From an uncultured bacterium (GTDB lineage Bacteria; Muiribacteriota; Ozemobacteria; Ozemobacterales; Ozemobacteraceae), in assembly GCA_964428355.1 (NCBI GenBank), contig CAYRYU010000004.1:67261-131260 (forward strand): a stretch of DNA of 64,000 bases. Reading direction: 5' to 3'. A program made the position numbers and the translations under genes. How positions within the stretch are numbered: the first letter of the stretch is position 1; every line of letters starts with the position of its first letter. The notes beneath the pieces are model-generated. The model was not told the origin of the DNA. It made no database searches and saw only the letters and a list, made by a program, of their open reading frames with translations. Positions 1-64,000 of this stretch are shown here, in pieces.

Positions 1-578
1 TCGAATGAAAGGATCACGTATGCCCCGGACTCGGCGATCGAACGGCAGAATCCGGGATCGCGGGCGATCCGCAATCCGTTGGAGTTAACCGTGACCCGGC
101 CGATGCCCTTGCGGGAGGATGCCTCCTTGATCAAATCGAAAAGGTTGGGATGGAGAGTGGGTTCGCCACCCGTGATATTGATCAGATCGACGGGCCCGGA
201 TCTTTCCAGGAACCGGTCGAGAAGGGAGGAAAGCTCCTCGCGGGTCATGTGGTAGGCCTTGTCGTTCCGGTTGTAGGTGAAGCAGATGGGGCATTTAAGA
301 TCGCAGGCGTTGGTGATGGAAAATACGGGGAGGTTGCATGCGCTCGAGTGGAGCGCGCATGGCCCGCAATCATACGGGCAGCCCTTTTTGACCTGTGGAC
401 TGGGGATATTGAAGGGGCGGGAAGTCATCACGTGGTCGAGACCTTTCACGTACCAGGGGAATGATTCCGCGATCAGGGCTTCCGAGGAGCCGCAGTCGGG
501 GCAGAGGTTTTCCTGGAAGACCGATCCCTTCCGCTCGAAAATGCGTGAGACGGTCAGTTTCCGGCAGGATCGGCACAT
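1..578 (-). CDS. Radical SAM enzyme, N-terminal about 190 aa only; the gene runs off the window at position 1. It is a paralogue of the 4889-6298 radical SAM.
   Basis: Manual reverse-strand translation from the ATG at 578-576 gives MCRSCRKLTVSRIFERKGSVFQENLCPDCGSS...KKGCPYDCGPCALHSSAC...ITNACDLKCPICFTYN...ITGGEPTLHPNLFDLIK...TVNSNGLRIARDP. It carries a CxxC...CxxC zinc ribbon, two CxxxCxxC motifs and a GGEP motif. It is absent from the ORF track because no stop codon falls inside the window. Confidence 0.7.
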   Translation of the reverse strand, partial: MCRSCRKLTVSRIFERKGSVFQENLCPDCGSSEALIAESFPWYVKGLDHVMTSRPFNIPSPQVKKGCPYDCGPCALHSSACNLPVFSITNACDLKCPICFTYNRNDKAYHMTREELSSLLDRFLERSGPVDLINITGGEPTLHPNLFDLIKEASSRKGIGRVTVNSNGLRIARDPGFCRSIAESGAYVILSF

Positions 579-633
579 TCCCGTGGTCGAGGAAAGGTAG
601 GTGTAGGGGCGCTCTGGACGCGTGGGAAGAATA

Positions 634-1389
634 TCAAAATCCTCCGTTGACGCTTATTTCCTGGGCATTCACGTATGACGCCCTGTCGGAAGCGAGGAAG
701 GCGACCACTTCGGCAACCTCGGCAGATTTCCCGGGGCGCCCGGCCAGACAGTAGCGGCAAAACTCCTCGATATGCTTGGAGGGAACGTTCCGGCTGACCC
801 CGTCGTCGAGGAGGCCAGGCACCACGCAGTTCACGCGGATCTGGTACTTCGCCATCTCCCTGGCGAGGGCAAGGGTGAAACCCACCATAGCGCTCTTGGA
901 CGTCGCGTAATGGACCGGAACCTCGAGGAGCCGCTGCCCGGCAAGTGACCCGAGGTTAACGATGGATCCGCGTTTCCGCCTGATCATTCCCCTGATGAAC
1001 GCGTGGGTGACGAGGAACGGGCCCTTGACGTTCGTGTCCATCAGCTTGTCCCAGTCCTCTTCCTGGATGAGGGCGAAGGGCATGATCTCGGCCATCCCCG
1101 CGTTGTTGACGAGGATATCGACCGCGAAACCCTCCTTCTCGAGCTTCTCGGACAGGGCCTTGGCGGAATCACCGTCGATGATGTCGAGCTTGTGCGCCGT
1201 CACCTTGTGTCCCGCGGCGGTCAGCTCTTCAGCTAGCTTTATGGCCGGTTCGGAGTGGTCACGGTAGGAGAAGGCAACGGCCGCACCCTCGCGGGCCATT
1301 ACGCGGACGATCTCGCGGCCGATCGCGCCGCTCCCGCCGGTAACGAAGGCAAAACGGTTTGCGAGCATGAGGCTCATCGGAAAAACCAT
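634..1389 (-). CDS. Short-chain dehydrogenase/reductase (FabG-like SDR)
   Basis: 251 aa. Rossmann motif FVTGGSGAIGREIV, NNAG motif, and a catalytic YxxxK region (YATSKSAMVGF). M5 (MSLML) is an alternative start. Confidence 0.85.
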   Translation of the reverse strand: MVFPMSLMLANRFAFVTGGSGAIGREIVRVMAREGAAVAFSYRDHSEPAIKLAEELTAAGHKVTAHKLDIIDGDSAKALSEKLEKEGFAVDILVNNAGMAEIMPFALIQEEDWDKLMDTNVKGPFLVTHAFIRGMIRRKRGSIVNLGSLAGQRLLEVPVHYATSKSAMVGFTLALAREMAKYQIRVNCVVPGLLDDGVSRNVPSKHIEEFCRYCLAGRPGKSAEVAEVVAFLASDRASYVNAQEISVNGGF

Positions 1390-1466
1390 CCTTGTTTCGA
1401 ATTCAGCAGAATGTTACCACCAATGTCCGGAAGGTTCCACCCCGGCTTTCGGGAACGGCCAGATTC

Positions 1467-3611
1467 TCAATCTCCGGGAGGGGGGGAGATGTCCATCTCG
1501 TTGAGGAGAAGGTCGACGCATTGCTGCATCGAGGGGCGGAGGACCGCCTTGGTGTCACCCATCTCGGAGAGGGTCTCCTTCGATCCGGGAAGATCCGTGA
1601 TCTGGAGAAGTGCCCGGATTCGGGCTTTGGGCGGCAGCTCCCGGGCGGACCTGGCAAGGTGCTCCATCTCGACCTCGATCAGGTCGAATCCGCCACTCTT
1701 CAACTCGCGGATGAACCCCGTGGTCTCCTGGATGGGCGAAAACACCGACCTGACCTTCGCTCCTTCGACAGGCCTGTCGATCCATGGAGGGACTCCCGAT
1801 CGCCAGGAACCTGGCATGGGCCGCATTCCCCCTTCGGGCAGGAAAACCGCTGCGGGGCGAAGGTACTGACCGATCCTGGAGTTTTGCGAAAGCCCTCCGC
1901 AGTTCCCGAAGACGAAGACGTTTCCGATTCCCTTTTCCTTAACGAGGATGTCGAGGAGGACGCCCAGCTGGTCCCCGTAGACGTTGCGCGTGAGGAGCAT
2001 CCTCCTGGTTTTGCCCTCGGAATCCCGGAAAAGAAAAGTGCTGTGGAAGAGATGTTCGTCGGAAAAGGTCTCCCGCGGCCACTCGCCGATCTTCCTGGAA
2101 GGGATCCCCGGAAACGGCGGGTTCAACCAGCGGTCCACCAGTCGGTGGTCCCGGATCGCCCATTTCGAGGGAAGTATCCTGGCGAGAGAAATGCGCTCGT
2201 CGAGGCTCTTGAGGAAGCTTCCATGGAACCCCACCATCGCAAGGTCGATTTCCCCCGGGGAAACATGGCTCAGGGCGTTCCGGTAGAGGCCCGCCACCTC
2301 GGAACGGGCTGCGTGCGGATCGGTGAAGTCGAAAACCCTGAACCCGAGCGGTTTCCGGCCCGCCCGCCAGAGCGCGGCAGCGATGAGCGCTTCGGAATGG
2401 AGCGTCCTCGTGCGACCGTAGATCCCCCCACCGTAGAGGGCCCGCAACGATCCATCGGGGTACTCGGCGACGAAGAGGGAGGTGCTGACATATTCCCGCT
2501 TCCGGGCGATCTCCACCACCCGCCGTGCTCCGGAGTCCAGGATGTGTCGGAGCACCCGGGGCCTTGTCCCGCAAACCAGGTCGACCGGAATGCCGGTGTT
2601 GGAGATGACACGCATCGCGGGTCCGGTCAACCGTTCCTCGACATAACCCGCGAGATCAACGATGGAATGGGGGGCCGAGAAGTCGATGGCTGCAGTCTCT
2701 GGGGAGGGGGGGCGTGGGGAAAGCCCGCAGGGGGATGGCAAACAAAGGGCGGATTCCGGGGCGACCGACGAAACGACCGGCTGTCCCCTTATCACATCCT
2801 CGGGGCGGGAGTCGATTCCCTCCGAGAGGAATAGGCGGAGCCACCCTGGCGACCGGGCGAGGCCGTAGGGACCGTATTTGACAAGTTTCCTCATCGCGCC
2901 GGGTGAGAGCATCCCGTCGAGTTTCCGGAGATCACCTTCCTGACAGGCTTTCCGGATGGCGGTGGAACTCATTTCCAGTCCGGGAACCGGAAGAAGGATG
3001 AGGTTTCCATCCTTCCGAAGTGTTTCCAGCATGGAAACTCGAGGGATGGGTGCACCGGGACGGTGCATGACGACAAGCTTCATCTTGTCACCGAGGCATC
3101 CGCTCCAGTTCCTGACCACTTTTTCGAGAGAATCGGAGCCGAACAACAGATACACCCGGGCTCCGGGAACCTGGTTCCCCGCCGCATGTATGATCCGACG
3201 GAATGCGCTGGAGGCTGGGCCCTCCCGATCGGCGCGGCGGATCTCCCTGGGCGAGAGTAGCTGGATTGAACTGTTCCCGTGATCCCGGAGTGCTGCCTGG
3301 ATAATCTCCGCCCGTTGCTCGAGTGACGTCATCCCGGGTTTTGAAGGATTCCTGGCATTGGGAACGATATACAGCCGGTCGAGATGGAGGCTTTCGAATG
3401 CGCTCTGGGCAAGGTGGATGTGTCCCATGTGGAAGGGGTCGAAGGTCCCAGCGAAGATTCCGAGGGCCAAATCCTTTCCGGAACCGGGGCATGCCATTGC
3501 CAGGAGCGCGAGGATGAACAGGGCAGGAAGTGACAGGGAGCACCGCAGTTGCCGTGGATTTCGGTAGTTCATCGGACAACCTCCGAAGAAATGCTCAGGG
3601 GGAATTTCCAA
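1467..3611 (-). CDS. NadD-like nucleotidyltransferase domain protein with a roughly 470-aa C-terminal extension (nucleosidase/PNP_UDP-like motifs)
   Basis: The N-terminal domain reads GIFAGTFDPFHMGHIHLAQ (cytidylyltransferase/NadD HxGH motif). The C-terminal region carries VFVFGNCGGLSQNS and DLIEVEMEHLA, reminiscent of the MTA/AdoHcy nucleosidase fold. The longest ORF starts at 3611 with a hydrophobic stretch; the alternative ATG at 3497 (MACPGSG...) would give a cytoplasmic protein that begins directly at the NadD fold. Confidence 0.6.
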   Translation of the reverse strand: MEIPPEHFFGGCPMNYRNPRQLRCSLSLPALFILALLAMACPGSGKDLALGIFAGTFDPFHMGHIHLAQSAFESLHLDRLYIVPNARNPSKPGMTSLEQRAEIIQAALRDHGNSSIQLLSPREIRRADREGPASSAFRRIIHAAGNQVPGARVYLLFGSDSLEKVVRNWSGCLGDKMKLVVMHRPGAPIPRVSMLETLRKDGNLILLPVPGLEMSSTAIRKACQEGDLRKLDGMLSPGAMRKLVKYGPYGLARSPGWLRLFLSEGIDSRPEDVIRGQPVVSSVAPESALCLPSPCGLSPRPPSPETAAIDFSAPHSIVDLAGYVEERLTGPAMRVISNTGIPVDLVCGTRPRVLRHILDSGARRVVEIARKREYVSTSLFVAEYPDGSLRALYGGGIYGRTRTLHSEALIAAALWRAGRKPLGFRVFDFTDPHAARSEVAGLYRNALSHVSPGEIDLAMVGFHGSFLKSLDERISLARILPSKWAIRDHRLVDRWLNPPFPGIPSRKIGEWPRETFSDEHLFHSTFLFRDSEGKTRRMLLTRNVYGDQLGVLLDILVKEKGIGNVFVFGNCGGLSQNSRIGQYLRPAAVFLPEGGMRPMPGSWRSGVPPWIDRPVEGAKVRSVFSPIQETTGFIRELKSGGFDLIEVEMEHLARSARELPPKARIRALLQITDLPGSKETLSEMGDTKAVLRPSMQQCVDLLLNEMDISPPPGD

Positions 3612-4206
3612 GCTGCCAGGCTCTGATGGCGGGGACCGGGTGGAGCAGCATTATTATGTTCAGGGTTAGGGAGTCCCGGATCGTCATGAGAAGGGCCATC
3701 TCGACCAGCAGAAAGACGGCGAGCGCGCGCTTCCCTCCGATACGGCTCGCGATCAGGAACCCCGTCGCGCAACAAAGGATGTCTCCGAGGGAGTTCGCAA
3801 TGGAATCCCCGAGGTATCCGAAGGAAATCGTTGCGGTGCGGTACTTCTCGATGACGAACCGGGAGTTTTCGAGCAACTCCCAGAGACACTCCATTCCCAC
3901 GGTTACCGTGACTTTCCAGAAACGATGCAGGTTCCGCGCAACGATCCAGAGGAATCCGCAGAGAAGGAAGCCGTGAAGGATATGCGTGAAGCTGTAGGGG
4001 TCGAACACGTGCTGCGAATTGTGCAGGCTGTTCACCTGACCCGCCCAAAGGGAGGGTTCTCCGCATGAACACCAGAGTGGCCGATCCTGGAGCCGGAGTC
4101 GAATCACGGCCAGGATGACGAAAAGAACCCCGGTGCAAAGAGGCGCGAACCAACCCTCTTCCTTTCCGGCGGGCCCATCAGGTGGCCTTTCCAATTCTTC
4201 GACCAT
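3595..4206 (-). CDS. DUF2585 / UPF0314 family membrane protein
   Basis: 203 aa. The recalled family signature matches: HNSQHVFDPYSFTHILHGFLL ... WELLENSRFVIEKYR ... MTIRDSLTLNIIMLLHPVPAIRAWQLG. Confidence 0.8.
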   Translation of the reverse strand: MVEELERPPDGPAGKEEGWFAPLCTGVLFVILAVIRLRLQDRPLWCSCGEPSLWAGQVNSLHNSQHVFDPYSFTHILHGFLLCGFLWIVARNLHRFWKVTVTVGMECLWELLENSRFVIEKYRTATISFGYLGDSIANSLGDILCCATGFLIASRIGGKRALAVFLLVEMALLMTIRDSLTLNIIMLLHPVPAIRAWQLGNSP

Positions 4207-4287
4207 GAGGCATCAATGGTAACGGAAAGGCCTTCCGATTTCAATCCGGTTGCAAAGGAGGTCAGGCGATAATAGTATGTCAAGGTC

Positions 4288-4875
4288 ATGAGCAGGGAAT
4301 CGGCGATCCTGGATCGGTGCCTCGGTTTGCGAGGTGCCGACCCGATCCGGGCCGCCATCGCGATGATGCATGATCTTCCGATCCGGATGCACGGTCCCGA
4401 GCACCATTTTCTCGTCCCGGGGGTCCTGCTCGGGGTCGCCCTTGCAAACAACGGTCTCGGGGTCGACGCTATCCGCCAGCGGTTGCGCGAGGCCAGGGAA
4501 AGGGCGTTGCAGGTTCCCGGGGGATTCTGCGGCTCCCATGGAGCCTGCGGGGCCGGTGTGGGCGCTGGAATCTTCTTCAGCATCCTGACGGGGGCCACCC
4601 CCCTCTCGGAAGACGAATGGAAGTGGAGCCAGGCAGCCACCGCCAGGAGCCTGGCAGCCATGGCCCGGATCGGAGGGCCCCGTTGCTGCAAACGAAGCAC
4701 ATACCTGGCTCTCCGTGCGTCGATTCTTCTCGCCCGGAGGCTCCGCGTCGCCGACTTCCCATATCCCCCCCGGATCGTCTGCGGTTTCTCGGGGATGAAC
4801 GAGGAATGTATCGGAGCTTCCTGCCCGTTCAACCCGCGCGGACTGGAATCCGCGGCTGTTACATCGCCTGCTTGA
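4288..4875 (+). CDS. Conserved Cys/His-rich hypothetical protein, immediately upstream of and probably co-transcribed with the radical SAM gene
   Basis: 195 aa with motifs HHFLVPGVLLG, GFCGSHGACGAGVGAG and PRCCKRSTYLAL. Its stop lies 14 bp before the radical SAM start codon. Confidence 0.5.
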   Translation: MSRESAILDRCLGLRGADPIRAAIAMMHDLPIRMHGPEHHFLVPGVLLGVALANNGLGVDAIRQRLREARERALQVPGGFCGSHGACGAGVGAGIFFSILTGATPLSEDEWKWSQAATARSLAAMARIGGPRCCKRSTYLALRASILLARRLRVADFPYPPRIVCGFSGMNEECIGASCPFNPRGLESAAVTSPA

Positions 4876-4888
4876 AAAGGAGTCCAGG

Positions 4889-6298
4889 ATGACCATCCCG
4901 AATGGACAACTCACGGTGACCAGAACCGTCTGCCCCGAATGCCGAAAGACCGTTCATGCAAAAGTCCTCCACCGGGATGGAAGGATCTACTTCGAGAAAC
5001 ACTGCCCCGAACACGGGGTTTCGGAAAGCCTGGTCGCTGACGATGCCCGGGCCTACCTCGACGCGATCCGGTTCGTAAGGTCAGCCTGGAAGCCTCTCCA
5101 GTTCACCTCCTCGGTCGAAAAGGGCTGCCCGGAGGATTGCGGACTCTGCCCCGACCACGAGCAGCACGTCTGCATGCCGGTTCTCGAGATCACCGACCAC
5201 TGCGACATGGAATGTCCGATTTGCCTTGTACGAAATCGCCATTCATGGCACATCACCCGCGAGGAGTTCAACCGCATACTCGACCGTCTCCTGGAATCCG
5301 AAGGTTCCATCGATGTCTTGAGCCTCTCCGGCGGCGAACCCACCCTCCACCCGCAGTTCCGCGACCTGGTCCAGGACTGCGTCGATCGGAGGAAGATCCT
5401 CAGGGTGAGCCTTTCGACCAATGGACTCCGTCTGGCCCGCGACCCGGAGTTGAGGGAGTTTTTGGGCTCCAGGAACGTCGTGGTCAGCCTCCAGTTCGAT
5501 GGAAGCGATCCCGTCGCCCTCCGGAGGATGCGTGGAGGGGATGTTTCCGCCCCCAAGAAGTCCCTCCTGGACGATCTGACGAAATCCGATTTTCCCTGTT
5601 CCCTCACCTTCACCCTCGCGGGCGGGTTGAACGAAGAGGGACTCGCGGAAGCGGTCGATCTTCTGTTCGCGAGGCCGAACATCCTGAGCCTGATGGTTCA
5701 ACCCCTGGCCTTCTGCGGCCACGGAAGCGAACTTTCCCCGGAAGACGGCCAGGGGCCAGGTCAGATCAGGAAGGTGTTCATCCCCGAGGTCACCCGCCTG
5801 CTTGAAAAGCATGGAAAGGGCCGTGTCTCGGCCAGCGACTTCCTTCCCCTTCCATGCAGCCATCCCAACTGTTTCTCCCTGGGGTTTTTCCTCAAACACG
5901 ACGACGGGGGCTTTTCCGCGCTCGCCAAGTTGTTCGACCCCACGACCTACCTCGACATCCTCAAGAACCGGTCTTTCTTCGGGACCGATCCCCAGAACTT
6001 CGACGACATACAGAACGCTGTCTACCAGCTTTGGTCCGGAGGTTCGGGGAACGCGCCCGATTCGAAGAAAGCCCTCCACTCGATCAAGACCCTGCTCCGG
6101 AAGATCCAGGGCGGAGGCGGGTTCGACGCCTCCCGCAACATCACGATCGCCGAGCGGGCGATGAAATCCGTTTTCATCCATGCGTTCATGGACCCCGGCA
6201 CCTTCGACATCGGCAGGGTAAGGAAGTGCTGCCAGGTCTATCCCCTGAGGGACGGCCGGCTGGTGCCGATCTGCGCTTACAATAACCTGATCAGGTGA
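4889..6298 (+). CDS. Radical SAM enzyme with an N-terminal zinc-ribbon/rubredoxin-like motif (possible Tes/GDGT-MAS-like family)
   Basis: 469 aa. CPECRK...HCPEHG at the N-terminus, then CPEDCGLC and the canonical CDMECPIC (CxxxCxxC). LSLSGGEPTLHP and SLSTNGLRLARDPE are present, with C-terminal Cys residues (HPNCFSLGFF, CCQVYP...ICAYNN) consistent with auxiliary clusters. Confidence 0.85.
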   Translation: MTIPNGQLTVTRTVCPECRKTVHAKVLHRDGRIYFEKHCPEHGVSESLVADDARAYLDAIRFVRSAWKPLQFTSSVEKGCPEDCGLCPDHEQHVCMPVLEITDHCDMECPICLVRNRHSWHITREEFNRILDRLLESEGSIDVLSLSGGEPTLHPQFRDLVQDCVDRRKILRVSLSTNGLRLARDPELREFLGSRNVVVSLQFDGSDPVALRRMRGGDVSAPKKSLLDDLTKSDFPCSLTFTLAGGLNEEGLAEAVDLLFARPNILSLMVQPLAFCGHGSELSPEDGQGPGQIRKVFIPEVTRLLEKHGKGRVSASDFLPLPCSHPNCFSLGFFLKHDDGGFSALAKLFDPTTYLDILKNRSFFGTDPQNFDDIQNAVYQLWSGGSGNAPDSKKALHSIKTLLRKIQGGGGFDASRNITIAERAMKSVFIHAFMDPGTFDIGRVRKCCQVYPLRDGRLVPICAYNNLIR

Positions 6299-9242
6299 GG
6301 GTTCCGCCCCCGGAAAGGATCATGAGGGAAATGTCGTCCGCGGGGGGATCCTCGGGAGAAACCCGGGAATGCCAGTCCCGGAGAGCGCGTTCGATTTCGA
6401 CCGGGTCGTTCCCTTCGGGGGTCGACAGGTCCAGGTTCTCGACGGCCTCCTGGCACCGGGGAAAACCCAGGGAGGCTCCGTTCGTGTCCGTGGCTTCAAA
6501 GAAACCATCGGAGTGGAACACGAGGACATCACCCCGGACGAGCCTGAACTCGACCTCGGGATAGCTCTTCCTGTTCCTCGTTCCGAGGGGAAACCCGGAG
6601 ACTCCGATCTGCTCGGCCTTTCCCGCTCGAAGCAGGAAGGGAAACGTCTGGCCGGCATTCGCCATCCGCAGGGTCCCGGATTCCACATCCAGAACCGCTA
6701 TCATGCATGTCATCATCATCCGTTTCTGGAGAAGGCGGGAGAATACCTCCTGGCAGGTGTCCAGGAACTCTCCCGGCTGGTGACTGCAGGCGGGATGGTT
6801 GAGCATCGCCTTTGCCATTCCGACCACGAGTGCGGCTGGTACCCCGTGACCGGAAACGTCGCCCAGCAACATCAGTATCCGTCCGCCGTCGAGAGGGAAA
6901 TAATCGAAGTAGTCGCCTCCCACATGGCTTGCGGGGCGGCAGGTTCCGAATATTCTCCAAGCCCCGAGATCGAGGGGTTTTCGGGGGAACAACTGCTCCT
7001 GGGTGACTTTCGCCACTTCCAGATCCTCGAGTCCCGCCAGCATCTCGTTGAAGGTTTCCGACAGGACTCCCATCTCGTCAAGGTCCAATACCGGAATCCG
7101 GTGCGAGAACCGACGTTCATCGATCGCCCTGACCCCCTCGGCAAGATTCATGACCGGTGCGAGGAACCTGTCCGACAAGGCAACTGAGGCCGCGTAACCG
7201 AAGAAGAGTAACGACAGGCAGATCACCAATATAACCAGCAGGGGGACCCGTAAGGCAGACATGATCTCCCGGCCGGATGAGACAAGGAAGAGATAGGTAT
7301 GGGGAAGAAGCTGGGCTTTCAATCCGGTCATGAACATCCGGATTCCATCTTTCCCCTCAAAAACCATCTTGACGGGCTTTCCCTGGTTGGCAACCAGATC
7401 CTTTATCCAGCTCACTTCCCGGTGATAGGGAAAACTCTCGTCATACTTCTGGCCAACGAGATGGACCAGGATGGAAATCCCCCGGTTCCTTGCCAGAAAT
7501 GCGGGAAGTGATCTCTCCAGGTAGAAATCCCGGACGGAAAGATCCTGCCAACCGAAGAGTGCTGCCAGCCGGGTCCGCCTTCCTGCGTCCTTGAATGGGA
7601 AAAGCAGCATCTCGAATCTTCCGTTCGCAAACTTGAACGACTTGATGGTTTTTACGTAGGCGGTGAGATTCGCAAACATGAAATCCGCGTTCAAACCGAG
7701 GTAATCGAGGGTGGATTTCAAAAGAATCTCCTCCCGTGGGTCCGGGGAGCCCCCCTCCGGGTCTTTCAGGTCTGGGAAGGCCGCATGGATCTGGCTTCGT
7801 AGGATCGGCCGGAGTTTCTGCACGTGGTCCGCCCATCCGGATTCGGTGGAGAAGACCGATTTCCGCTTTTCATCTATCACCTCACAGGCATCCACCGAAA
7901 AGCGGCGGGTCACTTCCCGGCAACGGGCGATGCATTGCTCGGGGGAAAAATCCCGTCCGGGGAATGGTTTACCCAGTGCCTCCAGAACCTCGTTCTGGAA
8001 GGTCCCGACCCCGGCGTGGAAGTCCTGCTCGAAGTCCGCCACCAGGCGTTCGTGCTTGGCGAACAACTCCTTTTCGAGCGTCCGCTTCCTGTCCTGGAGG
8101 AACCTGTGCGATCCAATCCCGACGATCAGCAAAGGAATCCCGACGACATAGGAGAAAAGGAATGCGAATTTCCACCTGATTGACCGGGAAACCCCGGGAC
8201 TTTTCCCTTTCCCGGGCCAACCGGTTCCCGTTGCCATTCCTCCGGAGATTTCCTCCCCGCCGGTCAGGAGTGGGAACGACCATACTCCGAGCAGGAGGAA
8301 CGAAACCAGGCAGATCACTCCTCCTGCCGCCCTGAGCGCACGCCAATCGGCGGGGGCGGAGTTGGGAAGTGCGAGAAGCAGGCTCAAGCTTGGGTCGACC
8401 GGAAGACATCCCCAAAGGAACCCGCGGTCCCGATGGAACCGCCCGGGTTCCGATTGCAGGTGCATGAAAGCTCGGTCCAGGAATGGATGCAGGTCTCCCC
8501 ACGTGGCGGGATCCCCTGGTCGGGATGAGGACATCGTGACGAACCCGGCACGGAGCTCCGGATACCTCTTCCGCATGGCCTTCAGATGGATGCCCGGGCC
8601 AAGACGGTTCCAGTCCTTGGTTTGGGAGATCCAGGACAGGAACATCCCTTTCTCGGTCGGCCAGGAAACGAAGAGATACGATCGCTTCTCACTATATGAG
8701 GCCGAGAAAAAGTGGTTGATCAGCGGAACCTTCGGATAATGGCAGAAGGCGGGCCCCAGGAAAGGCTGATAATCCTTGAAGTTCGCTTCGAGGGGCGTGC
8801 GGTTCATATCTTGGAACTGCCGGCAGTCGCGGAAGAAAGCCCTGACGGTTTTGGCTGGAGGAATGATATCGGAGAGATCCGTGACGGTGTTCCCCCGGTC
8901 GTCGATCAGAAGGAACTCGAACGTCCCCGGAAACTCTTTTTGCAGCCACTTCTTCAAATCCGAAAAGAACCCTCTCGGGTTCAAATCACCGAAGACCTCT
9001 GCCTGAAGCCTTAGAAGAGAATCGTTGAGGAACGAGGCGGAAGTCCGGGACCCCTCGAGTTCGAGCCTCATGATCGACATCTTCCGCTCCAGGTCTTCCC
9101 AGGAGTCGGCTTCCCACCCGGAAAGAACCTGCGAAATCCAGAGGAACACGAGAAAGAGGGGAACCCCGAAGAAGAAGGAAGATGCCGCCAGCCAGCGGAA
9201 TCTGGGAAAACTGGGAACCCCGGGATGCGCTTCCTGCCTCAT
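6291..9242 (-). CDS. Membrane sensor serine phosphatase: extracytoplasmic sensor domain, HAMP, PP2C/SpoIIE (RsbU-like)
   Basis: HAMP region LAPVMNLAEGVRAIDERRFSHRIPV...DEMGVLSETFNEMLAGL. PP2C motifs GGDYFDYFPL and LLGDVSGHGVPAAL. The start is set at the ATG at 9242, which forms an ATGA overlap with the upstream paralogue's stop; the longest ORF would start at 9278. Confidence 0.85.
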   Translation of the reverse strand: MRQEAHPGVPSFPRFRWLAASSFFFGVPLFLVFLWISQVLSGWEADSWEDLERKMSIMRLELEGSRTSASFLNDSLLRLQAEVFGDLNPRGFFSDLKKWLQKEFPGTFEFLLIDDRGNTVTDLSDIIPPAKTVRAFFRDCRQFQDMNRTPLEANFKDYQPFLGPAFCHYPKVPLINHFFSASYSEKRSYLFVSWPTEKGMFLSWISQTKDWNRLGPGIHLKAMRKRYPELRAGFVTMSSSRPGDPATWGDLHPFLDRAFMHLQSEPGRFHRDRGFLWGCLPVDPSLSLLLALPNSAPADWRALRAAGGVICLVSFLLLGVWSFPLLTGGEEISGGMATGTGWPGKGKSPGVSRSIRWKFAFLFSYVVGIPLLIVGIGSHRFLQDRKRTLEKELFAKHERLVADFEQDFHAGVGTFQNEVLEALGKPFPGRDFSPEQCIARCREVTRRFSVDACEVIDEKRKSVFSTESGWADHVQKLRPILRSQIHAAFPDLKDPEGGSPDPREEILLKSTLDYLGLNADFMFANLTAYVKTIKSFKFANGRFEMLLFPFKDAGRRTRLAALFGWQDLSVRDFYLERSLPAFLARNRGISILVHLVGQKYDESFPYHREVSWIKDLVANQGKPVKMVFEGKDGIRMFMTGLKAQLLPHTYLFLVSSGREIMSALRVPLLVILVICLSLLFFGYAASVALSDRFLAPVMNLAEGVRAIDERRFSHRIPVLDLDEMGVLSETFNEMLAGLEDLEVAKVTQEQLFPRKPLDLGAWRIFGTCRPASHVGGDYFDYFPLDGGRILMLLGDVSGHGVPAALVVGMAKAMLNHPACSHQPGEFLDTCQEVFSRLLQKRMMMTCMIAVLDVESGTLRMANAGQTFPFLLRAGKAEQIGVSGFPLGTRNRKSYPEVEFRLVRGDVLVFHSDGFFEATDTNGASLGFPRCQEAVENLDLSTPEGNDPVEIERALRDWHSRVSPEDPPADDISLMILSGGGTLT

Positions 9243-12127
9243 CTTACCCCCCCAGCGGTGGGTTCCGGGACAGGGCACTGAAGGATCATCACGGTCAGAT
9301 CATCCGGTGGCCTCTGATTTCCGACCGTGAGTCCATACCAGCGACGGATGGACTGCTCCGTCTCACCTGCCGATTTTCCTACCAGCGTCGGAAGAGCCGC
9401 AAACCAACGCGGGAAGCCGATCACCCCGCCTCCGGGAAGCGGGGATTCCACCATCCCGTCCGTGAAAAAGACCACGCAATCGCCTGGAACAAGTTCGTAT
9501 CGGTTCTCTGGATAGCCTTTCGAGGGGATGATTCCAAGGATGAAACCCTTCGATTCGAGGGAAACCGCTTTTCCGGAGCGGATGAGAACCGGGTGGGGGT
9601 GGCCTCCGTTCGCCACGGTGCAGGATCCTGATTTCGGATCGAAACTCAGACAGCAGCAGGTCATCGAGGTCTCCCGGGAAAAGGTTTTCAGAAAAACCTG
9701 ATTGAGTGTTTCAAGGATCGGCCCAGGATTCTTTGGGGTTCGGGGATGGAAGAAAACCGTCTTGGCCATAGCCATGACCAGTCCGGAGGCGATCCCATGC
9801 CCGACGACGTCACCGATGATCAGGATCAGTCTCCCATCGGAAGTGACGATGTAATCGAAATAGTCTCCGCCGATCTGGCTCAGGGGTTGGGAAGTCCCGA
9901 ATACCTCCCAGTTTCCGGACCGAAGGGCTTCCCTCGGAAAAAGGTGCTCCTGAACCGCGCGAGCCGGCTCCAGGTCCTGCAACCCGGTCATCATCCAGTT
10001 GAAGGTGGCGGAGAGTTTTCCCAGCTCGTCCTGGTCTCCGACGGGGATCCTGGTTTCGAAACGCCGTTGACGGATAGCTTCCACCCCATCGGAAAGGTCC
10101 CGGATCGGGACGAGGAAAATCGAGGCCAGGAACCCGCCCACGGTCACACTTCCAAAAAGGATGAACAGCCCAGAGAAAAGGAAACTCGCCCCGAGTTCCC
10201 CCAGCTCCAGCCGGATGCCGCGGTCCGAGCTTACGGCGAGGAGGTTGAACTGGGAAAGCTCTCGGCATCGGAAGCCCGTAACAAGAAGGTCGCCATCTTC
10301 CCCCGGCGCCGTCTCCCGCAAGCCCCGGTCTCCTGCTCGGACCCGGTCCAGGAAGCGCCGGACGGATTCAATCCGTCTAAAATCGGCGGGGAAGGAAAGC
10401 TCGGGGTTCTCCCTATCGAAAGCGAAAACCGTTCCCTCCTCGAGGGTCCGTCCGAAGGCAGCCAGGTTCCGCCGAACGTAATTCCGGGCCAGGTCGTCCC
10501 TGCGCCAGAAGATCGAGAGGAAGAACCGGGCGATGGAATTCCGGTCGTGGATTGGGAAGAGAATGTTCAAGAACTCCTTTCCCCCGATATCGAAAGCGCT
10601 GATCTTTCCCAGCTCATTTCCCACCCGTGCCAGGATGCTCTCGAATTCTGGGGGGAGGCCTTCCGTATCGCTTTCGCCCGATGGTCCGGAGAGCGGAGCG
10701 GTGGAGGTCCCTGTGTTCAGGATCCTAAGTAGGAATTTCGAGGTCCGGTCGAAGATCGCCATCGGTCGGGTGCCCCCAAAATGCGAAGGGGGGCTCCCAG
10801 GGAGGATTATCTCTTTCCCCGATTCATCATGGAGGGAGTCCGAGTCCCATGCGAAGCGGGGTTGCATGTCGGAGATCGACTTTTTCAGCCCCATGGGCGT
10901 CTGTTCCTCGTTGTAGATCATGGGGTAGAAGACCTGGCGCATTTCGGATTCGATCCGGTCGAATTCGAGTTGGAAGTTCCGGTCGAAAGCTTCCAGGGCG
11001 GTCTCGACACTGTCGTGAAGGGCATCTTCGAGAATCACCCGTCTCTCCCTGAGGACCTCGCCGCTGCTCCAGGCCATCAACGAAAGGGGAATTGCGGCGG
11101 TGTAGGCAAAGGCAAGGATCAGTTTCAAGCGGACCGAAAGGCTCCCGAACATTCTGCCCGAGGAAAGGCCGAAAGCCGTTAGGAAGGCAAGACTCCCAGC
11201 CACCACCAGGCCGATTATCGCTCGGGTCCTGCGAACCATTTCCGCGGGATTGTTGGGGACTGCCCGGCAGCCGAGGATCCGGATTCCCCGGCCCACCTCC
11301 CGTTTCGCCCATGTCCGGCCGCTATTGATGATGGATGCACAGTTCCCGGTTTCAAGTTCATCCAGGATTTCCCGGATGGTCCCGGTCGAAGCGCCCATGG
11401 TTCTTGCGATCTCGGGGATACGGGTGGCTCGGTGGAACACTCCGATCCTGGTTCCTTTCGACTCCCGGTTGAGGCGCCGCACCCGGTCTTGGATTGCGAG
11501 AAAGGGCCAGCGGGAGGTTTCAGAGAGGAAAACGATCATCATTCCCTGAGCCGAGGGCCGGCCGAGATACAGGTACCTTTTCTTTGCGATCTTTCTTCCC
11601 ATCTGTATGGTCCGGAATCCCCCACGGTGGATCTCGGAAAATTCGCCAAGGAAGCTTTTCAGAAAAGACGGGCCTGGGTCCTGCGGCGGGGGAAGGCCTT
11701 CCAGGAGCGCCCTGCATGCAAAGAAGAAGCGTTTGGAGAGGATGCGGGGGACGGGGTCGTCGCAGAGCCCTGGCGCGGGCTCGCCTTTGCCGTCGAGGAA
11801 CACGAACGAAAAAACCCCCGGAAACCTGCGATGCAGGGTTTTCCTGATCCGGGCGAACCTGGAACGTGCGTTAGACCCGGAAAAAACACGCCTCTCGACG
11901 GTTCCCAGAAGCCTCCCCATGAATTTCGAGGGGTTGGCGAACTCGTCCATCCCGCGGAGGGTTTTCTCGAGCCTTCTTTCCTGGTCTTTCCGCTTCCAGA
12001 GTTCCCTTTCGTGGAAAAGGAAAGCCGTTCCGAGGAAGGTGAACAACGGAGGAATCAGGCAGAAAAGAAGGACCCAAACCCTGCTGTTGGGCGATTTGTG
12101 GGCCGGCCCGCAACCTTGGGAGGTCAT
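9239..12127 (-). CDS. Membrane sensor serine phosphatase (HAMP + PP2C/SpoIIE), tandem paralogue
   Basis: 962 aa. IRDLSDGVEAIRQRRFETRIPV...DELGKLSATFNWMMTGL (HAMP). GGDYFDYIVTSDGRLILIIGDVVGHGIASGLVMAMAK (PP2C). Two TM segments bracket a roughly 300-aa periplasmic region. Confidence 0.85.
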   Translation of the reverse strand: MTSQGCGPAHKSPNSRVWVLLFCLIPPLFTFLGTAFLFHERELWKRKDQERRLEKTLRGMDEFANPSKFMGRLLGTVERRVFSGSNARSRFARIRKTLHRRFPGVFSFVFLDGKGEPAPGLCDDPVPRILSKRFFFACRALLEGLPPPQDPGPSFLKSFLGEFSEIHRGGFRTIQMGRKIAKKRYLYLGRPSAQGMMIVFLSETSRWPFLAIQDRVRRLNRESKGTRIGVFHRATRIPEIARTMGASTGTIREILDELETGNCASIINSGRTWAKREVGRGIRILGCRAVPNNPAEMVRRTRAIIGLVVAGSLAFLTAFGLSSGRMFGSLSVRLKLILAFAYTAAIPLSLMAWSSGEVLRERRVILEDALHDSVETALEAFDRNFQLEFDRIESEMRQVFYPMIYNEEQTPMGLKKSISDMQPRFAWDSDSLHDESGKEIILPGSPPSHFGGTRPMAIFDRTSKFLLRILNTGTSTAPLSGPSGESDTEGLPPEFESILARVGNELGKISAFDIGGKEFLNILFPIHDRNSIARFFLSIFWRRDDLARNYVRRNLAAFGRTLEEGTVFAFDRENPELSFPADFRRIESVRRFLDRVRAGDRGLRETAPGEDGDLLVTGFRCRELSQFNLLAVSSDRGIRLELGELGASFLFSGLFILFGSVTVGGFLASIFLVPIRDLSDGVEAIRQRRFETRIPVGDQDELGKLSATFNWMMTGLQDLEPARAVQEHLFPREALRSGNWEVFGTSQPLSQIGGDYFDYIVTSDGRLILIIGDVVGHGIASGLVMAMAKTVFFHPRTPKNPGPILETLNQVFLKTFSRETSMTCCCLSFDPKSGSCTVANGGHPHPVLIRSGKAVSLESKGFILGIIPSKGYPENRYELVPGDCVVFFTDGMVESPLPGGGVIGFPRWFAALPTLVGKSAGETEQSIRRWYGLTVGNQRPPDDLTVMILQCPVPEPTAGGVR

Positions 12128-12145
12128 CTCTCCTTCCGCAAGGAC

Positions 12146-12967
12146 CTACTTTGGGACCATTTCCGAAAGAACGTCATAGAATCCCCGGCAAAAGGCCCAG
12201 ACGGCTTCGAGTTTCGTGGCGGGTGGGGTTCCCTCGAACCGCGTCCACTCGACCGGAGGGAGAGGAATTGGGCCCGTCGCGATGATCCGGGGGATCCGAA
12301 GGACGAAATCGGGCCCGTTGTCGGCGGGAAAAAAGGCCGAGAAACCCGTGATCCTTCCGTCCCTGGTCGACAGGACTACCGAAGGGGACGCGGATCCGGA
12401 GGCTGTCAGGTAGATCGTATCGGAGGCCTCGAGAAACTTGGGAAACTTGGTTTGAAGCCTTTGCGCGAGGTATTCTGGCAGTCCGGGGTCGGTTCCCAGC
12501 ATGATAGGTTGGGTTGCGGAAAAAAGCCGGTAGGTCATGGCGATATCGAACTGGTAACCTTCCTCCTGGCCGCGGCTGATCCTCAAAACCGGAACGGGAA
12601 CGGATTCGCCATGCCCACCCCGAAAAAACACTTTGCTGGAGGGGGTGTCCAGGCGGCAGGTTGCCGTCGCACCGTCGAAATAGAATATGCAGGAGGAGGA
12701 ACGGGAAAAGATGGCGAACCAGGTCGAACCGCCCCGGACGAACCCCGCAACTCCGCTGGCGAGAAGGGAATTGCCGACGAGGACCTCGGTTTCCATGAAG
12801 AAATTCTGGATGTTCGGGCCGGAGGGCGGGAGCGAAATCCCCAGGGATTTTTCCATGCGGGTCCAGAAAACCGATTCTGTCCCCGAGGCTACGCCTTCAG
12901 CGGAAAGGCTCGGAAGCGCGGTCAGAATAAGGGTGATGATTGCTGTTACGACAGGCAGTGTTCTCAT
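12146..12967 (-). CDS. Secreted hypothetical protein (last gene of the minus-strand operon)
   Basis: Start chosen at the internal M (MRTLPVVTAIITLILTALPSLSAEG), which gives a classic signal peptide. The longest ORF would extend to 13147 but would then overlap the upstream lipid kinase gene. Confidence 0.5.
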   Translation of the reverse strand: MRTLPVVTAIITLILTALPSLSAEGVASGTESVFWTRMEKSLGISLPPSGPNIQNFFMETEVLVGNSLLASGVAGFVRGGSTWFAIFSRSSSCIFYFDGATATCRLDTPSSKVFFRGGHGESVPVPVLRISRGQEEGYQFDIAMTYRLFSATQPIMLGTDPGLPEYLAQRLQTKFPKFLEASDTIYLTASGSASPSVVLSTRDGRITGFSAFFPADNGPDFVLRIPRIIATGPIPLPPVEWTRFEGTPPATKLEAVWAFCRGFYDVLSEMVPK

Positions 12968-12974
12968 ATCTACC

Positions 12975-13916
12975 TCAACCCAGGATCGAAATGGCGCGGG
13001 GAAGGATCTTCCACCGCGCGGAAGCAGCCTCGATGATTTCGCCGTCGAAATCGACCGGCTGCGGACTCTCGAAAACAACTGATGCCTGCGAGGTTTCCAG
13101 GAAGTGGACGTCGGGATGACCTCCCAGCCCCTTCTTCTCGAACTCACCGATGAGGCTTATCAGGCGAAAGGGGGAAATCTTTTCGCAGACGGCGAGGTCG
13201 AAGAGACCGTCGTCGGTTTTCCGTTCAGTCATGAAAAAGAACTGGCCGGCGATGTGAGACCTCTTGACGAGGCTCATCCCAGTGAAAAGGCCTTCCCAGG
13301 TTTTTCCACCCGCTTCGACCTTTCCCCTGAACCCGGGGTAGGTGAAGACTTCCCAGGCCGAAACGGCCATCAGAGACCCCCAATACCAGTATCTGTAGGC
13401 GGTATTGAAAAACCCGGGCCTGCCCGTCAGCCTGAAATTCGCTGACGGGATCGTCCCCACGTGGGATGACTGGAGGAAAAAACGGGTCAGGGTTTTTCCG
13501 TCCGGGCAGGTAATCTCGATCGAAAAAACGTCGTGGGGATGCGGGGTGGCTGGGTCGATCCGGACGGGGACTCCTTCGATCCGGTCGGCTTTCGACAGCG
13601 GCTTGTGGAAGTCGTTGCTCGTTCCGAGAGCGATCGCACCCAGGTGGAGATTGAAAGAGGGCGAGCGGGGCGGGGCTTCCATCAGCGCATCCAGTACGGT
13701 CTGGATGGTCCCGTCCCCTCCGGCGGCAATGAAGTGGGTTCCCCCTCGGGAGAAGGTTTCCCGGACGCGTCCGATCATCATCTCCCGTGAACTGCACCGG
13801 TGAACGCAAAGATCCGTGAACCGTCGCCTGAGGCCGGGTTCGAGGGAGTTCCATGCCTTGTCGGCGGTTCCCCGTCCCGCGGCGGGATTGAGGAAGATTT
13901 CGAGTGTCGGCGGCAT
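12975..13916 (-). CDS. DAGK_cat-family lipid kinase (diacylglycerol/sphingosine/ceramide-kinase-like, YegS-like)
   Basis: 313 aa with the FIAAGGDGTIQTVLDAL motif (GGDGT) typical of the DAGK catalytic domain. Confidence 0.8.
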   Translation of the reverse strand: MPPTLEIFLNPAAGRGTADKAWNSLEPGLRRRFTDLCVHRCSSREMMIGRVRETFSRGGTHFIAAGGDGTIQTVLDALMEAPPRSPSFNLHLGAIALGTSNDFHKPLSKADRIEGVPVRIDPATPHPHDVFSIEITCPDGKTLTRFFLQSSHVGTIPSANFRLTGRPGFFNTAYRYWYWGSLMAVSAWEVFTYPGFRGKVEAGGKTWEGLFTGMSLVKRSHIAGQFFFMTERKTDDGLFDLAVCEKISPFRLISLIGEFEKKGLGGHPDVHFLETSQASVVFESPQPVDFDGEIIEAASARWKILPRAISILG

Positions 13917-13932
13917 TCCGGTGCTTTTCCCC

Positions 13933-15198
13933 TTACCCGAGGACTCCGTATTTCTTCCCGAGTTCCCTCAGGAGGCCCATCGAAAAGTCGAGGTCTTCCC
14001 CCGAATGTGTGGCCATGACCGTCAATCGGATCCGTTCCGTTCCGGGGGCTACGGCGGGATACTCGATGAGCGAAAGGAAAAGGCCTCGTTCGTAGGCTTC
14101 CTTGACGATTCCGTAAGCCTTTTCCCGGTTCCTGATGAAAACGGGAATGATGGGAGTGTCTTTTCCCGCCACCTCGTATCCCATCTCCTCGAGACTCGTT
14201 CTGACGATCCGCATGTTCTCGTGAAGCCGGGAAATCAGCTCGGGGTGCTCCTCCAGGACCTCCAGACCCGCAAGGCAGGCGGCGACGGTCATCGGAGCGA
14301 CCGCGGCGGTGAACATTCCCGCCCTGGCGAAATGCCGAAGCCAGTTGATCAGGACCTTGGATCCCGCGATGAAACCTCCGTAGCAGCCAAATGCCTTGCT
14401 GAAAGTGCCCATGACGATGTCGACCTCTCCCTCGACCCCGCAGGCTTCGAGGCTTCCATGACCATGGGAGCCCACAGCACCGGTTCCATGGGCGTCGTCG
14501 ACCAAAAGGGTTGCCCGGTGCCTCTTGCAGACGTCGACGATCTCACGGAGGGGCGCTATCTCGCCGTCCATGCTGTAGACGCCGTCGACCGCCACGAGCT
14601 TGAGACCCGGGATCTCCCGGGCCTCGACCAGGCAGCGGTCGAGATCCCCGGGGTCGGAATGCTTGAAAACGAACCTTCTCGCCCGGCTGAAACGGGCACC
14701 GTCGATGAGGCTCGCGTGGTTCAGTTCGTCGCCGATGAATGCGTCATTCTTGCCCAGGATCGCGGTGAGACACCCCACGTTGGCCGAATATCCCGATGGA
14801 AAGAGCATCGCCGCTTCGCACCCCTTGAAAGCGGCGAGCCGGGACTCGAACTCCTGGTGAAGTGTCGTATTTCCATTGAGAGTACAAGGTCCAGCCATGC
14901 CAATGCCCCACCGGTCGATCGCATGCTTGGTCTTTTCGATGACCCGGGGGTGGGTCGTCATCCCGAGGTAGTTGTTGCTCGCCATCATCACCATGTCGAG
15001 GGGCTTTCCGGTCTCGAGGGAAACCGCCTCGATGTGGTTCCGGCTGGGGCCGGTGGTGGTCCGGAAGAAGAGGTAAAGCTTCTGCCGGCGGGCCTCCTCG
15101 ATCACCTTGTCGAAAATCTCCATCTTTTCCTGGAGTGGGAGATCCGGGTCGGAAACCAGCGCTTTGACATCGAAATTCTGGACATCCATATTGCTCAC
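13933..15198 (-). CDS. Alpha-oxoamine synthase family PLP enzyme, serine palmitoyltransferase-like
   Basis: 421 aa with MASNNYLGMT, FPSGYSANVG, LVAVDGVYSMDGEIAPL and GTFSKAFGCYGGF (the PLP lysine). There are about 70 aa before the NNYLG core, as in Spt/ALAS and unlike BioF/Kbl. Confidence 0.85.
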   Translation of the reverse strand: MSNMDVQNFDVKALVSDPDLPLQEKMEIFDKVIEEARRQKLYLFFRTTTGPSRNHIEAVSLETGKPLDMVMMASNNYLGMTTHPRVIEKTKHAIDRWGIGMAGPCTLNGNTTLHQEFESRLAAFKGCEAAMLFPSGYSANVGCLTAILGKNDAFIGDELNHASLIDGARFSRARRFVFKHSDPGDLDRCLVEAREIPGLKLVAVDGVYSMDGEIAPLREIVDVCKRHRATLLVDDAHGTGAVGSHGHGSLEACGVEGEVDIVMGTFSKAFGCYGGFIAGSKVLINWLRHFARAGMFTAAVAPMTVAACLAGLEVLEEHPELISRLHENMRIVRTSLEEMGYEVAGKDTPIIPVFIRNREKAYGIVKEAYERGLFLSLIEYPAVAPGTERIRLTVMATHSGEDLDFSMGLLRELGKKYGVLG

Positions 15199-15953
15199 CT
15201 CGGTGGAATCTGTTCGCTGATGGCAGGCTCTTTGAACAAGGGCCCGAGAAGCTCCCGGAGAACCCGTGCGGTTTCAACGGTGGGGCGATCGGCGGGCACG
15301 ATGTCCCAGCCCTCCTTTTGGGCGCGATCCAGGAAAAGGGCCCGAAGCCGGGCCTGGAATTCCAGGAAGGTCTTTTCCGATGGCGCGGCGAATCCGCATT
15401 CGTATGGGGTCACTTTTGGTTTTCTGGACCAGGCTTCCCCGGGAGGAAGGTCGAGGAGGATCGTCCGAGAGGGCTTGGGAAAACGTTCCGCCACGTTCTG
15501 GAGCCATTCGAGCGATTCGCCGTGGAGGGCTTCGGTGAAGGCATATTTGTACCAGTAGCCGTCAGCCAGGAGGATTCCCCCCTTCGGGTCAGCCCTCTCG
15601 AGGGCTTCCATGAGCGCGTGGAAGACGAACAGAGCCCTCGGCCCTTTTTCAAGTGACCCGAGGTAGCGATGGATCGCCTCCCGGTCCGAAATGAAAGGGT
15701 GCGAGTGATACCGGGGATTGCGGGTGATCTCCCAGACCGAGACGGGAACCGCCGGGAGCCCGAACTCCTCTGAAAGCCAGTCGGCAATAAGCTTCAGATG
15801 CGTGGATTTTCCGCACCCATCCGTGCCTGTCAGGCAGATCAGCGCGGGAAGGGCGGATGTTCCGCCCGCCGGAGTTTCCCGGACTTTTCCGGTCTTCGGG
15901 AAACCCGGTCCGGATTTCCCTCGGGAGGGACGGGACCGATTGGTGGGGGCCAT
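15195..15953 (-). CDS. P-loop nucleotide/nucleoside kinase, thymidylate-kinase-like fold
   Basis: Walker A LICLTGTDGCGKSTH; a later RTILLDLPPGEAWSRK stretch resembles the Tmk lid/DR region. The start is placed at ATG 15953 with an AGGAGA RBS; the longest ORF would start at 15989. Confidence 0.55.
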   Translation of the reverse strand: MAPTNRSRPSRGKSGPGFPKTGKVRETPAGGTSALPALICLTGTDGCGKSTHLKLIADWLSEEFGLPAVPVSVWEITRNPRYHSHPFISDREAIHRYLGSLEKGPRALFVFHALMEALERADPKGGILLADGYWYKYAFTEALHGESLEWLQNVAERFPKPSRTILLDLPPGEAWSRKPKVTPYECGFAAPSEKTFLEFQARLRALFLDRAQKEGWDIVPADRPTVETARVLRELLGPLFKEPAISEQIPPR

Positions 15954-16109
15954 GGTTATCTCCTGTCCCAGTGCCGGGACACCCCCCATATATCAGAAAT
16001 CCCCCTCCCTAACAACCTGCCCCGGTGAAGGACTGCGGGAAGGCCCTTCAGAGGAGATCGGGCCTGGAATGGTTGCCTGGTGCCGGGTTCGGGATCGGCG
16101 GCGGGGGAA

Positions 16110-16859
16110 TTACCGGAGATGGATCCAATCGATGGCGAAGAGGCAGCCGTCCAGCCCGATCGTCCGGGTCATGGTGTTTTTCGTGGACGATACCTTGTAC
16201 CCGTAGGTGACGTCATACTTCGTTGCGGGGCCGAGGATCGTCAGATCCTTGCACCTGAGCTCGGCCTTGGCATTCCCGTTGGGCGCGAGGATTCCTTCGA
16301 CGGTCGGTGCGATCGGATTCGCGACCGTGGTGTTGTACAGGACCACCTTGTAGGTCAGTTCCGCGGTCGTGCGATTGACGAAAGTGATTACGGGAACGGG
16401 GGGTGGTGCCTGGACCAGCGATGCCATCACCGCCGCAAGGGCAGCCACGTCGTCATTCTTTGTTCCCGTGAAGTCGACGGTCTTGTCGGCTACCACCACG
16501 GAAAACAGATTGCTGGCCACCACCGAGGTGGACTTGATGATGACCGAACTTGGAGGGACATCTATTGCAAAGCCCTTGACATACTCGTCCACGGTCAAGG
16601 TGAACAAGTTGGGGGTGCGGGTTGTCGTCACGGGCCCGCCGATGGAAACGAGGGCATTGTTCGTCTTGAACAGGGTCGAAAGGGCTCCCGCCCTGCCGGA
16701 GCGGAGTTGGTATGTCTGATCACCAACATGGAGCAAAAAAGTGGTTCCGTTCTTGATCTCGACCCTGCCGATCAGCTTGGCCGTATCGGCCGCCAAAGGC
16801 CCGGAGGCAAGGGCAAAAACCATGAATGCCAGCAATCCTGCCATTAGACTTCTACGCAT
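16110..16859 (-). CDS. Secreted hypothetical protein (beta-rich, Thr/Val-rich)
   Basis: 249 aa with signal peptide MRRSLMAGLLAFMVFALASGPLAA. There is an AGGAGA RBS before the ATG, and a stem-loop in the 5' leader at 16890-16912. Confidence 0.5.
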   Translation of the reverse strand: MRRSLMAGLLAFMVFALASGPLAADTAKLIGRVEIKNGTTFLLHVGDQTYQLRSGRAGALSTLFKTNNALVSIGGPVTTTRTPNLFTLTVDEYVKGFAIDVPPSSVIIKSTSVVASNLFSVVVADKTVDFTGTKNDDVAALAAVMASLVQAPPPVPVITFVNRTTAELTYKVVLYNTTVANPIAPTVEGILAPNGNAKAELRCKDLTILGPATKYDVTYGYKVSSTKNTMTRTIGLDGCLFAIDWIHLR

Positions 16860-17012
16860 GTGAGTCTCCTGATGTCGCTTCGATTGAATTCCCCGAAAGG
16901 ACTTTTCGGGACACCCACGCTACGCTCCCGGTTCTGGATTGTCAAACATGGGGGAGGGAGTCGGAAAGGGGAAGGTTTTTGCCAAGGTTCCTTTGCGAGG
17001 AGGAGTTTTCGC

Positions 17013-17684
17013 TCAGCGGAAGAAGTCGCGCAGGAAGCTGATGAAGCCGACCAATGCCAGGAGGATTCCCACCGCCATTGCAAGTTTGATCCGCCAGACC
17101 GGGGTCAGATCCCGCCCTTCCTCCAGGACCAGCAGGTTCCCGGGGTCGAGGGTCGGAAACGAGCTTTTGATGAGCTTCTCCTCGCGGGTGGAAAGCGACG
17201 AGAATTCGTTGATGATCACGCCTTTGATTTCCCCTTCAGGAACCACTCCCACTGGAATCGATGCCACCGAGCTGAACCTTGTGGTTTTTACGAGCATCCG
17301 TAGATCGGCCGGGCGCGGGAAATCCTCAGGGGGGATTTCCTCGATCGTCCCGAAGGAGGCGACAATGGCTGAAAGCGATGCGTGAAAAGGGTGAGAAGCC
17401 GGAATGACCGGATAGAGGCAGTAATCTATCGGAGTCTGAAGGGTCGGGGAAGCCCCGCCCTTGCTGTCGGAAATGATGAAAAGGGCCTCGTTGAAGAGGG
17501 CTGTATGGGAACCGATTATCACATGGAGGTTTCCGGCCCCCCCGGGTTTCCCGAGCTCCTCGATGGTGACCCGCGACGGCTCGGGTAGTGCCCTACGGGA
17601 TATCTCCCGCTCCCGCCACGCCCAGAGGGCGAGCACGATCCCCAGGATCATCAGGAGGACCTTGAGCTCCGTCTTCGGGATCAT
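17013..17684 (-). CDS. Bitopic membrane protein of unknown function (TM helices at the N- and C-termini)
   Basis: Start chosen at ATG 17684 (MIPKTELKVLLMILGIVLALWAW), which has a GGGAGGG RBS. The longest ORF (to 17756) would overlap the upstream HAD gene by 29 bp. Confidence 0.5.
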   Translation of the reverse strand: MIPKTELKVLLMILGIVLALWAWREREISRRALPEPSRVTIEELGKPGGAGNLHVIIGSHTALFNEALFIISDSKGGASPTLQTPIDYCLYPVIPASHPFHASLSAIVASFGTIEEIPPEDFPRPADLRMLVKTTRFSSVASIPVGVVPEGEIKGVIINEFSSLSTREEKLIKSSFPTLDPGNLLVLEEGRDLTPVWRIKLAMAVGILLALVGFISFLRDFFR

Positions 17685-17727
17685 CGCTTTCCCTCCCGGA
17701 ACAGCGTCTGATGGCTCGAGGGTTTCG

Positions 17728-18462
17728 TCATCCGCCGACTCCGAGAATCTTCGCAAGCAGATCGTATCCCCCAGCCCATGTGGGCTGGAGCCCCTCGGGC
17801 CAGCCCTTTTCCTGGAGGAACCTGGTTCTCATAAGGAATGTCCTGACGCCGGATTTCAGGGCAAACAGGTCTTTTCGGACGTCATTGCCGATCATCAGGC
17901 AGTCCTCGGGGGAAAGCCCCTTGAGGGAAAGGAGCTCCTGGAAGAAGCGGGGTTCCTTCTTCTGCCCGATGTGGTCCTCGCTACCGGAAAAGTGTTCGAA
18001 GGATCCGGGGTTGTAGCCGGCTTTCGCAAGACGGTCCCGCGTGAAACACGAGGGCATGACGGGGTTGGTGGCGACGATCTGGCGCATTCCGCCGCTATTT
18101 CGGACCCTTTCGACGAGGTCGAGGGCCTCGGGGATGGGCCGGATGAAACGGCCAACCAGGTCCATCACTTCGCCTCCCCCAAGAACCCGCCTGGAGATCT
18201 CGCAGATCTCCGAGGGGGAAACCCCGAGCGACCGGGATAGGGTTTCGTTGAAAAGGGCATCGTTTTTTACCGGCCCGCGGTTTCGCAAAACGCGAATATA
18301 TGCCTTGGCCGTGGCCAGGAGAGCCCACGGCCGGAAAGGTTTCCCGGGGAGGGCCCGGACGAAAAGGCCGACCAGGGGGGGGATGAACCCGAACCCGGTC
18401 CAATAGGCCAGGGTTCCGTCGAGGTCCCAGAGGAGGACCTTTGGCCGCCAACTTCCGGTCAT
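17728..18462 (-). CDS. HAD-superfamily hydrolase (phosphatase)
   Basis: 244 aa. Motif I VLLWDLDGTLAYW; the downstream GNDVRKD region fits HAD motif IV. Confidence 0.7.
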   Translation of the reverse strand: MTGSWRPKVLLWDLDGTLAYWTGFGFIPPLVGLFVRALPGKPFRPWALLATAKAYIRVLRNRGPVKNDALFNETLSRSLGVSPSEICEISRRVLGGGEVMDLVGRFIRPIPEALDLVERVRNSGGMRQIVATNPVMPSCFTRDRLAKAGYNPGSFEHFSGSEDHIGQKKEPRFFQELLSLKGLSPEDCLMIGNDVRKDLFALKSGVRTFLMRTRFLQEKGWPEGLQPTWAGGYDLLAKILGVGG

Positions 18463-20177
18463 CCGTTCTTCTTCTCCCGCTCTCCTAAAATTCTGATGGT
18501 TCCATCCGACCCGTCAATTTCTACCATGGAACCGTTTCGAAGGGAATCCCAGATCCCTTTTGCGCCGAAAACCGCGGGAAGGCCATATTCCCGGGCCGCG
18601 ATGGCCCCATGCGAAAGGGTTGCGCCCGTTTCCGCGATCAAGCCGCTTATGAGCGGGAAAGCGACCGTGAAAAACGGATCGGGGGAACGCACCAGAAGAA
18701 TGCCTCCGCGAACCAGGTTTTCGAGGTCGGAAGGGGTGGCCGCCTTGTGTATCCGGCCCGTGACCCGTCCCCTTGAAACACCAAGGCCGATGGGGCCGGT
18801 TTCCGGAATCCGCACGCCACGCTGGGATCCAGTTTCGGATGGCTCGGGCGGTGGGCCGCGTTTCACGGCTTCCATCCAGGAATCCCCCCTTTTCGCTGCG
18901 AGTTCCCTCAAATCGGGAGGGTGGGGACTCTTCAAGGCGGAACGGACCTCGGAATCGGTCAACCAGAAGATGTCCTCCGGAAATCCGATGCAGCCTCTTT
19001 CCTTCAGCACCGCTCCAAGCTTCAGAACCAGCTTTCGGGTCGGGGGCAAAACCTTCCCCATGAAAAAATGATGGTCCTCGTCGATCTGCATGAACTCACG
19101 GAGGGTTTCGACCAGGAAATCCGCGAACTCATCCGCCCCGGCGGACCTCGCCGATTCCATGAGGCAAGCCTTCCCACGTTTCCGGTCTTCCCGCCAGCAG
19201 TCTCCATCCGATTCCCGGGTTCCAGGGGGGGGATTCCCTGAGGCGGCTTCACCGGCTCCGCGAAGAAAGCGGCAAAAACCATCCGCGTCTTCGCCCCAGG
19301 TCGGCTGGCGGATGTCCCAACCGGGGGAGATGTGGCCGTACGTTTCCAGGAAAGCGAGGACCGCCCCCCGGTCTTCCGCAGAAAGGCCTTCGATACCTTT
19401 TTCCGGGGAAAAGCCGGGGGAAAGCACCGACCTCAAACCCGCCAGGTCGCGGTTCATCTCGAGAGTCACGTTCCGCGGCAAACCCGATCCGAGGATCGAT
19501 GGAAGCTCTTCCGGACAGGGCGTCTCCAGGAGTTGCCCGAGTTGGGAAAGCATCATGGAGGCGATTTCCTTGATGGCGAAAATGACGAGATCCGGTCGAA
19601 TGTACAATATCGTCTCCCGGCGAAGCCGGTCCCCTATCGCAAGAAGGCATTCGGGGTCGGTTTCGGCGTCGATTTCGCGGTCCAACCCCCCGACAGCGGC
19701 AAGGAATCCGTCCCTGACCCGTGGCCAGGAGGAGCGGGTTTCCTCCGCAATCCTTCCCAGATACCGCCGGATGGCTCCCGATGAGGCGATGAATGGAAGC
19801 GTCCGCGGGGAATTCCCGAGCCGCGTTTTCGACCGGTCAGGGTGACGGATCCAATCTGCGAGGGATTTGAGTTCCCGCATCGGCGAAGGGGAAGAGACAA
19901 GGAAGCGGACCAAGGCCCACGCAAGGCCGAGAATCTCCCGTGGTTCAAGCTTGATACGGAAGGATTTCCGGAAGTCGAAAGCCTCGGCGTTGGCCACTAC
20001 CCACCCATCGATCGTTTTCGCCAGTTCCTCTTGCGGATCGATCGGAATCCCCATGAAATCGGCGAACGACCTGACACCCTGGTCGAAAACCGACTTGAGG
20101 TTGTCCCATCCGAGAGGGCTGAGCGGGAGCGGGTACCTTTCGGCCGTGAGTTTCCGCGTCCAGACGATCCCGGTCAC
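18459..20177 (-). CDS. PEP-utilising enzyme mobile (phosphohistidine swivel) domain protein with a PEP-synthase/rifampicin-phosphotransferase-like central region
   Basis: 572 aa. The C-terminus (GGILLVRSPDPFFTVAFPLISGLIAETGATLSHGAIAAREYGLPAV) matches the PEP-utilisers swivel domain, including the phospho-His region. It overlaps the neighbouring genes by 4 bp on each side. Confidence 0.75.
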   Translation of the reverse strand: MTGIVWTRKLTAERYPLPLSPLGWDNLKSVFDQGVRSFADFMGIPIDPQEELAKTIDGWVVANAEAFDFRKSFRIKLEPREILGLAWALVRFLVSSPSPMRELKSLADWIRHPDRSKTRLGNSPRTLPFIASSGAIRRYLGRIAEETRSSWPRVRDGFLAAVGGLDREIDAETDPECLLAIGDRLRRETILYIRPDLVIFAIKEIASMMLSQLGQLLETPCPEELPSILGSGLPRNVTLEMNRDLAGLRSVLSPGFSPEKGIEGLSAEDRGAVLAFLETYGHISPGWDIRQPTWGEDADGFCRFLRGAGEAASGNPPPGTRESDGDCWREDRKRGKACLMESARSAGADEFADFLVETLREFMQIDEDHHFFMGKVLPPTRKLVLKLGAVLKERGCIGFPEDIFWLTDSEVRSALKSPHPPDLRELAAKRGDSWMEAVKRGPPPEPSETGSQRGVRIPETGPIGLGVSRGRVTGRIHKAATPSDLENLVRGGILLVRSPDPFFTVAFPLISGLIAETGATLSHGAIAAREYGLPAVFGAKGIWDSLRNGSMVEIDGSDGTIRILGEREKKNG

Positions 20178-21556
20178 TCGATCTCTTCCAGGATCGCGAA
20201 GATCTCGGCTTCGGTCTTGCCCAGGCGGGTCTTGAACTCGTCGATCCGTCCGGGGACCTCGACGAAAAGGCTGCGAAGCGATCCGAGCAGCTCGAACAGG
20301 GACTTTCCCATCAGCAGGAAAAAGATCGCAAGGCCGAAATCGCGCCCGACCTCCCGACCTGTCCGACGGAGGTTCACCCAGAAAAGCCTTCCGAGAGAAA
20401 TCTCACCCTTCCGACATGCGTTGGTCCGGAAAAGGATGTCCCAGGGCGGGAGGAGGAGGCGGGTCCAGAATTCCCTGAACCAACCCAGTTTCCTGAAGAA
20501 CCGGGTTTCGAAGGTGAATGCGAGGTATGCTTTTTCGATGCGCGAGGAGTAGGTGCTCCGGCAGACCAGAAGGATGTCCTTGCGGGCGGCAAGCGCTCGG
20601 GTATCGGAGACGACGAACTTGTCGGCCCTGGCGCGGGCGGATTCGAGGACACGCTCAGGAATGATCGGCCCGTAAAGGGTCTCGACCAGGAGGAGGGGCC
20701 TGAAAACCTCGGTGTGGCTTCCCGCCCTTTCCATGAATTCGAGGAATCTCCCCCAGTTGAACGCAGGAAAGGCGCGAAGGAGGTTGAAAAAGTCGCCCAG
20801 CTCCTTCGGGCCGACCTTGTAGTAATGGAAATGGACGCAGAGGTGATGGAGGTTGTCCTCCGGGGTCATGGCGAAAACCGTATCTCCCCGGTCGGGAAGA
20901 TGGGTCTTTTCCGCCCAGATCCTGTCGAGGTCGAGATCGAGTCCGCGTTTTGGGCTGACAAGGTTCCAGTGGGCGCTTACCATGAACGTGAGATCGGTGG
21001 AGACGTAGGTGGGAAGATGGTGGGTCTTTTCGCGCCGGGGTTCCCTCTCGTCGCCTCCTTCGAGCAGCGCGAGCGGAACGAGGTCCAGCTTTTCGAAGGT
21101 GTCCCGGACCCTGGCGATATCCTCGAACCGGAATAGCAGGTCGAGGTCGTTCATCCGCTTGTAACCTGGATCATGGTAGATTGTTTCCGCGAAAAGGCCG
21201 CCTTTTAGGACGATGACTGGGATCCCGTGCTTCCCAAGCTCGGAAAAGAGCTGTCGCGTTCGCTCTCCACGTCGGAGGTTCAGTTCACGGATCTTCTGAT
21301 GGCGGAGGGAAAGATACCCGGCAACCTCTTGGGGCAACGAATCCAGGAGCCCCTCGCGGGAGAGGCTCAGGTGAACCAACGGACCCACATCATTGTGTGC
21401 GACCTTCCGGCAAAAGGGGGCCCAGTCGCGTATCCTTCCGATCAGCTCACGGACCTGGCCTTTCTCCGTTTCTGACCTCCATGCCCTCGTAAGGAGGAGG
21501 ATCAACCGGTCGGTCCGGGAGAACTCCCTTGTCGGGAAGATTTTCGAGGTTTCCAT
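20174..21556 (-). CDS. Uncharacterised nucleotidyltransferase family protein (NTP_transf_5-like); first gene of the operon
   Basis: 460 aa. The pattern IPVIVLKGGLFAETIYHDPGYKRMNDLDLLF...HLCVHFHYY resembles the PF14907-type nucleotidyltransferase fold seen in RiPP and lipid clusters. Assignment is from memory of the family pattern and is tentative. Confidence 0.55.
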   Translation of the reverse strand: METSKIFPTREFSRTDRLILLLTRAWRSETEKGQVRELIGRIRDWAPFCRKVAHNDVGPLVHLSLSREGLLDSLPQEVAGYLSLRHQKIRELNLRRGERTRQLFSELGKHGIPVIVLKGGLFAETIYHDPGYKRMNDLDLLFRFEDIARVRDTFEKLDLVPLALLEGGDEREPRREKTHHLPTYVSTDLTFMVSAHWNLVSPKRGLDLDLDRIWAEKTHLPDRGDTVFAMTPEDNLHHLCVHFHYYKVGPKELGDFFNLLRAFPAFNWGRFLEFMERAGSHTEVFRPLLLVETLYGPIIPERVLESARARADKFVVSDTRALAARKDILLVCRSTYSSRIEKAYLAFTFETRFFRKLGWFREFWTRLLLPPWDILFRTNACRKGEISLGRLFWVNLRRTGREVGRDFGLAIFFLLMGKSLFELLGSLRSLFVEVPGRIDEFKTRLGKTEAEIFAILEEIE

Positions 21557-21697
21557 GGAACCAATCTACCGGTGAATCTCCCGCCACGCAAGCGAAATGG
21601 GTTCTGGGTGGGGAAATCGAGTTGTTGAATGGAGTGTCTCTGTATTATATTGGTTGGCAATCTTTCGGAAGCGGGAACCAAAGCCGGTATCTCCATC

Positions 21698-24157
21698 ATG
21701 AGCCTGACTCCCACACGAGTTTTCAAGACCAGCGAGGCGGCACAACCGACCTCGAAAATGCCGCGATTGTCGGATTTCTCCGCTGGAACGGTCTCCGCCC
21801 TCGTCATGATCAGCTTCGCTGTCAGTTATGGGGCGATGGCCTTCAGCGATCCGCTTCTCCAGCCCTATGTCACAATCGGGGTCCGTGGGGCCCTGGTTAC
21901 GACCTGGGTCCTTCTCGCCATCAACGCGTTCTGGAGCTCATTCCCCTTTTCCCTTGCCGGCCCCGACTCCAATTCCACGATCTTGTTGGCGTTGGCGGGA
22001 GCGAGCATCGCCCACGAGGTGGTTGCCAGGCAGGGCGGTCCCGGAATGGTTCTCGGGTCGGTCCTGATGTTCTTCCTGATCGCAACGGTTTTTGTCGGAA
22101 TCGCCACCTGGACGATCGGGGCGCTCAAACGGGGGGGAATAATCGCATTCCTGCCCTGTCCCGTCACGGGAGGATTCCTCGCGGGAACCGGAATCCTGGT
22201 TGCCATGGGAGCCCTCAAGGTTCTTCTCGGAAAGAACGTGACGCTGGCGAACCTCGCGGCGTTCCGGGATCCCACTTCGATAGGCATCTTCGTCCTTCTC
22301 GTCGCCGGTTTGCAGATCATTCCACGTTTGTACAAGAGCATTTTCACGTTTCCCGTTTTGATCCTCCTCGGGACCGGGCTCTTTTACGGCTCCCTCCATT
22401 TCCAGGCCCTCGACATCGATGCCGCAAGGAAACTCGGCATGCTTATCTCCTCCCCCACGGGCTCGATCGGGCCGATTCCCACCCTCGAGGTCGACTGGAT
22501 GGCCCTCGCAGAGCACTGGACCGCGGTGCTTCCATTGATGGTGATTGTAGTCCTGACCACGCTTTTCAACACCGCCGGTCTGGACGTCGTCTCACCCGAG
22601 GACGGAAATTTCGACCACGAGCTAAAGGGGATAGGCGTCGCCCTGATAGTGAGCGGGGCTTTGGGCGGGTTCCTGGGGCATACCTCGGCAAGCCGCAGCC
22701 TCATGCACCGGCTGGCGGGGGCGCGCACTCCGGCTGGAGGCCTCTGGGCGGCATCGATATGCTGCTTCGTGACGTATTTCTACCCCGACATACTCGCCTT
22801 CCTCCCGCGGACGGTTCTTGCGGCCCTTCTTTTCTCGATGGGTCTCGGGATGATAATGGATTGGGGAGTCCAGTCATACTTCCGCCTTCCCTTCCTCGAA
22901 TACCTGTTGACGGCGATGGTCGCCCTGATCATCGCGTCCGTCGGGCCGATCGCGGGAGTCATCACAGGCCTTTTGTTCACCTCCATCCTGTTCGTGTTCA
23001 ACTACAGCCGGATAGACTGCATCCGGCACATGTTCTGCGTTGGGGAGAGGTTTTCCATCAAAGACCGTCCCATCCAGCAGATGGAGATCCTCCGGAAGCA
23101 TGGGGAAAGTTGCCGGATTCTCGAACTGCAGGGGTTCGTCTTTTTCGGAACCTCCAACAACATCGTGAACCTCTTGCGCGAGTTGGTGAAAAAGTCATCC
23201 CCCAAGCTTTTCATCATGGATTTCCGAATGGTTCAGGGAGTGGACGCCTCGGCGGTCTACGGCTTTGCAAAGCTTGCCCAGATTTTCGCACGCGAAAAAG
23301 TCGCGCTGGTCTTCTCGGGGATGAGAACCGAGATGGAAGCCCTTTTCCGCCGCGGAGGATTGAACGAAAAGCTGGGGGTCCGGTTCGAGGTGGACCTGGA
23401 GACCGCTCTGGAACAGGCTGAAGATGGTTTCCTTGCGGAGTTCCGGGAAAAATCCAGGAAGGAACAGATCGAAGGTGGGGCTCTCCCCCCCGACCCAGCC
23501 GCGATTGCGATCCCGAGGATTTCCACTGAAGCTGTTCCAGCAGCCGATGCAGCCTCCATGGAGGCCGAAGCGACGATCAAAGGCAATGGTGCGCTTCCTC
23601 CCGATTCCCAGAAACGGAAAGGGCCTCTCCAACCGGTTTTCGGATACTCGGGTTTCCACATGTTCCAGGGGTTCGATTTCGAAGCCAGCCGAAAGGCGTT
23701 TTCCGAGGGGTCCTGGGCACAAATGGATGCGAAGGACATCCTGGCCCCCTTCATGCTCGATCCGAAGATGCTCGAGATCCTCCTGGGCTACTGCGAAGTC
23801 CTCGAGATCGACCAGGGGGCGATGCTTTTCAAGAGGGGTGACCCCACCACGGGAATGTACTTCCTCGAACGCGGGACACTCTCGATCTTCCTGACACTCC
23901 CGGGTGGAGAAAGAAAGAGGCTTAGAACCCTTGGCCCGGGGTCCGTCGTCGGGGAGATGTCCCTCTATTCGCGCCAACCGCGCTCCGCGGATGCCGAGGC
24001 GCGCACCCAGTGCCGCTTGCGCTGGCTGAGCATCGGATGTTTCGATAGGCTTACCCGGGAACATCCCGAAGTCTGCAACGAGTTCCACCGGTTCATCGTC
24101 AAGCTTCTATCGTTCAGGCTCGCCGGGGCTAATGCCCAGATCCTGGCTCTTTCCTGA
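21698..24157 (+). CDS. SulP/SLC26-family anion transporter fused to a STAS domain and a C-terminal cyclic-nucleotide-binding (CAP) domain
   Basis: The permease core is recognisable (LAGASIAHEV...; many TM segments). The STAS domain reads FIMDFRMVQGVDASAVYGF...LVFSG, and the cNMP domain reads FKRGDPTTGMYFLERGTLSIF...GPGSVVGEMSLY. The start is set at ATG 21698, downstream of an AT-rich promoter-like stretch at 21624-21652; the longest ORF would start at 21629. Confidence 0.85.
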   Translation: MSLTPTRVFKTSEAAQPTSKMPRLSDFSAGTVSALVMISFAVSYGAMAFSDPLLQPYVTIGVRGALVTTWVLLAINAFWSSFPFSLAGPDSNSTILLALAGASIAHEVVARQGGPGMVLGSVLMFFLIATVFVGIATWTIGALKRGGIIAFLPCPVTGGFLAGTGILVAMGALKVLLGKNVTLANLAAFRDPTSIGIFVLLVAGLQIIPRLYKSIFTFPVLILLGTGLFYGSLHFQALDIDAARKLGMLISSPTGSIGPIPTLEVDWMALAEHWTAVLPLMVIVVLTTLFNTAGLDVVSPEDGNFDHELKGIGVALIVSGALGGFLGHTSASRSLMHRLAGARTPAGGLWAASICCFVTYFYPDILAFLPRTVLAALLFSMGLGMIMDWGVQSYFRLPFLEYLLTAMVALIIASVGPIAGVITGLLFTSILFVFNYSRIDCIRHMFCVGERFSIKDRPIQQMEILRKHGESCRILELQGFVFFGTSNNIVNLLRELVKKSSPKLFIMDFRMVQGVDASAVYGFAKLAQIFAREKVALVFSGMRTEMEALFRRGGLNEKLGVRFEVDLETALEQAEDGFLAEFREKSRKEQIEGGALPPDPAAIAIPRISTEAVPAADAASMEAEATIKGNGALPPDSQKRKGPLQPVFGYSGFHMFQGFDFEASRKAFSEGSWAQMDAKDILAPFMLDPKMLEILLGYCEVLEIDQGAMLFKRGDPTTGMYFLERGTLSIFLTLPGGERKRLRTLGPGSVVGEMSLYSRQPRSADAEARTQCRLRWLSIGCFDRLTREHPEVCNEFHRFIVKLLSFRLAGANAQILALS

Positions 24158-24191
24158 CGGTCAGGATGCCCGGTCCCGGGAAGGTGCCGGC

Positions 24192-27100
24192 TCAGATCCT
24201 GCCCGGGACGGCAACCGCGATGCTCACGACGAAATCCGCATCCTTGAATGAAAGCACCCTGAACCCCCCGGGGACCCCTTCGAGCATGGCTTCGTAGGGT
24301 TCGTTGTAACCGAAGGACAAGATCCGGATCCGCGTGAAATCCTTCACGCCGAAGCCTGTCCGGAGGGTTTTCGAAACGGCTTCCTTGGCGGTCCAGAGGG
24401 TGACGAGCTCGTCCTTTGGAAGGAGAGCGGATTCCCGCTCGTTCAGGAAACTCTGCGAGGGAACCCCCGAAAGGGGGCGGAACGGCTCGATATCGATCCC
24501 GATCGGAACGGTCGAACAGGTGGCGACCCCGATCTCCCCGGAATGTGAGATCGTCGGGTGGAGCGATTTCAAAACCTCCGAGGCCCCTGGAGGAACTTCC
24601 GCCCCGGGAACGAAGTGGGGGGGCTGGCTTCCCGACAGGACGCTGAAGTGGGGGAAGGAGATCTCGATCCCGGTCCGGTCTCGAAGGATTTCCCTCGCCA
24701 GGATCTTCAACGCGATCCTTCCGGAAACCCATTCCCGACTGCGTTTGGGGGTCCTCAGAGCGGCGAGGACCTCCTGCTCGGTCGCGGAAAGAAGGCTCGA
24801 GACAAGAGAAGGGGAGGCAAGCAACCTGTCCGCGTCGCCCAGCGAGACGCCCATGAATGGGTAATCCCCGACCTGGAATGGGACTCCCACCGAGACGAAG
24901 GTGTTCTTCAGACCGGGCTCTTCCTTCCCGGTCACCATGACGAGATTCCGGATGTGTACAAGGGGATTCTTCCGGTCGTCGGAAACCGTCACGTTGAACC
25001 CAACGCGCAACATCGGAAGCCCCGGCGCGGAATCCCTTTCCACCCCCAGAAGTTCCACCGACACCGTGGCGGGGGGATTCGCCCGGAGCGCGTCGAGATC
25101 GACAAGCATCTCCCCGATGGCCGATGGGAGGAAGAACCTTCTCGAGAAGACCCGAAGGAGGCACAAGATTCCCGCGCCATGCAACCCCGCCTCGATCGCG
25201 AAAAGAAGGGCGGAATGGTCTGCGAGAGGGTTATTTTCGAGTATCGCCGGTGACCGGGAAACGGTAGCCCGTAGGGCTCGGCGGTTGAACTCCTCGACCC
25301 TGTCGATGACCTGGAACGTCCTGCCGTGAAAGAGGATTCTGTACAACTCGTCCCGCGCCGGTGGATTGCGGGTCGGACAGAAGCCCGATGTCTCATCCGC
25401 GAGAAGAAGCCCGACCTTCCTGACCTGGTCCGTCATTCGCACGCGGTCAGAGGGCCCGGCTCCGGTGGGATCGAAACGGCCGGTGAAATGGGGAGTTTTT
25501 CGGCCCTGCGACCCCGTCTTGGGATTTCCGGTCATCCGGAAGAGGTCGCCCTCCCTTTCTGTCTGGAGGGTCAGCCGCTGGAAGGACGAGAACCGGAACG
25601 GCGCATGGAACGAAAGATCCCGGACCGTCGCTATCCCCGAGAACCTCGAGAGGACCCCGGCCTGGTCCAGCATACGGTGGATGTACATGACCGCAGGGAA
25701 GATGCATTTTCCGTCGATGGCATGGTCGCCCAGGAACCGGTAATCCGATGGCGCGAGACGGATCACCGAAAGGCTCTCGACCTCCTTGTCAACCTGCGCA
25801 TCCTCCGCTTCCGACCGGGTTTGAGGTTGCCCTGGGTCTCCAATACCCTTTTCTTGCGGGGACGCTTCCTCATAACGACGGGAGCGGGTCATCGCCTCGC
25901 CCAGGAACCCGTGGTATGAAACGGTGCGGAACCTCGCCTGATCCGTGACGAGGGAGCGGTGGAGTTCCCCCAGGAAAAGTTCCTCTCCCGCGGCGGGGTC
26001 GATGAACTCGACTCCCTGTGCCTTCAGCAGATGCTCGACGGAGGGTCTCGCGGCAAGCCCGATTCCTGCCCAGGCGGTCCAGGAGATCGTGAGGAAGCGC
26101 GCCTGGCCTGAACCCGAGAATCTGTTGAGGAAACCGTTGGCCGCCGCGTAGTCCGCCTGTCCATGGTTGCCGAACAGGGATGCCACCGATGAAAAACTGA
26201 CGACCGATCCAATTCGGTCCTCCCCAAGGGCGTCGAGGAGGTTTACCAGCCCGGCCACCTTAACCCGGTAAACCCGGTCGATCTCTTCCGGAGTCTTGTT
26301 GGCCAGATTCCGGCTGATCTCGATCCCGGCCCCGTGGATCAGGATGTCGATCCGGGGGAACCTCCGGGCGATGGTTTCGGCGGTCCGATCCACCGCGGGC
26401 CCATCCGAAAGATCGCATGGGTAGTAGACCGCGGTTGCCCCCTGGCTTCTCAGTGCCTGGAGAACCTCGTTCTGTTCAGATGACCGGCCCAGGATGAGGA
26501 TCACGGGTTGAAACTCCCGTGCCAGCCTGGTCACGATCCGTGCCGTGATACCCTTCGCTCCTCCGGTGGCAAGGATGACCGTCTTCTGACCGATCACCTT
26601 TCGGAGACCTTCGAGGACTTCCCGGATCGGGGTTGCCTCGGGATCGGGAACTACCCTGAAAGCTTTTGGCGAACCCGAAGGGGGGAGTCCGATAATGGGC
26701 TCGAGGCGTGGAGCGAAAAGGAGAGGGGCGACCTGTTCGGCAGTTTCCGGGGAAAAATCCGGGAGGTCGAAACCCATTGAGACGAGATTCGGGAAATCCT
26801 TTTCGAGGGTCTGGCAAAAAGCCGGTATCACTCCTGCGAGGAACCCGGGTTTTCCCACGGAATCTGCCGGCTCCCCGAGGACACCGCCCGCGTCGGCCAG
26901 GACGATGAAACGTCTGATTCCCCGCCCGAGAAGGCGGGCGGCCAGGAACATCGAAAGGACATGGTGCCGGTAGAAGCGCTTCCGGGTCTTGCGGGAAAAG
27001 CTTTCGCTGGGCAAAGTATGGATGTAGGTTCCCGTATCCCGAAGCGATTCGGGGAAATCCCCAGATTCGAGGAGTTCCTGGTCATGGTCGGTGGGGCTCC

Positions 27101-30100
27101 AAATGCTGCATGCGATGCCGTGGGGAGCGAGAAGTTCCACCATCCTGGAATCGAAATCCGGGTTGCCCGTGGACTTCATCCGGACAAGCCCGATTCCTGC
27201 GGGGGAAGGAAACTCCTCGAGAAGCGGAACCGAAGAGTCTTCGATCCTCAGCACGTGCCGATGGATGCCAAGGGTGGGGTGGGGGACCGGACTTTCAAGG
27301 GAGGAAGGGGCGATACTTCCCGCCCCGCCGGCTTCGAGGGCATCCCGGAAAAGGCCGGTCAGGGAACGGAAGGTGCGCAAACGGGAAAGGTCGAGCTTGA
27401 GATTCCGGGCCAGGCCGAAATTTTCCCTCAACCGGTTCGCGATCTCGAAGATCTTCAGGGTGTCGATTCCAAGGTCTCCTTCGAGGTCGGTATCGGGCTG
27501 GATCATATCCGAGGGATATCCGGAAACCTCCTCGATAAGTGCCATCACCGCTCCTTCCAGGTCGGACGGCGGACGGGGGGGGGCGGCGGGTTGCGCAGGG
27601 GCAGGTGGCTGGCCGGAAGCCTGCGCGGGGGTGGGAATCCCTGAGGGTTGCAGAAGCCTCTGCAGAAGCTTTTCCATGAGCTTCCCGGGCTGCTGGCGCG
27701 GATTGTCGATGTGGAAGCATTCGTGAGGTCGGGGCGCGAGGATGCTTTCGATCAGGCGGCTGAGAACGTTCTTCGGGCCCACCTCGACGAAAACACGGAC
27801 TCCGGCCTGGTATGCCCGCTCGACCTGGTCGATGAAATCGACCGGGGAAACCGCCTGCCGCATCAGGAGGCGGATCGTTTCCTCACGTTTCGACTCACCG
27901 GAGGGTTTTCCAGACTCGGCTTCAGGATACCAGGCTCCATGGACATTCCCCGGAACCCGGCTGGAAGGTGGCTTGATAGCGAGTCCCCTGATCATCTGCT
28001 CGAAGGGGGGAATAGCCTTCTCGACAAGCTTCGAATGAAAGCCGGCGGAGACCCGAAGCCTCTTTGCGAGGATCCCCAGGGCGGTGAAATGCTTGATCGC
28101 GGCTTCGACGGTTGGGGTGTCGCCGCTGATGACGGTCTGGGAAGGGGAGTTGAGGTTCGAACAGATTAGGTAACCCGGGAAGTCATCGAGCACCTTCCCC
28201 ACCTCACTTGCTCCAAGCCCGATGACGGCCATCGCTCCCAGGTCGGTTCCCCCTAGTGCGTTCATGTACTTGCCCCTTATGCAGACGGCCTCGAGGGCGT
28301 CTTCGAGGGAGAAAGCGCCTGCTGCGTACAAAGCCGAATACTCGCCAAGGCTGTGGCCGAAATACATGTCGAACTGGAGGCCTTTTTCGCGCAGCAGTTC
28401 CAGAAGGGCGGCGGATGTGGCGAAAATCGCGGGTTGGGCGAAGAGCGTCGTCTGGAGCGTAGCTTCGGCCTGTTCGAGCCTTTCGGGAGGGAGACTCCTG
28501 GTTTCCTGGAAGATGGCTTCCAGAAGCGAATCCCCGTTGACTTTCCGGAAAACCCTTTCTGCCTCGCCCAGAATCCGGGAAACTGACGGTTCACCCCGGA
28601 AGGCCGAGATCATGTTGACATACTGCGACCCCTGCCCCGGGAAAACCCCCGCCACGAGTGGCCGGATCGAAGAGTGACCCGCAGAAACCGTCGGACGGGT
28701 TTCCTTGATATCCGGTCCGTCGGGAATTTCGGAGAACCTGATCTCGAGCCTGGCCTTGTTTTTCGGAGCTTCGGAAAGGACGACGTGGTGGTTGGTGCCT
28801 CCGAACCCGAAGGATGAAACTCCCGCCAGGAACGACTCTCCCTCGAAACCGGCCGGTGCGCGTGGAATGAACAACGGGATCTTGTCGGCATCCACCGTGG
28901 GCGGAAAACCTTCGAAATTGACCTGGGGAGGGATGATCCGCTGGTGGACAGCAAGGACCGCCTTGAGCATCCCCGCGATTCCTGCTGCGGCCTTTGCATG
29001 GCCGATCATGGCTTTGACGCTTCCCACCGGGATCCGGGGTTGTCCGCCCTTCCGTGCCCCAATGACTCCGCTCAGCGAGGAGAGCTCGATCTCGTCTCCC
29101 ACGCGCGTCCCAGTCCCATGCGCTTCGAAATAGGCCGCCTGGGCCGGGGAAAGACCGGCATCCCGCCAGGCTCGTTCCAATGCTCGCTTCTGGCCTTCAG
29201 GATTCGGGGCGGTTATCCCCTTGCCCCTTCCGTCGCTGCTGGCGCCTATTCCCCTGATGACTGCGTAGATCTGGTCACCGTCGCTTAGAGCGTCCTCGAG
29301 CCGCTTCAACATCACCAGGCCCCCGCCCTCCCCCATGACGAAACCGCTGGCCCTCGAGTCGAAAGGAAAGGAGCCTTCTGCCGAAAGGGCGGTCACCTTG
29401 GCAAACTTGACGAAGGAGCCCGGGTCCATCTGGACATCGATTCCGCCTGCAAGGGCAACGGAGATGCTTCCCAGGCGAAGTGCCTGGACCGCCACAGCGA
29501 CCGCGGCCAACCCCGAGCCGCAAGCGGCATCGATGGTGAAGTTGGGGCCGTGGAGGTCGAAGGTCGAGCAGACCCGTCCGGCGATGATGGTCGACAGCTC
29601 GCCCGGAAGGCTGTCCTCGGTGATGGGACGCGTGGGATTGAGATTCCGGAATGCCTTGACCAGGTCGCTCCGGGTCTTCTCAGGGACCCCGGCTTCCAGC
29701 CTCAGGAGCTTTTCCAGGAACTCATGGAAATGGATCGCCCGAAGGTTTTCAACGCTGGCATTCCCGCCCATGCTGTTGCCGATGATCACGCCGCAGTTCT
29801 CCCGGTCGAAAGGCTTCTCCAGATACCCCGCGTCGAGAAGCGCCTGGCGGGCGCAGATTAGGGCAAGTTTCTGTCCCGTGTCGAGATGAGCCGCCACGCG
29901 CGGAGGTATCCGGAACATCACGGGATCGAACGGGACCTCCTCGATGACTGCCCCGATCCGGCTGTAGGTGGAATAAGGTTTCAGCCTGTCTTCGCTGAAA
30001 AAAATCGCAGGGTCCAGCATCGATTCCGGGAGGGCCTTGATGAAACAACGCCTTTCTAACACGTTCCGAAAAAAGGAAGCGGGGTCGGGGGACCCGGGGA

Positions 30101-37047: not shown

Positions 37048-37464
37048 TCAGGCGGTCTCGAAGGAAAAATCGGGGGCCCGGAAGATCCACTTTTCGTGAG
37101 AGCGCAAAAGAGCCTCAGTGGAGGGAATTCCGTGCTCGTGAAGTTCGCGAGCGGTCTCATCCGCCATCGTCGCGGCGTAGTTTGCCTTTTTCACCAGTAG
37201 TCCGCGGTTAACCAGGTCGGAATAACCGTGCGGGTGGCATTTCCTCCAATGGGCTACTGCCAGAACGGCCCTGCCGGACAATTCCCGGTAATCTTCAGTC
37301 GAGATTTCCGGTGCGATGAGTTCTCGGACTGCGCAAGCTTTTCCAATCATTCTCGTTACTCCAGGTGCTGGGGTACACTTCATGATACCCCGTTTGCATC
37401 CGAATGCAAGGATTTTTTTCGGACTGACCGGTCTCGAGAAAGCCAAGGAAAAGCCGGAAAGCAA
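37048..37464 (-). CDS. Small hypothetical protein (138 aa)
   Basis: Its composition is balanced rather than R/G/P-rich. It is co-directional with, and upstream of, the C45 gene. No recognisable motif; weak support. Confidence 0.35.
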   Translation of the reverse strand: MLSGFSLAFSRPVSPKKILAFGCKRGIMKCTPAPGVTRMIGKACAVRELIAPEISTEDYRELSGRAVLAVAHWRKCHPHGYSDLVNRGLLVKKANYAATMADETARELHEHGIPSTEALLRSHEKWIFRAPDFSFETA

Positions 37465-37592
37465 GTCTTATGGCCTGCGAGGGTGGGAAGCGCCGACAAC
37501 GGATCCTGAAGTATAGTGTTGACCTGAAGTGGGAAAATGTGGTTGATTCTTCTGCCTCGAATTCGTCCTGGCAAGAAAATGGAGGACCGTCG

Positions 37593-38936
37593 ATGAAGGT
37601 CGTCATTTCCGGTGGCGGGGAACTCGGGCTTCTTTTCCTCAAAGAGCTTTCCGATGCCCACGATCTGTACGTCATCGAACCGAATCCCGGCATGGTGGAG
37701 CTTCTCGAGGAGTTCGACGCCCAGATCATCCAGGGAAATCCGACCGATCTCTCCATTCTCAAGTCAGCCCAGACTGGGGAGTCGGACTATTTCATTGCCT
37801 GCGCCCACTCCGACGAGGTGAACGTGATCGCCAGTCTTGCGGCAAAGCAGCTGGGAAAGGCCATCACCTTCTGTTTCGTCAACAAGGACCACTATTTCGA
37901 GACATTCCTGGGAGAGCTTGGTCAGCACCTAGTCATCGATCACCTCATCTGGCCCGAGAAACTCCTCGTAGAGGACATAACCCGGATCATCAGCGTTCCG
38001 GAGGCAGTCGACGTGGAGGTCATCGAGAAGGACGTCCTGAAGCTTCTGGAGTTCCCCCTCAAATCCGAAGGCCCATACGCTGGAAAACTGGTTCGGGAGC
38101 TGAACCTGCCGCCGGGTGTCCTGATGGTCGCGGTCGTCCGTGGAAGGGAGGTTTCCATTCCCGGGGGGCAGACCAAGCTGGAGGCCGGAGACAAGGTCAT
38201 CTTCATCGGAATCCAGAAAAGCATGCGCCAGATCGAAAGGCGGTTCGCCCCTTCACGGAAATCGCGCCAGGAGGTAACCATCGTCGGTGGTGGAATCGTG
38301 GGATTCATGCTTGCGAAGAGCCTCAAGGAGGTTGGGAATCTGGATATCAAGATCATCGAATCCTCCCTTCCGAAGTGCCAGTCGATTGCCGCCCAGCTTC
38401 CGGAGGATGTGCTGGTTCTAAACGGTGATGGAGCCGATATAGAGTTCCTTCAGGCGAATCAGATTCCCGAAAGTGAATGTCTCGTGGCGATGACCGAAAC
38501 CGACGAAAAGAACCTTCTCATCTCTCTCCTCGCCAAGCAGATGAAGGTTTCCAAGGTCATCACCCGGGTCAAGAAGCCGCGAAATGCTGAACTGTTCGAG
38601 AAGGTCGGAATCGACGTTTCCCTCAGTTCGAGGTCAACTGCGGTAAAGAATGTCATCCAGAGGGTCAACAGCCAGGGGATCAACCTGATGACCGTTATCG
38701 AAGAGGGAAAGGCCGAAATCCTCGAAGTCGAGGTTCCAGGAGATTTCAAAGCGGCTCCCCTCATGGAACTGAAGCTTCCGGAGGGAGTGCTGATCGCGGC
38801 CATAAGGCGAAGTGCCCATACCATCGTTCCTCACGGAGGCGACCGGATAAAGCCTGGAGACCGTCTCCGGATCTTCGCCACTGCCGGAAAGGGGCCGGCG
38901 GTTCGGGCGTTCTTTTCCCCGGATGGGCCGGCGTGA
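37593..38936 (+). CDS. trkA: Trk potassium uptake system NAD-binding component TrkA (two TrkA-N/TrkA-C pairs)
   Basis: MKVVISGGGELG... and a second Rossmann motif VTIVGGGIVGFMLA. The start is ATG 37593 with a GGAGG RBS; the longest ORF would start at 37470. Confidence 0.85.
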   Translation: MKVVISGGGELGLLFLKELSDAHDLYVIEPNPGMVELLEEFDAQIIQGNPTDLSILKSAQTGESDYFIACAHSDEVNVIASLAAKQLGKAITFCFVNKDHYFETFLGELGQHLVIDHLIWPEKLLVEDITRIISVPEAVDVEVIEKDVLKLLEFPLKSEGPYAGKLVRELNLPPGVLMVAVVRGREVSIPGGQTKLEAGDKVIFIGIQKSMRQIERRFAPSRKSRQEVTIVGGGIVGFMLAKSLKEVGNLDIKIIESSLPKCQSIAAQLPEDVLVLNGDGADIEFLQANQIPESECLVAMTETDEKNLLISLLAKQMKVSKVITRVKKPRNAELFEKVGIDVSLSSRSTAVKNVIQRVNSQGINLMTVIEEGKAEILEVEVPGDFKAAPLMELKLPEGVLIAAIRRSAHTIVPHGGDRIKPGDRLRIFATAGKGPAVRAFFSPDGPA

Positions 38937-38966
38937 CGTGATTTCAGACGAAATGAAGGCGATACC

Positions 38967-40427
38967 ATGATCCGCGTGAGGCTGGTGGCGGCCGTTATCG
39001 GCTACATCATCCGTTCCTTCGGATGGGTGATGGCAGTTCCGGTTCTCATTGCGGTGATGTACGGGGAAACCTATTCGGCCGGTTGTCTGCTGTTCACCTC
39101 TGTTCTGGCCTTCACCACCGGGCATCTTGCGACACTCCATCAGAAGGGAATGGATTTCGACGATCTGGAGCGGCTCGAGGGAATGGCCGTGGTCGCCTTC
39201 GGTTGGTTTTTCGTTTCAGTCTTCGGGGCGATCCCCTATCTGTTTTTTGGGCTCGGTTTTATCGATGCCCTCTTCGAATCGATGAGCGGGTTCACGACGA
39301 CCGGGGCGACGATACTCACGGATTTTTCCCGGTTTTCCATGTCCCTATTCTTCTTCCGCGGTTTCACGCATTTCATCGGAGGGATGGGAATTCTCGTCCT
39401 TTTCGTCGCGATCCTCCCCCATCTTGCAGTGGCGGGCCGTCAACTGTTTTTTGCTGAAACCTCCTCCGCTTCGAAGGAAAAGCTGACTCCCCACATCCGG
39501 GACACCGCGAGGCGCCTCTGGATCTGGTACACCTTTCTCACCTTGCTGGAGGCCGTTCTCCTGTATGCATTCGGAATGCCGATCAATGATGCCCTGGCCA
39601 ACTCCTTCGCAACCCTGGCGGCAGGTGGTTTCTCCCCGAACGGGCAGAGCATCATGGGTTACCACAGCCCGGCCGCCGAGTGGATCATCATCTTCTTCAT
39701 GTTCCTTGCTGGAGCGAACTTCACTCTACAGGTCAAGAGTCTCAACGGGAATTGGGGGGCACTGTTCCGGGATGTTGAGCTGCGGTTCTATCTCGTAATC
39801 ATCCTGGTTTCCACCCTGACCCTCTTTCTTGTCCTTGCGTTTCAGCCAGGACACGGTTTCGACGTTCCCACACTCCGTTCATGCCTTTTCCAGAACCTCA
39901 GCATCCTTACGACAACGGGTTTCGCGAGCGAGGATTTCGAATCGTGGAACACAAGGGCAAAGCTGGTCCTCTTCACCTTGTTCTTCATCGGCGGATGCTC
40001 CGGTTCGGCGGGTGGAGGAATCAAGGTTATAAGGGCATTGTTCCTGATCCGGTTTTTGATTCGGGGGATCTTCAAGGCGATCAACCTTCGGGCAGTCACA
40101 CCCGTAAGGCTGGGCAACCAGGTTTTCGACGTTTCCGATGTCCAACCGGTCCTGGTTTTCATCCTCGTCTATTTTTCAACTTATGTTATGGGTGGATTCT
40201 GCCTGGCTTTCATCGAGAACGACTTCACCCTCGGTTTCGCCGGGGCGATCGCCACTTTGGGCAACATCGGTCCGGGATTCGGAAGCATAGGCCCCATGGG
40301 GAGTTTCGCCGGACTTCATGCGGTCTCGAAGATGATCTGTTTCGTTCTGATGTGGGCGGGACGGCTCGAAGTGATCACGCTCGTGGTGTTTCTCAGCCCC
40401 TCGGTCTGGCGGAACATCCGTTGGTGA
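38967..40427 (+). CDS. trkH: TrkH-family potassium transporter membrane subunit
   Basis: 486 aa and polytopic. The TrkH/KtrB fold carries GFTTTGATIL and TTTGFASEDF selectivity-like segments. It lies 31 bp downstream of trkA. Confidence 0.9.
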   Translation: MIRVRLVAAVIGYIIRSFGWVMAVPVLIAVMYGETYSAGCLLFTSVLAFTTGHLATLHQKGMDFDDLERLEGMAVVAFGWFFVSVFGAIPYLFFGLGFIDALFESMSGFTTTGATILTDFSRFSMSLFFFRGFTHFIGGMGILVLFVAILPHLAVAGRQLFFAETSSASKEKLTPHIRDTARRLWIWYTFLTLLEAVLLYAFGMPINDALANSFATLAAGGFSPNGQSIMGYHSPAAEWIIIFFMFLAGANFTLQVKSLNGNWGALFRDVELRFYLVIILVSTLTLFLVLAFQPGHGFDVPTLRSCLFQNLSILTTTGFASEDFESWNTRAKLVLFTLFFIGGCSGSAGGGIKVIRALFLIRFLIRGIFKAINLRAVTPVRLGNQVFDVSDVQPVLVFILVYFSTYVMGGFCLAFIENDFTLGFAGAIATLGNIGPGFGSIGPMGSFAGLHAVSKMICFVLMWAGRLEVITLVVFLSPSVWRNIRW

Positions 40428-40524
40428 TTCCCCCCCCCGGACCCTGGTTAAAAGCCAACCAATCGCGTAACTCCGGGGTGGGAAAATGCGCGCGGTTGCG
40501 GTAAAATGTGAAAAACGGGAGGAA

Positions 40525-41646
40525 ATGATGAGCGAGAATATTGCCGAACCGGTGGTGGTTTCCCCAAATCCGACGGACCCCCAGGTCATCTTCACGAAGC
40601 TTTTCCTCAAAGCCCTCATTTCGACGGGGGCAAAATTCCCGATCGAAGCGCCATTCCGAAAGAACCTCCGTGAGATGTCCGACAACCTGGCTGAAACGAT
40701 CAGGGCGAACCAGTCCGTCGTATCCAAGGTCGGAAAGGGGGGGACTGTAGCTGCGGTTTCGACCCTGGTCTACTGGCTTGGATTCTATGCGGGGCATTTA
40801 TGGTTTCCCCCGGCAGGCTTGGCTTTCGCTCTGTTGGGTGCGGCGGGGATCACGACGGGGTACAAGATGATCTGCGAAGGTCGTCGCGACTTCGAGTTCA
40901 TCTCCCTCTACTATTCCTGCCTCCTTCTCATGCAAGGGGCTGACAACGTGATCAGCGACCAGGAGAGGAAGGTGGTGGCGAGCTTCCTGGATTCCCTTTC
41001 CCTGAAAGAGAAACAGAGGGAAGCTTTGGCGAAGATTCAGATCAGAAGCCTGGATGACATCTCCGTGCCCAACTGGCTCGATGCAGACCAGAAGCGAGCC
41101 CTTTTCATGGGCTGCTGGAGCCTCGTCTATTGTGACGGGGTCGCCGATGTCGAAACCCGGCTTTTTTCGGAAATGGCACGGAAGTTCGGCATCGATGAAA
41201 GCCTTGAAGCCGCGATCAAGAAAGAGGCGGAAGCCAACGTCGAAGCCATCGAGGAAAAGATCCTGAGAACCGGCGCAACAGTGATGGCTTTCGCCACGTC
41301 AGAACTGGTCGACCCGGAAGCTGTCATCGACCTCGTTTCATCTCTCAGCATAAAGGTAGTGTCCCGCGAGACCACCCGTGAACGAATGAAAGCAGCCGCC
41401 CCCGCCGCCGGATCCCCCGCCGGCGCACCCAATCAAGAAGAAGAACCCGCGGCTCTGCCGACGATCCTGATGTCCTCATACGTGATGTCCCGGGGTCTTC
41501 TGAGGGGCAAGTCCGACGCCGGACCCGAACTCGATGCGAAGTTCCTCGAACACTGCCGGAAATCGGGAGCGGAAGCCCTTGGGAAGGAGTTCCCGGCATT
41601 CGCGGGAGAAGCCTTTTCCCTCTTTCGAAGGGGAATCACCGGCTGA
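40525..41646 (+). CDS. Membrane-anchored TerB-like domain protein (paralogue 1)
   Basis: Its hydrophobic hairpin reads KGGTVAAVSTLVYWLGFYAGHLWFPPAGLAFALLGAAGITTGYKMICEG. The TerB-like segment (WSLVYCDGVADVETRLFSEMARKFGID) has the ADG...E...L...G pattern. The start is at MMSENIAEP with a GGGAGG RBS. Confidence 0.55.
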   Translation: MMSENIAEPVVVSPNPTDPQVIFTKLFLKALISTGAKFPIEAPFRKNLREMSDNLAETIRANQSVVSKVGKGGTVAAVSTLVYWLGFYAGHLWFPPAGLAFALLGAAGITTGYKMICEGRRDFEFISLYYSCLLLMQGADNVISDQERKVVASFLDSLSLKEKQREALAKIQIRSLDDISVPNWLDADQKRALFMGCWSLVYCDGVADVETRLFSEMARKFGIDESLEAAIKKEAEANVEAIEEKILRTGATVMAFATSELVDPEAVIDLVSSLSIKVVSRETTRERMKAAAPAAGSPAGAPNQEEEPAALPTILMSSYVMSRGLLRGKSDAGPELDAKFLEHCRKSGAEALGKEFPAFAGEAFSLFRRGITG

Positions 41647-41853
41647 GGAGCAACTCCCCGAAGAGTCACCGGGGCGGAGTAGGTTCAAGCATCCCGAGCC
41701 GTGTGTGACGGTTATGTCACGCATGCTGTGACCGGTTTGGCGGCTTCTGGGGTGATACTGCGGCAAAAGGCGAACTGATCGGGTTTTCCGGCCTGGCACG
41801 GAACTTGTTATGTCTTGTCGTACCTTTAAAAAAAGAGGCGGAGGGCGACGAAA

Positions 41854-43443
41854 ATGATTATAGAGAAAGGGAGCTCCGAACCCAGGAACGAGGAAACCAT
41901 GACCGCGAACTCGAAGCCGAATTCCGAGAAATCTTCGGGCTCGGGTATTTCACGCCGCAACGGCTCTGCAAAAGACGGCCGAAGCGAATCCGCGGAAAAC
42001 GGGGAATCGACCGGTAAGAAAGTGGACTCCCAGGAAGTCGATCTCGAATTCCAGGAAGCCCTCAAGAAAGTGGCTTCGGATTCCGGGGAAGGGGCGGAAA
42101 AGGTCACCGGATCGCGACCCGAACCCCTCCTGAGAACCGGAAAGAAGAAGGTTGCTGGGCGCGGTGATGGCGAGATGATGAAAATACCCGTGATCCCACC
42201 CCGGGATCCGGAAAACCCCGGTTCCGATGGGGATGGCCCGAACTGGACCGAGTGGATAATCGACTCCAACCCCATGTATCTCATCAGCGTCCTGATGATG
42301 ATGTATGGCCTGATGTTGGTCAGTCGGGAAGCCCTCGAGAACAACATCGGGGTCGGAACGGTCACACTCTTCTTCGGGATCCAGAACGTGTATGAGATCG
42401 TTCTTGTTGCCATGGGAATCTTCCTGCTCAAGACCCAGACCAATCTTCGTCATGGAAAGATGCTGCTCTTCTTCATCATGGCTTTCATGGCCGACCTGAC
42501 GGGGTACATGGTCCGGATCTCGGCGATGGATGCCACCTGGGGAAAAACGGTCGCTCTTTCCTATCTCGTTCTCGGGGCTTTCAAGATCATTGCCGTGGTC
42601 CAGTATCTCAAGATCACCCCCCGCTGGGAACGGCTCGTCTACCCGATTTCGGCTTTCGCCATCATCTATTTCGCTCCCCAATATCTGTACCATGTCATGG
42701 ATTCGGTGGGCAAGGGAAGCGCGGTCGCCGGCCAGCCTGCCTCGTTCTTCTCCGGCCATACCGAGGTCTACATGATCTGGCTTTTCGCCGCCTTCATCCA
42801 GATTCCCACCATCGTCGGCACCTGGAAGAACAACGACCTCGAAGAGGACGTGTACAACCCGTGCTTCGGCAACGAACGGCATTTCTATTGGGGGATCCTC
42901 CTGTTCCCCTTCATCGTCCTTCCCTACCAGCTGTTCAAGAACGTTCTTGCCGATGCCGCTTCCGCGAACTCCGCCCTGGCCAACATGAACTTCGTTTTGA
43001 TTCCCTATGCCCTGTTCGGGATCTTTTTCACCCAGGCTTTCTTCCGGAAGTACATCGAAAGGGAAATCTCCCTCAACCTGTATGATTTCTGCATGTTGAT
43101 GCTCGCCTTCCTTTTCTCCCTGGGAACCGACCAGAGCACCGAAGTGGTCGCCCCCCTCGCTTTCGTTAACAAGCTCCTGGTCGTCTGCGGACATGCGGCG
43201 GTCGCCGTCAGTCGCAAGAATGCCCTGTCCGCAGGGTTCCTCGCCTCCGTTGCCCTCTACTACTGCTTCGGCATGATCAAATACGGCGCGGGCCGGGCCT
43301 ACGACTACGCCTCCCAGCTTTCCCGCGTCGCGTGGGCCGGTATCCTCATGGTCGGTTCCTTCGCGTTCCTCGGCCTCGGATTCTTCCTCAGCCTCAAGAG
43401 TCGCCCCCGGAGGGTCTTGACCCCCGGCACCGAAAACGCCTGA
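41854..43443 (+). CDS. Polytopic membrane protein of unknown function with a roughly 130-aa disordered, Ser/Gly/Glu-rich N-terminus
   Basis: 529 aa with at least 10 predicted TM helices (for example LISVLMMMYGLMLV and LLFFIMAFMADLTGYMV). There is a GGAGGG RBS before ATG 41854. Confidence 0.6.
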   Translation: MIIEKGSSEPRNEETMTANSKPNSEKSSGSGISRRNGSAKDGRSESAENGESTGKKVDSQEVDLEFQEALKKVASDSGEGAEKVTGSRPEPLLRTGKKKVAGRGDGEMMKIPVIPPRDPENPGSDGDGPNWTEWIIDSNPMYLISVLMMMYGLMLVSREALENNIGVGTVTLFFGIQNVYEIVLVAMGIFLLKTQTNLRHGKMLLFFIMAFMADLTGYMVRISAMDATWGKTVALSYLVLGAFKIIAVVQYLKITPRWERLVYPISAFAIIYFAPQYLYHVMDSVGKGSAVAGQPASFFSGHTEVYMIWLFAAFIQIPTIVGTWKNNDLEEDVYNPCFGNERHFYWGILLFPFIVLPYQLFKNVLADAASANSALANMNFVLIPYALFGIFFTQAFFRKYIEREISLNLYDFCMLMLAFLFSLGTDQSTEVVAPLAFVNKLLVVCGHAAVAVSRKNALSAGFLASVALYYCFGMIKYGAGRAYDYASQLSRVAWAGILMVGSFAFLGLGFFLSLKSRPRRVLTPGTENA

Positions 43444-43493
43444 CAAAGAAGCTTTTCGACGGTCCTCCGCCCTCCGGAAGTTTGTCCCATCCC

Positions 43494-43519
43494 ACCCCCC
43501 TCGCCGGGGGTTTTTTTTT
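43494..43519 (+). terminator. Rho-independent terminator after the membrane-protein gene
   Basis: CCCCCC-tcgcc-GGGGG is followed by T9 (43511-43519). Confidence 0.5.
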
Positions 43520-43532
43520 GCCCGTACTTCGG

Positions 43533-43561
43533 TTCACAAAACCACCCCTCTCGGGTAGAAT
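43533..43561 (+). promoter_or_regulatory. Sigma70-like promoter for TerB-like paralogue 2
   Basis: TTCACA (43533-43538), a 17-nt spacer, then TAGAAT (43556-43561). There is a GGGAGGG RBS before ATG 43590. Confidence 0.35.
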
Positions 43562-43589
43562 GTCGGAAACCATTTGGGAGGGTACAGGG

Positions 43590-44699
43590 ATGACCGATCA
43601 ACTTGCGGACCCAGTCGGACGTGAAGCCACCATGGATTTCAGTCCCCAGGTTCTCTGGACACGGCTTTTCGTGAAATCCGTCATTTCCACCAAGACCGGT
43701 TTCTTCATATCGAAGGAGTTCAAAAGTGACCTCCTTGGATTGATGAAGAACCTGATGGCCTCGATCAAGGCACACCACTCGCAGATTTCGGGAGTTGCCA
43801 AGGGGGGAACCATCGCGGCCGGGTTCACCCTGCTTTACTGGCTTGGATGCTACGCGGGATTGACGTTTTTTCCTCCCATCGGCTTCGCCGTAGCGGTTCT
43901 GGGGGCAGCGGGGGTGACTTCAGGTTACAAGCTCATCTGTGACAGCCAGAGGAACTACGAGTTCATCAAGGTCTACTACTCGTGCCTTCTTCTTCTGGAG
44001 GCAGCGGACAACGTTTTCTCCGACCAGGAAAAGAAGATGATGGGGGAGTTCGTTGCTTCCCTCCCGCTGAACGATCGGGAGCGCAGCGACCTTCTCGCCA
44101 CGAAGATACCGAAGCTCGAGGAGTTGCAGATTCCGAACTGGCTGTCCGAGGAGCAGAAGAGAACCATCCTTCTGGGATGCTGGAGCCTGGTATATTGCGA
44201 CGGTGTTGCCCCAGTCGAAACGGATCTTTTTGGAAGGTTGGGGGGAAAGTTCGGCTTCGATCCACGTGAGATCGAGGAGATCAAGAGCGATGCCCAACGC
44301 TCGATCGAGTCACTCGAGCAGGCGATGGTTGACGCTGGCGCGGTCGCATGCAAGCTGATGCCCAAGGAGAACAAAGCGATCGAGAACAGGATCATCGAGC
44401 TGCTCACCTCGCTGAGCATCAAGATCGTTTCCCCCGGGGAAATCGAGGAGAGGTTCCGTGCGAAGTTGAAAAGCGAAGGGCTGTTCAAGGAACTCGAGAA
44501 AGACCCCCCGGCTTTCGAAACCGTTCTCGCGGGGGCCTACATCATGGGGAAAGGCCTTTTCGGAGGGGAGGATTTCTTCGCCAGCTCCTTCACCATCCAC
44601 TTTGTCGAAACTGCCGACCGGATCGGCCGACAACGCGAGGGGCGCGAGTTCCTCAAGACGGTGGACGAAATCCACGGGGAGTTCCAGGCTCTCGGATGA
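43590..44699 (+). CDS. Membrane-anchored TerB-like domain protein (paralogue 2)
   Basis: Paralogue of 40525-41646. KGGTIAAGFTLLYWLGCYAGLTFFPPIGFAVAVLGAAGVTSGYKLICDS corresponds to the paralogue-1 hairpin, and WSLVYCDGVAPVETDLFGRLGGKFGFD to its TerB segment. The start is set by N-terminal alignment to paralogue 1 (MTDQLADPVGREATMDFSPQV versus MSENIAEPVVVSPNPTDPQV). Confidence 0.55.
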   Translation: MTDQLADPVGREATMDFSPQVLWTRLFVKSVISTKTGFFISKEFKSDLLGLMKNLMASIKAHHSQISGVAKGGTIAAGFTLLYWLGCYAGLTFFPPIGFAVAVLGAAGVTSGYKLICDSQRNYEFIKVYYSCLLLLEAADNVFSDQEKKMMGEFVASLPLNDRERSDLLATKIPKLEELQIPNWLSEEQKRTILLGCWSLVYCDGVAPVETDLFGRLGGKFGFDPREIEEIKSDAQRSIESLEQAMVDAGAVACKLMPKENKAIENRIIELLTSLSIKIVSPGEIEERFRAKLKSEGLFKELEKDPPAFETVLAGAYIMGKGLFGGEDFFASSFTIHFVETADRIGRQREGREFLKTVDEIHGEFQALG

Positions 44700-45889
44700 G
44701 GCGAAACTCGTTCAGGAGCCGCTGGGGGTTCGACCCGGAAATCGATTTCCTCAACCACGGCTCCTTCGGCGCCTGCCCCATGGATGTCCTTGCCTTTCAG
44801 CAGGCCTTGCGCCACGAGATGGAACGCGAACCGATCGTCTTTTTGTGGCGTTGTCACGAAGGGCTGCTCGAGGAGGCCAGACTGCGTCTCGGCAAGTTCC
44901 TCCGCTGTCGGCCCCGCGACATCGCGTTCGTTCCAAACGCCACCACCGGGGTCAACACTGTTCTGGCCTCATTTCCGCTCCAACCGGGCGATGAGATCCT
45001 CGTTACCGACCACGGATACAAGGCCTGCAACAATGCCGCGGAACGGTGGGCGGGGGAACGGGGGGCCAAGGTCGTGACCGCCCGGGTTCCTTTTCCGATC
45101 GAGGGTCCCGGGGAGGTTCTCGAAGCCCTGCTTTCGAAGGTGTCCCGAAAGACCAGGCTTGCCGTGGTGGACCACGTCTCCAGCCCGACTGCCCTCGTCT
45201 TCCCGATCCGGAAGATTGTCGGGGAGCTTTCCCGGCGGGGCGTAGAGACCTTGGTGGACGGCGCGCACGGCCCCGGGATGCTTCCCCTCGACCTGAAGTC
45301 CATTGGAGCAGCATTCTACACGGGAAACCTGCACAAATGGGTCTGCGCCCCAAAGGGGGCAGGGTTCCTTCACATCCGCGAAGACTGGCAGGCAAGAATC
45401 CAACCTCTCGTAACCAGCCATGGGCTTTCTTCCACCCGGACGGATCGTTCGCGGTTCCTGCTCCAGTTCGACTGGACCGGGACGGATGATCCCACTCCGT
45501 TTCTTTCCTTTCCCTCCGCCCTGGCGTTCCTGGAAGGGCTTTTCCCAGGAGGGTTTTCCGGATTGTACAAGGCGAACCGCGCGCTCGCGATCGAGGCCAG
45601 GGAACTCCTGTGCCGTCAACTGGGGATCGCCCCTCCCTGCCCCAGAAGCATGCTTGGAAGCATGGCTGCAATTCCGCTTCCCGACGGGCCAGTCACCGAG
45701 ACGCCAGTTGCACCTTTGTTCCTCGACCGGCTTCACGAAAGGTTGTTCTCGAAATGCCGGATCGAGGTTCCCGTTTCGAACTGGCCGGCCTATCCAAGAC
45801 GGGTGTTGCGCATTTCCGCCCAGGCGTACAACGACATTTCCCAGTTCGACAGGCTGGGAAACGCGATTTCCTTCGAACTGGGCCTCTGA
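44696..45889 (+). CDS. Aminotransferase class V-fold PLP enzyme (isopenicillin-N-epimerase / cysteine-desulfurase-like)
   Basis: It carries FLNHGSFGACP, AFVPNATTGVN and LVDGAHGPGMLPLDL...TGNLHKW (the PLP Lys). The start overlaps the previous stop in an ATGA arrangement; the longest ORF (44348) is a GC artefact. Confidence 0.8.
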   Translation: MRRNSFRSRWGFDPEIDFLNHGSFGACPMDVLAFQQALRHEMEREPIVFLWRCHEGLLEEARLRLGKFLRCRPRDIAFVPNATTGVNTVLASFPLQPGDEILVTDHGYKACNNAAERWAGERGAKVVTARVPFPIEGPGEVLEALLSKVSRKTRLAVVDHVSSPTALVFPIRKIVGELSRRGVETLVDGAHGPGMLPLDLKSIGAAFYTGNLHKWVCAPKGAGFLHIREDWQARIQPLVTSHGLSSTRTDRSRFLLQFDWTGTDDPTPFLSFPSALAFLEGLFPGGFSGLYKANRALAIEARELLCRQLGIAPPCPRSMLGSMAAIPLPDGPVTETPVAPLFLDRLHERLFSKCRIEVPVSNWPAYPRRVLRISAQAYNDISQFDRLGNAISFELGL

Positions 45890-45914
45890 CAGCGGTTGAG
45901 CCTTTCCCGCCCCT

Positions 45915-48458
45915 TCAGCCTTTCCGCGGGAGTCGTTTCCCCCTGGTTTTGGGGTCCCGCGGGGCGGGCTTCGGGGGATCGTCGGTCTTTCCCAGACGGA
46001 TTCGCCGGATTGCCCGATCCAGGACCTTCCGGAACATCGAGTTTCCCGATTTGTCGAGAGTTTTCTTCAATGCCGGCAAGGAGGCGGGGTGGCCCGCTTC
46101 TCCAAGAACCTGGGCGGCAAGACATGCCACCCTCTCCGATTCGTCGTCGAGGAGCTTCTCAACCCGGCTCCGGATCCCGGGATCGTTCTTCCCGAGCAGC
46201 ATGAGCGTGGAGACCGCCCGTGCCTTCACCTGAACCGGAGTTCCGGGGGCAAGAAACCTGAGGAAGGCGGCGGGGTCACCTGTCACCTCAGCCATCGCAT
46301 CGACAGCCCTGGCCCTGAGCAGCTCGTTCCAGGAGGCTTCGCCCATGGCCTCCCCGATCGCGGGAAGGGCTGCCTGAGAGCCGGTTTTCGCAAGGGCGTG
46401 GAGTGCCTGGGCTCTGACGAAGAGGCTTGGATCCTTCCGGAAAGCCGTCTCGAAAACCGGGGCGAGTTCCGGACTTCGGAAATTGCCCAGGGAAAGGAAA
46501 ACCACGCGTCGGATCCGGGGATTCTTTTCCCGGCGAAGGTCCATCAGTTTCTGCATGGAGACGGACGCCGGCATCTCACCGAGGCTGGTCACCATCTCCA
46601 TTTTTGCCGCCCAGAAGGATTCCCGGCCGATCGCCTCGAGGATCGCCTCGGCGGCTTCGGGGGTCTTCCACTTCGCGATTTCCCGTGCGGCCTCGATCCT
46701 GAGGACGACATTCCGGTCGGACAGCTGCTCGACCCACCACTCCAATGGTTTCGCAAGATCGACCCTTTTGAGGAAAAGCCTGCTTTCGGGGTCCACGACC
46801 AGGTTCGTCGGAGGAGCGGGCAGTTCGAACTCGAACGCCTGTTCCGCCGCGGTCAGGTCGCATGTGAAGTTCCTCCTTCCCTGCTTTCCGTCAAAAGCAA
46901 TTTCGAGGGGCAGCTGGAAGAGGCCCTTCGGATCATCCTTAGCCTGCATCTGCGTGATCCAGACAGTGGCCTTTCTGTTGCGGGGGTTCCAATCCTGGTG
47001 GATCCGGAAAACCGGATGCCCCGGCCGGAAGATCCATTGGTCGAGAAGGGGCTCCAGGTTGAAGCCCGTTTTCTCCCAGAAAGCCCCGATGAGGTCGGTG
47101 GTTTCCACGGCCCCGTATCTGAACTTCTCGAGGTAATGACGGACGGATGCCCGCCAGGCTTCGTCACCCAGAAGAGAGCGGATGAAATGCAGTATGCATG
47201 CGCCCTTCGGATAGAGATGCCGGTCGAACAGCTGGAAAGACTCGCGCCAGACCCGGGTGACAATCGGTCTTCGGTATTCGTCCCGATCTTCGGCGAAGTA
47301 TGAGTCTGCGTAACTCATCATGTACCACCGGAAAAAATCGACACCCTTGTCGTGCCTCTGGAACAGGGCTTCGTAATAGGTGGCGAAGCTCTCGTTCAAC
47401 CAGGCGTGTGACCAGTCCTTGCAAGTGACGAGGTCTCCGAACCACTGGTGCGCCAGCTCGTGCGAAACCAGACCGTCGAAATCGATATCCTGGGCGGCAA
47501 CTTCGTCAATCAGGGCAAGGTCGGTCTGGGTGGTGACGGTGGTGTGTTCCATCCCACCCCCGAATTGTGATGCCGCCACCTGCGTGTAGTGTTCGTAAGG
47601 GTAGGGGACCCCGGTCTCCTCGTTGAAAAAGGCGACAGCTTTTGGAGTCTTGTTGAAAGCCCGCTTCGCGTCACCGAGACGACCCGGGGGGAAGTAGTAC
47701 AGGACGGGAGTTTCCCCCTTTTTGCATGGCTCGCGGAACTGCTCGAACCTTCCCACAACCACCGAAAAGAGATACATCGAGTGGGGATGGGCCATCGTCC
47801 ACTGGAAAAGATGCCGCTTGGTGGCGGGTTCCGGCTTTTCGTAATCCAGGGTCCCGTTGGAAATGGCTACGAAGCCTTCGGGAACGGAGAGCCTGACCCG
47901 GGCCGTGGCTTTTTCCGCCGGGACATCCCGGCACGGGAACCAGCAACGGGCGTCATCGGTCTGGCCTTGCGTCCATGCCTGGACCGGCCAGTCCGGATAC
48001 TCTTTCGTGGGCCTGATGAAATGCATTCCCGAATTGTCGGTTCCGCTGGAATACTCGAGTTCGATCGTGACCTGGTCGGGCGCGGAAAAAGCCCGGGGAA
48101 GTACCACCCGGACCTTCCTTCCGTCCGGATGGAACGAGGCTTTGACGAGCTTTCCGTCCCGCGGCCCGGCGGAGACCCTTCTGATCTTCAAACCCGAGGC
48201 ATCGAGGGAGATTTCCCGGACCTTCGGAGAGAGGATCCGGATCGTCAACCGGCATCTCCCGGAAAACCTCGCCTTTTCGGGGTCGACGGAGAGATCGAGC
48301 CCCACGTGGTCGATGTCGAACGGGGTATCCGGAAGGTACTTGGGTTTCGTGTCTGAACTGGCGAATTCGAGAGTCATGGCGTTTCTCCAGGGGTATAATG
48401 TCGTGCGGCCGCTGCCGCCACTGGAATCCTTCCCATGGAAAGGGAAGGGAAGAATCAC
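45915..48458 (-). CDS. pepN: M1-family zinc aminopeptidase (aminopeptidase N) with C-terminal HEAT/ARM-like repeats
   Basis: 847 aa. It carries the GGMEH (GAMEN-like) exopeptidase motif and HELAHQWFGDLVT...WLNESFATY (HExxH-x18-E). The C-terminus has HEAT-like repeats (RIRRVVFLSLGNF..., VRAQALHALAK...). Confidence 0.9.
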   Translation of the reverse strand: MILPFPFHGKDSSGGSGRTTLYPWRNAMTLEFASSDTKPKYLPDTPFDIDHVGLDLSVDPEKARFSGRCRLTIRILSPKVREISLDASGLKIRRVSAGPRDGKLVKASFHPDGRKVRVVLPRAFSAPDQVTIELEYSSGTDNSGMHFIRPTKEYPDWPVQAWTQGQTDDARCWFPCRDVPAEKATARVRLSVPEGFVAISNGTLDYEKPEPATKRHLFQWTMAHPHSMYLFSVVVGRFEQFREPCKKGETPVLYYFPPGRLGDAKRAFNKTPKAVAFFNEETGVPYPYEHYTQVAASQFGGGMEHTTVTTQTDLALIDEVAAQDIDFDGLVSHELAHQWFGDLVTCKDWSHAWLNESFATYYEALFQRHDKGVDFFRWYMMSYADSYFAEDRDEYRRPIVTRVWRESFQLFDRHLYPKGACILHFIRSLLGDEAWRASVRHYLEKFRYGAVETTDLIGAFWEKTGFNLEPLLDQWIFRPGHPVFRIHQDWNPRNRKATVWITQMQAKDDPKGLFQLPLEIAFDGKQGRRNFTCDLTAAEQAFEFELPAPPTNLVVDPESRLFLKRVDLAKPLEWWVEQLSDRNVVLRIEAAREIAKWKTPEAAEAILEAIGRESFWAAKMEMVTSLGEMPASVSMQKLMDLRREKNPRIRRVVFLSLGNFRSPELAPVFETAFRKDPSLFVRAQALHALAKTGSQAALPAIGEAMGEASWNELLRARAVDAMAEVTGDPAAFLRFLAPGTPVQVKARAVSTLMLLGKNDPGIRSRVEKLLDDESERVACLAAQVLGEAGHPASLPALKKTLDKSGNSMFRKVLDRAIRRIRLGKTDDPPKPAPRDPKTRGKRLPRKG

Positions 48459-48468
48459 TCGGAAACCT

Positions 48469-50403
48469 TCAGGGAAACCGGACTACCGAACCCACCTCGA
48501 AAACGTGCCGTTCTCGGGGGACACCGGTCCGATAGAGGACTTCTCCCTCGCCGAGGCTCCGGTACCCGATGTTACGGTCGAAAAGGAACGAGTCCCGGTA
48601 GACCAGAAGGAGTCCGCTGAGGAATACCTTGGAGGGGTCTTGGGGCATGGGTTTGTCCCTGAATGAGTCAAAGATCATCGCCCGCCGGGGAATGGATACG
48701 AGGTTTACGCGGCAGGCAGATTCTACCAGGAAATCGGAATCACAGTCATCAAGAAAATGAACGAGTTCCTCGTTCCTGGGCCCCGAGACCGGAACGAAGG
48801 TTTCGAGACAGAGGGAGGCGATCTCGTCCCTGAAACAGGGGATCCCTGCTGCGGTCGAGGGGCCGAGAGTCTTGTCGGGGAGGCTTGTCGCTACGTCCTC
48901 CTTGGGTTTGATGTAGAGCGACGAGAAGGGAAGGGAGGTGTCGAAATACTCCTGGGGTGACTCCCAATGCCTGACTATCCGTCGGGGCTTGGATGGAAGG
49001 ACGAGAGGCGGGATCGGTTGCCGCGCGGAGAATTCCCGCTTCGTGAAATCGATCGTTCCCTTCTTGATCACTACGTGGCCTGGAGGCTTCAGCCAGTAAT
49101 CGAGAAAGGAGCGGTTTCCGGTCCATTGGACGCGCAGGGGAAGGAGGATCCGTTCCAGGGAAACCCGGTGGTCGAGATGGTCCGGATACCTGTAGAACTT
49201 GAGGAAAAACGAGTAGAACTCCTCGGATTCCCGGGAAGGGAGAGAGAAACCGAGAGCGCGGATCCCGGAAAGTTTGATGTTGTCGATATCCGGTTTGAAA
49301 TCGGGGAAGAGGCCCAGGGACGAGGGATAGTTCCGACCGTATTTCTCCATGACCATCTCGTCGGAACGAAAGAACCCGAGGTGGAACTTCATCTCCTCGT
49401 CGACCCGCCAGTCGCTTCCGCGGGACATCCAAGCGCCGGTCTCGACGTCGTCCAGTATCCGGCCGTTGTACCCGCCGAAAAGGAAAAGTGTCCCATGGAA
49501 GTTGGCCAGCCTTGTTCCATCCCTGCCCTGATGAAGAATACCCGCGGATCTCCAGGCCGTGTCTCCCGGGCGGAAGGTCTCGACCGTCTTGTGGAAGGTC
49601 GTCGTTCCCATTCTTCTGTCCCAACCGCCTGCAACGACGAGCCTCGTTCCGAGGCGCGCCACGGCGAAATTCTTCCGGGGTGTGATCAGGGAGGGACCTT
49701 CCTTCCAGGAGTCCCTTTCGGGAACGTATTCCCAGACGTTGGGGACCGTCCTGCCATACTGGTTTTCTCCTCCGAGGACGAAGAGAGAGCCACCGCAGAG
49801 AGCGGCCGAGTTTCTGGAAAGCGGGAAAGGAAGGGGTTTTCTGGAATCCCATTTGCCCGTGCGGGGATCGAAAACGTCGACCGAGTTAACCGCCGGGAAC
49901 TTCGGTGACTCGCCTCCGATGAAATACAGCTTCCTTGCGAAAACGGCGAAACCGAATCGGGCGCGCTCGAAAGGCATGTGACCATGGTTCTGCCACTCCC
50001 GCTTGACGGGGTCGAACGACTCGATCGCGCTAACGAAGTAGGGCTTGCCGTTCCTGTCCGCCTTTCCACCGAAAAGGTAGATCCGGTCATGGATGACCGC
50101 GGCGGAGTGGCCGAACCTGGGGTGGGGGAGGCGGGGGAGAAAAGTCCATTCCCGGAGAAAAGGGTCGAACATGAGGGCGGTCGAGGACGCCCCTTTTTCA
50201 TCGTTTCCCCCGAAAAGAAAGATCCTGTCCTTGTAGGCAACTACGGCAGGGTTGCTGAGAGCAACGGGCATCTTCCCGGCCCTTTCCCATTCGAGGGGAT
50301 CCAACTGGCCGGTTTCGGCGGCGAAAGTGGTGGAAAACAACGTCAGGAGCGCAAAACCAATGACCGCTCCCCGCAATGCGGTCACGTAAAAGATTCGTTT
50401 CAT
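48469..50403 (-). CDS. Secreted Kelch-repeat protein with a C-terminal domain of unknown function
   Basis: It has a signal peptide and repeated Kelch signatures (DRIFLFGGNDEKG, DRIYLFGGKADRNG, KLYFIGGESP, SLFVLGGENQYG, RLVVAGGWD, TLFLFGGYNG). Confidence 0.7.
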   Translation of the reverse strand: MKRIFYVTALRGAVIGFALLTLFSTTFAAETGQLDPLEWERAGKMPVALSNPAVVAYKDRIFLFGGNDEKGASSTALMFDPFLREWTFLPRLPHPRFGHSAAVIHDRIYLFGGKADRNGKPYFVSAIESFDPVKREWQNHGHMPFERARFGFAVFARKLYFIGGESPKFPAVNSVDVFDPRTGKWDSRKPLPFPLSRNSAALCGGSLFVLGGENQYGRTVPNVWEYVPERDSWKEGPSLITPRKNFAVARLGTRLVVAGGWDRRMGTTTFHKTVETFRPGDTAWRSAGILHQGRDGTRLANFHGTLFLFGGYNGRILDDVETGAWMSRGSDWRVDEEMKFHLGFFRSDEMVMEKYGRNYPSSLGLFPDFKPDIDNIKLSGIRALGFSLPSRESEEFYSFFLKFYRYPDHLDHRVSLERILLPLRVQWTGNRSFLDYWLKPPGHVVIKKGTIDFTKREFSARQPIPPLVLPSKPRRIVRHWESPQEYFDTSLPFSSLYIKPKEDVATSLPDKTLGPSTAAGIPCFRDEIASLCLETFVPVSGPRNEELVHFLDDCDSDFLVESACRVNLVSIPRRAMIFDSFRDKPMPQDPSKVFLSGLLLVYRDSFLFDRNIGYRSLGEGEVLYRTGVPRERHVFEVGSVVRFP

Positions 50404-50579
50404 GCCTCGAGATCCCCCTTTCAGGACTCTGTGGTCGGAGTGGGCTTATCCGGATTCCGCGTTATTCTATGACAAATTGCGCCGGATGGAAATCTTTGAT
50501 ATGTTCGGAAGCTGGGCGTCCTTCTGTGACCCTCGTGAGAGGAGCGGGGGCGTGATTTTCGAGCTGCGGGGGAAACCGA

Positions 50580-50888
50580 ATGCTGGTCGTTCATGTCCAT
50601 GTGAAGGTCAAGTCAGAGTTCATCGAGGCTTTCAAGGAAGCCACGGCGGAAAACGCAAGGAATAGCGTCAGGGAGCCGGGAATTGCCAGATTCGACGTGG
50701 TCCAGGGAACCGAGGATCCATCCCGTTTCGTTCTCGTTGAGGCATACAGGACCCCTCAAGCCCCAGCGGCACACAAGGAAACCCCCCATTACCAGAAGTG
50801 GAAGGATAGCGTGGCGGGGATGATGGCGGAGCCGCGGTCCAGCGTCAAGTTCCGGAACATCTTTCCGGATGACACCGGTTGGGGCTGA
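50580..50888 (+). CDS. Antibiotic-biosynthesis-monooxygenase (ABM) domain protein
   Basis: 102 aa. [21 protein letters not shown]...[26 protein letters not shown] fits the YgiN/ActVA-Orf6 dimeric alpha+beta-barrel pattern. Confidence 0.7.
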
Positions 50889-52045
50889 GCGTGCGTTTCG
50901 AGTTTTCGACCGCCCGGAAGATCATTTTCGGGGAAAAGACCTCGCGGCAATTGGGGACCCTTGCCCGCCACTTCGGCGAGCGGGCGATGGTCGTACACGG
51001 TGCGAAACCTGACCGCCTGGCCGGGGTCTTGAAGGAGATTGCGTCTTCGGGGATTTCCCTTTCCTCCTTCCCGGTTTCGGGGGAACCGACCGTGGAGGTT
51101 GTTGGCGAAGGAATCGCGCGTGCGAAGCGGGAGAAGAGCTCCTTCCTCATTGCGATCGGCGGGGGAAGCGTTATCGACGCCGGCAAGGCGATTGCCGCCC
51201 TTCTGCAAAACGACGGGCCGGTCGTGGATTTCCTGGAGGTCATCGGGAAGGGGCGACCTCTGGTGAACTCCCCCGTTCCTTTCATCGCCGTTCCGACCAC
51301 ATCCGGAACGGGCTCCGAGGTAACGAAGAACGCTGTCCTTTTCTCCCCCCAACACCAGGTGAAGGTTTCCTTGCGCGGCTCATCGATGTTTCCCACCCTG
51401 GCAGTGGTGGATCCGGAATTGACCTACTCCCTTCCACTCCTCGAGACGGCTTCGACGGGCCTCGATGCCCTGACACAGGTGGTGGAACCTTTCCTTTCCT
51501 CCCGTTCAAATCCTCTTGTGGACTCGATCTGCCGGGAGGGCATGCGGCGGATCGGCGGGTCTCTCCTTCAGGCTTGTGAAAAGGGTTCCGATGAAGCTGC
51601 CCGCCGTGACATGTCGATGGGAAGCTTGTGTGGGGGCATCGCCCTGTCCAATGCGGGTTTGGGCGCTGTCCATGGGTTTGCGGCCCCGCTTGGAGGGACG
51701 TTCGGCGCTCCCCATGGGGTTCTGTGCGCCCGCCTGCTTCCGGAAGTCCTGTTGGTCAACCGGCGGGCTCTCCGCGAAAGGCACGCAAAAAGCGATTCAG
51801 CAGTGAAGATCGACCAGCTCGGGATTCTGTTGACCGGGGAACCCCGGGCAGGTCTTGAAGATGCCGTGCGGTGGATCCGTGATGTCATCGACCAGGCCGG
51901 GATCCCATCCCTGAGCAGGTTCGGGGTATCCCCCTCAGATTTTCCGACGATCATCGAGAAAGCCAACGCTTCTTCGAGCATGAAGGGGAATCCACTGCAT
52001 CTTTCAAATGAGGAGATGGTGGAAATCCTATCCCTGTCGCTTTGA
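50879..52045 (+). CDS. Iron-containing (group III) alcohol dehydrogenase
   Basis: 388 aa with the [15 protein letters not shown] (GGGS) motif, [10 protein letters not shown] and [15 protein letters not shown] His-rich metal-site motifs. It overlaps the ABM gene by 10 bp. Confidence 0.85.
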
Positions 52046-52098
52046 TTTTCCGGGGGCACCGGATTGGCGAGGGGCCGAATTTCCCAGGAGCAGAATGA

Positions 52099-52668
52099 AT
52101 GGAGACGAACGATTTCAAGATTCGGACTTTTCTTAACTCGCTGGGTTACCTTGTTGAACAGTTCAAGGCCAGCAAGCTTCCACCCGAAGCCCAGACGACG
52201 CTGGGTCTCCTGGAGAAGGAGATCGCGAAGTTCGGAGAGGATATCCAGGCCAAAAGCCATGCCAGGTCGCATTCCGGGGGAAACTACACCGCCGGTCGGA
52301 TCAAGAACGTCCTGGTGGTCGACGACAACGACATAAATCTTCTGGTACTAAAGGCTATTCTTGACAACCTCGGTATTGAAACGCAGTCCGCGACGACGGC
52401 AAAGCAGGTTCTCCAGATCATGAGGTCGGGAAAGACCTTCGACTGTTTCTTCCTTGACCTGCAAATGCCCGAAATGGACGGATTCGACCTTGCCCAACGG
52501 CTGAAGCTTCTTCCCGAGGTCAGTCGGACCCCCATGGTCGCCGTAACTGCCCTGACGGGGGAGGAAATCGAAGCCAGGGTCAGGGCCGTCGGTTTCGATC
52601 TCATGATAACCAAGCCCATCAGCAAGGCCGCCATCCTCGCCGCCCTGAGCACCATCTCCGAATCGTAG
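52099..52668 (+). CDS. Response regulator receiver-domain protein (stand-alone REC with an N-terminal roughly 65-aa helix)
   Basis: KNVLVVDDNDINLLVLKAIL...DCFFLDLQMPEMDGFDL...VTALT carries the phosphoacceptor Asp and conserved Lys context. Confidence 0.75.
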   Translation: METNDFKIRTFLNSLGYLVEQFKASKLPPEAQTTLGLLEKEIAKFGEDIQAKSHARSHSGGNYTAGRIKNVLVVDDNDINLLVLKAILDNLGIETQSATTAKQVLQIMRSGKTFDCFFLDLQMPEMDGFDLAQRLKLLPEVSRTPMVAVTALTGEEIEARVRAVGFDLMITKPISKAAILAALSTISES

Positions 52669-52687
52669 AAAACGGGGGCACAAAAAA

Positions 52688-52757
52688 GGGGACATTAAAA
52701 AGGGGACATGAGAATCTTTTCGAAGAAAAGATTCTCATGTCCCCCTTTTAATGTCCT
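52688..52757. repeat. Nearly perfect 32-bp-arm inverted repeat of the AAAAAGGGGACATGAGAAT element between convergent genes; a likely bidirectional terminator or protein-binding element
   Basis: GGACATTAAAAAGGGGACATGAGAATCTTTTC, then gaa, then GAAAAGATTCTCATGTCCCCCTTTTAATGTCC. This is an AT-rich island in GC-rich DNA that shares its core with 32138-32156. Confidence 0.6.
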
Positions 52758-52772
52758 TAACTCCTTCTTGAT

Positions 52773-54566
52773 TCAGAGGGTTTGGGGGGCGGAGGAGGTC
52801 AGGCGGGCTGTCCGGTTTTCGCCCGGGAGCCATTCGACCTTTTCTCCGGCCTTCCGCAAGAACTTGTACTCGAAGGGAATGAAACGGGGAAGGTCAAGGG
52901 TCGTGCTGAAAAGGCCTCCTCCTAGGTCTTTCATGGGGGGAGGGACCCTCGCGGGGTCCCAGTCTCCGAGGCTGGGCAGGCCTCCAACCACGTGGACGGT
53001 TTCCCCTTCCGTCACATCGGGAATCCGGACCTGGAATGTCACGCGCGTCGTTCCGAACGCGTCCGGAAACTGATGAAAGGCGACCAGGTCGTCCACGAAA
53101 TCTGAATACCCGGGTGTTGGGGCGGGGGCGTCATACAACAGGAAGCCTTTGCCTGGGACCCTGCAAAGGAGTTTTCCCCCCTTGACCGATGCATGGTTTC
53201 CTGTGAAATGGTCTTGCAGCGTGGTCCCTTCTGATAGAGGGGCGAAAAGGGGTATCTCGAGATCGAGGGCCGCCGTCGCAGTATTGAAAACCACGATTGC
53301 CTGCCGGTCATCGAGCAGCCGACAGAAGGAAAAAGTCGAGGGGGAGATGTCGAGCGTGAACTGGTAGCCGTCCCGAAGGGCAGGAAGGGATTTCCGAAGG
53401 GCTATGAGTTTGCGCGTGAATTCCCTCAGTTCAGGGTTCAGGTCGAAGTCCATCGAGCGTCGGTTCATGGGTTCGGGGTCCTGGGCTCCGGGGAGCCCTA
53501 CCTCATCGCCATAGCAAAGGACGGGAATCCCCCGTGCGGTGAAAATCAGGGCCAGGGCCGCCCGATACCGGTCGAGGTCCCCATGGCAACTTGTGACGAA
53601 CCGGTCGAGGTCGTGGTTGTCGAGGAATGTCGCCAGCCGGTTGGGGTCGGTGTAACCGCGGTCGGCGGCGAATCTCACCCCCAGCTTGCGCGCATCCCCA
53701 CCGCGTGCGAAGACGTCGAGAAGTGTGTAATAGAGCGGGAAATCGAACAGGCTGGAAAACCGCCCCTCCTTGAGGACCCTGGAAATGGTTTTGGGGTCTC
53801 CGTCAAGCATCTCTCCCAGAAGGAAGAAGCCGGGCCCCCATCTTTTCCTGACATGGGTGTTGAAGTCCTTCCAGAAGGCAATCGGAACATGCTTGACGGC
53901 ATCGAGACGGAACCCGTCGAACCCGATGGCCCCCTGCCAGTGGTCCGCCACGCTTCTGAAGAAAAACTGGACCGCGGGCTTCTCCGAAGCGAAATCGGGA
54001 AGCCCGTAGATCCGGTACGATTCGAGCTGATTCCGGTCACTCCAGTCGGTGATGTTGCCGTTGTCATGAAAAAGTGCCGGGAACAGCTCAGGAAGCGGGG
54101 CATCGTAACCGGCATGGTTGACAACGAAGTCTAGGAAAACCTTGATCCCCCGCTTGTGGGCTTCGGCGACAAGCGAGCGAAGCTTCTCGGGGTTTCCGAA
54201 CCGAGGGTCGACCGAAAAGAAATCCCAGACCCAGTAGCCGTGGTAGGGTTGATGATGATAGAACCGCGTCGGCCGGTTCCGGAAAACAGGACTGATCCAG
54301 AGGGCGGTGATGCCAAGATCCCTGAGATAATCGAGCTTTCCGATGACTCCCGAAAGGTCACCGCCGTGGAAACCCCGCGGATCCTTGGGGTTGGTATCGA
54401 AATCGTTCAGTGGGTCACCGTTGGAGAACCGGTCGAGGAGGATGAAATAGATCACCTCCCCCCGTGTTCCCGGCTGGAAATTCCCGGTGCCGGCGTTCAG
54501 GCCGCTTGTCAGGGAAAGAACCCAAATGGCAAGGCCCAGAAAGATCGACCGACGAAGGTTCTGCAT
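52773..54566 (-). CDS. Secreted GH13 alpha-amylase-family glycoside hydrolase with a C-terminal CBM20 starch-binding domain
   Basis: It carries GFRLDAVKHV and FLDNHD catalytic regions. CBM20 reads TFQVRIPDVTEGETVHVVGGLPSLGDWDP...FEYKF. The start is set at ATG 54566 (MQNLRRSIFLGLAIWVLSLTSG signal peptide, AGGAGG RBS); the longest ORF would start at 54704. Confidence 0.85.
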   Translation of the reverse strand: MQNLRRSIFLGLAIWVLSLTSGLNAGTGNFQPGTRGEVIYFILLDRFSNGDPLNDFDTNPKDPRGFHGGDLSGVIGKLDYLRDLGITALWISPVFRNRPTRFYHHQPYHGYWVWDFFSVDPRFGNPEKLRSLVAEAHKRGIKVFLDFVVNHAGYDAPLPELFPALFHDNGNITDWSDRNQLESYRIYGLPDFASEKPAVQFFFRSVADHWQGAIGFDGFRLDAVKHVPIAFWKDFNTHVRKRWGPGFFLLGEMLDGDPKTISRVLKEGRFSSLFDFPLYYTLLDVFARGGDARKLGVRFAADRGYTDPNRLATFLDNHDLDRFVTSCHGDLDRYRAALALIFTARGIPVLCYGDEVGLPGAQDPEPMNRRSMDFDLNPELREFTRKLIALRKSLPALRDGYQFTLDISPSTFSFCRLLDDRQAIVVFNTATAALDLEIPLFAPLSEGTTLQDHFTGNHASVKGGKLLCRVPGKGFLLYDAPAPTPGYSDFVDDLVAFHQFPDAFGTTRVTFQVRIPDVTEGETVHVVGGLPSLGDWDPARVPPPMKDLGGGLFSTTLDLPRFIPFEYKFLRKAGEKVEWLPGENRTARLTSSAPQTL

Positions 54567-54628
54567 CTGCCCTCCTGTTTCCCGGTGCTTTCGAAAGGTG
54601 ATCCGGGCTTGTGCTATGATACCGTTTG

Positions 54629-57601
54629 ATGGTGGAGAATTCCAGTTTGCCGACAGCGGGGAAGCCTTCTCCAGAGGGGCCCGACCGACCCAGGGGGGGG
54701 GCACTTATCCGGTTTCTGACCCCGGATTTTTCCGCGCTCCGTTCCTTGGGCCGGAAGATCTTCGTCCTGGTCGTGTTCGCGCTCTTTCCCATCCTCGTCC
54801 TCGAAACCACGATCAGGCAGGTCGAGAACCTCGAACTGGAAAACCTCCTCCAGAAAGACCGGCAAAGACATGAAAACCTCCTGACACGGCTCCGGGAAGC
54901 CGACGATGACCCCGCGATGCTCCGCCGCATCCTGGTCGGTCTGTTCGAGGAAGTCCGGAAGACCCCATATCCCAAACGGCGTCTTCGCGTCGTAAATCGC
55001 CTCCGGAAAGCATTCCCCGGTGTGATGGACGTTTACTATTTCGATGCAGCCGGCCGGGTGGTTTCCGAACTGAGTTCCTCTCGCCACTACAAGGGGTTCG
55101 TGGAGCGCACATTCCAGGTTCTTCTCGACCTCAAATCGGGAAAACCGGTCGACAAGGGGCGCGAGGGAATTCTCCTTTCCTTCCTCAACATTTCCGAACT
55201 CCCGAGGGCAACCACCGCTCAGGGGAACCTGATCGCCCTCGCCAGAAGAGACCAGGACGGCTTCTTCGTCTGGGGCCAGGCCCCGGAGCATGGCGGGCCC
55301 TTTTCGGGCTGGATGGCCCTGCTTCACCCCGGAAGATTCATCCCGGATCGGGCTCTGATGAACAGCCTCGCCATTCTCAACCGAAGACTCAGGGGAACCC
55401 GGGTGGGGTCCTTCGAAACGACGATGTCGGGGCTGGACTTCCACCCCACCTCCTGGAACAAAGATCCCGAGCTCGGGCGATCGATCCTTTCGGCGATGGG
55501 TGCTTACGGGAAGGTTTTCATCAACCCGAGGTTCCATGGAACATACAAGTTCCGGCAAAACTACGGGTATCTGTTCGCCATCTCCAGGCGCCGGAGTTTC
55601 CTGCCGAGATGGGTGGCCCGGGGAACCGACCTGATCTGTATCCTGTGGGGACTGGTCATCGGGTTCAACGTGTTCCGGGGCCGGGACCTGGGAATCAGGA
55701 TCAGGATCCCGGTCCGGCTGGTGGGCCTCTTCCTTTTCGCCATCGGGACTCCCTCGGTCGTCCTTCTGGTCGGTGGATACTACGCACTGAAAGACCACGG
55801 GAACGTCCTGAGAGCGGACCTCGAATCCCGGATCAAGGACAAGTTGAGGCATTTCGACGAGCTGATGCCAGGTGAGGTCAAGAGGATCCAGAAGGTCTTC
55901 AACGAGGCCATCGTGCGGGCAAGGAAACTGGACACCATCGCAAGCCAGGCGGAGCTTTTCCAGACCCTTCGCAGCGAAACCACCATCCAGTATGTCTTCG
56001 TTGTCGACCGTGCGGGGAAACCCGCCTTCGACTGGATCGACAGCCCCGACCCCTCGCTCCGCCGCCGGACGAACCAGTTCATCCTGCCCCTCGGGAAGGA
56101 GCTGTTGCGAAGAATGAACAAGTCCCTCCGGGTTGACCAGGGGACCTTCATGGTCCAGGCAACCGAAGGCGTTCTCAGCACCCTCATCGGTGAAAACTCG
56201 TCCTTCGATCTCGACCTGATCTGCAGGGAGTTGGGACAGTTCGTACTACTGTCGCTTGGAGCCGAAAGCACGTATCTGTACTTCGATGTTCTGTACAACA
56301 AGGCCGGGGAGGCCCAATACGCTTTCATGAGTGCTCTCCATCGCGGACGTCTGCAACGAGCGTACATCCAGAAGCACCAGGCTGAGCTCGGACGTCAACC
56401 CGATCTTCCGCTCCGGGTCAGCGCGGTCGGGGAACTCCGGTTCCTGGGAGAGGAAATCCCGTTCCCGACGGACAAGGCGAAGGTCAAGGGGATCGCGGGG
56501 GATGTCCTGACGTCTAAATCGGCTGTCCGTGTCGTGATAGCTTCTGGTACCGAAGAAGAAATATGGTATGGTACAAAAGGGCAGAATATCGATTGTTTCG
56601 TGATGGTCGCCGCCGTTTCCCTGGAATCGGTCAAAAAGCAGGTCAACTTTCTCTGGATGGTCCTGGTGGGTGTGGCGCTGATGGTTTTCCTTTCGACTTC
56701 CACGATTGGAGTGATGCTTTCCGAACAGTTCCTCAAGCCCATCGAGAACCTATCCGGAGGAATCCGGGCCATCGAGGAACGGCGTTTCGACTATACGATT
56801 CCCGTCATCGCCCGGGACGAGTTGGGAGACCTTTCCGGGCTGATGAACAATGTCATCGAGGGGATGCGCGATCTCCAGGTTGCCCGGATCGTCCAGGAGA
56901 GCCTGTTTCCCCCGGAACCCCTGACGGTCGGGGAGTTCCAGATCTGGGGAAAGAGCCGTGCGATGACCGATATCGGCGGCGACTACTTCGATTACTTCGT
57001 GACTCCCGCGGGAAAGCTGATGGGGTTGGTGGGCGATGTTTCGGGACACGGCATTTCCGCCGCACTGATCATGGGCATGGCGAAGTGCGCGATGACCATC
57101 GACAACAACACTCGGGGATCCCTTCCCGACACGCTCGCCTCTTTCAACCGGTTCATGATCGCGACGATCAAGAAGAAGAAGATGATGACCCTGTTCCTCT
57201 ATTCAATCGACCCCGAGACCGGTGAGATGGAGTTCTCGAACGCGGGGCACAATTTTCCCCTGGTTCTCAGAGCGCGTTCCCAAGCCGTGGATGAGCTGCG
57301 GATGGAAGCGCTGCCCCTCGGAATCCGCATCAAGGCGCAGTACCATTCCCTCAAAACGGTCATCGAACCTGGCGACAAGATCCTGTTCTTCACCGACGGC
57401 CTGGTCGAAGCCATCGGCGCGAATGGGGAGATGCTCGGGAACGAGAATGCCGTGAACTGGTTCAGGGAGACTCGCGGCCTCGACCCCCGCACCGCCATCG
57501 ACCAGCTGTTCTCCAGGTTCGATGCAGCCACCCAGGGCCGCCCGGCTTCCGATGACGTTTCCCTCATCTGCCTGCAACGCATGAAAGGCCAGAAACCATG
57601 A
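54629..57601 (+). CDS. Membrane sensor serine phosphatase (HAMP + PP2C/SpoIIE), third paralogue
   Basis: IENLSGGIRAIEERRFDYTIPV...DELGDLSGLMNNVIEGM (HAMP). GGDYFDYFVTPAGKLMGLVGDVSGHGISAALIMGMAK (PP2C). The ORF track begins it at a TTG (54626); the first ATG is 54629. Confidence 0.85.
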   Translation: MVENSSLPTAGKPSPEGPDRPRGGALIRFLTPDFSALRSLGRKIFVLVVFALFPILVLETTIRQVENLELENLLQKDRQRHENLLTRLREADDDPAMLRRILVGLFEEVRKTPYPKRRLRVVNRLRKAFPGVMDVYYFDAAGRVVSELSSSRHYKGFVERTFQVLLDLKSGKPVDKGREGILLSFLNISELPRATTAQGNLIALARRDQDGFFVWGQAPEHGGPFSGWMALLHPGRFIPDRALMNSLAILNRRLRGTRVGSFETTMSGLDFHPTSWNKDPELGRSILSAMGAYGKVFINPRFHGTYKFRQNYGYLFAISRRRSFLPRWVARGTDLICILWGLVIGFNVFRGRDLGIRIRIPVRLVGLFLFAIGTPSVVLLVGGYYALKDHGNVLRADLESRIKDKLRHFDELMPGEVKRIQKVFNEAIVRARKLDTIASQAELFQTLRSETTIQYVFVVDRAGKPAFDWIDSPDPSLRRRTNQFILPLGKELLRRMNKSLRVDQGTFMVQATEGVLSTLIGENSSFDLDLICRELGQFVLLSLGAESTYLYFDVLYNKAGEAQYAFMSALHRGRLQRAYIQKHQAELGRQPDLPLRVSAVGELRFLGEEIPFPTDKAKVKGIAGDVLTSKSAVRVVIASGTEEEIWYGTKGQNIDCFVMVAAVSLESVKKQVNFLWMVLVGVALMVFLSTSTIGVMLSEQFLKPIENLSGGIRAIEERRFDYTIPVIARDELGDLSGLMNNVIEGMRDLQVARIVQESLFPPEPLTVGEFQIWGKSRAMTDIGGDYFDYFVTPAGKLMGLVGDVSGHGISAALIMGMAKCAMTIDNNTRGSLPDTLASFNRFMIATIKKKKMMTLFLYSIDPETGEMEFSNAGHNFPLVLRARSQAVDELRMEALPLGIRIKAQYHSLKTVIEPGDKILFFTDGLVEAIGANGEMLGNENAVNWFRETRGLDPRTAIDQLFSRFDAATQGRPASDDVSLICLQRMKGQKP

Positions 57602-58785
57602 ATCATCCTTTTGTCCTCGTTTTGAAGAAGGACCGCGAATTCCCGGTTCTTCGCGGTCATCCCTGGATCTACCGCGAGTCTGTCCGGGAACTCCCTCCGG
57701 GGCTCCAGACCGGGTCCGAAGTTGAGCTCCGCTCACGTAGGGACGAGTTCCTGGGCCGGGGATACGTCGACCTGGAATCCCCGATTCTCGTCCGGTGTCT
57801 CCCCGCACGAAAGGAGGAATCCCTTTCCGCGTGCCTCCGGAGGCTGGTGGGCGACTCCTGCCTCCGCCGAATCGACTTCTTCGATTTTTCCCGGACCACC
57901 GGTTACCGGCTCATCAACGGCGAAGGAGACGGGATTCCAGGTCTCGTCGTCGACCGGTACGGGGCCGCCCTCGCGCTTCAAACCTATTCATCAGGTTTGG
58001 AGGCCCATCTCGGACCGATCGTCGAGGCCCTTCGGGAGTCGGTCAAGGGGGTGAAATGGATCTGGCGGCGAAACCAGGTCCGACGTTCCGGTGCGGGTGG
58101 AGGCGGCGGGGCAACCCTCCTCCTCGGAAAGGATCTTCCCCCGACCATTCCATTCCTGGAAAACGGGATGAAGTTCGAGGCCGACCTGAAATCCGGTCAG
58201 AAGACCGGGTTTTTCCTCGACCAGCGTGACAACCGTGACATGATCCGGACCCTTTCCCGTGGACGCCGCCTTGCCAACATCTGCGGGTACACCGGGGCTT
58301 TCACGGTTGCAGCCGCGCTCGGGGGGGCGAAAGAGACCGTGACGGTCGATTCCGCCAGACCCGCCCTCGAGGAGGCGAAGCGGAGCATCCAGCGGAACGG
58401 CTTGTCCGGGGGGCGGCACGAGTTTTTCGCCACGGACATGAACGAATTCCTCGACCAGGCGCGGGAGGGGGCATTCGATCTCGTGGTCCTGGATCCACCG
58501 TCGATGGCGAAGAGCAGGGCCGAGCTCGATCGCGCGCTCCGGACCTACCGACGCCTGAACGAGCGTGCGATAAGGATTACCGCACCCGGGGGGGTCCTCT
58601 TTACCGCTTCCTGTTCGAGCCAGGTCTCCAGGGACGATTTCCTCGCCGTCCTGATCGATTCCGCTGCCCGGGCCAGGAGGTCGGTCAGGATCCTTGCGGA
58701 GAACGCCCACGCATTCGACCATCCGATCGCCCTCGGGCACCCCGAGGGAAGGTATCTGAAGGGCTTTTTCCTGGGGATCGACTGA
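57598..58785 (+). CDS. rlmI: Class I SAM-dependent 23S rRNA m5C methyltransferase, RlmI-like (PUA + MTase)
   Basis: The N-terminal PUA-like region reads VLKKDREFPVLRGHPWIYRESV. Downstream come LDQRDNRDMIRTL and the DPPSMAKS SAM-MTase motif IV region. Confidence 0.8.
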   Translation: MNHPFVLVLKKDREFPVLRGHPWIYRESVRELPPGLQTGSEVELRSRRDEFLGRGYVDLESPILVRCLPARKEESLSACLRRLVGDSCLRRIDFFDFSRTTGYRLINGEGDGIPGLVVDRYGAALALQTYSSGLEAHLGPIVEALRESVKGVKWIWRRNQVRRSGAGGGGGATLLLGKDLPPTIPFLENGMKFEADLKSGQKTGFFLDQRDNRDMIRTLSRGRRLANICGYTGAFTVAAALGGAKETVTVDSARPALEEAKRSIQRNGLSGGRHEFFATDMNEFLDQAREGAFDLVVLDPPSMAKSRAELDRALRTYRRLNERAIRITAPGGVLFTASCSSQVSRDDFLAVLIDSAARARRSVRILAENAHAFDHPIALGHPEGRYLKGFFLGID

Positions 58786-59267
58786 TGGGCGAAACGGGAA
58801 AACGTCCGCACGAAATATCGGGGGAACCCATCGAGGTGGGCGCCGCGGTCGTCATTCATTCCGGCCGCGTGCTTCTCGCCCGGCGTTCCGGGGGTTATCT
58901 CCACGATCTCTGGGAGTTCCCGGGGGGGAAGCTCGAACCCGGAGAAACACCGGCAGAGGCGGTAGAGCGGGAGCTCGTGGAGGAGTTGCAGTTGAGGGTG
59001 GTTGGAGGGGAGGTTCTCCTCGTTGTGGACCACGAGTACCCGGACAAAAAAATCCGCTTGCATTTCGTCCGGTGTTCTCTTTTAATCGAAGAAGAGAATT
59101 GTGGCGGAGGGAAATCCGGACCTGCGGATGGCCCTCCTTCCGAAAGGGAAAGATCCGCGTGGTTTACGCCGGACCGGTTCCCCTGGGAAGAGTTCTGTCC
59201 CGCGGACAAGGCCGCGGCCGAACGGATTCCCTGGAAAAAGCTGGGGAAAGGAAGGATTCGAACGTGA
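58785..59267 (+). CDS. NUDIX hydrolase (MutT-like)
   Basis: Nudix box GGKLEPGETPAEAVERELVEELQL. It overlaps rlmI by 1 bp and the buk GTG start by 4 bp. Confidence 0.75.
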   Translation: MGETGKRPHEISGEPIEVGAAVVIHSGRVLLARRSGGYLHDLWEFPGGKLEPGETPAEAVERELVEELQLRVVGGEVLLVVDHEYPDKKIRLHFVRCSLLIEEENCGGGKSGPADGPPSERERSAWFTPDRFPWEEFCPADKAAAERIPWKKLGKGRIRT

Positions 59268-60337
59268 AGAAACCCCTCGTGATCCTCGTCATAAACCCGG
59301 GATCCACATCCACCAAGATCGCTCTTTACGAGGACCTGAAGCCCTCGAAGCAGGCAGAGATCACCCATCCGGTCGAGGACCTGAAGCAGTTCAAGAAAAG
59401 CTATGACCAGCTCGATTTCCGGATGGCCGCGATTGACAGGACCCTTGCCGAATGGGGAATCGCGGCGAAATCCCTGGATGCGGTCATCGGTCGCGGAGGG
59501 CCGCTCAAGCCGATGGAGAGCGGCGTGTATCACGTCGGAAAGCGTATTCTGGAGGATTGTACCGAAGGCAAGGTCACCGACCATGTCTCCCTGCTGGGCG
59601 GCCTTCTGGCCTTCAGGATCTCCGAAAAGTCGGGGATTCCCTCCTTCATCGCCGATCCGGTTTCGGTGGACGAGTTCGACGATGTGGCGCGGATTTCCGG
59701 GTTGCCCGAAATTCCACGGATTTCACTGGTGCATGCTTTGAACATCAAGGCCGTGATCCGCCAGGCTTGTGAGGAAGCCCGAAAAGACCCCTCGAAGATG
59801 AACTTCATCGTCGCCCACCTGGGCGGGGGATTCTCGATCGCGGCGAGTCGCGAGGGCCGGATTGTGGACGTGAACAACGCGAACGACGGAGGCCCGTTTT
59901 CCCCGGAGCGCGTCGGAACCCTCCCCCTTGGCGGTCTCACGAAGCTCTGCATGAGCGGCAAATTCACGCCCCAGGAACTGAAAAAGAAGCTGATCGGTAA
60001 TGGCGGTCTGGTAGCCCACCTTGGGACTGGCGACGTTCGGGAGGTGGAAAAACGGATCGCGGGGGGAGACTCGAAAGCCGCGTTGATCCTTGAAGCGATG
60101 GCCTATGCGATCGCAAAGGAGATCGGAGCAATGGCCTCGGTTCTCAGGGGAAAGGTCGACGGGATCATTTTGACGGGTGGGGTTGCCTACTCCGCTCGTG
60201 TTGTGGAATGGATCAGGGATCGGGTTTCCTTTATTGCCCCCGTAATTGTCAACCCGGGGCAGAACGAGATGCTCGCACTCGCCCGGCACGCACTTGGAGC
60301 TCTTGCCGACCCCAAGGTCGTCAAGGAATACGTTTGA
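59264..60337 (+). CDS. buk: Butyrate kinase
   Basis: (V)KKPLVILVINPGSTSTKIALYED is the canonical Buk N-terminus. A GTG start at 59264 follows a GGAAAGGAAGG RBS and is in frame inside the longer track ORF 59072-60337. Confidence 0.85.
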   Translation: MKKPLVILVINPGSTSTKIALYEDLKPSKQAEITHPVEDLKQFKKSYDQLDFRMAAIDRTLAEWGIAAKSLDAVIGRGGPLKPMESGVYHVGKRILEDCTEGKVTDHVSLLGGLLAFRISEKSGIPSFIADPVSVDEFDDVARISGLPEIPRISLVHALNIKAVIRQACEEARKDPSKMNFIVAHLGGGFSIAASREGRIVDVNNANDGGPFSPERVGTLPLGGLTKLCMSGKFTPQELKKKLIGNGGLVAHLGTGDVREVEKRIAGGDSKAALILEAMAYAIAKEIGAMASVLRGKVDGIILTGGVAYSARVVEWIRDRVSFIAPVIVNPGQNEMLALARHALGALADPKVVKEYV

Positions 60338-60356
60338 ACCGAAAGGGAGGATTCCA

Positions 60357-61238
60357 ATGAATTTTTCCACGATCGAAAAGAAACTTCGCTCCGGGAAGAC
60401 TCCGCTTGCGGTCTGCATGGCGGAAGACCCCGAGACCGTCGCGGCTGCGCGTGAGGCTTCCGGACTCGGTTACGTCGACTGCCTCTTCGTCGGAAACCCC
60501 GATGTCATGAAGCCCCTCATCGGCGAGGAGAAGGGCTTTTCTCCTTCGATCATCGAAGCCCGGTCCCCCGAGGAATGTGCCGCGAAATCGGTCGAACTGG
60601 TCAGGACGGGAAAGGCAAAAGCCCTCATGAAGGGTTCGATCTCCACTCCGATCCTGTTGAAAGCCGTCCTGAACTCGGAGACGGGTATCAAGAGAAGCCC
60701 GGTCCTGTCGCACTGTCTCGTTTTCGAGTGGATGGGGTCCTTTCGCCTTCTGACCGACGGCGGTATGGTTCCGCACCCCACCTTCGAGGAGAAGCAGGAG
60801 ATCCTCCAGAACGCGGTTCACCTCGCCCGCGGTCTCGGGATCGAGAAGCCCAAGGTCGCCGTTCTTTCGGCGGTGGAAACCGTCAACCTCAAGATGCCCA
60901 GCACGGTGGATGCCGCGATCCTTTCGAAGATGGGGGACCGGAAGCAGTTCAAGAACTGCATCGTGGAAGGACCCCTCGCCCTCGACAACGCGATTTCCCT
61001 CGAATCGGCTCATCACAAGGGGCTTTACAATGAAGTGGTGGGAAAAGCCGACATCCTCCTGCTCCCCGATATCGATTCGGGAAATGTTCTCGGGAAATCC
61101 CTGATCTACTTCACCGACGTGAAGGTCGGAGGCCTGATCGTCGGGGCCCAGGTTCCGATCGTTCTTCTTTCGCGGTCGGACACCAAGGAGATCCGGCTCA
61201 ACTCGATCAAACTGGCTCTGGCAACCGGGTCGTCCTAG
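60357..61238 (+). CDS. ptb: Phosphate butyryltransferase / phosphotransacetylase-family protein
   Basis: MNFSTIEKKLRSGKTPLAVCMAEDPETV...ALMKGSIST...VPIVLLSRSD is typical of Ptb. There is a GGGAGG RBS before ATG 60357. Confidence 0.85.
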   Translation: MNFSTIEKKLRSGKTPLAVCMAEDPETVAAAREASGLGYVDCLFVGNPDVMKPLIGEEKGFSPSIIEARSPEECAAKSVELVRTGKAKALMKGSISTPILLKAVLNSETGIKRSPVLSHCLVFEWMGSFRLLTDGGMVPHPTFEEKQEILQNAVHLARGLGIEKPKVAVLSAVETVNLKMPSTVDAAILSKMGDRKQFKNCIVEGPLALDNAISLESAHHKGLYNEVVGKADILLLPDIDSGNVLGKSLIYFTDVKVGGLIVGAQVPIVLLSRSDTKEIRLNSIKLALATGSS

Positions 61239-61244
61239 GAGTTG

Positions 61245-61262
61245 ACCGCGGGGACATATAGG
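61245..61262. repeat. Single GGGGACAT half-element downstream of ptb
   Basis: CGCGGGGACATATAGGGGG lies in the convergent intergenic region 61239-61328. It shares the GGGGACAT core with the elements at 32138-32269 and 52688-52757. Confidence 0.3.
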
Positions 61263-61328
61263 GGGTCAGGAATACCACAAAGCACACAAAGACCACGGAG
61301 GATCAGGTAGAAGGCCGGCCTGGTTGAC

Positions 61329-63041
61329 CTATTTCTTGCCTGCGGGGGGGTGCAGGTCTGAACAGGGTTTCTCGTCCCGCCGAAAGGGGTATTCGATTAT
61401 TCCCCCCGTCCTGACGACACTCGAGATGTCATCTGCCGCGATTCCCCCGATCAGGTGAAATGGCCGCTCCGCCACCACCTCGCCCCGCCCATTCCGGTCC
61501 ATGGCTACCATGAAAGCGTGGACAGTTCCTATGCCGGCCCGACTGGGAGGAAGGCCGATCCGAATCTGTGGCGCTACGAGCGTGAGCATGCTTCCCGCCG
61601 ACTTTTCCCCCCCGGCGTGCAGGTTCGGGTTGATGATCGGTGCCCATACCGTGATCGTTTTCTCGCAGATGATAACCCCTCCGGATCCGATTTCGAGGGG
61701 CGATTCGATGACGATGTCCTGGCGGAAGAACGCCGTTCCGCCCAGGGACAAGCGCATTCCCCCTTCCGAAGACGGTTCGAGCAGGAATCCAGGTTGCGAA
61801 ACGGGGTGGTTGAACCGGAAGATGCTCGAGCCGGTTTCCGAAATCACCGTTGGCGTAGCGAGCATTTCGGGCCAGGGTGGGGGAGTCGGGAGTCCCCTCG
61901 GAAGCAGGGTTTCAATTCCAAGAAAGCCAGACCCCGCGGCTTTTTCCGGGAATCCCAGGGTTGGGGCGAGTTTCTTCCAGGATTCCGTGTTCTGGCAACC
62001 GCGCAGAACCGTCGGGATGGCTGAATTGACCGGATTCTCGACCATTCCGGGCATGAGCGGGCATAGCCCCTTCCGGGGGTCACCTTGGGAATAAGTCTTC
62101 CACGGGACCCTTTCCGCAAAGGTCTGCACGAAATCACTCGGTTTGAGGGATCCCCCCCCGCGGTTCCCGAGGAAACCCTGGATGTACTGCCTCAATTCGG
62201 CATTCCATTGCCACTCGGTGAATGCAGGAAGGGGAAGAACCCTGTTGAGCTTGTGGAAAAGAAGGCCGAAGGACCGGAAGAACCTTCTTCCAACCGGCCC
62301 GAAGACCATGCCCGGGGTGGGTCTTCCGGGAAGTCCGAACAGGTGCAGCCCGCTTCCCTGTGGAGTCACGTCGGGAAAAGCGTTCCAGAAAATGGGGGTT
62401 CGGTTGGACATCGTGAGAGGGAGATCCCGGTGGATGCCCACATCCACGAAGATGGGTGCCGCGACCCCGTACAAGGATGGGACTCCGGATTTGAATTCAT
62501 CAGCCCATTCCTGGCTGGTCAGCCAGCCCATGGATTCCCGCGAGAAATACAGATGGAAACCCTCTCCCACGGCCTTCAGCGGAGGCCCTTGGTGGTGCCC
62601 GGCGCAGGTGTTCAGTGCCAGGGTTGAGCCCCGTCTGCTTCCCAGAAAGACTTTTCCCGATTTCCACAGGAGGTTCGGGTCGTAGTCGGAAACCGGTGGG
62701 CCTGGGTCGGGCGTGGGGGAGGGAAACGGGTTTGAGCCCGTCCAGCCTTTTTCCTGCCTTTGTTGAAGAATGACCAGCGGCGGGTCCTCCGAGACGAGAC
62801 AACCGTTTTCGTCCGTCGTGATCCGGTTGGCGATGCTGTCTGGAAGATCGGCTCCACCCGGGCAAAAAAGCGTGAACTGCCAGAATGGCTCGAGCAGTCC
62901 GGCTGCCGGGCCGGAAATGGGTGGATTGGCCCCCGCAGACGGGCGATTTTGGAACCCGGCACCGGGCCTTCCGGAAAAAGCGGGTTGGGCAGCGCATTCC
63001 CCGGAAATCCCCACGAGTGTGACCAGCGAATAGATGAGCAT
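61329..63041 (-). CDS. Secreted hypothetical protein (about 570 aa)
   Basis: Start chosen at MLIYSLVTLVGISGECAAQP, which is signal-peptide-like. The longest ORF would extend to 63149. No recognisable catalytic motif. Confidence 0.5.
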   Translation of the reverse strand: MLIYSLVTLVGISGECAAQPAFSGRPGAGFQNRPSAGANPPISGPAAGLLEPFWQFTLFCPGGADLPDSIANRITTDENGCLVSEDPPLVILQQRQEKGWTGSNPFPSPTPDPGPPVSDYDPNLLWKSGKVFLGSRRGSTLALNTCAGHHQGPPLKAVGEGFHLYFSRESMGWLTSQEWADEFKSGVPSLYGVAAPIFVDVGIHRDLPLTMSNRTPIFWNAFPDVTPQGSGLHLFGLPGRPTPGMVFGPVGRRFFRSFGLLFHKLNRVLPLPAFTEWQWNAELRQYIQGFLGNRGGGSLKPSDFVQTFAERVPWKTYSQGDPRKGLCPLMPGMVENPVNSAIPTVLRGCQNTESWKKLAPTLGFPEKAAGSGFLGIETLLPRGLPTPPPWPEMLATPTVISETGSSIFRFNHPVSQPGFLLEPSSEGGMRLSLGGTAFFRQDIVIESPLEIGSGGVIICEKTITVWAPIINPNLHAGGEKSAGSMLTLVAPQIRIGLPPSRAGIGTVHAFMVAMDRNGRGEVVAERPFHLIGGIAADDISSVVRTGGIIEYPFRRDEKPCSDLHPPAGKK

Positions 63042-63220
63042 GTGTGCCAACGTGATTGTCACTCGTGGTGGGCTTGCCTTCGAGGACAACCCCCTCCTGG
63101 CTTTTCGGGCACATTCGACTGGGAAGAGGCGGGTCGCTTTTCCGGACATTGGGTCCTCCTTGCGAAAATGCGAGGAGCCCCGCGTTTCCGCAGGGCTCCA
63201 TTCAGAAGTCTCAGATCAGG

Positions 63221-63979
63221 TCACTTGTTTATGAGGGTCCATACGTGGGTGGTGGCATTGGCATCCGAAGGGAAAGGAATCTGTGCCAGCGTTCCTTTCA
63301 CGACCACCAGGGCGTTGCCCGTGGTGACGCTCACCAGCGCAAAGGTGTTCGCGGTGATGTACACTTTCCTCAACATGAACTGCTTCGATTTCGTCGGGTC
63401 GTAGAACGTGAAGGCCGGAGCCGTTGACTTGGCCAGGGATTCCAAATCCCTTTCCACGATGGCGATGGGAGAAGTCGTCTTCATCATCTCGGTCAGGGGT
63501 GCGGTATGGAGGTATTTCCCGTTCGCAAGCAACCTGACGAAGACATAAGGAGACAACGGATCGGGATCGGCGGGAACGATCTCCCACAGCTGCGTGGGGT
63601 CTGGATTGGCGGCCTTGGCCGCGACGACGACGGAGTTCGAATCCTGGCTCATGGTCAGGAACGAACCCTCCTTGTTGTGCTTGATGTAGCCGACCGAAAG
63701 ATCCCCGGTTTCGACAAGATCCCATTGCTGGGACATCATGGATTCGAGGTTCTTCTTCACTGTCGCGAGCACCTCCGTCACTCCGGACATGGCCCGGAAT
63801 CCAAGGCTGGGAAGGGTCCCGCCAGGGAGGCCCTGGGCTCTGAAGAGCGGCTGGATCTCCGCCTGATATCCCGCAAACAGGTTCTTCCAGAGGTTTGAGG
63901 AACCGCTGGAGGGCAGAGTCAGGTAGGTCTGGGATTTCCGGTTCTTGAGGCGGAAGGAGTTGCCCTGGTTTTCCAGCAT
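63221..63979 (-). CDS. Ricin-B-lectin-like (beta-trefoil, QxW repeats) protein; possibly 5'-truncated by the window end
   Basis: Three QxW-like motifs spaced about 40-50 aa apart (SQQWDLVE, TQLWEIVP, THVWTLI). The frame stays open upstream of M63979 to the window edge. Confidence 0.45.
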   Translation of the reverse strand: MLENQGNSFRLKNRKSQTYLTLPSSGSSNLWKNLFAGYQAEIQPLFRAQGLPGGTLPSLGFRAMSGVTEVLATVKKNLESMMSQQWDLVETGDLSVGYIKHNKEGSFLTMSQDSNSVVVAAKAANPDPTQLWEIVPADPDPLSPYVFVRLLANGKYLHTAPLTEMMKTTSPIAIVERDLESLAKSTAPAFTFYDPTKSKQFMLRKVYITANTFALVSVTTGNALVVVKGTLAQIPFPSDANATTHVWTLINK

Positions 63980-64000
63980 CCATTCGCACTCTCCGGTGTC

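Follow-up and report, generated by a model that had tools for sequence, protein, structure and literature searches.

A conserved pair of GDGT-MAS/Tes-like radical SAM enzymes with a putative acyl-chain substrate in an uncultured bacterium

GDGT-MAS/Tes, represented by MJ0619 of M. jannaschii (PDB 7TOL/7TOM; NF045702), is the archaeal tetraether synthase, which links lipid tails, and a four-domain enzyme with a C-x2-C-x20-C-x2-H/C mononuclear metal site, an N-terminal cluster held by C-x3-C-x2-C and a His, a radical SAM cluster, and a C-terminal region with three conserved cysteines and Tyr459. The function of MJ0619 was assigned on structural and biochemical grounds (PMC9433317), and bacterial Tes homologues have been proposed to take part in brGDGT synthesis (PMC8941075; PMC11868695). 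In Thermotoga, the radical SAM enzyme Mss has been put forward as linking two fatty acyl tails through a Tes-like, cluster-assisted mechanism (Sahonero-Canavesi et al. 2022). Mss was identified independently of the bacterial Tes homologues, and it has been reported neither as one of a pair of the kind described here nor in a KS/CLF cluster. Two types of gene cluster are also relevant. The highly reducing type II PKS or aryl-polyene-type clusters combine KS/CLF, ACP, KR, and an ApeI-like DH. The putative ladderane cluster I of anammox bacteria contains amxACP, amxFabZ, FabF2/FabFmut, a phytoene-dehydrogenase-like enzyme, and a B12 radical SAM enzyme. Here we describe two GDGT-MAS/Tes-like enzymes, rSAM-A and rSAM-B, which share features with all of these systems; a literature search found no published description of the cluster in which their relatives occur.

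The window, the whole stretch of 64,000 nucleotides analyzed here, begins within the gene of rSAM-A (1..578, minus strand), the open frame of which runs off the left end and leaves the N-terminal 192 aa (starting MCRSCRKL in translation), recognized by translation and Pfam. The remainder lies on an overlapping contig (L090:2129-3505) that is identical to the window along 1377 bp and gives a full protein of 458 aa. rSAM-B (4889..6298, plus strand, 469 aa) is complete and was characterized by its ORF, Pfam, NCBIfam, a PDB sequence search, and an AF2 model. The window part of rSAM-A is 40% identical to rSAM-B over 193 aa (E 1e-51), and the full-length proteins are 31.7% identical over 461 aa. Both match the Pfam domains Zn_ribbon_HMPTM and Radical_SAM, and all the motifs named in the preliminary description are present: an N-terminal metal site (C2-x2-C5-x20-C26-x2-C29 in rSAM-A, C15-x2-C18-x20-C39-x2-H42 in rSAM-B), a first Cys motif (CPYDCGPC and CPEDCGLC, respectively), the radical SAM motif (CDLKCPIC and CDMECPIC), and the SAM-binding motif GGEPTLHP in both. 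The two genes are indeed paralogues, as that description held; its term "paired" stands here for two genes that lie on opposite strands with 4.3 kb between them.

The neighboring genes are also those that had been listed. On the minus strand, a string of genes runs from a DUF2585 membrane protein (3595..4206; Pfam, E 4e-59) through a NadD-like cytidylyltransferase fusion (1467..3611; Pfam CTP_transf_like) and a FabG-like SDR (634..1389; Pfam adh_short/KR), which is directly upstream of rSAM-A, to rSAM-A itself; the same order is found in a second contig, L091. The fusion protein scores 84 bits against NCBIfam NadD (cut-off 112) and has its cytidylyltransferase domain at residues 50-227, and for its C-terminal part of ~480 aa we found no family match and no PDB sequence match. 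The SDR scores 206 bits against NCBIfam FabG (cut-off 222), and it more likely starts at 1377, from which the recorded product of 247 aa begins, than at 1389. On the plus strand, a Cys-rich DUF5714 protein (4288..4875; Pfam, E 8e-55) precedes rSAM-B with a gap of 13 nt, and the two genes are probably cotranscribed in the window. This DUF5714 protein is without the N-terminal Cys-rich part of its family, and its predicted model is confident yet gave no fold match in the PDB. Between the two gene strings, as delimited by the ORF coordinates, lies a divergent intergenic region of 81 bp (4207..4287), in which a single sigma-70-like match (4244-4216, minus strand) does not exceed the chance expectation.

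The best PDB sequence match of rSAM-B is 7TOL (E 5e-47, query residues 10-468). Its AF2 model (pLDDT 84.6) gave a full-length fold match to 7TOM and 7TOL only, with TM scores of 0.81 and 0.76, the runner-up being below 0.4. rSAM-A and rSAM-B have the GDGT-MAS/Tes architecture along their whole length, beyond the radical SAM core, and their top full-length matches do not fall in another well-characterized radical SAM subfamily; the Tes/GDGT-MAS-like architecture suggested previously is thereby borne out. When the metal ligands were mapped to the published GDGT-MAS numbering (PMC9433317), the four metal sites proved to be conserved in the clades of rSAM-A (clade A) and rSAM-B (clade B). The N-terminal cluster (C73/C77/C80/H83) and the radical SAM cluster (C98/C102/C105) are invariant in both clades, as are the C-terminal C338/C455/C470 in 32 clade A and 31 clade B sequences. 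At the rubredoxin-like site (C9/C12/C33/H36), the three cysteines are invariant, with His or Cys as the fourth ligand except in two clade A sequences; within clade A it is His in 20, Cys in 10 (as in the rSAM-A of the window), and neither in 2. In the numbering of rSAM-B, the residues invariant among 88 clade B sequences are C15, C18, C39, H42, C80, C84, C87, H90, H93, C95, C105, C109, C112, C323, H325, C328, H431, C447, C448, Y451, and C462. Of these, H93 and C95 are additional to the residues of GDGT-MAS/Tes, from which rSAM-A and rSAM-B also differ in that their genes come as a pair.

The two proteins are close in architecture to the archaeal enzyme but distinct from it in lineage. rSAM-B scores 206 bits against the NCBIfam Tes model, which has a cut-off of 450, and rSAM-A likewise remains below half of this value; both proteins also stay well short of the TrsS cut-off. 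In neighbor-joining trees, GDGT-MAS grouped with a different clade than A and B in 96/100 bootstraps; clade A was recovered in 100/100, and the monophyly of clade B was weak (38/100). Moreover, Met439, which is invariant in archaeal Tes, is replaced by His in both clades. On these sequence comparisons, rSAM-A and rSAM-B belong to two separate clades, neither of which includes GDGT-MAS, and are not Tes orthologues.

Elsewhere, the A and B clades are found in a type II fatty-acid/polyketide-like cluster. Not counting the locus in the window, we compared 39 independent A/B loci from more than 10 phyla, all from metagenome-assembled genomes, with hosts in Verrucomicrobiota, Planctomycetota, Myxococcota, Muiribacteriota, Syntrophomonadaceae, Bacteroidota, Actinomycetota, Burkholderiales, Riflebacteria, and others. 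An SDR is near A/B in 32/39 loci, a FabF-like KS in 24/39, an ApeI/FabZ-like dehydratase in 23/39, a CLF-like KS in 19/39, a nitroreductase-like gene in 17/39, and an ACP in 14/39, against 0-3 loci for the same neighbor genes among 43 loci that carry the other Tes-like clade only. Of the two ketosynthases, KS2 shows the catalytic Cys-His-His motifs, which are missing from KS1, as in a KS/CLF-like pair. Up to three more radical SAM enzymes are present in the clusters, often together with an aminotransferase and a hexapeptide transferase. A and B occur together in 20 loci; B follows A in the same orientation in 18/20, and the two are immediate neighbors in 11/20, where stop and start codons often overlap.

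These loci share KS/CLF, ACP, KR, and an ApeI-like DH with the aryl-polyene-type clusters, including a FabF-like KS whose partner is without the catalytic Cys and His. However, we saw neither adenylating nor aryl-starter genes in A/B loci. These carry two Tes-like radical SAM genes and as many as three of other types, along with a nitroreductase-like protein, a hexapeptide transferase, and, in many cases, a class III aminotransferase. Ladderane cluster I resembles them in its FAS II-like genes, its KS/CLF-like FabF pair, and radical SAM enzymes that are thought to remodel a ketoacyl chain. Its radical SAM enzyme, however, is cobalamin dependent and not Tes-like, a phytoene-dehydrogenase homologue is present, and its distribution is restricted to anammox bacteria, in contrast to that of the A/B cluster, which spans the phyla mentioned above.

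The locus in the window is a rearranged form of this arrangement. In its closest relatives, the SDR, A, and B genes stand in tandem, and rSAM-B is 55-60% identical to the genes in these SDR-A-B operons. rSAM-A shares 57% identity with its clade A counterpart at the locus L003, and the SDR of the window has 61.7% identity to that cluster's KR, which identifies the SDR by sequence as the orthologue of the cluster ketoreductase preceding rSAM-A. Judged from these comparisons, the ancestral state was a tandem SDR-A-B operon, which was split by local rearrangement in the window genome. The preliminary description treated the DUF5714, DUF2585, and NadD-like genes as one system with the radical SAM genes, but all 39 other A/B loci lack these three genes, which are not conserved partners of the pair. 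This also holds for the DUF5714 gene, for which the suggested operonic link to rSAM-B probably stands in the window itself. The conserved partners are the type II FAS/PKS genes, and neither the window nor its 7.6-kb left flank contains a KS, CLF, ACP, or dehydratase of the cluster type; the FAS/PKS link of the window genome is therefore one of orthology.

We suggest, with a probability of about 0.55, that A and B are a conserved pair of GDGT-MAS/Tes-like enzymes that form C-C bonds by radical chemistry on a dedicated acyl chain. In each enzyme, the CX3CX2C cluster and SAM would generate a 5'-deoxyadenosyl radical, which would remove a hydrogen atom at an unactivated carbon in a long acyl chain. 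The C-terminal [4Fe-4S] cluster may then keep or relay the substrate radical, as in GDGT-MAS, until a new C-C bond couples two chains or closes a ring. The chain would be non-isoprenoid and supplied by a dedicated type II FAS or highly reducing type II PKS-like machinery, made up of the KS/CLF heterodimer, the ACP, the SDR as the beta-ketoreductase, and the FabZ-like dehydratases found around the pair in other genomes. Because of this type II FAS/PKS-like neighborhood, the substrate is expected to be ketoacyl derived and not an isoprenoid ether lipid. The two enzymes probably form a complex or catalyze consecutive steps. The lipid-modifying, Tes-like role proposed earlier is retained for the substrate, since the conserved neighborhood gives independent support to a lipid or acyl chain, and given up as regards Tes orthology. 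The cluster context suggests that the product may be a novel cross-linked or cyclized bacterial lipid.

It is also conceivable, though unlikely, that A and B are true tetraether or membrane-spanning-lipid synthases, which would use bulk membrane phospholipids as substrates and connect a pair of ordinary (iso-)fatty acyl chains at their tails to give diabolic-acid-type tetraesters or brGDGT precursors. The full-length GDGT-MAS architecture with its metal sites kept, the role proposed for the bacterial Tes homologues (PMC8941075; PMC11868695), and the detachment of the pair from KS/ACP genes in the lineage of the window agree with such a function. However, the low Tes scores, the separate clades, and the His in place of Met439 speak against it, and the pair is accompanied across phyla by KS/CLF, ACP, KR, and DH genes of its own, which fits a dedicated chain and not bulk lipid. 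Furthermore, Mss, the demonstrated bacterial synthase, is a separately identified radical SAM enzyme.

A distinctly unlikely explanation is that rSAM-B is the sole catalyst and rSAM-A a diverged partner that serves electron transfer, scaffolding, or substrate delivery or catalyzes another reaction, for example, desaturation or the formation of a C-S bond. It would account for the position of Tyr459, which is retained in 31/31 clade B sequences and occupied by V, N, or I in clade A, where C456 is often missing too while clade B has both. The frequent translational coupling of A and B and the more variable fourth N-terminal ligand of clade A are compatible with it as well. Nevertheless, clade A without exception has the radical SAM motif, GGEP, and the three C-terminal cysteines, which suggests that its members are active radical SAM enzymes. 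For the proposed pair of C-C bond-forming enzymes, the loss of Tyr459 and often of C456 in clade A, and the His for Met439 in A and B, imply that the chemistry of the C-terminal cluster may differ from that of GDGT-MAS.

TrsS is a family of radical SAM (seleno)proteins and MbdU one of metal-binding double selenoproteins. The best NCBIfam match of rSAM-B is TrsS (NF045646), over the full model length, and that of the DUF5714 protein is MbdU; with their close spacing on one strand, the two genes could be read as a TrsS/MbdU-related system for metal- or selenium-linked chemistry and not for lipids. We consider this improbable, as the scores are far under the cut-offs (240 against 490 bits for TrsS and 69.5 against 600 for MbdU) and neither gene contains an in-frame UGA, so that rSAM-B differs from TrsS in having no selenocysteine codon. 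TrsS is the top-scoring NCBIfam model, matched along its full length, for all the Tes-like clades tested. DUF5714 is missing from the 39 A/B loci and likewise from the 43 with the other Tes-like clade, radical SAM genes do not adjoin two DUF5714 genes of other genomes, and the closest relatives of rSAM-B belong to the SDR-A-B operons.

Bacteria with the A/B pair are not known to produce methanopterin. That A and B are pterin methyltransferases, as first proposed for MJ0619, is hardly credible despite the name "7,8-dihydro-6-hydroxymethylpterin dimethyltransferase" given by JGI to many homologues and the Pfam name Zn_ribbon_HMPTM, as this proposal for MJ0619 was not reproduced and gave way to GDGT-MAS (PMC9433317), and the neighborhood of the pair is fatty-acid/polyketide-like.

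The two radical SAM genes described at first sight as paralogues are indeed paralogous. rSAM-A (1-578, minus strand) is an open frame of 192 residues that leaves the left end of the window, and rSAM-B (4889-6298, plus strand) encodes 469 residues. The translated rSAM-A fragment is 40% identical to rSAM-B over 193 residues (E = 1e-51), and both proteins match the Pfam families Zn_ribbon_HMPTM and Radical_SAM. The remainder of the rSAM-A gene was supplied by L090, a retrieved locus that shares 1377 identical bp with the window and was found, along with L091, through the product of the SDR gene upstream of rSAM-A, taken with its start at 1377. Full-length rSAM-A has 458 aa and is 31.7% identical to rSAM-B. 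The neighbours named in the preliminary description were recovered by Pfam and NCBIfam annotation. They are the FabG-like SDR (634-1389, minus strand), the DUF2585 gene (3595-4206, minus strand), which is the first of the minus-strand string, a NadD-like fusion between these two (1467-3611, minus strand), and a Cys-rich gene, identified as Pfam DUF5714 (4288-4875, plus strand), directly ahead of rSAM-B. The 16 codons upstream of the rSAM-A ATG (579-656, minus strand) encode ...RPYTYLSSTTG, which aligns with the N-termini of orthologues, and the sole possible in-frame start before the stop at 656 is an ATT at 632. The stretch may be either translated from a noncanonical start or a relic of a longer N-terminus. 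A scan for promoters and terminators gave nothing above chance.

The closest solved relative of rSAM-B is the archaeal tetraether synthase MJ0619 (GDGT-MAS, also called Tes; 7TOL, E = 5e-47), with an alignment that runs from the N-terminal metal site through the C-terminal CC...C motif. An AlphaFold2 model of rSAM-B built from 88 homologues (pLDDT of 84.6, pTM of 0.88) matched 7TOM and 7TOL in Foldseek with TM scores of 0.81 and 0.76 over 486-496 columns, while all other radical SAM structures scored below 0.4. The similarity to Tes therefore extends beyond the radical SAM core, and rSAM-B is predicted to adopt the four-domain Tes fold, with rubredoxin-like, N-terminal cluster, radical SAM core, and C-terminal cluster domains. 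The top NCBIfam models for rSAM-B are TrsS and Tes, both below cut-off. For Tes (NF045702, cut-off of 450 bits), the scores were 206 for rSAM-B, 123 for the rSAM-A fragment, and 198-203 for full-length rSAM-A orthologues; for TrsS (NF045646, cut-off of 490 bits), they were 240, 122, and 211-219, respectively. The same sub-cut-off pattern was found in the A and B orthologues and in ten other bacterial and archaeal Tes-like proteins.

In a neighbour-joining tree with 100 bootstraps and GDGT-MAS as the sole characterised Tes, the Tes-like proteins formed clade A (32 sequences, 100/100 bootstraps), clade B (31 sequences, monophyletic in 38/100), and clade T, a group of 43 genes that occur as single copies in bacteria and archaea. 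In 96 of the 100 replicates, GDGT-MAS was placed with clade T, not with A or B. The window rSAM-A, of clade A, shares 57% identity with the member of that clade in locus L003, and rSAM-B, of clade B, shares 51-60% with other clade B proteins. From the tree and the identity comparison, we therefore consider the pair to be related to Tes without being orthologous to it. The best match in the GTDB species representatives has 58% identity, and the nearest named relatives are Riflebacteria/Ozemobacteraceae MAGs. In some clusters there is also a third Tes-like paralogue (L008:14334-15749 and L023:8049-9926) that belongs to none of the three clades and keeps Met439 and the C-terminal cysteines of GDGT-MAS.

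The metal sites were compared by aligning 7TOL with 106 Tes-like proteins from the retrieved loci (32 of clade A, 31 of clade B, and 43 of clade T); the 7TOL sequence was rebuilt from the HMMER alignment, and its numbering reproduces the residues named in PMC9433317. The mononuclear iron site of GDGT-MAS, C9-x2-C12-x20-C33-x2-H36, has the same spacing in rSAM-B (C15, C18, C39, H42) and rSAM-A (C2, C5, C26, C29). Its three rubredoxin-like cysteines are conserved in all three clades and invariant in A and B, and most sequences have His or Cys as the fourth ligand (clade A, 20 His, 10 Cys, and 2 others; clade B, 27 His and 4 Cys; clade T, 39 His, 2 Cys, and 2 others). The ligands of the N-terminal [4Fe-4S] cluster, C73, C77, C80, and H83 (C80, C84, C87, and H90 in rSAM-B; C67, C71, C74, and H77 in rSAM-A), are invariant in 106/106 sequences. 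Likewise invariant in A, B, and T are C98, C102, and C105 of the radical SAM cluster, found in rSAM-B as C105, C109, and C112 and in rSAM-A as C92, C96, and C99; both proteins also have the SAM-binding motif GGEP. Clade B has an additional invariant His and Cys, which in rSAM-B are H93 and C95, immediately behind the first motif.

At the C-terminus, the putative cluster ligands C338, C455, and C470, assigned by alignment and conservation and not from the 7TOL coordinates, are Cys in 32/32 clade A and 31/31 clade B proteins and mostly missing from clade T. Bacterial "Tes homologues" therefore differ in their set of metal sites. Most of the single-copy clade T genes (loci L039-L084, from Hymenobacter, Pelomonas, Acidobacteriota, and others) lack these three cysteines, which are retained in a small subgroup nearest GDGT-MAS from Chloroflexota, Dehalococcoidia, and Nitrososphaera. 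At the position of Met439, a labile ligand that does not vary among 1000 archaeal homologues (PMC9433317), there is His in 31/32 clade A and 31/31 clade B proteins, including both window proteins (H431 in rSAM-B), and V, M, L, or T in clade T. Since the M439A variant of GDGT-MAS stays active (PMC9433317), the loss of Met439 weakens membership in Tes rather than the mechanism. Tyr459, which lies near the substrate terminus and is invariant among archaeal homologues (PMC9433317), is Tyr in 31/31 clade B proteins (Y451 in rSAM-B), V, N, or I in clade A (Val in the window rSAM-A), and mostly I or F in clade T. The preliminary reading of the two genes as Tes/GDGT-MAS-like thus holds for the metal sites and, in the rSAM-B model, for the fold that match 7TOL/7TOM, but not for the Tes cut-off, Met439, or the grouping in the tree.

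The gene neighbourhood was analyzed in 79 loci from a scan of one genome per species and in further loci from exact-protein look-ups, sampled by similarity to the rSAM-A N-terminus; the proteins of the well-preserved cluster L003 were searched against all loci with tblastn. Because many loci end at contig ends, the counts for loci with a clade A and/or B gene (A/B loci) are lower bounds. A FabG-like SDR was found in at least 32 of the 39 A/B loci and in 3 of the 43 T-only loci, a FabF-like ketosynthase (KS) in at least 24 versus 2, an ApeI/FabZ-like dehydratase in at least 23 versus 0, and KS and dehydratase together in at least 22 versus 0. A second KS without catalytic residues (at least 19 versus 1), a nitroreductase-like protein (17 versus 0), an ACP (14 versus 0), a second FabZ-like protein (12 versus 0), a 340-aa radical SAM protein (11 versus 1), and a hexapeptide transferase (9 versus 0) also accompany the A/B genes. 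KS2 has the Cys and His motifs that active ketosynthases carry and KS1, which is shorter, lacks them, a composition that suggests a KS/CLF-like pair (ketosynthase and chain-length factor). Both genes are present in 20 loci; B follows A on the same strand in 18 of them, and in 11 the two are directly adjacent, in several cases with overlapping stop and start codons.

All A/B loci come from MAGs, which belong to Verrucomicrobiota, Planctomycetota, Myxococcota, Muiribacteriota, Syntrophomonadaceae, Bacteroidota, Actinomycetota, Burkholderiales, Riflebacteria, and others. A Planctomycetota cluster (L013:3921-18772) contains five genes of the radical SAM type, namely A and B, a pair encoding about 340 aa each, and a SPASM-type gene encoding 399 aa, along with two SDRs, a hexapeptide transferase, and a class III aminotransferase that recurs in about 10 A/B loci. 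Truncated rSAM-A homologues on long contigs had suggested in-frame UGA codons and hence selenoproteins, an idea rejected by comparing the translations of L004 and L003, which revealed long-read frameshifts. The split cluster genes in L004:8015-9422 and L005:5563-12773 are likewise frameshifts relative to the near-identical L003 and not selenocysteine codons.

Tes bonds two saturated lipid tails to each other at their termini, with the consumption of two SAM per bond, and is, to our knowledge, alone among known enzymes in coupling two inert sp3 carbons via an iron-sulfur cluster. The comparisons show homology, fold, ligand conservation, clade structure, and neighbourhood, whereas the mechanism outlined here is inferred. 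The acyl chain would be supplied by the dedicated set of KS/CLF, ACP, ketoreductase (KR), and dehydratase. Each enzyme would cleave SAM at the CX3CX2C cluster, and the resulting radical would take a hydrogen from an unactivated carbon of the long chain. The C-terminal cluster would then capture or relay the substrate radical as in GDGT-MAS, in which a carbon-sulfur intermediate precedes C-C bond formation (PMC9433317). A and B would act jointly or in sequence, the new bond would link two chains or close a ring, and the hexapeptide protein, which is acyl-/acetyltransferase-like, could perhaps offload or decorate the product. A variant of this scheme is a division of labour in which B is the catalyst and A a diverged partner, which fits the loss of Tyr459 in clade A. 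Going further, we tentatively suggest, with a probability of about 0.3, that the A/B pair and its KS/CLF-ACP cluster make undescribed bacterial lipids, in which cluster-assisted coupling of the Tes type, from C(sp3) to C(sp3), would cyclise non-isoprenoid acyl chains or cross-link them tail to tail (possibly membrane-spanning).

The arrangement in the window differs from that of its closest relatives with visible upstream sequence (55-60% identity, Riflebacteria/Ozemobacteraceae-like), which have SDR, A, and B in tandem. The minus-strand order is DUF2585, NadD-like fusion, SDR, and rSAM-A, with the SDR, which is 62% identical to the KR of the L003 cluster, directly upstream of rSAM-A; rSAM-B is on the plus strand 4.3 kb away, behind DUF5714, and a spacer of 81 bp separates the two divergent strings. 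No KS/CLF pair, ACP, or FabZ/ApeI-like dehydratase of the kind in these clusters was found near the pair, either in the 64-kb window or in the 7.6 kb to its left, and in relatives of the same lineage the KS and ACP genes are at least 10 kb off or out of view. This detachment from the KS genes would suit an enzyme that works on bulk lipids as a genuine tetraether or membrane-spanning-lipid synthase, which is a possible function above all in this lineage, although the Tes scores, the grouping of GDGT-MAS in the tree, the His in place of Met439, and the acyl-chain genes dedicated to the pair argue against it. Downstream of rSAM-A, the minus-strand string continues left of the window in L090:3584-9724 with a 136-aa protein without a family, a CN hydrolase, an amidohydrolase, a class III aminotransferase, an aldehyde dehydrogenase, and the start of a Cys-rich protein, a set that looks like an amine/amide catabolic module. 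In the closest relative of rSAM-B (P0003), the contig begins 251 bp upstream of the gene and this stretch encodes neither rSAM-A nor DUF5714, so a clade B gene can stand alone.

Of the genes lying between rSAM-A and rSAM-B, DUF5714 is directly ahead of rSAM-B as first described, but neither it nor DUF2585 nor the NadD-like fusion occurs in any of the other A/B and T loci compared. In other genomes, two DUF5714 genes lie among genes unrelated to these, and DUF5714 was therefore rejected as a conserved partner. Its product reached 69.5 bits with the MbdU model (NF045648, cut-off of 600 bits; two selenocysteine sites) and matched only positions 95-266 of 468. A TrsS/MbdU-type system that includes DUF5714 would thus be based on two sub-threshold matches and one nonconserved adjacency, and we regard it as very improbable; many TrsS members carry selenocysteine, and the frames of rSAM-B and of full-length rSAM-A from L090 are uninterrupted. 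The older annotation of such proteins as pterin methylases is obsolete, having been superseded (PMC9433317). The window DUF5714 copy has 195 aa and lacks the Cys-rich, zinc-ribbon-like N-terminal part of about 45 aa of the typical 235-aa members; the invariant motifs are MHGPEHH, GFCG..CGA, and GGPRCCKR. Its all-helical model (pLDDT of 91.7) had no fold match in the PDB, and the C-terminal part of the NadD-like fusion (about 480 aa, 1467-2840, minus strand) had no sequence match in Pfam, NCBIfam, or the PDB.

Bacterial Tes homologues have been noted since 2022 without an assigned function (PMC8941075, PMC9433317, PMC11868695) and have been proposed for brGDGT synthesis without any test (PMC8941075, PMC11868695). 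According to a 2026 review, radical SAM lipid modification is almost entirely limited to isoprenoids, with ladderanes and jawsamycin the only ketoacyl cases proposed. In the full texts searched, there was no description of the A/B pair or its cluster, of DUF5714, or of the function of TrsS; most subscription papers lie outside this search, and an earlier description is possible. The comparison made here shows that bacterial Tes homologues fall into groups that differ in gene context and, partly, in metal sites, and that two of these groups make up a pair which, in more than 10 phyla, is accompanied by fatty-acid/polyketide machinery of its own. This gives a means to ask which of them could or could not contribute to the membrane-spanning lipids used as palaeoclimate proxies. 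If the proposed coupling is true, Tes chemistry would be extended to ketoacyl lipids, and orphan bacterial lipids known from anoxic sediments and soils, including some unexplained branched tetraether or diacid pools, would gain candidate genes. The comparison also provides a minimal set of defined genes, namely SDR, A, and B plus KS/CLF and ACP, and a route to a possible new lipid class. The contribution of the window itself is more modest, a copy of the SDR-A-B core that is rearranged and lacks the other cluster genes.

Several other genes of the window were also annotated. Its sole KS belongs to a type I megasynthase of 2629 aa (24192-32081, minus strand), about 18 kb from rSAM-B, with NMO-like enoyl reductase, KS, AT, ACP, KR, and C-terminal phosphopantetheinyl transferase domains. 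The operon first called sphingoid type (12975-15989, minus strand) encodes a DAGK_cat/YegS-like lipid kinase (12975-13916), a class I/II aminotransferase similar to serine palmitoyltransferase/KBL (13933-15198), and a weakly thymidylate-kinase-like protein (15195-15989). Two tandem genes (6291-9278 and 9239-12127, minus strand) encode membrane proteins of about 960-995 aa, each with HAMP and SpoIIE/PP2C phosphatase domains, and the first of them converges on rSAM-B, with the ends overlapping by 8 bp.

Follow-up and report, generated by a model that had tools for sequence, protein, structure and literature searches.

Can a single bacterial polypeptide build, reduce and release a fatty acid or a polyketide without dedicated partners? 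The question is raised by a large open reading frame (ORF) in the window, as we call the whole 64-kb stretch of DNA analysed here, which the earlier note on this DNA had read as a monocistronic minimal factory. The ORF itself (24192..32081, minus strand, 2629 amino acids plus a stop codon, ATG start) was correctly picked out there; its strand was not given, and both a 290-residue N-terminal domain and a threonine in the carrier domain were overlooked.

A PfaA-like core in one open frame

Along the synthase, Pfam profiles place NMO/enoyl reductase (ER, residues 358-615), ketosynthase (KS, 650-1057), acyltransferase (AT, 1146-1445), PP-binding (1512-1574), ketoreductase (KR, 1836-2005), PKS_DH_N (2108-2175) and ACPS (2526-2601), each scoring above or near its gathering threshold. 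The claimed order ER-KS-AT-ACP-KR-DH-PPTase in one ORF is thus borne out by the domain scan, and so is the claim of a single carrier domain (ACP), as PP-binding and GIDT each occur just once in the whole chain (Table 1). A motif scan found the catalytic motifs intact in every synthase domain across the 7.9-kb open frame. The KS keeps its catalytic residues, Cys854 and the histidines of EAHGTG and KAMIGH, the AT carries GHSLG and AGFHS and is of the malonyl type by motif, and the dehydratase (DH) shows H2120xxxGxxxxP together with E2297xxxH instead of DxxxQ/H. Residues 1591-1825, which matched no family in the profile searches and are kept in class-1 relatives, would correspond to the structural subdomain of the KR. 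For PfaA-like KRs, the LDD/W typing of stereochemistry used with modular PKSs lacks validation.

The C-terminal Sfp-type PPTase foreseen in the earlier note was also recovered. It aligns to Sfp (1QR0, E 2.4e-4) through ISHSG, PIGIDIE and LWTAKEA, and its own motifs are WVSGRIALK, ISHSG at about residue 2512, GIDIE from 2528 and WTAKEAVSK from 2563, so that the Mg/CoA signatures of Sfp-type enzymes, (I/V)G(I/V)D, (F/W)xxKE(A/S)xxK and the upstream SHS, are all present. The GxD and WxxKEA motifs, whose lack had been named as the sign of a mistaken call, both align to 1QR0. Since one polypeptide holds an ER, a KS, an AT, one ACP, a KR, a DH and an Sfp-type PPTase, self-priming of the synthase is plausible. 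The other objection raised beforehand, that the ORF could be an assembly chimera, is ruled out because separate assemblies of two sequencing runs (SRR12133403 and SRR12133404) each contain an identical 2629-residue protein and a homologue, P0003, aligns to the synthase over 100% of its length at 42% identity.

Judged by its sequence, the protein appears to be an iterative type I fatty-acid or polyketide enzyme of an uncharacterised family with a PfaA-like core, KS-AT-ACP-KR-DH. Its two fusions, of the ER and of the PPTase, which the earlier note set against the separate proteins of canonical systems, are not unprecedented: pfaD-pfaA fusions and PPTase domains inside pfaC or pfaBC have been published, the layout of enediyne polyketide synthases (PKSE) offers a further parallel, and the ER-fused layout is common to hundreds of database proteins. 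The closest homologues come from Candidatus Riflebacteria MAGs. The synthase is a variant on the PfaA-like iterative type that databases contain but the literature searched does not describe; nothing relevant to an ER-KS-AT layout was found there. A scan of genome contigs with the whole synthase returned as its sole match an unrelated Weissella PKS, and a word-indexed homologue search gave one weak match with the DH-PPTase region as query and none with the ACP.

Table 1. Features of the synthase and of its surroundings in the window (aa, residues of the synthase).
Feature	Position	Strand	Basis and remarks
YegS/DAGK-family lipid kinase	12975..13916	-	family match; 45% identity to L003
Alpha-oxoamine synthase (AOS; BioF/Kbl/serine-palmitoyltransferase family)	13933..15198	-	Pfam 1.2e-54; PDB; 69% identity to L003
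Thymidylate-kinase-like (TMK-like) P-loop protein	15195..15989	-	family match; 49% identity to L003
ORF with signal peptide	16110-16859	-	coding-type GC1/2/3 pattern
Predicted membrane protein ORF	17013-17756	-	coding-type GC1/2/3 pattern
HAD-family hydrolase	17728..18462	-	family match; 40% identity to L003 HAD
Rifampin-phosphotransferase/PEP-synthase-like C-terminal half (PEP-utilizer)	18459..20177	-	swivel-His domain; conserved partner
NTP_transf_5 (PF14907) nucleotidyltransferase-like protein	20174..21556	-	Pfam 6.9e-39; conserved partner
SulP-STAS-cNMP transporter gene	21629..24157	+	convergent with synthase; interrupts cluster
Sfp-type PPTase	24195..24761	-	aa 2441-2629; Pfam ACPS 37.7 bits (cut-off 25); Sfp 1QR0
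PKS-type dehydratase	24882..25814	-	aa ~2090-2400; PF21089 27.4 bits; motifs
Ketoreductase	26067..26576	-	aa 1836-2005; Pfam KR 6.2e-32; Tyr1978; motifs
Region without family match	26607..27311	-	aa 1591-1825; 34-42% identity to relatives
Single ACP	27360..27548	-	aa 1512-1574; Pfam PP-binding 29.4 bits; PDB alignments to PigH and AcpM carriers
Codon ACC, Thr1541	27459..27461	-	position of the phosphopantetheine-accepting Ser; PDB alignments; family census
Acyltransferase	27747..28646	-	aa 1146-1445; Pfam 6.4e-37; FabD TIGR00128 5e-49; motifs
Ketosynthase	28743..30149	-	aa 645-1113; Pfam 8.5e-57 and 7.6e-38; NCBIfam; motifs
FabK-type FMN enoyl reductase	30162..31211	-	aa 291-640; TIGR03151, PDB, Foldseek
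Pseudo-ER, degenerate FabK-like TIM barrel	31212..32081	-	aa 1-290; Pfam NMO, FabK profile, PDB, AF2, Foldseek
MVP-like gene	32286-34823	+	divergent from synthase

Neighbouring genes and the predicted fate of the acyl chain

The immediate neighbours are, as had been noted, convergent (the SulP-STAS-cNMP gene) and divergent (the MVP-like gene), and transcription of the synthase on its own is possible. What does not stand is the picture of a self-contained minimal factory, since Pfam and NCBIfam profile searches detected nothing in the synthase that could release the chain, be it a thioesterase, a reductase or another domain, and a set of conserved co-directional genes starts 2.6 kb downstream, beyond the inverted transporter gene. 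The genes within 12975-18462 lie on the minus strand according to tblastn against relatives and to codon-position GC; plus-strand ORFs in this interval gave no matches and were rejected on the same two grounds. The transporter gene is missing from the clusters of two relatives (loci L003 and L005). As it separates the synthase from the cassette, the two would not be co-transcribed, and a promoter and terminator scan around the SulP junctions gave no excess over the shuffled expectation.

Nearest to the synthase within this set, the NTP_transf_5 protein is 43-51% identical to the products of the genes that come immediately after the synthase in L003 and L005, and the PEP-utilizer protein, which lacks an ATP-grasp and whose gene overlaps that of NTP_transf_5 by 4 bp, shows 38-42% identity to its counterparts in the same loci. 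In each of the three class-1 loci having downstream sequence (the window, L003 and L005), the synthase is followed by this pair. Moreover, the TMK-like, AOS and DAGK genes are syntenic with those of the Riflebacteria locus L003, at 45-69% identity, whereas identity between the two synthases is no more than 42%; no AOS was seen in L005 within the sequence fetched. The predicted membrane protein and the ORF with a signal peptide gave no family match in profile searches, and the literature searched mentions PF14907 solely among the uncharacterised neighbours of phosphonate clusters. The AOS belongs to its family without matching one function, as its scores fall under the equivalog cut-offs of Kbl (384 against 460 bits), BioF (376 against 426) and serine palmitoyltransferase (SPT, 362 against 640), with PDB matches to BioF/Kbl at 1.7e-85 and to SPT at 8e-84. 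The gene content and order point to a synthase that is part of a conserved amino-lipid-type gene cluster and would not be solitary in function.

The contrary reading, a stand-alone monocistronic synthase able to produce a fatty acid or polyketide and set it free by itself, draws on the adjoining convergent and divergent genes without link to lipid synthesis and on the presence in cis of the PPTase and of all elongation and reduction domains. It also draws on the relatives of class 2 (Desulfomonile) and class 3 (Desulfobacula), whose synthases are solitary genes, so that the family can work without the cassette. Against it stand the missing release domain, the NTP_transf_5 and PEP-utilizer genes kept downstream in every class-1 locus that could be compared, and the synteny of AOS, TMK-like and DAGK genes with so distant a synthase, and we regard it as unlikely. 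The cassette is widespread without a PKS and without an acyl supply of its own, a point in favour of the proposed link; yet, as it usually has no PKS beside it, its co-location with the synthase could be partly historical.

The product is predicted to be a reduced acyl chain released by the AOS. Fumonisin Fum8 exemplifies an AOS-type release system, and in both PigH, an ACP-ACP-AOS enzyme, and SPT, a PLP-dependent condensation with an amino acid frees a thioester-bound acyl group. The window differs from these systems in that its AOS is encoded separately, at a distance of 9 kb, in a cassette also found without a PKS.

Tandem FabK-like barrels and the place of the synthase among megasynthases

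The earlier note had assigned the ER to the PfaD type, an assignment contradicted by both sequence and fold. Over the second barrel, the FabK model TIGR03151 scores 98.8 bits (profile positions 3-303 of 307), under its equivalog cut-off of 453 bits and thus indicating a FabK-like enzyme and not an orthologous FabK. FabK sequences of the PDB match at E 5e-22 with 22-28% identity, and no PfaD-family match to the ER was found among profile matches or PDB sequence matches. In Foldseek, FabK (E 6e-19, TMt 0.85) clearly precedes PfaD (E ~1e-8, TMt ~0.5). Motif I is QGPM at 306-309 and motif III is ESGGH at 431-435, with His435 as the catalytic residue; the complete FMN and catalytic motifs are conserved in relatives.

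The 290 residues that precede this enzyme form a second, degenerate copy, kept throughout the family. It is matched by Pfam NMO (E 7e-4), by the FabK profile (E 1.5e-3) and by FabK of the PDB (E 6.6e-4), residues 1-180 are modelled by AF2 with pLDDT >90, and the best Foldseek match of the fold is again FabK (E 9e-7). Here, GNEVGGF replaces the catalytic histidine and the QGPM of motif I is absent, and G126, E128, G131, G157 and G158 are invariant in the family. By the combined marks of a FabK domain (TIM barrel, xPMxG as motif I, xExGGH as motif III, catalytic histidine), the second barrel qualifies and the first does not. In one AlphaFold model of the didomain (pLDDT 90.6, pTM 0.92), both barrels are predicted with confidence to pack into one unit.

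TIM-barrel ERs are known to function as dimers, and the His-less first barrel would pair with the active ER inside the one chain, as its partner in such a dimer. FabK itself, the best sequence and structure match of residues 291-640 and the bearer of the same motifs I and III and catalytic His, is a free-standing homodimer, whereas here two FabK-like barrels stand in tandem, fused to a megasynthase, the first without His and motif I. Fungal type I FAS, another megasynthase, likewise combines a TIM-barrel ER that uses FMN with a PPTase of its own, and the yeast FAS beta chain appears at rank 48 among the Foldseek matches of the ER. It differs entirely in domain order, as well as in its two-subunit barrel and in its MPT/AT release logic, and beyond the ER fold the two share no sequence kinship. 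A parallel to the pair of barrels is found in thraustochytrids, where two non-identical TIM-barrel ERs, ERb and ERc, form a heterodimer that is one functional unit, one of them stabilising the other (PMC13311796); those ERs are PfaD-like, reside on different subunits and both keep the catalytic His, whereas in the window they share one chain in tandem and the first has lost it.

These features also bear on which family of megasynthases the enzyme resembles most. Enediyne PKSE (CalE8, SgcE, DynE8) are iterative type I enzymes of the layout KS-AT-ACP-KR-DH whose Sfp-type PPTase, at the C-terminus, primes their own single ACP; they differ in lacking an ER, in their polyene product, in a HMSSI-like ACP motif, H(L/M)(S/T/N)S(I/L) (PMC3107222), and in their need for a hot-dog thioesterase and an enediyne cassette. 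To take our synthase for one of them, or for a related polyene synthase that acquired an N-terminal extension and makes a conjugated polyene, would account for the six-domain order and the C-terminal PPTase as in CalE8, and related iterative PKSs do produce polyenes. We find this scarcely credible in view of the 640 added residues of FabK-like barrels, whose ER is complete and conserved, of the GIDT carrier motif and of an unrelated gene context, the annotated window ORFs including neither a hot-dog thioesterase nor genes of the enediyne cassette. Moreover, the best curated KS match is PfaA, and no enediyne PKS appears among the 60 best solved (PDB) matches.

With PUFA and secondary-lipid synthases, the enzyme shares the KS-AT-ACP-KR-DH core, closest to that of PfaA, and in those systems ER-before-PfaA fusions and integrated PPTases are known. 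The best NCBIfam model for the KS is PfaA (TIGR02813, 656 bits), and the DH region weakly matches the C-terminus of the PfaA model. A fused PfaD-PfaA subunit whose PfaC-like partner (KS-CLF-DH/isomerase) is encoded elsewhere could be read from this match and from the documented pfaD-pfaA fusions, but it is very improbable: the score lies under the PfaA cut-off of 1010, and where PUFA synthases have 3-9 ACPs, a PfaD-type ER and a PfaC partner, the synthase has one ACP, a FabK-branch ER, a PPTase on the ACP's own polypeptide and a threonine carrier, with no PfaC-like gene in the 64 kb and no second KS or FabA-type dehydratase in the window or in the relatives' loci. None of the types A-T of Shulse and Allen has this single-gene layout, the nearest being type J, with a separate pfaD and KS-MAT-ACP3-KR.

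Threonine at the carrier site

In canonical ACPs, the phosphopantetheine site is a conserved serine at the start of helix II, and in every carrier protein known to us the cofactor-bearing residue is serine. The ACP of the synthase reads DLGIDTLK, and Thr1541 of this GIDT motif aligns on the carrier serine of PigH, AcpM and others, the best solved match being the carrier pair of PigH; the serine of canonical ACPs is thus missing. Far from being a peculiarity of one sequence, the change divides the family. Among 127 ER-fused relatives, 47 have threonine only, 74 serine only and none a mixture of both, and the threonine is constant in the 47 diverged proteins, in every one of up to seven tandem ACPs. 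A built-in PPTase was found in 17 of the 47 threonine-type proteins and in one of the 74 of serine type (Fisher p 1.6e-7, kinship between the proteins being ignored). In class 3, threonine carriers occur without a built-in or adjacent PPTase.

One reading of such a substitution would be that the synthase is inactive, its carrier having lost the phosphopantetheine-accepting serine, and no precedent for phosphopantetheinylation of threonine, nor anything relevant on the GIDT motif, was found in the literature searched. This has hardly any weight for us, given the invariance of the threonine through so many diverged proteins and tandem ACPs, without mixed cases, and the remaining catalytic motifs intact over the entire frame. 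It is quite possible, if short of probable, that threonine-linked phosphopantetheine bears the acyl chains in a large clade of PfaA-like megasynthases (the window enzyme and those of Riflebacteria, of Desulfomonile and of cultured Desulfobacterales, Desulfobacula toluolica among them), the built-in Sfp-type PPTase being an adaptation for priming threonine carriers.

Taken as a whole, the locus is probably best explained by a PfaA-like iterative synthase with tandem FabK barrels, self-priming on threonine and release through the AOS. The C-terminal PPTase would prime its own ACP in cis, on Thr1541; the AT would load malonyl units, and KS, KR, DH and the FabK-type ER would repeat full cycles of reduction to give a largely saturated acyl-ACP. 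The chain would then pass to the conserved downstream gene set, where the AOS would most likely join it to an amino acid in a PLP-dependent Claisen condensation and so release it as a long-chain amino-ketone (a sphingoid-like base). The two kinases (lipid and TMK-like) and the HAD, NTP_transf_5 and PEP-utilizer proteins would process this base further.

If the architecture works in this way, the synthase would be the most complete single-chain bacterial fatty-acid or polyketide machine of the PfaA lineage, equipped with one carrier and with a pair of reductases and a priming enzyme of its own, in a size that suits heterologous lipid production. Its active and inactive FabK barrels in tandem offer a natural test of why TIM-barrel ERs must dimerise, and the link to a cassette with an AOS and a lipid kinase suggests that phyla which have received little study make amino-lipids of a class still unexplored. 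Of greatest consequence is the threonine found invariably at the carrier site of dozens of diverged synthases. As far as we know, serine is taken for granted in carrier-protein biochemistry, in the specificity rules of PPTases and in genome-mining tools like antiSMASH; a threonine-linked cofactor, if true, would mean that both the post-translational linkage and the specificity of the PPTase are new, and the serine-based rules would change.

Architecture of the synthase and its two barrels

The minus-strand ORF at 24192-32081 is uninterrupted and encodes 2629 aa, in which Pfam recovered every domain of the ER-KS-AT-ACP-KR-DH-PPTase order that the earlier note had read in it, and all catalytic motifs are intact (KS Cys/His/His, AT GHSLG, KR Tyr, DH HxxxGxxxxP and the Mg/Lys motifs of the PPTase). 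The proposed C-terminal PPTase does not miss its motifs, since the C-terminus of the synthase aligns with Sfp (1QR0) through ISHSG, PIGIDIE and LWTAKEA, and the segment alone scores 37.7 bits against a Pfam cut-off of 25. An assembly chimera is ruled out by two contigs, separately assembled from runs SRR12133403 and SRR12133404, that encode an identical synthase, and by the Riflebacteria homolog P0003, which shares 42% identity with it from end to end.

Domains of the synthase (aa) and genes of the downstream set (nt) in the window
Feature	Position	Strand	Basis
NMO-type ER	aa 358-615	-	Pfam
KS	aa 650-1057	-	Pfam
AT	aa 1146-1445	-	Pfam
PP-binding domain, single	aa 1512-1574	-	Pfam
KR	aa 1836-2005	-	Pfam
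PKS-type DH	aa 2108-2175	-	Pfam
PPTase, ACPS superfamily	aa 2526-2601	-	Pfam
NTP_transf_5	20174-21556	-	comparison with relatives
Rifampin-phosphotransferase/PEP-synthase-like protein, C-terminal half	18459-20177	-	comparison with relatives
HAD	17728-18462	-	comparison with relatives
Two ORFs without assigned function	between HAD and TMK-like genes	-	
Thymidylate-kinase-like (TMK-like) protein	15195-15989	-	comparison with relatives
Alpha-oxoamine synthase (AOS)	13933-15198	-	comparison with relatives
YegS/DAGK lipid kinase	12975-13916	-	comparison with relatives

The ER (aa 291-640) had been taken as PfaD-type, but profile match, PDB sequence relatives and Foldseek all place it as FabK-type. 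Scanned alone, this segment matched a sole model, FabK TIGR03151, over its full length (98.8 bits) and gave no PfaD-family match, whilst its solved sequence relatives are only FabK and nitronate monooxygenases (best 5e-22), PfaD structures being absent from these matches though present in the PDB. Moreover, AlphaFold models aa 1-640 with confidence (pLDDT 90.6, pTM 0.92), and the top Foldseek match of the ER is FabK (E 6e-19, TMt 0.85, rmsd ~2.6 Å), in comparison with E ~1e-8 and TMt ~0.5 for PfaD (4Z9R, 6LKC) and the ERs of trans-AT PKSs.

The ER was also thought to be the N-terminal domain, which overlooked a further one ahead of it (aa 1-290). This segment shows weak matches to NMO, FabK and DHODH; modelled alone, its core (1-180) has alternating strands and helices with pLDDT >90, and the best match in a structure search is again FabK (E 9e-7). 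The resulting N-terminal barrel has no motif I, and its catalytic His is missing because GNEVGGF stands at the place of the ESGGH of the active barrel. It is nevertheless still under selection, with G126, E128, G131, G157 and G158 invariant in 30 diverged relatives. When aa 1-290 were searched exhaustively with HMMER against 1.84 billion representatives, 271 proteins reached E ≤ 1e-3 and only ~11 of them E ≤ 1e-10; the match lies always near the N-terminus of proteins that in many instances have 2000-3200 aa. TIM-barrel ERs function as dimers, and the thraustochytrid ERb/ERc form a heterodimer where one partner stabilises the other (PMC13311796), from which we infer that the tandem barrels build an intramolecular pseudo-dimer with a single active site.

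A family of ER-fused synthases

Homolog search and segment mapping sorted the ER-fused relatives (megasynthases with an ER ahead of the KS) into four classes. Class 1 comprises the window synthase, P0002 and P0003 from Riflebacteria, P0004 and P0126, all with a barrel-ER-KS-AT-ACP-KR-DH-PPTase layout, which P0128 also has, but grouping just outside the class-1 clade. Class 2 (Desulfomonile, ~3500 aa) contains an extra second KS-like domain and 1-3 ACPs and keeps the PPTase; class 3 (Desulfobacterales, including the cultured Desulfobacula toluolica, ~3800-4100 aa) has 3-7 ACPs and no PPTase; class 4 (Planctomycetes, Chloroflexi, Poribacteria and others, ~2000-3000 aa) also lacks it. The Bryobacteraceae protein P0084, with a Ser-type ACP and a PPTase, stays unclassed. 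In a neighbour-joining tree of KS domains, built without support values, the ER-fused proteins group as a single clade separate from modular PKSs, with class 1 as a clean sub-clade. Altogether, the classes and the KS clade show the architecture to be real and recurrent. Public databases give these proteins only generic labels, such as 'SDR family oxidoreductase' or 'type I PKS'.

The window enzyme is classified as a PfaA-like iterative synthase in kind. Identity as a PUFA synthase (Pfa) fails on its score (656 bits, PfaA cut-off 1010), its one ACP, its non-PfaD ER and the lack of a second KS anywhere in the window. An enediyne polyketide synthase (PKSE) also has KS-AT-ACP-KR-DH-PPTase, but is rejected by the intact ER, the GIDT motif instead of an HMSSI-type one, and the absence of a thioesterase and enediyne cassette from the annotated window ORFs. 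None of the Shulse and Allen types A-T shows the layout of the window enzyme. The uniqueness of that layout was nonetheless overstated, each fusion having a precedent by itself: pfaD-pfaA fusions are published for Ottowia, Aquimarina, Flavobacterium and Renibacterium, and PPTase domains inside pfaC or pfaBC. What stands of the original description is a self-contained enzyme that is plausibly self-priming.

Other loci offered further observations. NCBI assigns two homologs, P0048 and P0121, to Asgard archaeal MAGs (Promethearchaeota, Heimdallarchaeota), for which lateral transfer or contamination during binning could account. In the metagenome relative L005 (3572-12409) the synthase occupies two ORFs: the first, of 1920 aa, spans barrel-ER-KS-AT-ACP, the second, of 913 aa, KR...PPTase. 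The end of the first resembles an out-of-frame translation, so the split is either natural or due to a frameshift or an error of assembly. In L032 a class-3 Thr-type synthase has as neighbours a TetR regulator and a very large fused acetyl-CoA carboxylase (21621-27275, 1884 aa); in D. toluolica (L031, 7366-8262) an acyltransferase of PlsC type and a sigma-54 activator lie next to the enzyme. These contexts hint that class 3 may serve Desulfobacterales as primary fatty-acid synthases. Behind the Bryobacteraceae synthase (Ser-type ACP, integrated PPTase) lie a small ORF and a sulfotransferase gene (L008/L009, 18520-20084), with RND efflux genes and a PPDK/Rph-like gene close by, a context that suggests a sulfated lipid in this lineage.

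The downstream cassette and other window genes

The window genes at 12975-21556 are co-directional with the synthase, and an inverted SulP-STAS-cNMP gene alone stands in between. The Riflebacteria locus L003 has the order PKS, radical-SAM, NTP_transf_5, PPDK-like, TMK-like, AOS, DAGK, MMPL, with identities to the window of 43% (NTP_transf_5), 42% (PPDK-like), 49% (TMK-like), 69% (AOS) and 45% (DAGK), whilst in L005 NTP_transf_5 and a PEP-utilizer gene come directly after the synthase. The synthase, described before as monocistronic, may well be transcribed alone, but its functional independence is contradicted by a linkage kept in all three class-1 loci with downstream sequence.

A (PPDK)-AOS-NTP_transf_5-PPDK-HAD-TMK-like-DAGK cassette is widespread (20 metagenome loci anchored on NTP_transf_5, such as L013, L016, L019, L021 and L022), often accompanied by a class-III aminotransferase fusion, radical-SAM, P450, reductase and MacB/HlyD export genes, and usually without a PKS or its own acyl supply. 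Its pairing of AOS with class-III aminotransferase resembles BioF/BioA, and our literature search found no published characterisation of the AOS/NTP_transf_5 cassette. AOS enzymes condense a thioester-bound acyl chain with an amino acid, so freeing it. Given a synthase lacking a release domain, the most economical model is that class-1 enzymes would supply a custom acyl chain to the cassette, product and release chemistry both being hypotheses.

The window Rph-like protein (572 aa) lacks the PPDK_N ATP-grasp domain found in its homologs of L003 and L022 (840-870 aa), and its gene shares 4 bp with that of NTP_transf_5, so that the latter may provide the nucleotide-binding activity. Divergent from the synthase, 32286-34823 (+) encodes a protein of 845 aa that resembles Major Vault Protein (MVP_shoulder 5e-29, Vault_3, Band_7). 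MVP homologs are uncommon in bacteria; this gene also adjoins the synthase on independent Logan contigs, but neither the Riflebacteria loci nor L005 have it. The window further encodes a trio of large HAMP-SpoIIE (PP2C phosphatase) paralogs, each of ~960-995 aa, at 6291-9278 (-), 9239-12127 (-) and 54626-57601 (+). Long ORFs that run antisense to real minus-strand genes reach 580 aa (13816-15558, 16080-16847 and 17461-18240, all +), and in tblastn one of them matches the antisense strand of the homologous L003 genes over its full length (E 1e-79), a pitfall for ORF callers that rely on length in such GC-rich DNA.

Threonine at the carrier site

The most unusual feature of the synthase is the threonine at its carrier site. 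In alignments of the ACP motif, DLGIDTLK, Thr1541 (codon ACC, 27459-27461) falls exactly where PigH, AcpM and other carriers of solved structure have their phosphopantetheinyl-Ser. Of the 127 ER-fused relatives that reach 2000 aa, 47 have only Thr-type ACPs, in up to seven tandem copies, and 74 only Ser-type; none is mixed, and the motif was undetected in six. The KS tree nests a Ser-type clade inside a Thr-type grade, so that one Thr/Ser switch would suffice.

PPTases are described as Ser-specific, and full-text literature searches found no report of Thr-linked phosphopantetheine. Either the ER-fused Thr-type enzymes would carry the cofactor on Thr or all of them would be inactive, the latter being hard to reconcile with their conservation. 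An integrated PPTase occurs in 17/47 Thr-type versus 1/74 Ser-type proteins (Fisher p 1.6e-7, uncorrected for phylogeny), an association that is a tendency and no rule, because the Thr carriers of class 3 have no built-in PPTase, nor an adjacent one at the examined loci. Two traits make this synthase of specialist interest: a Thr-type carrier associated with an in-cis PPTase, and a pair of FabK barrels of which one is active and one inactive.
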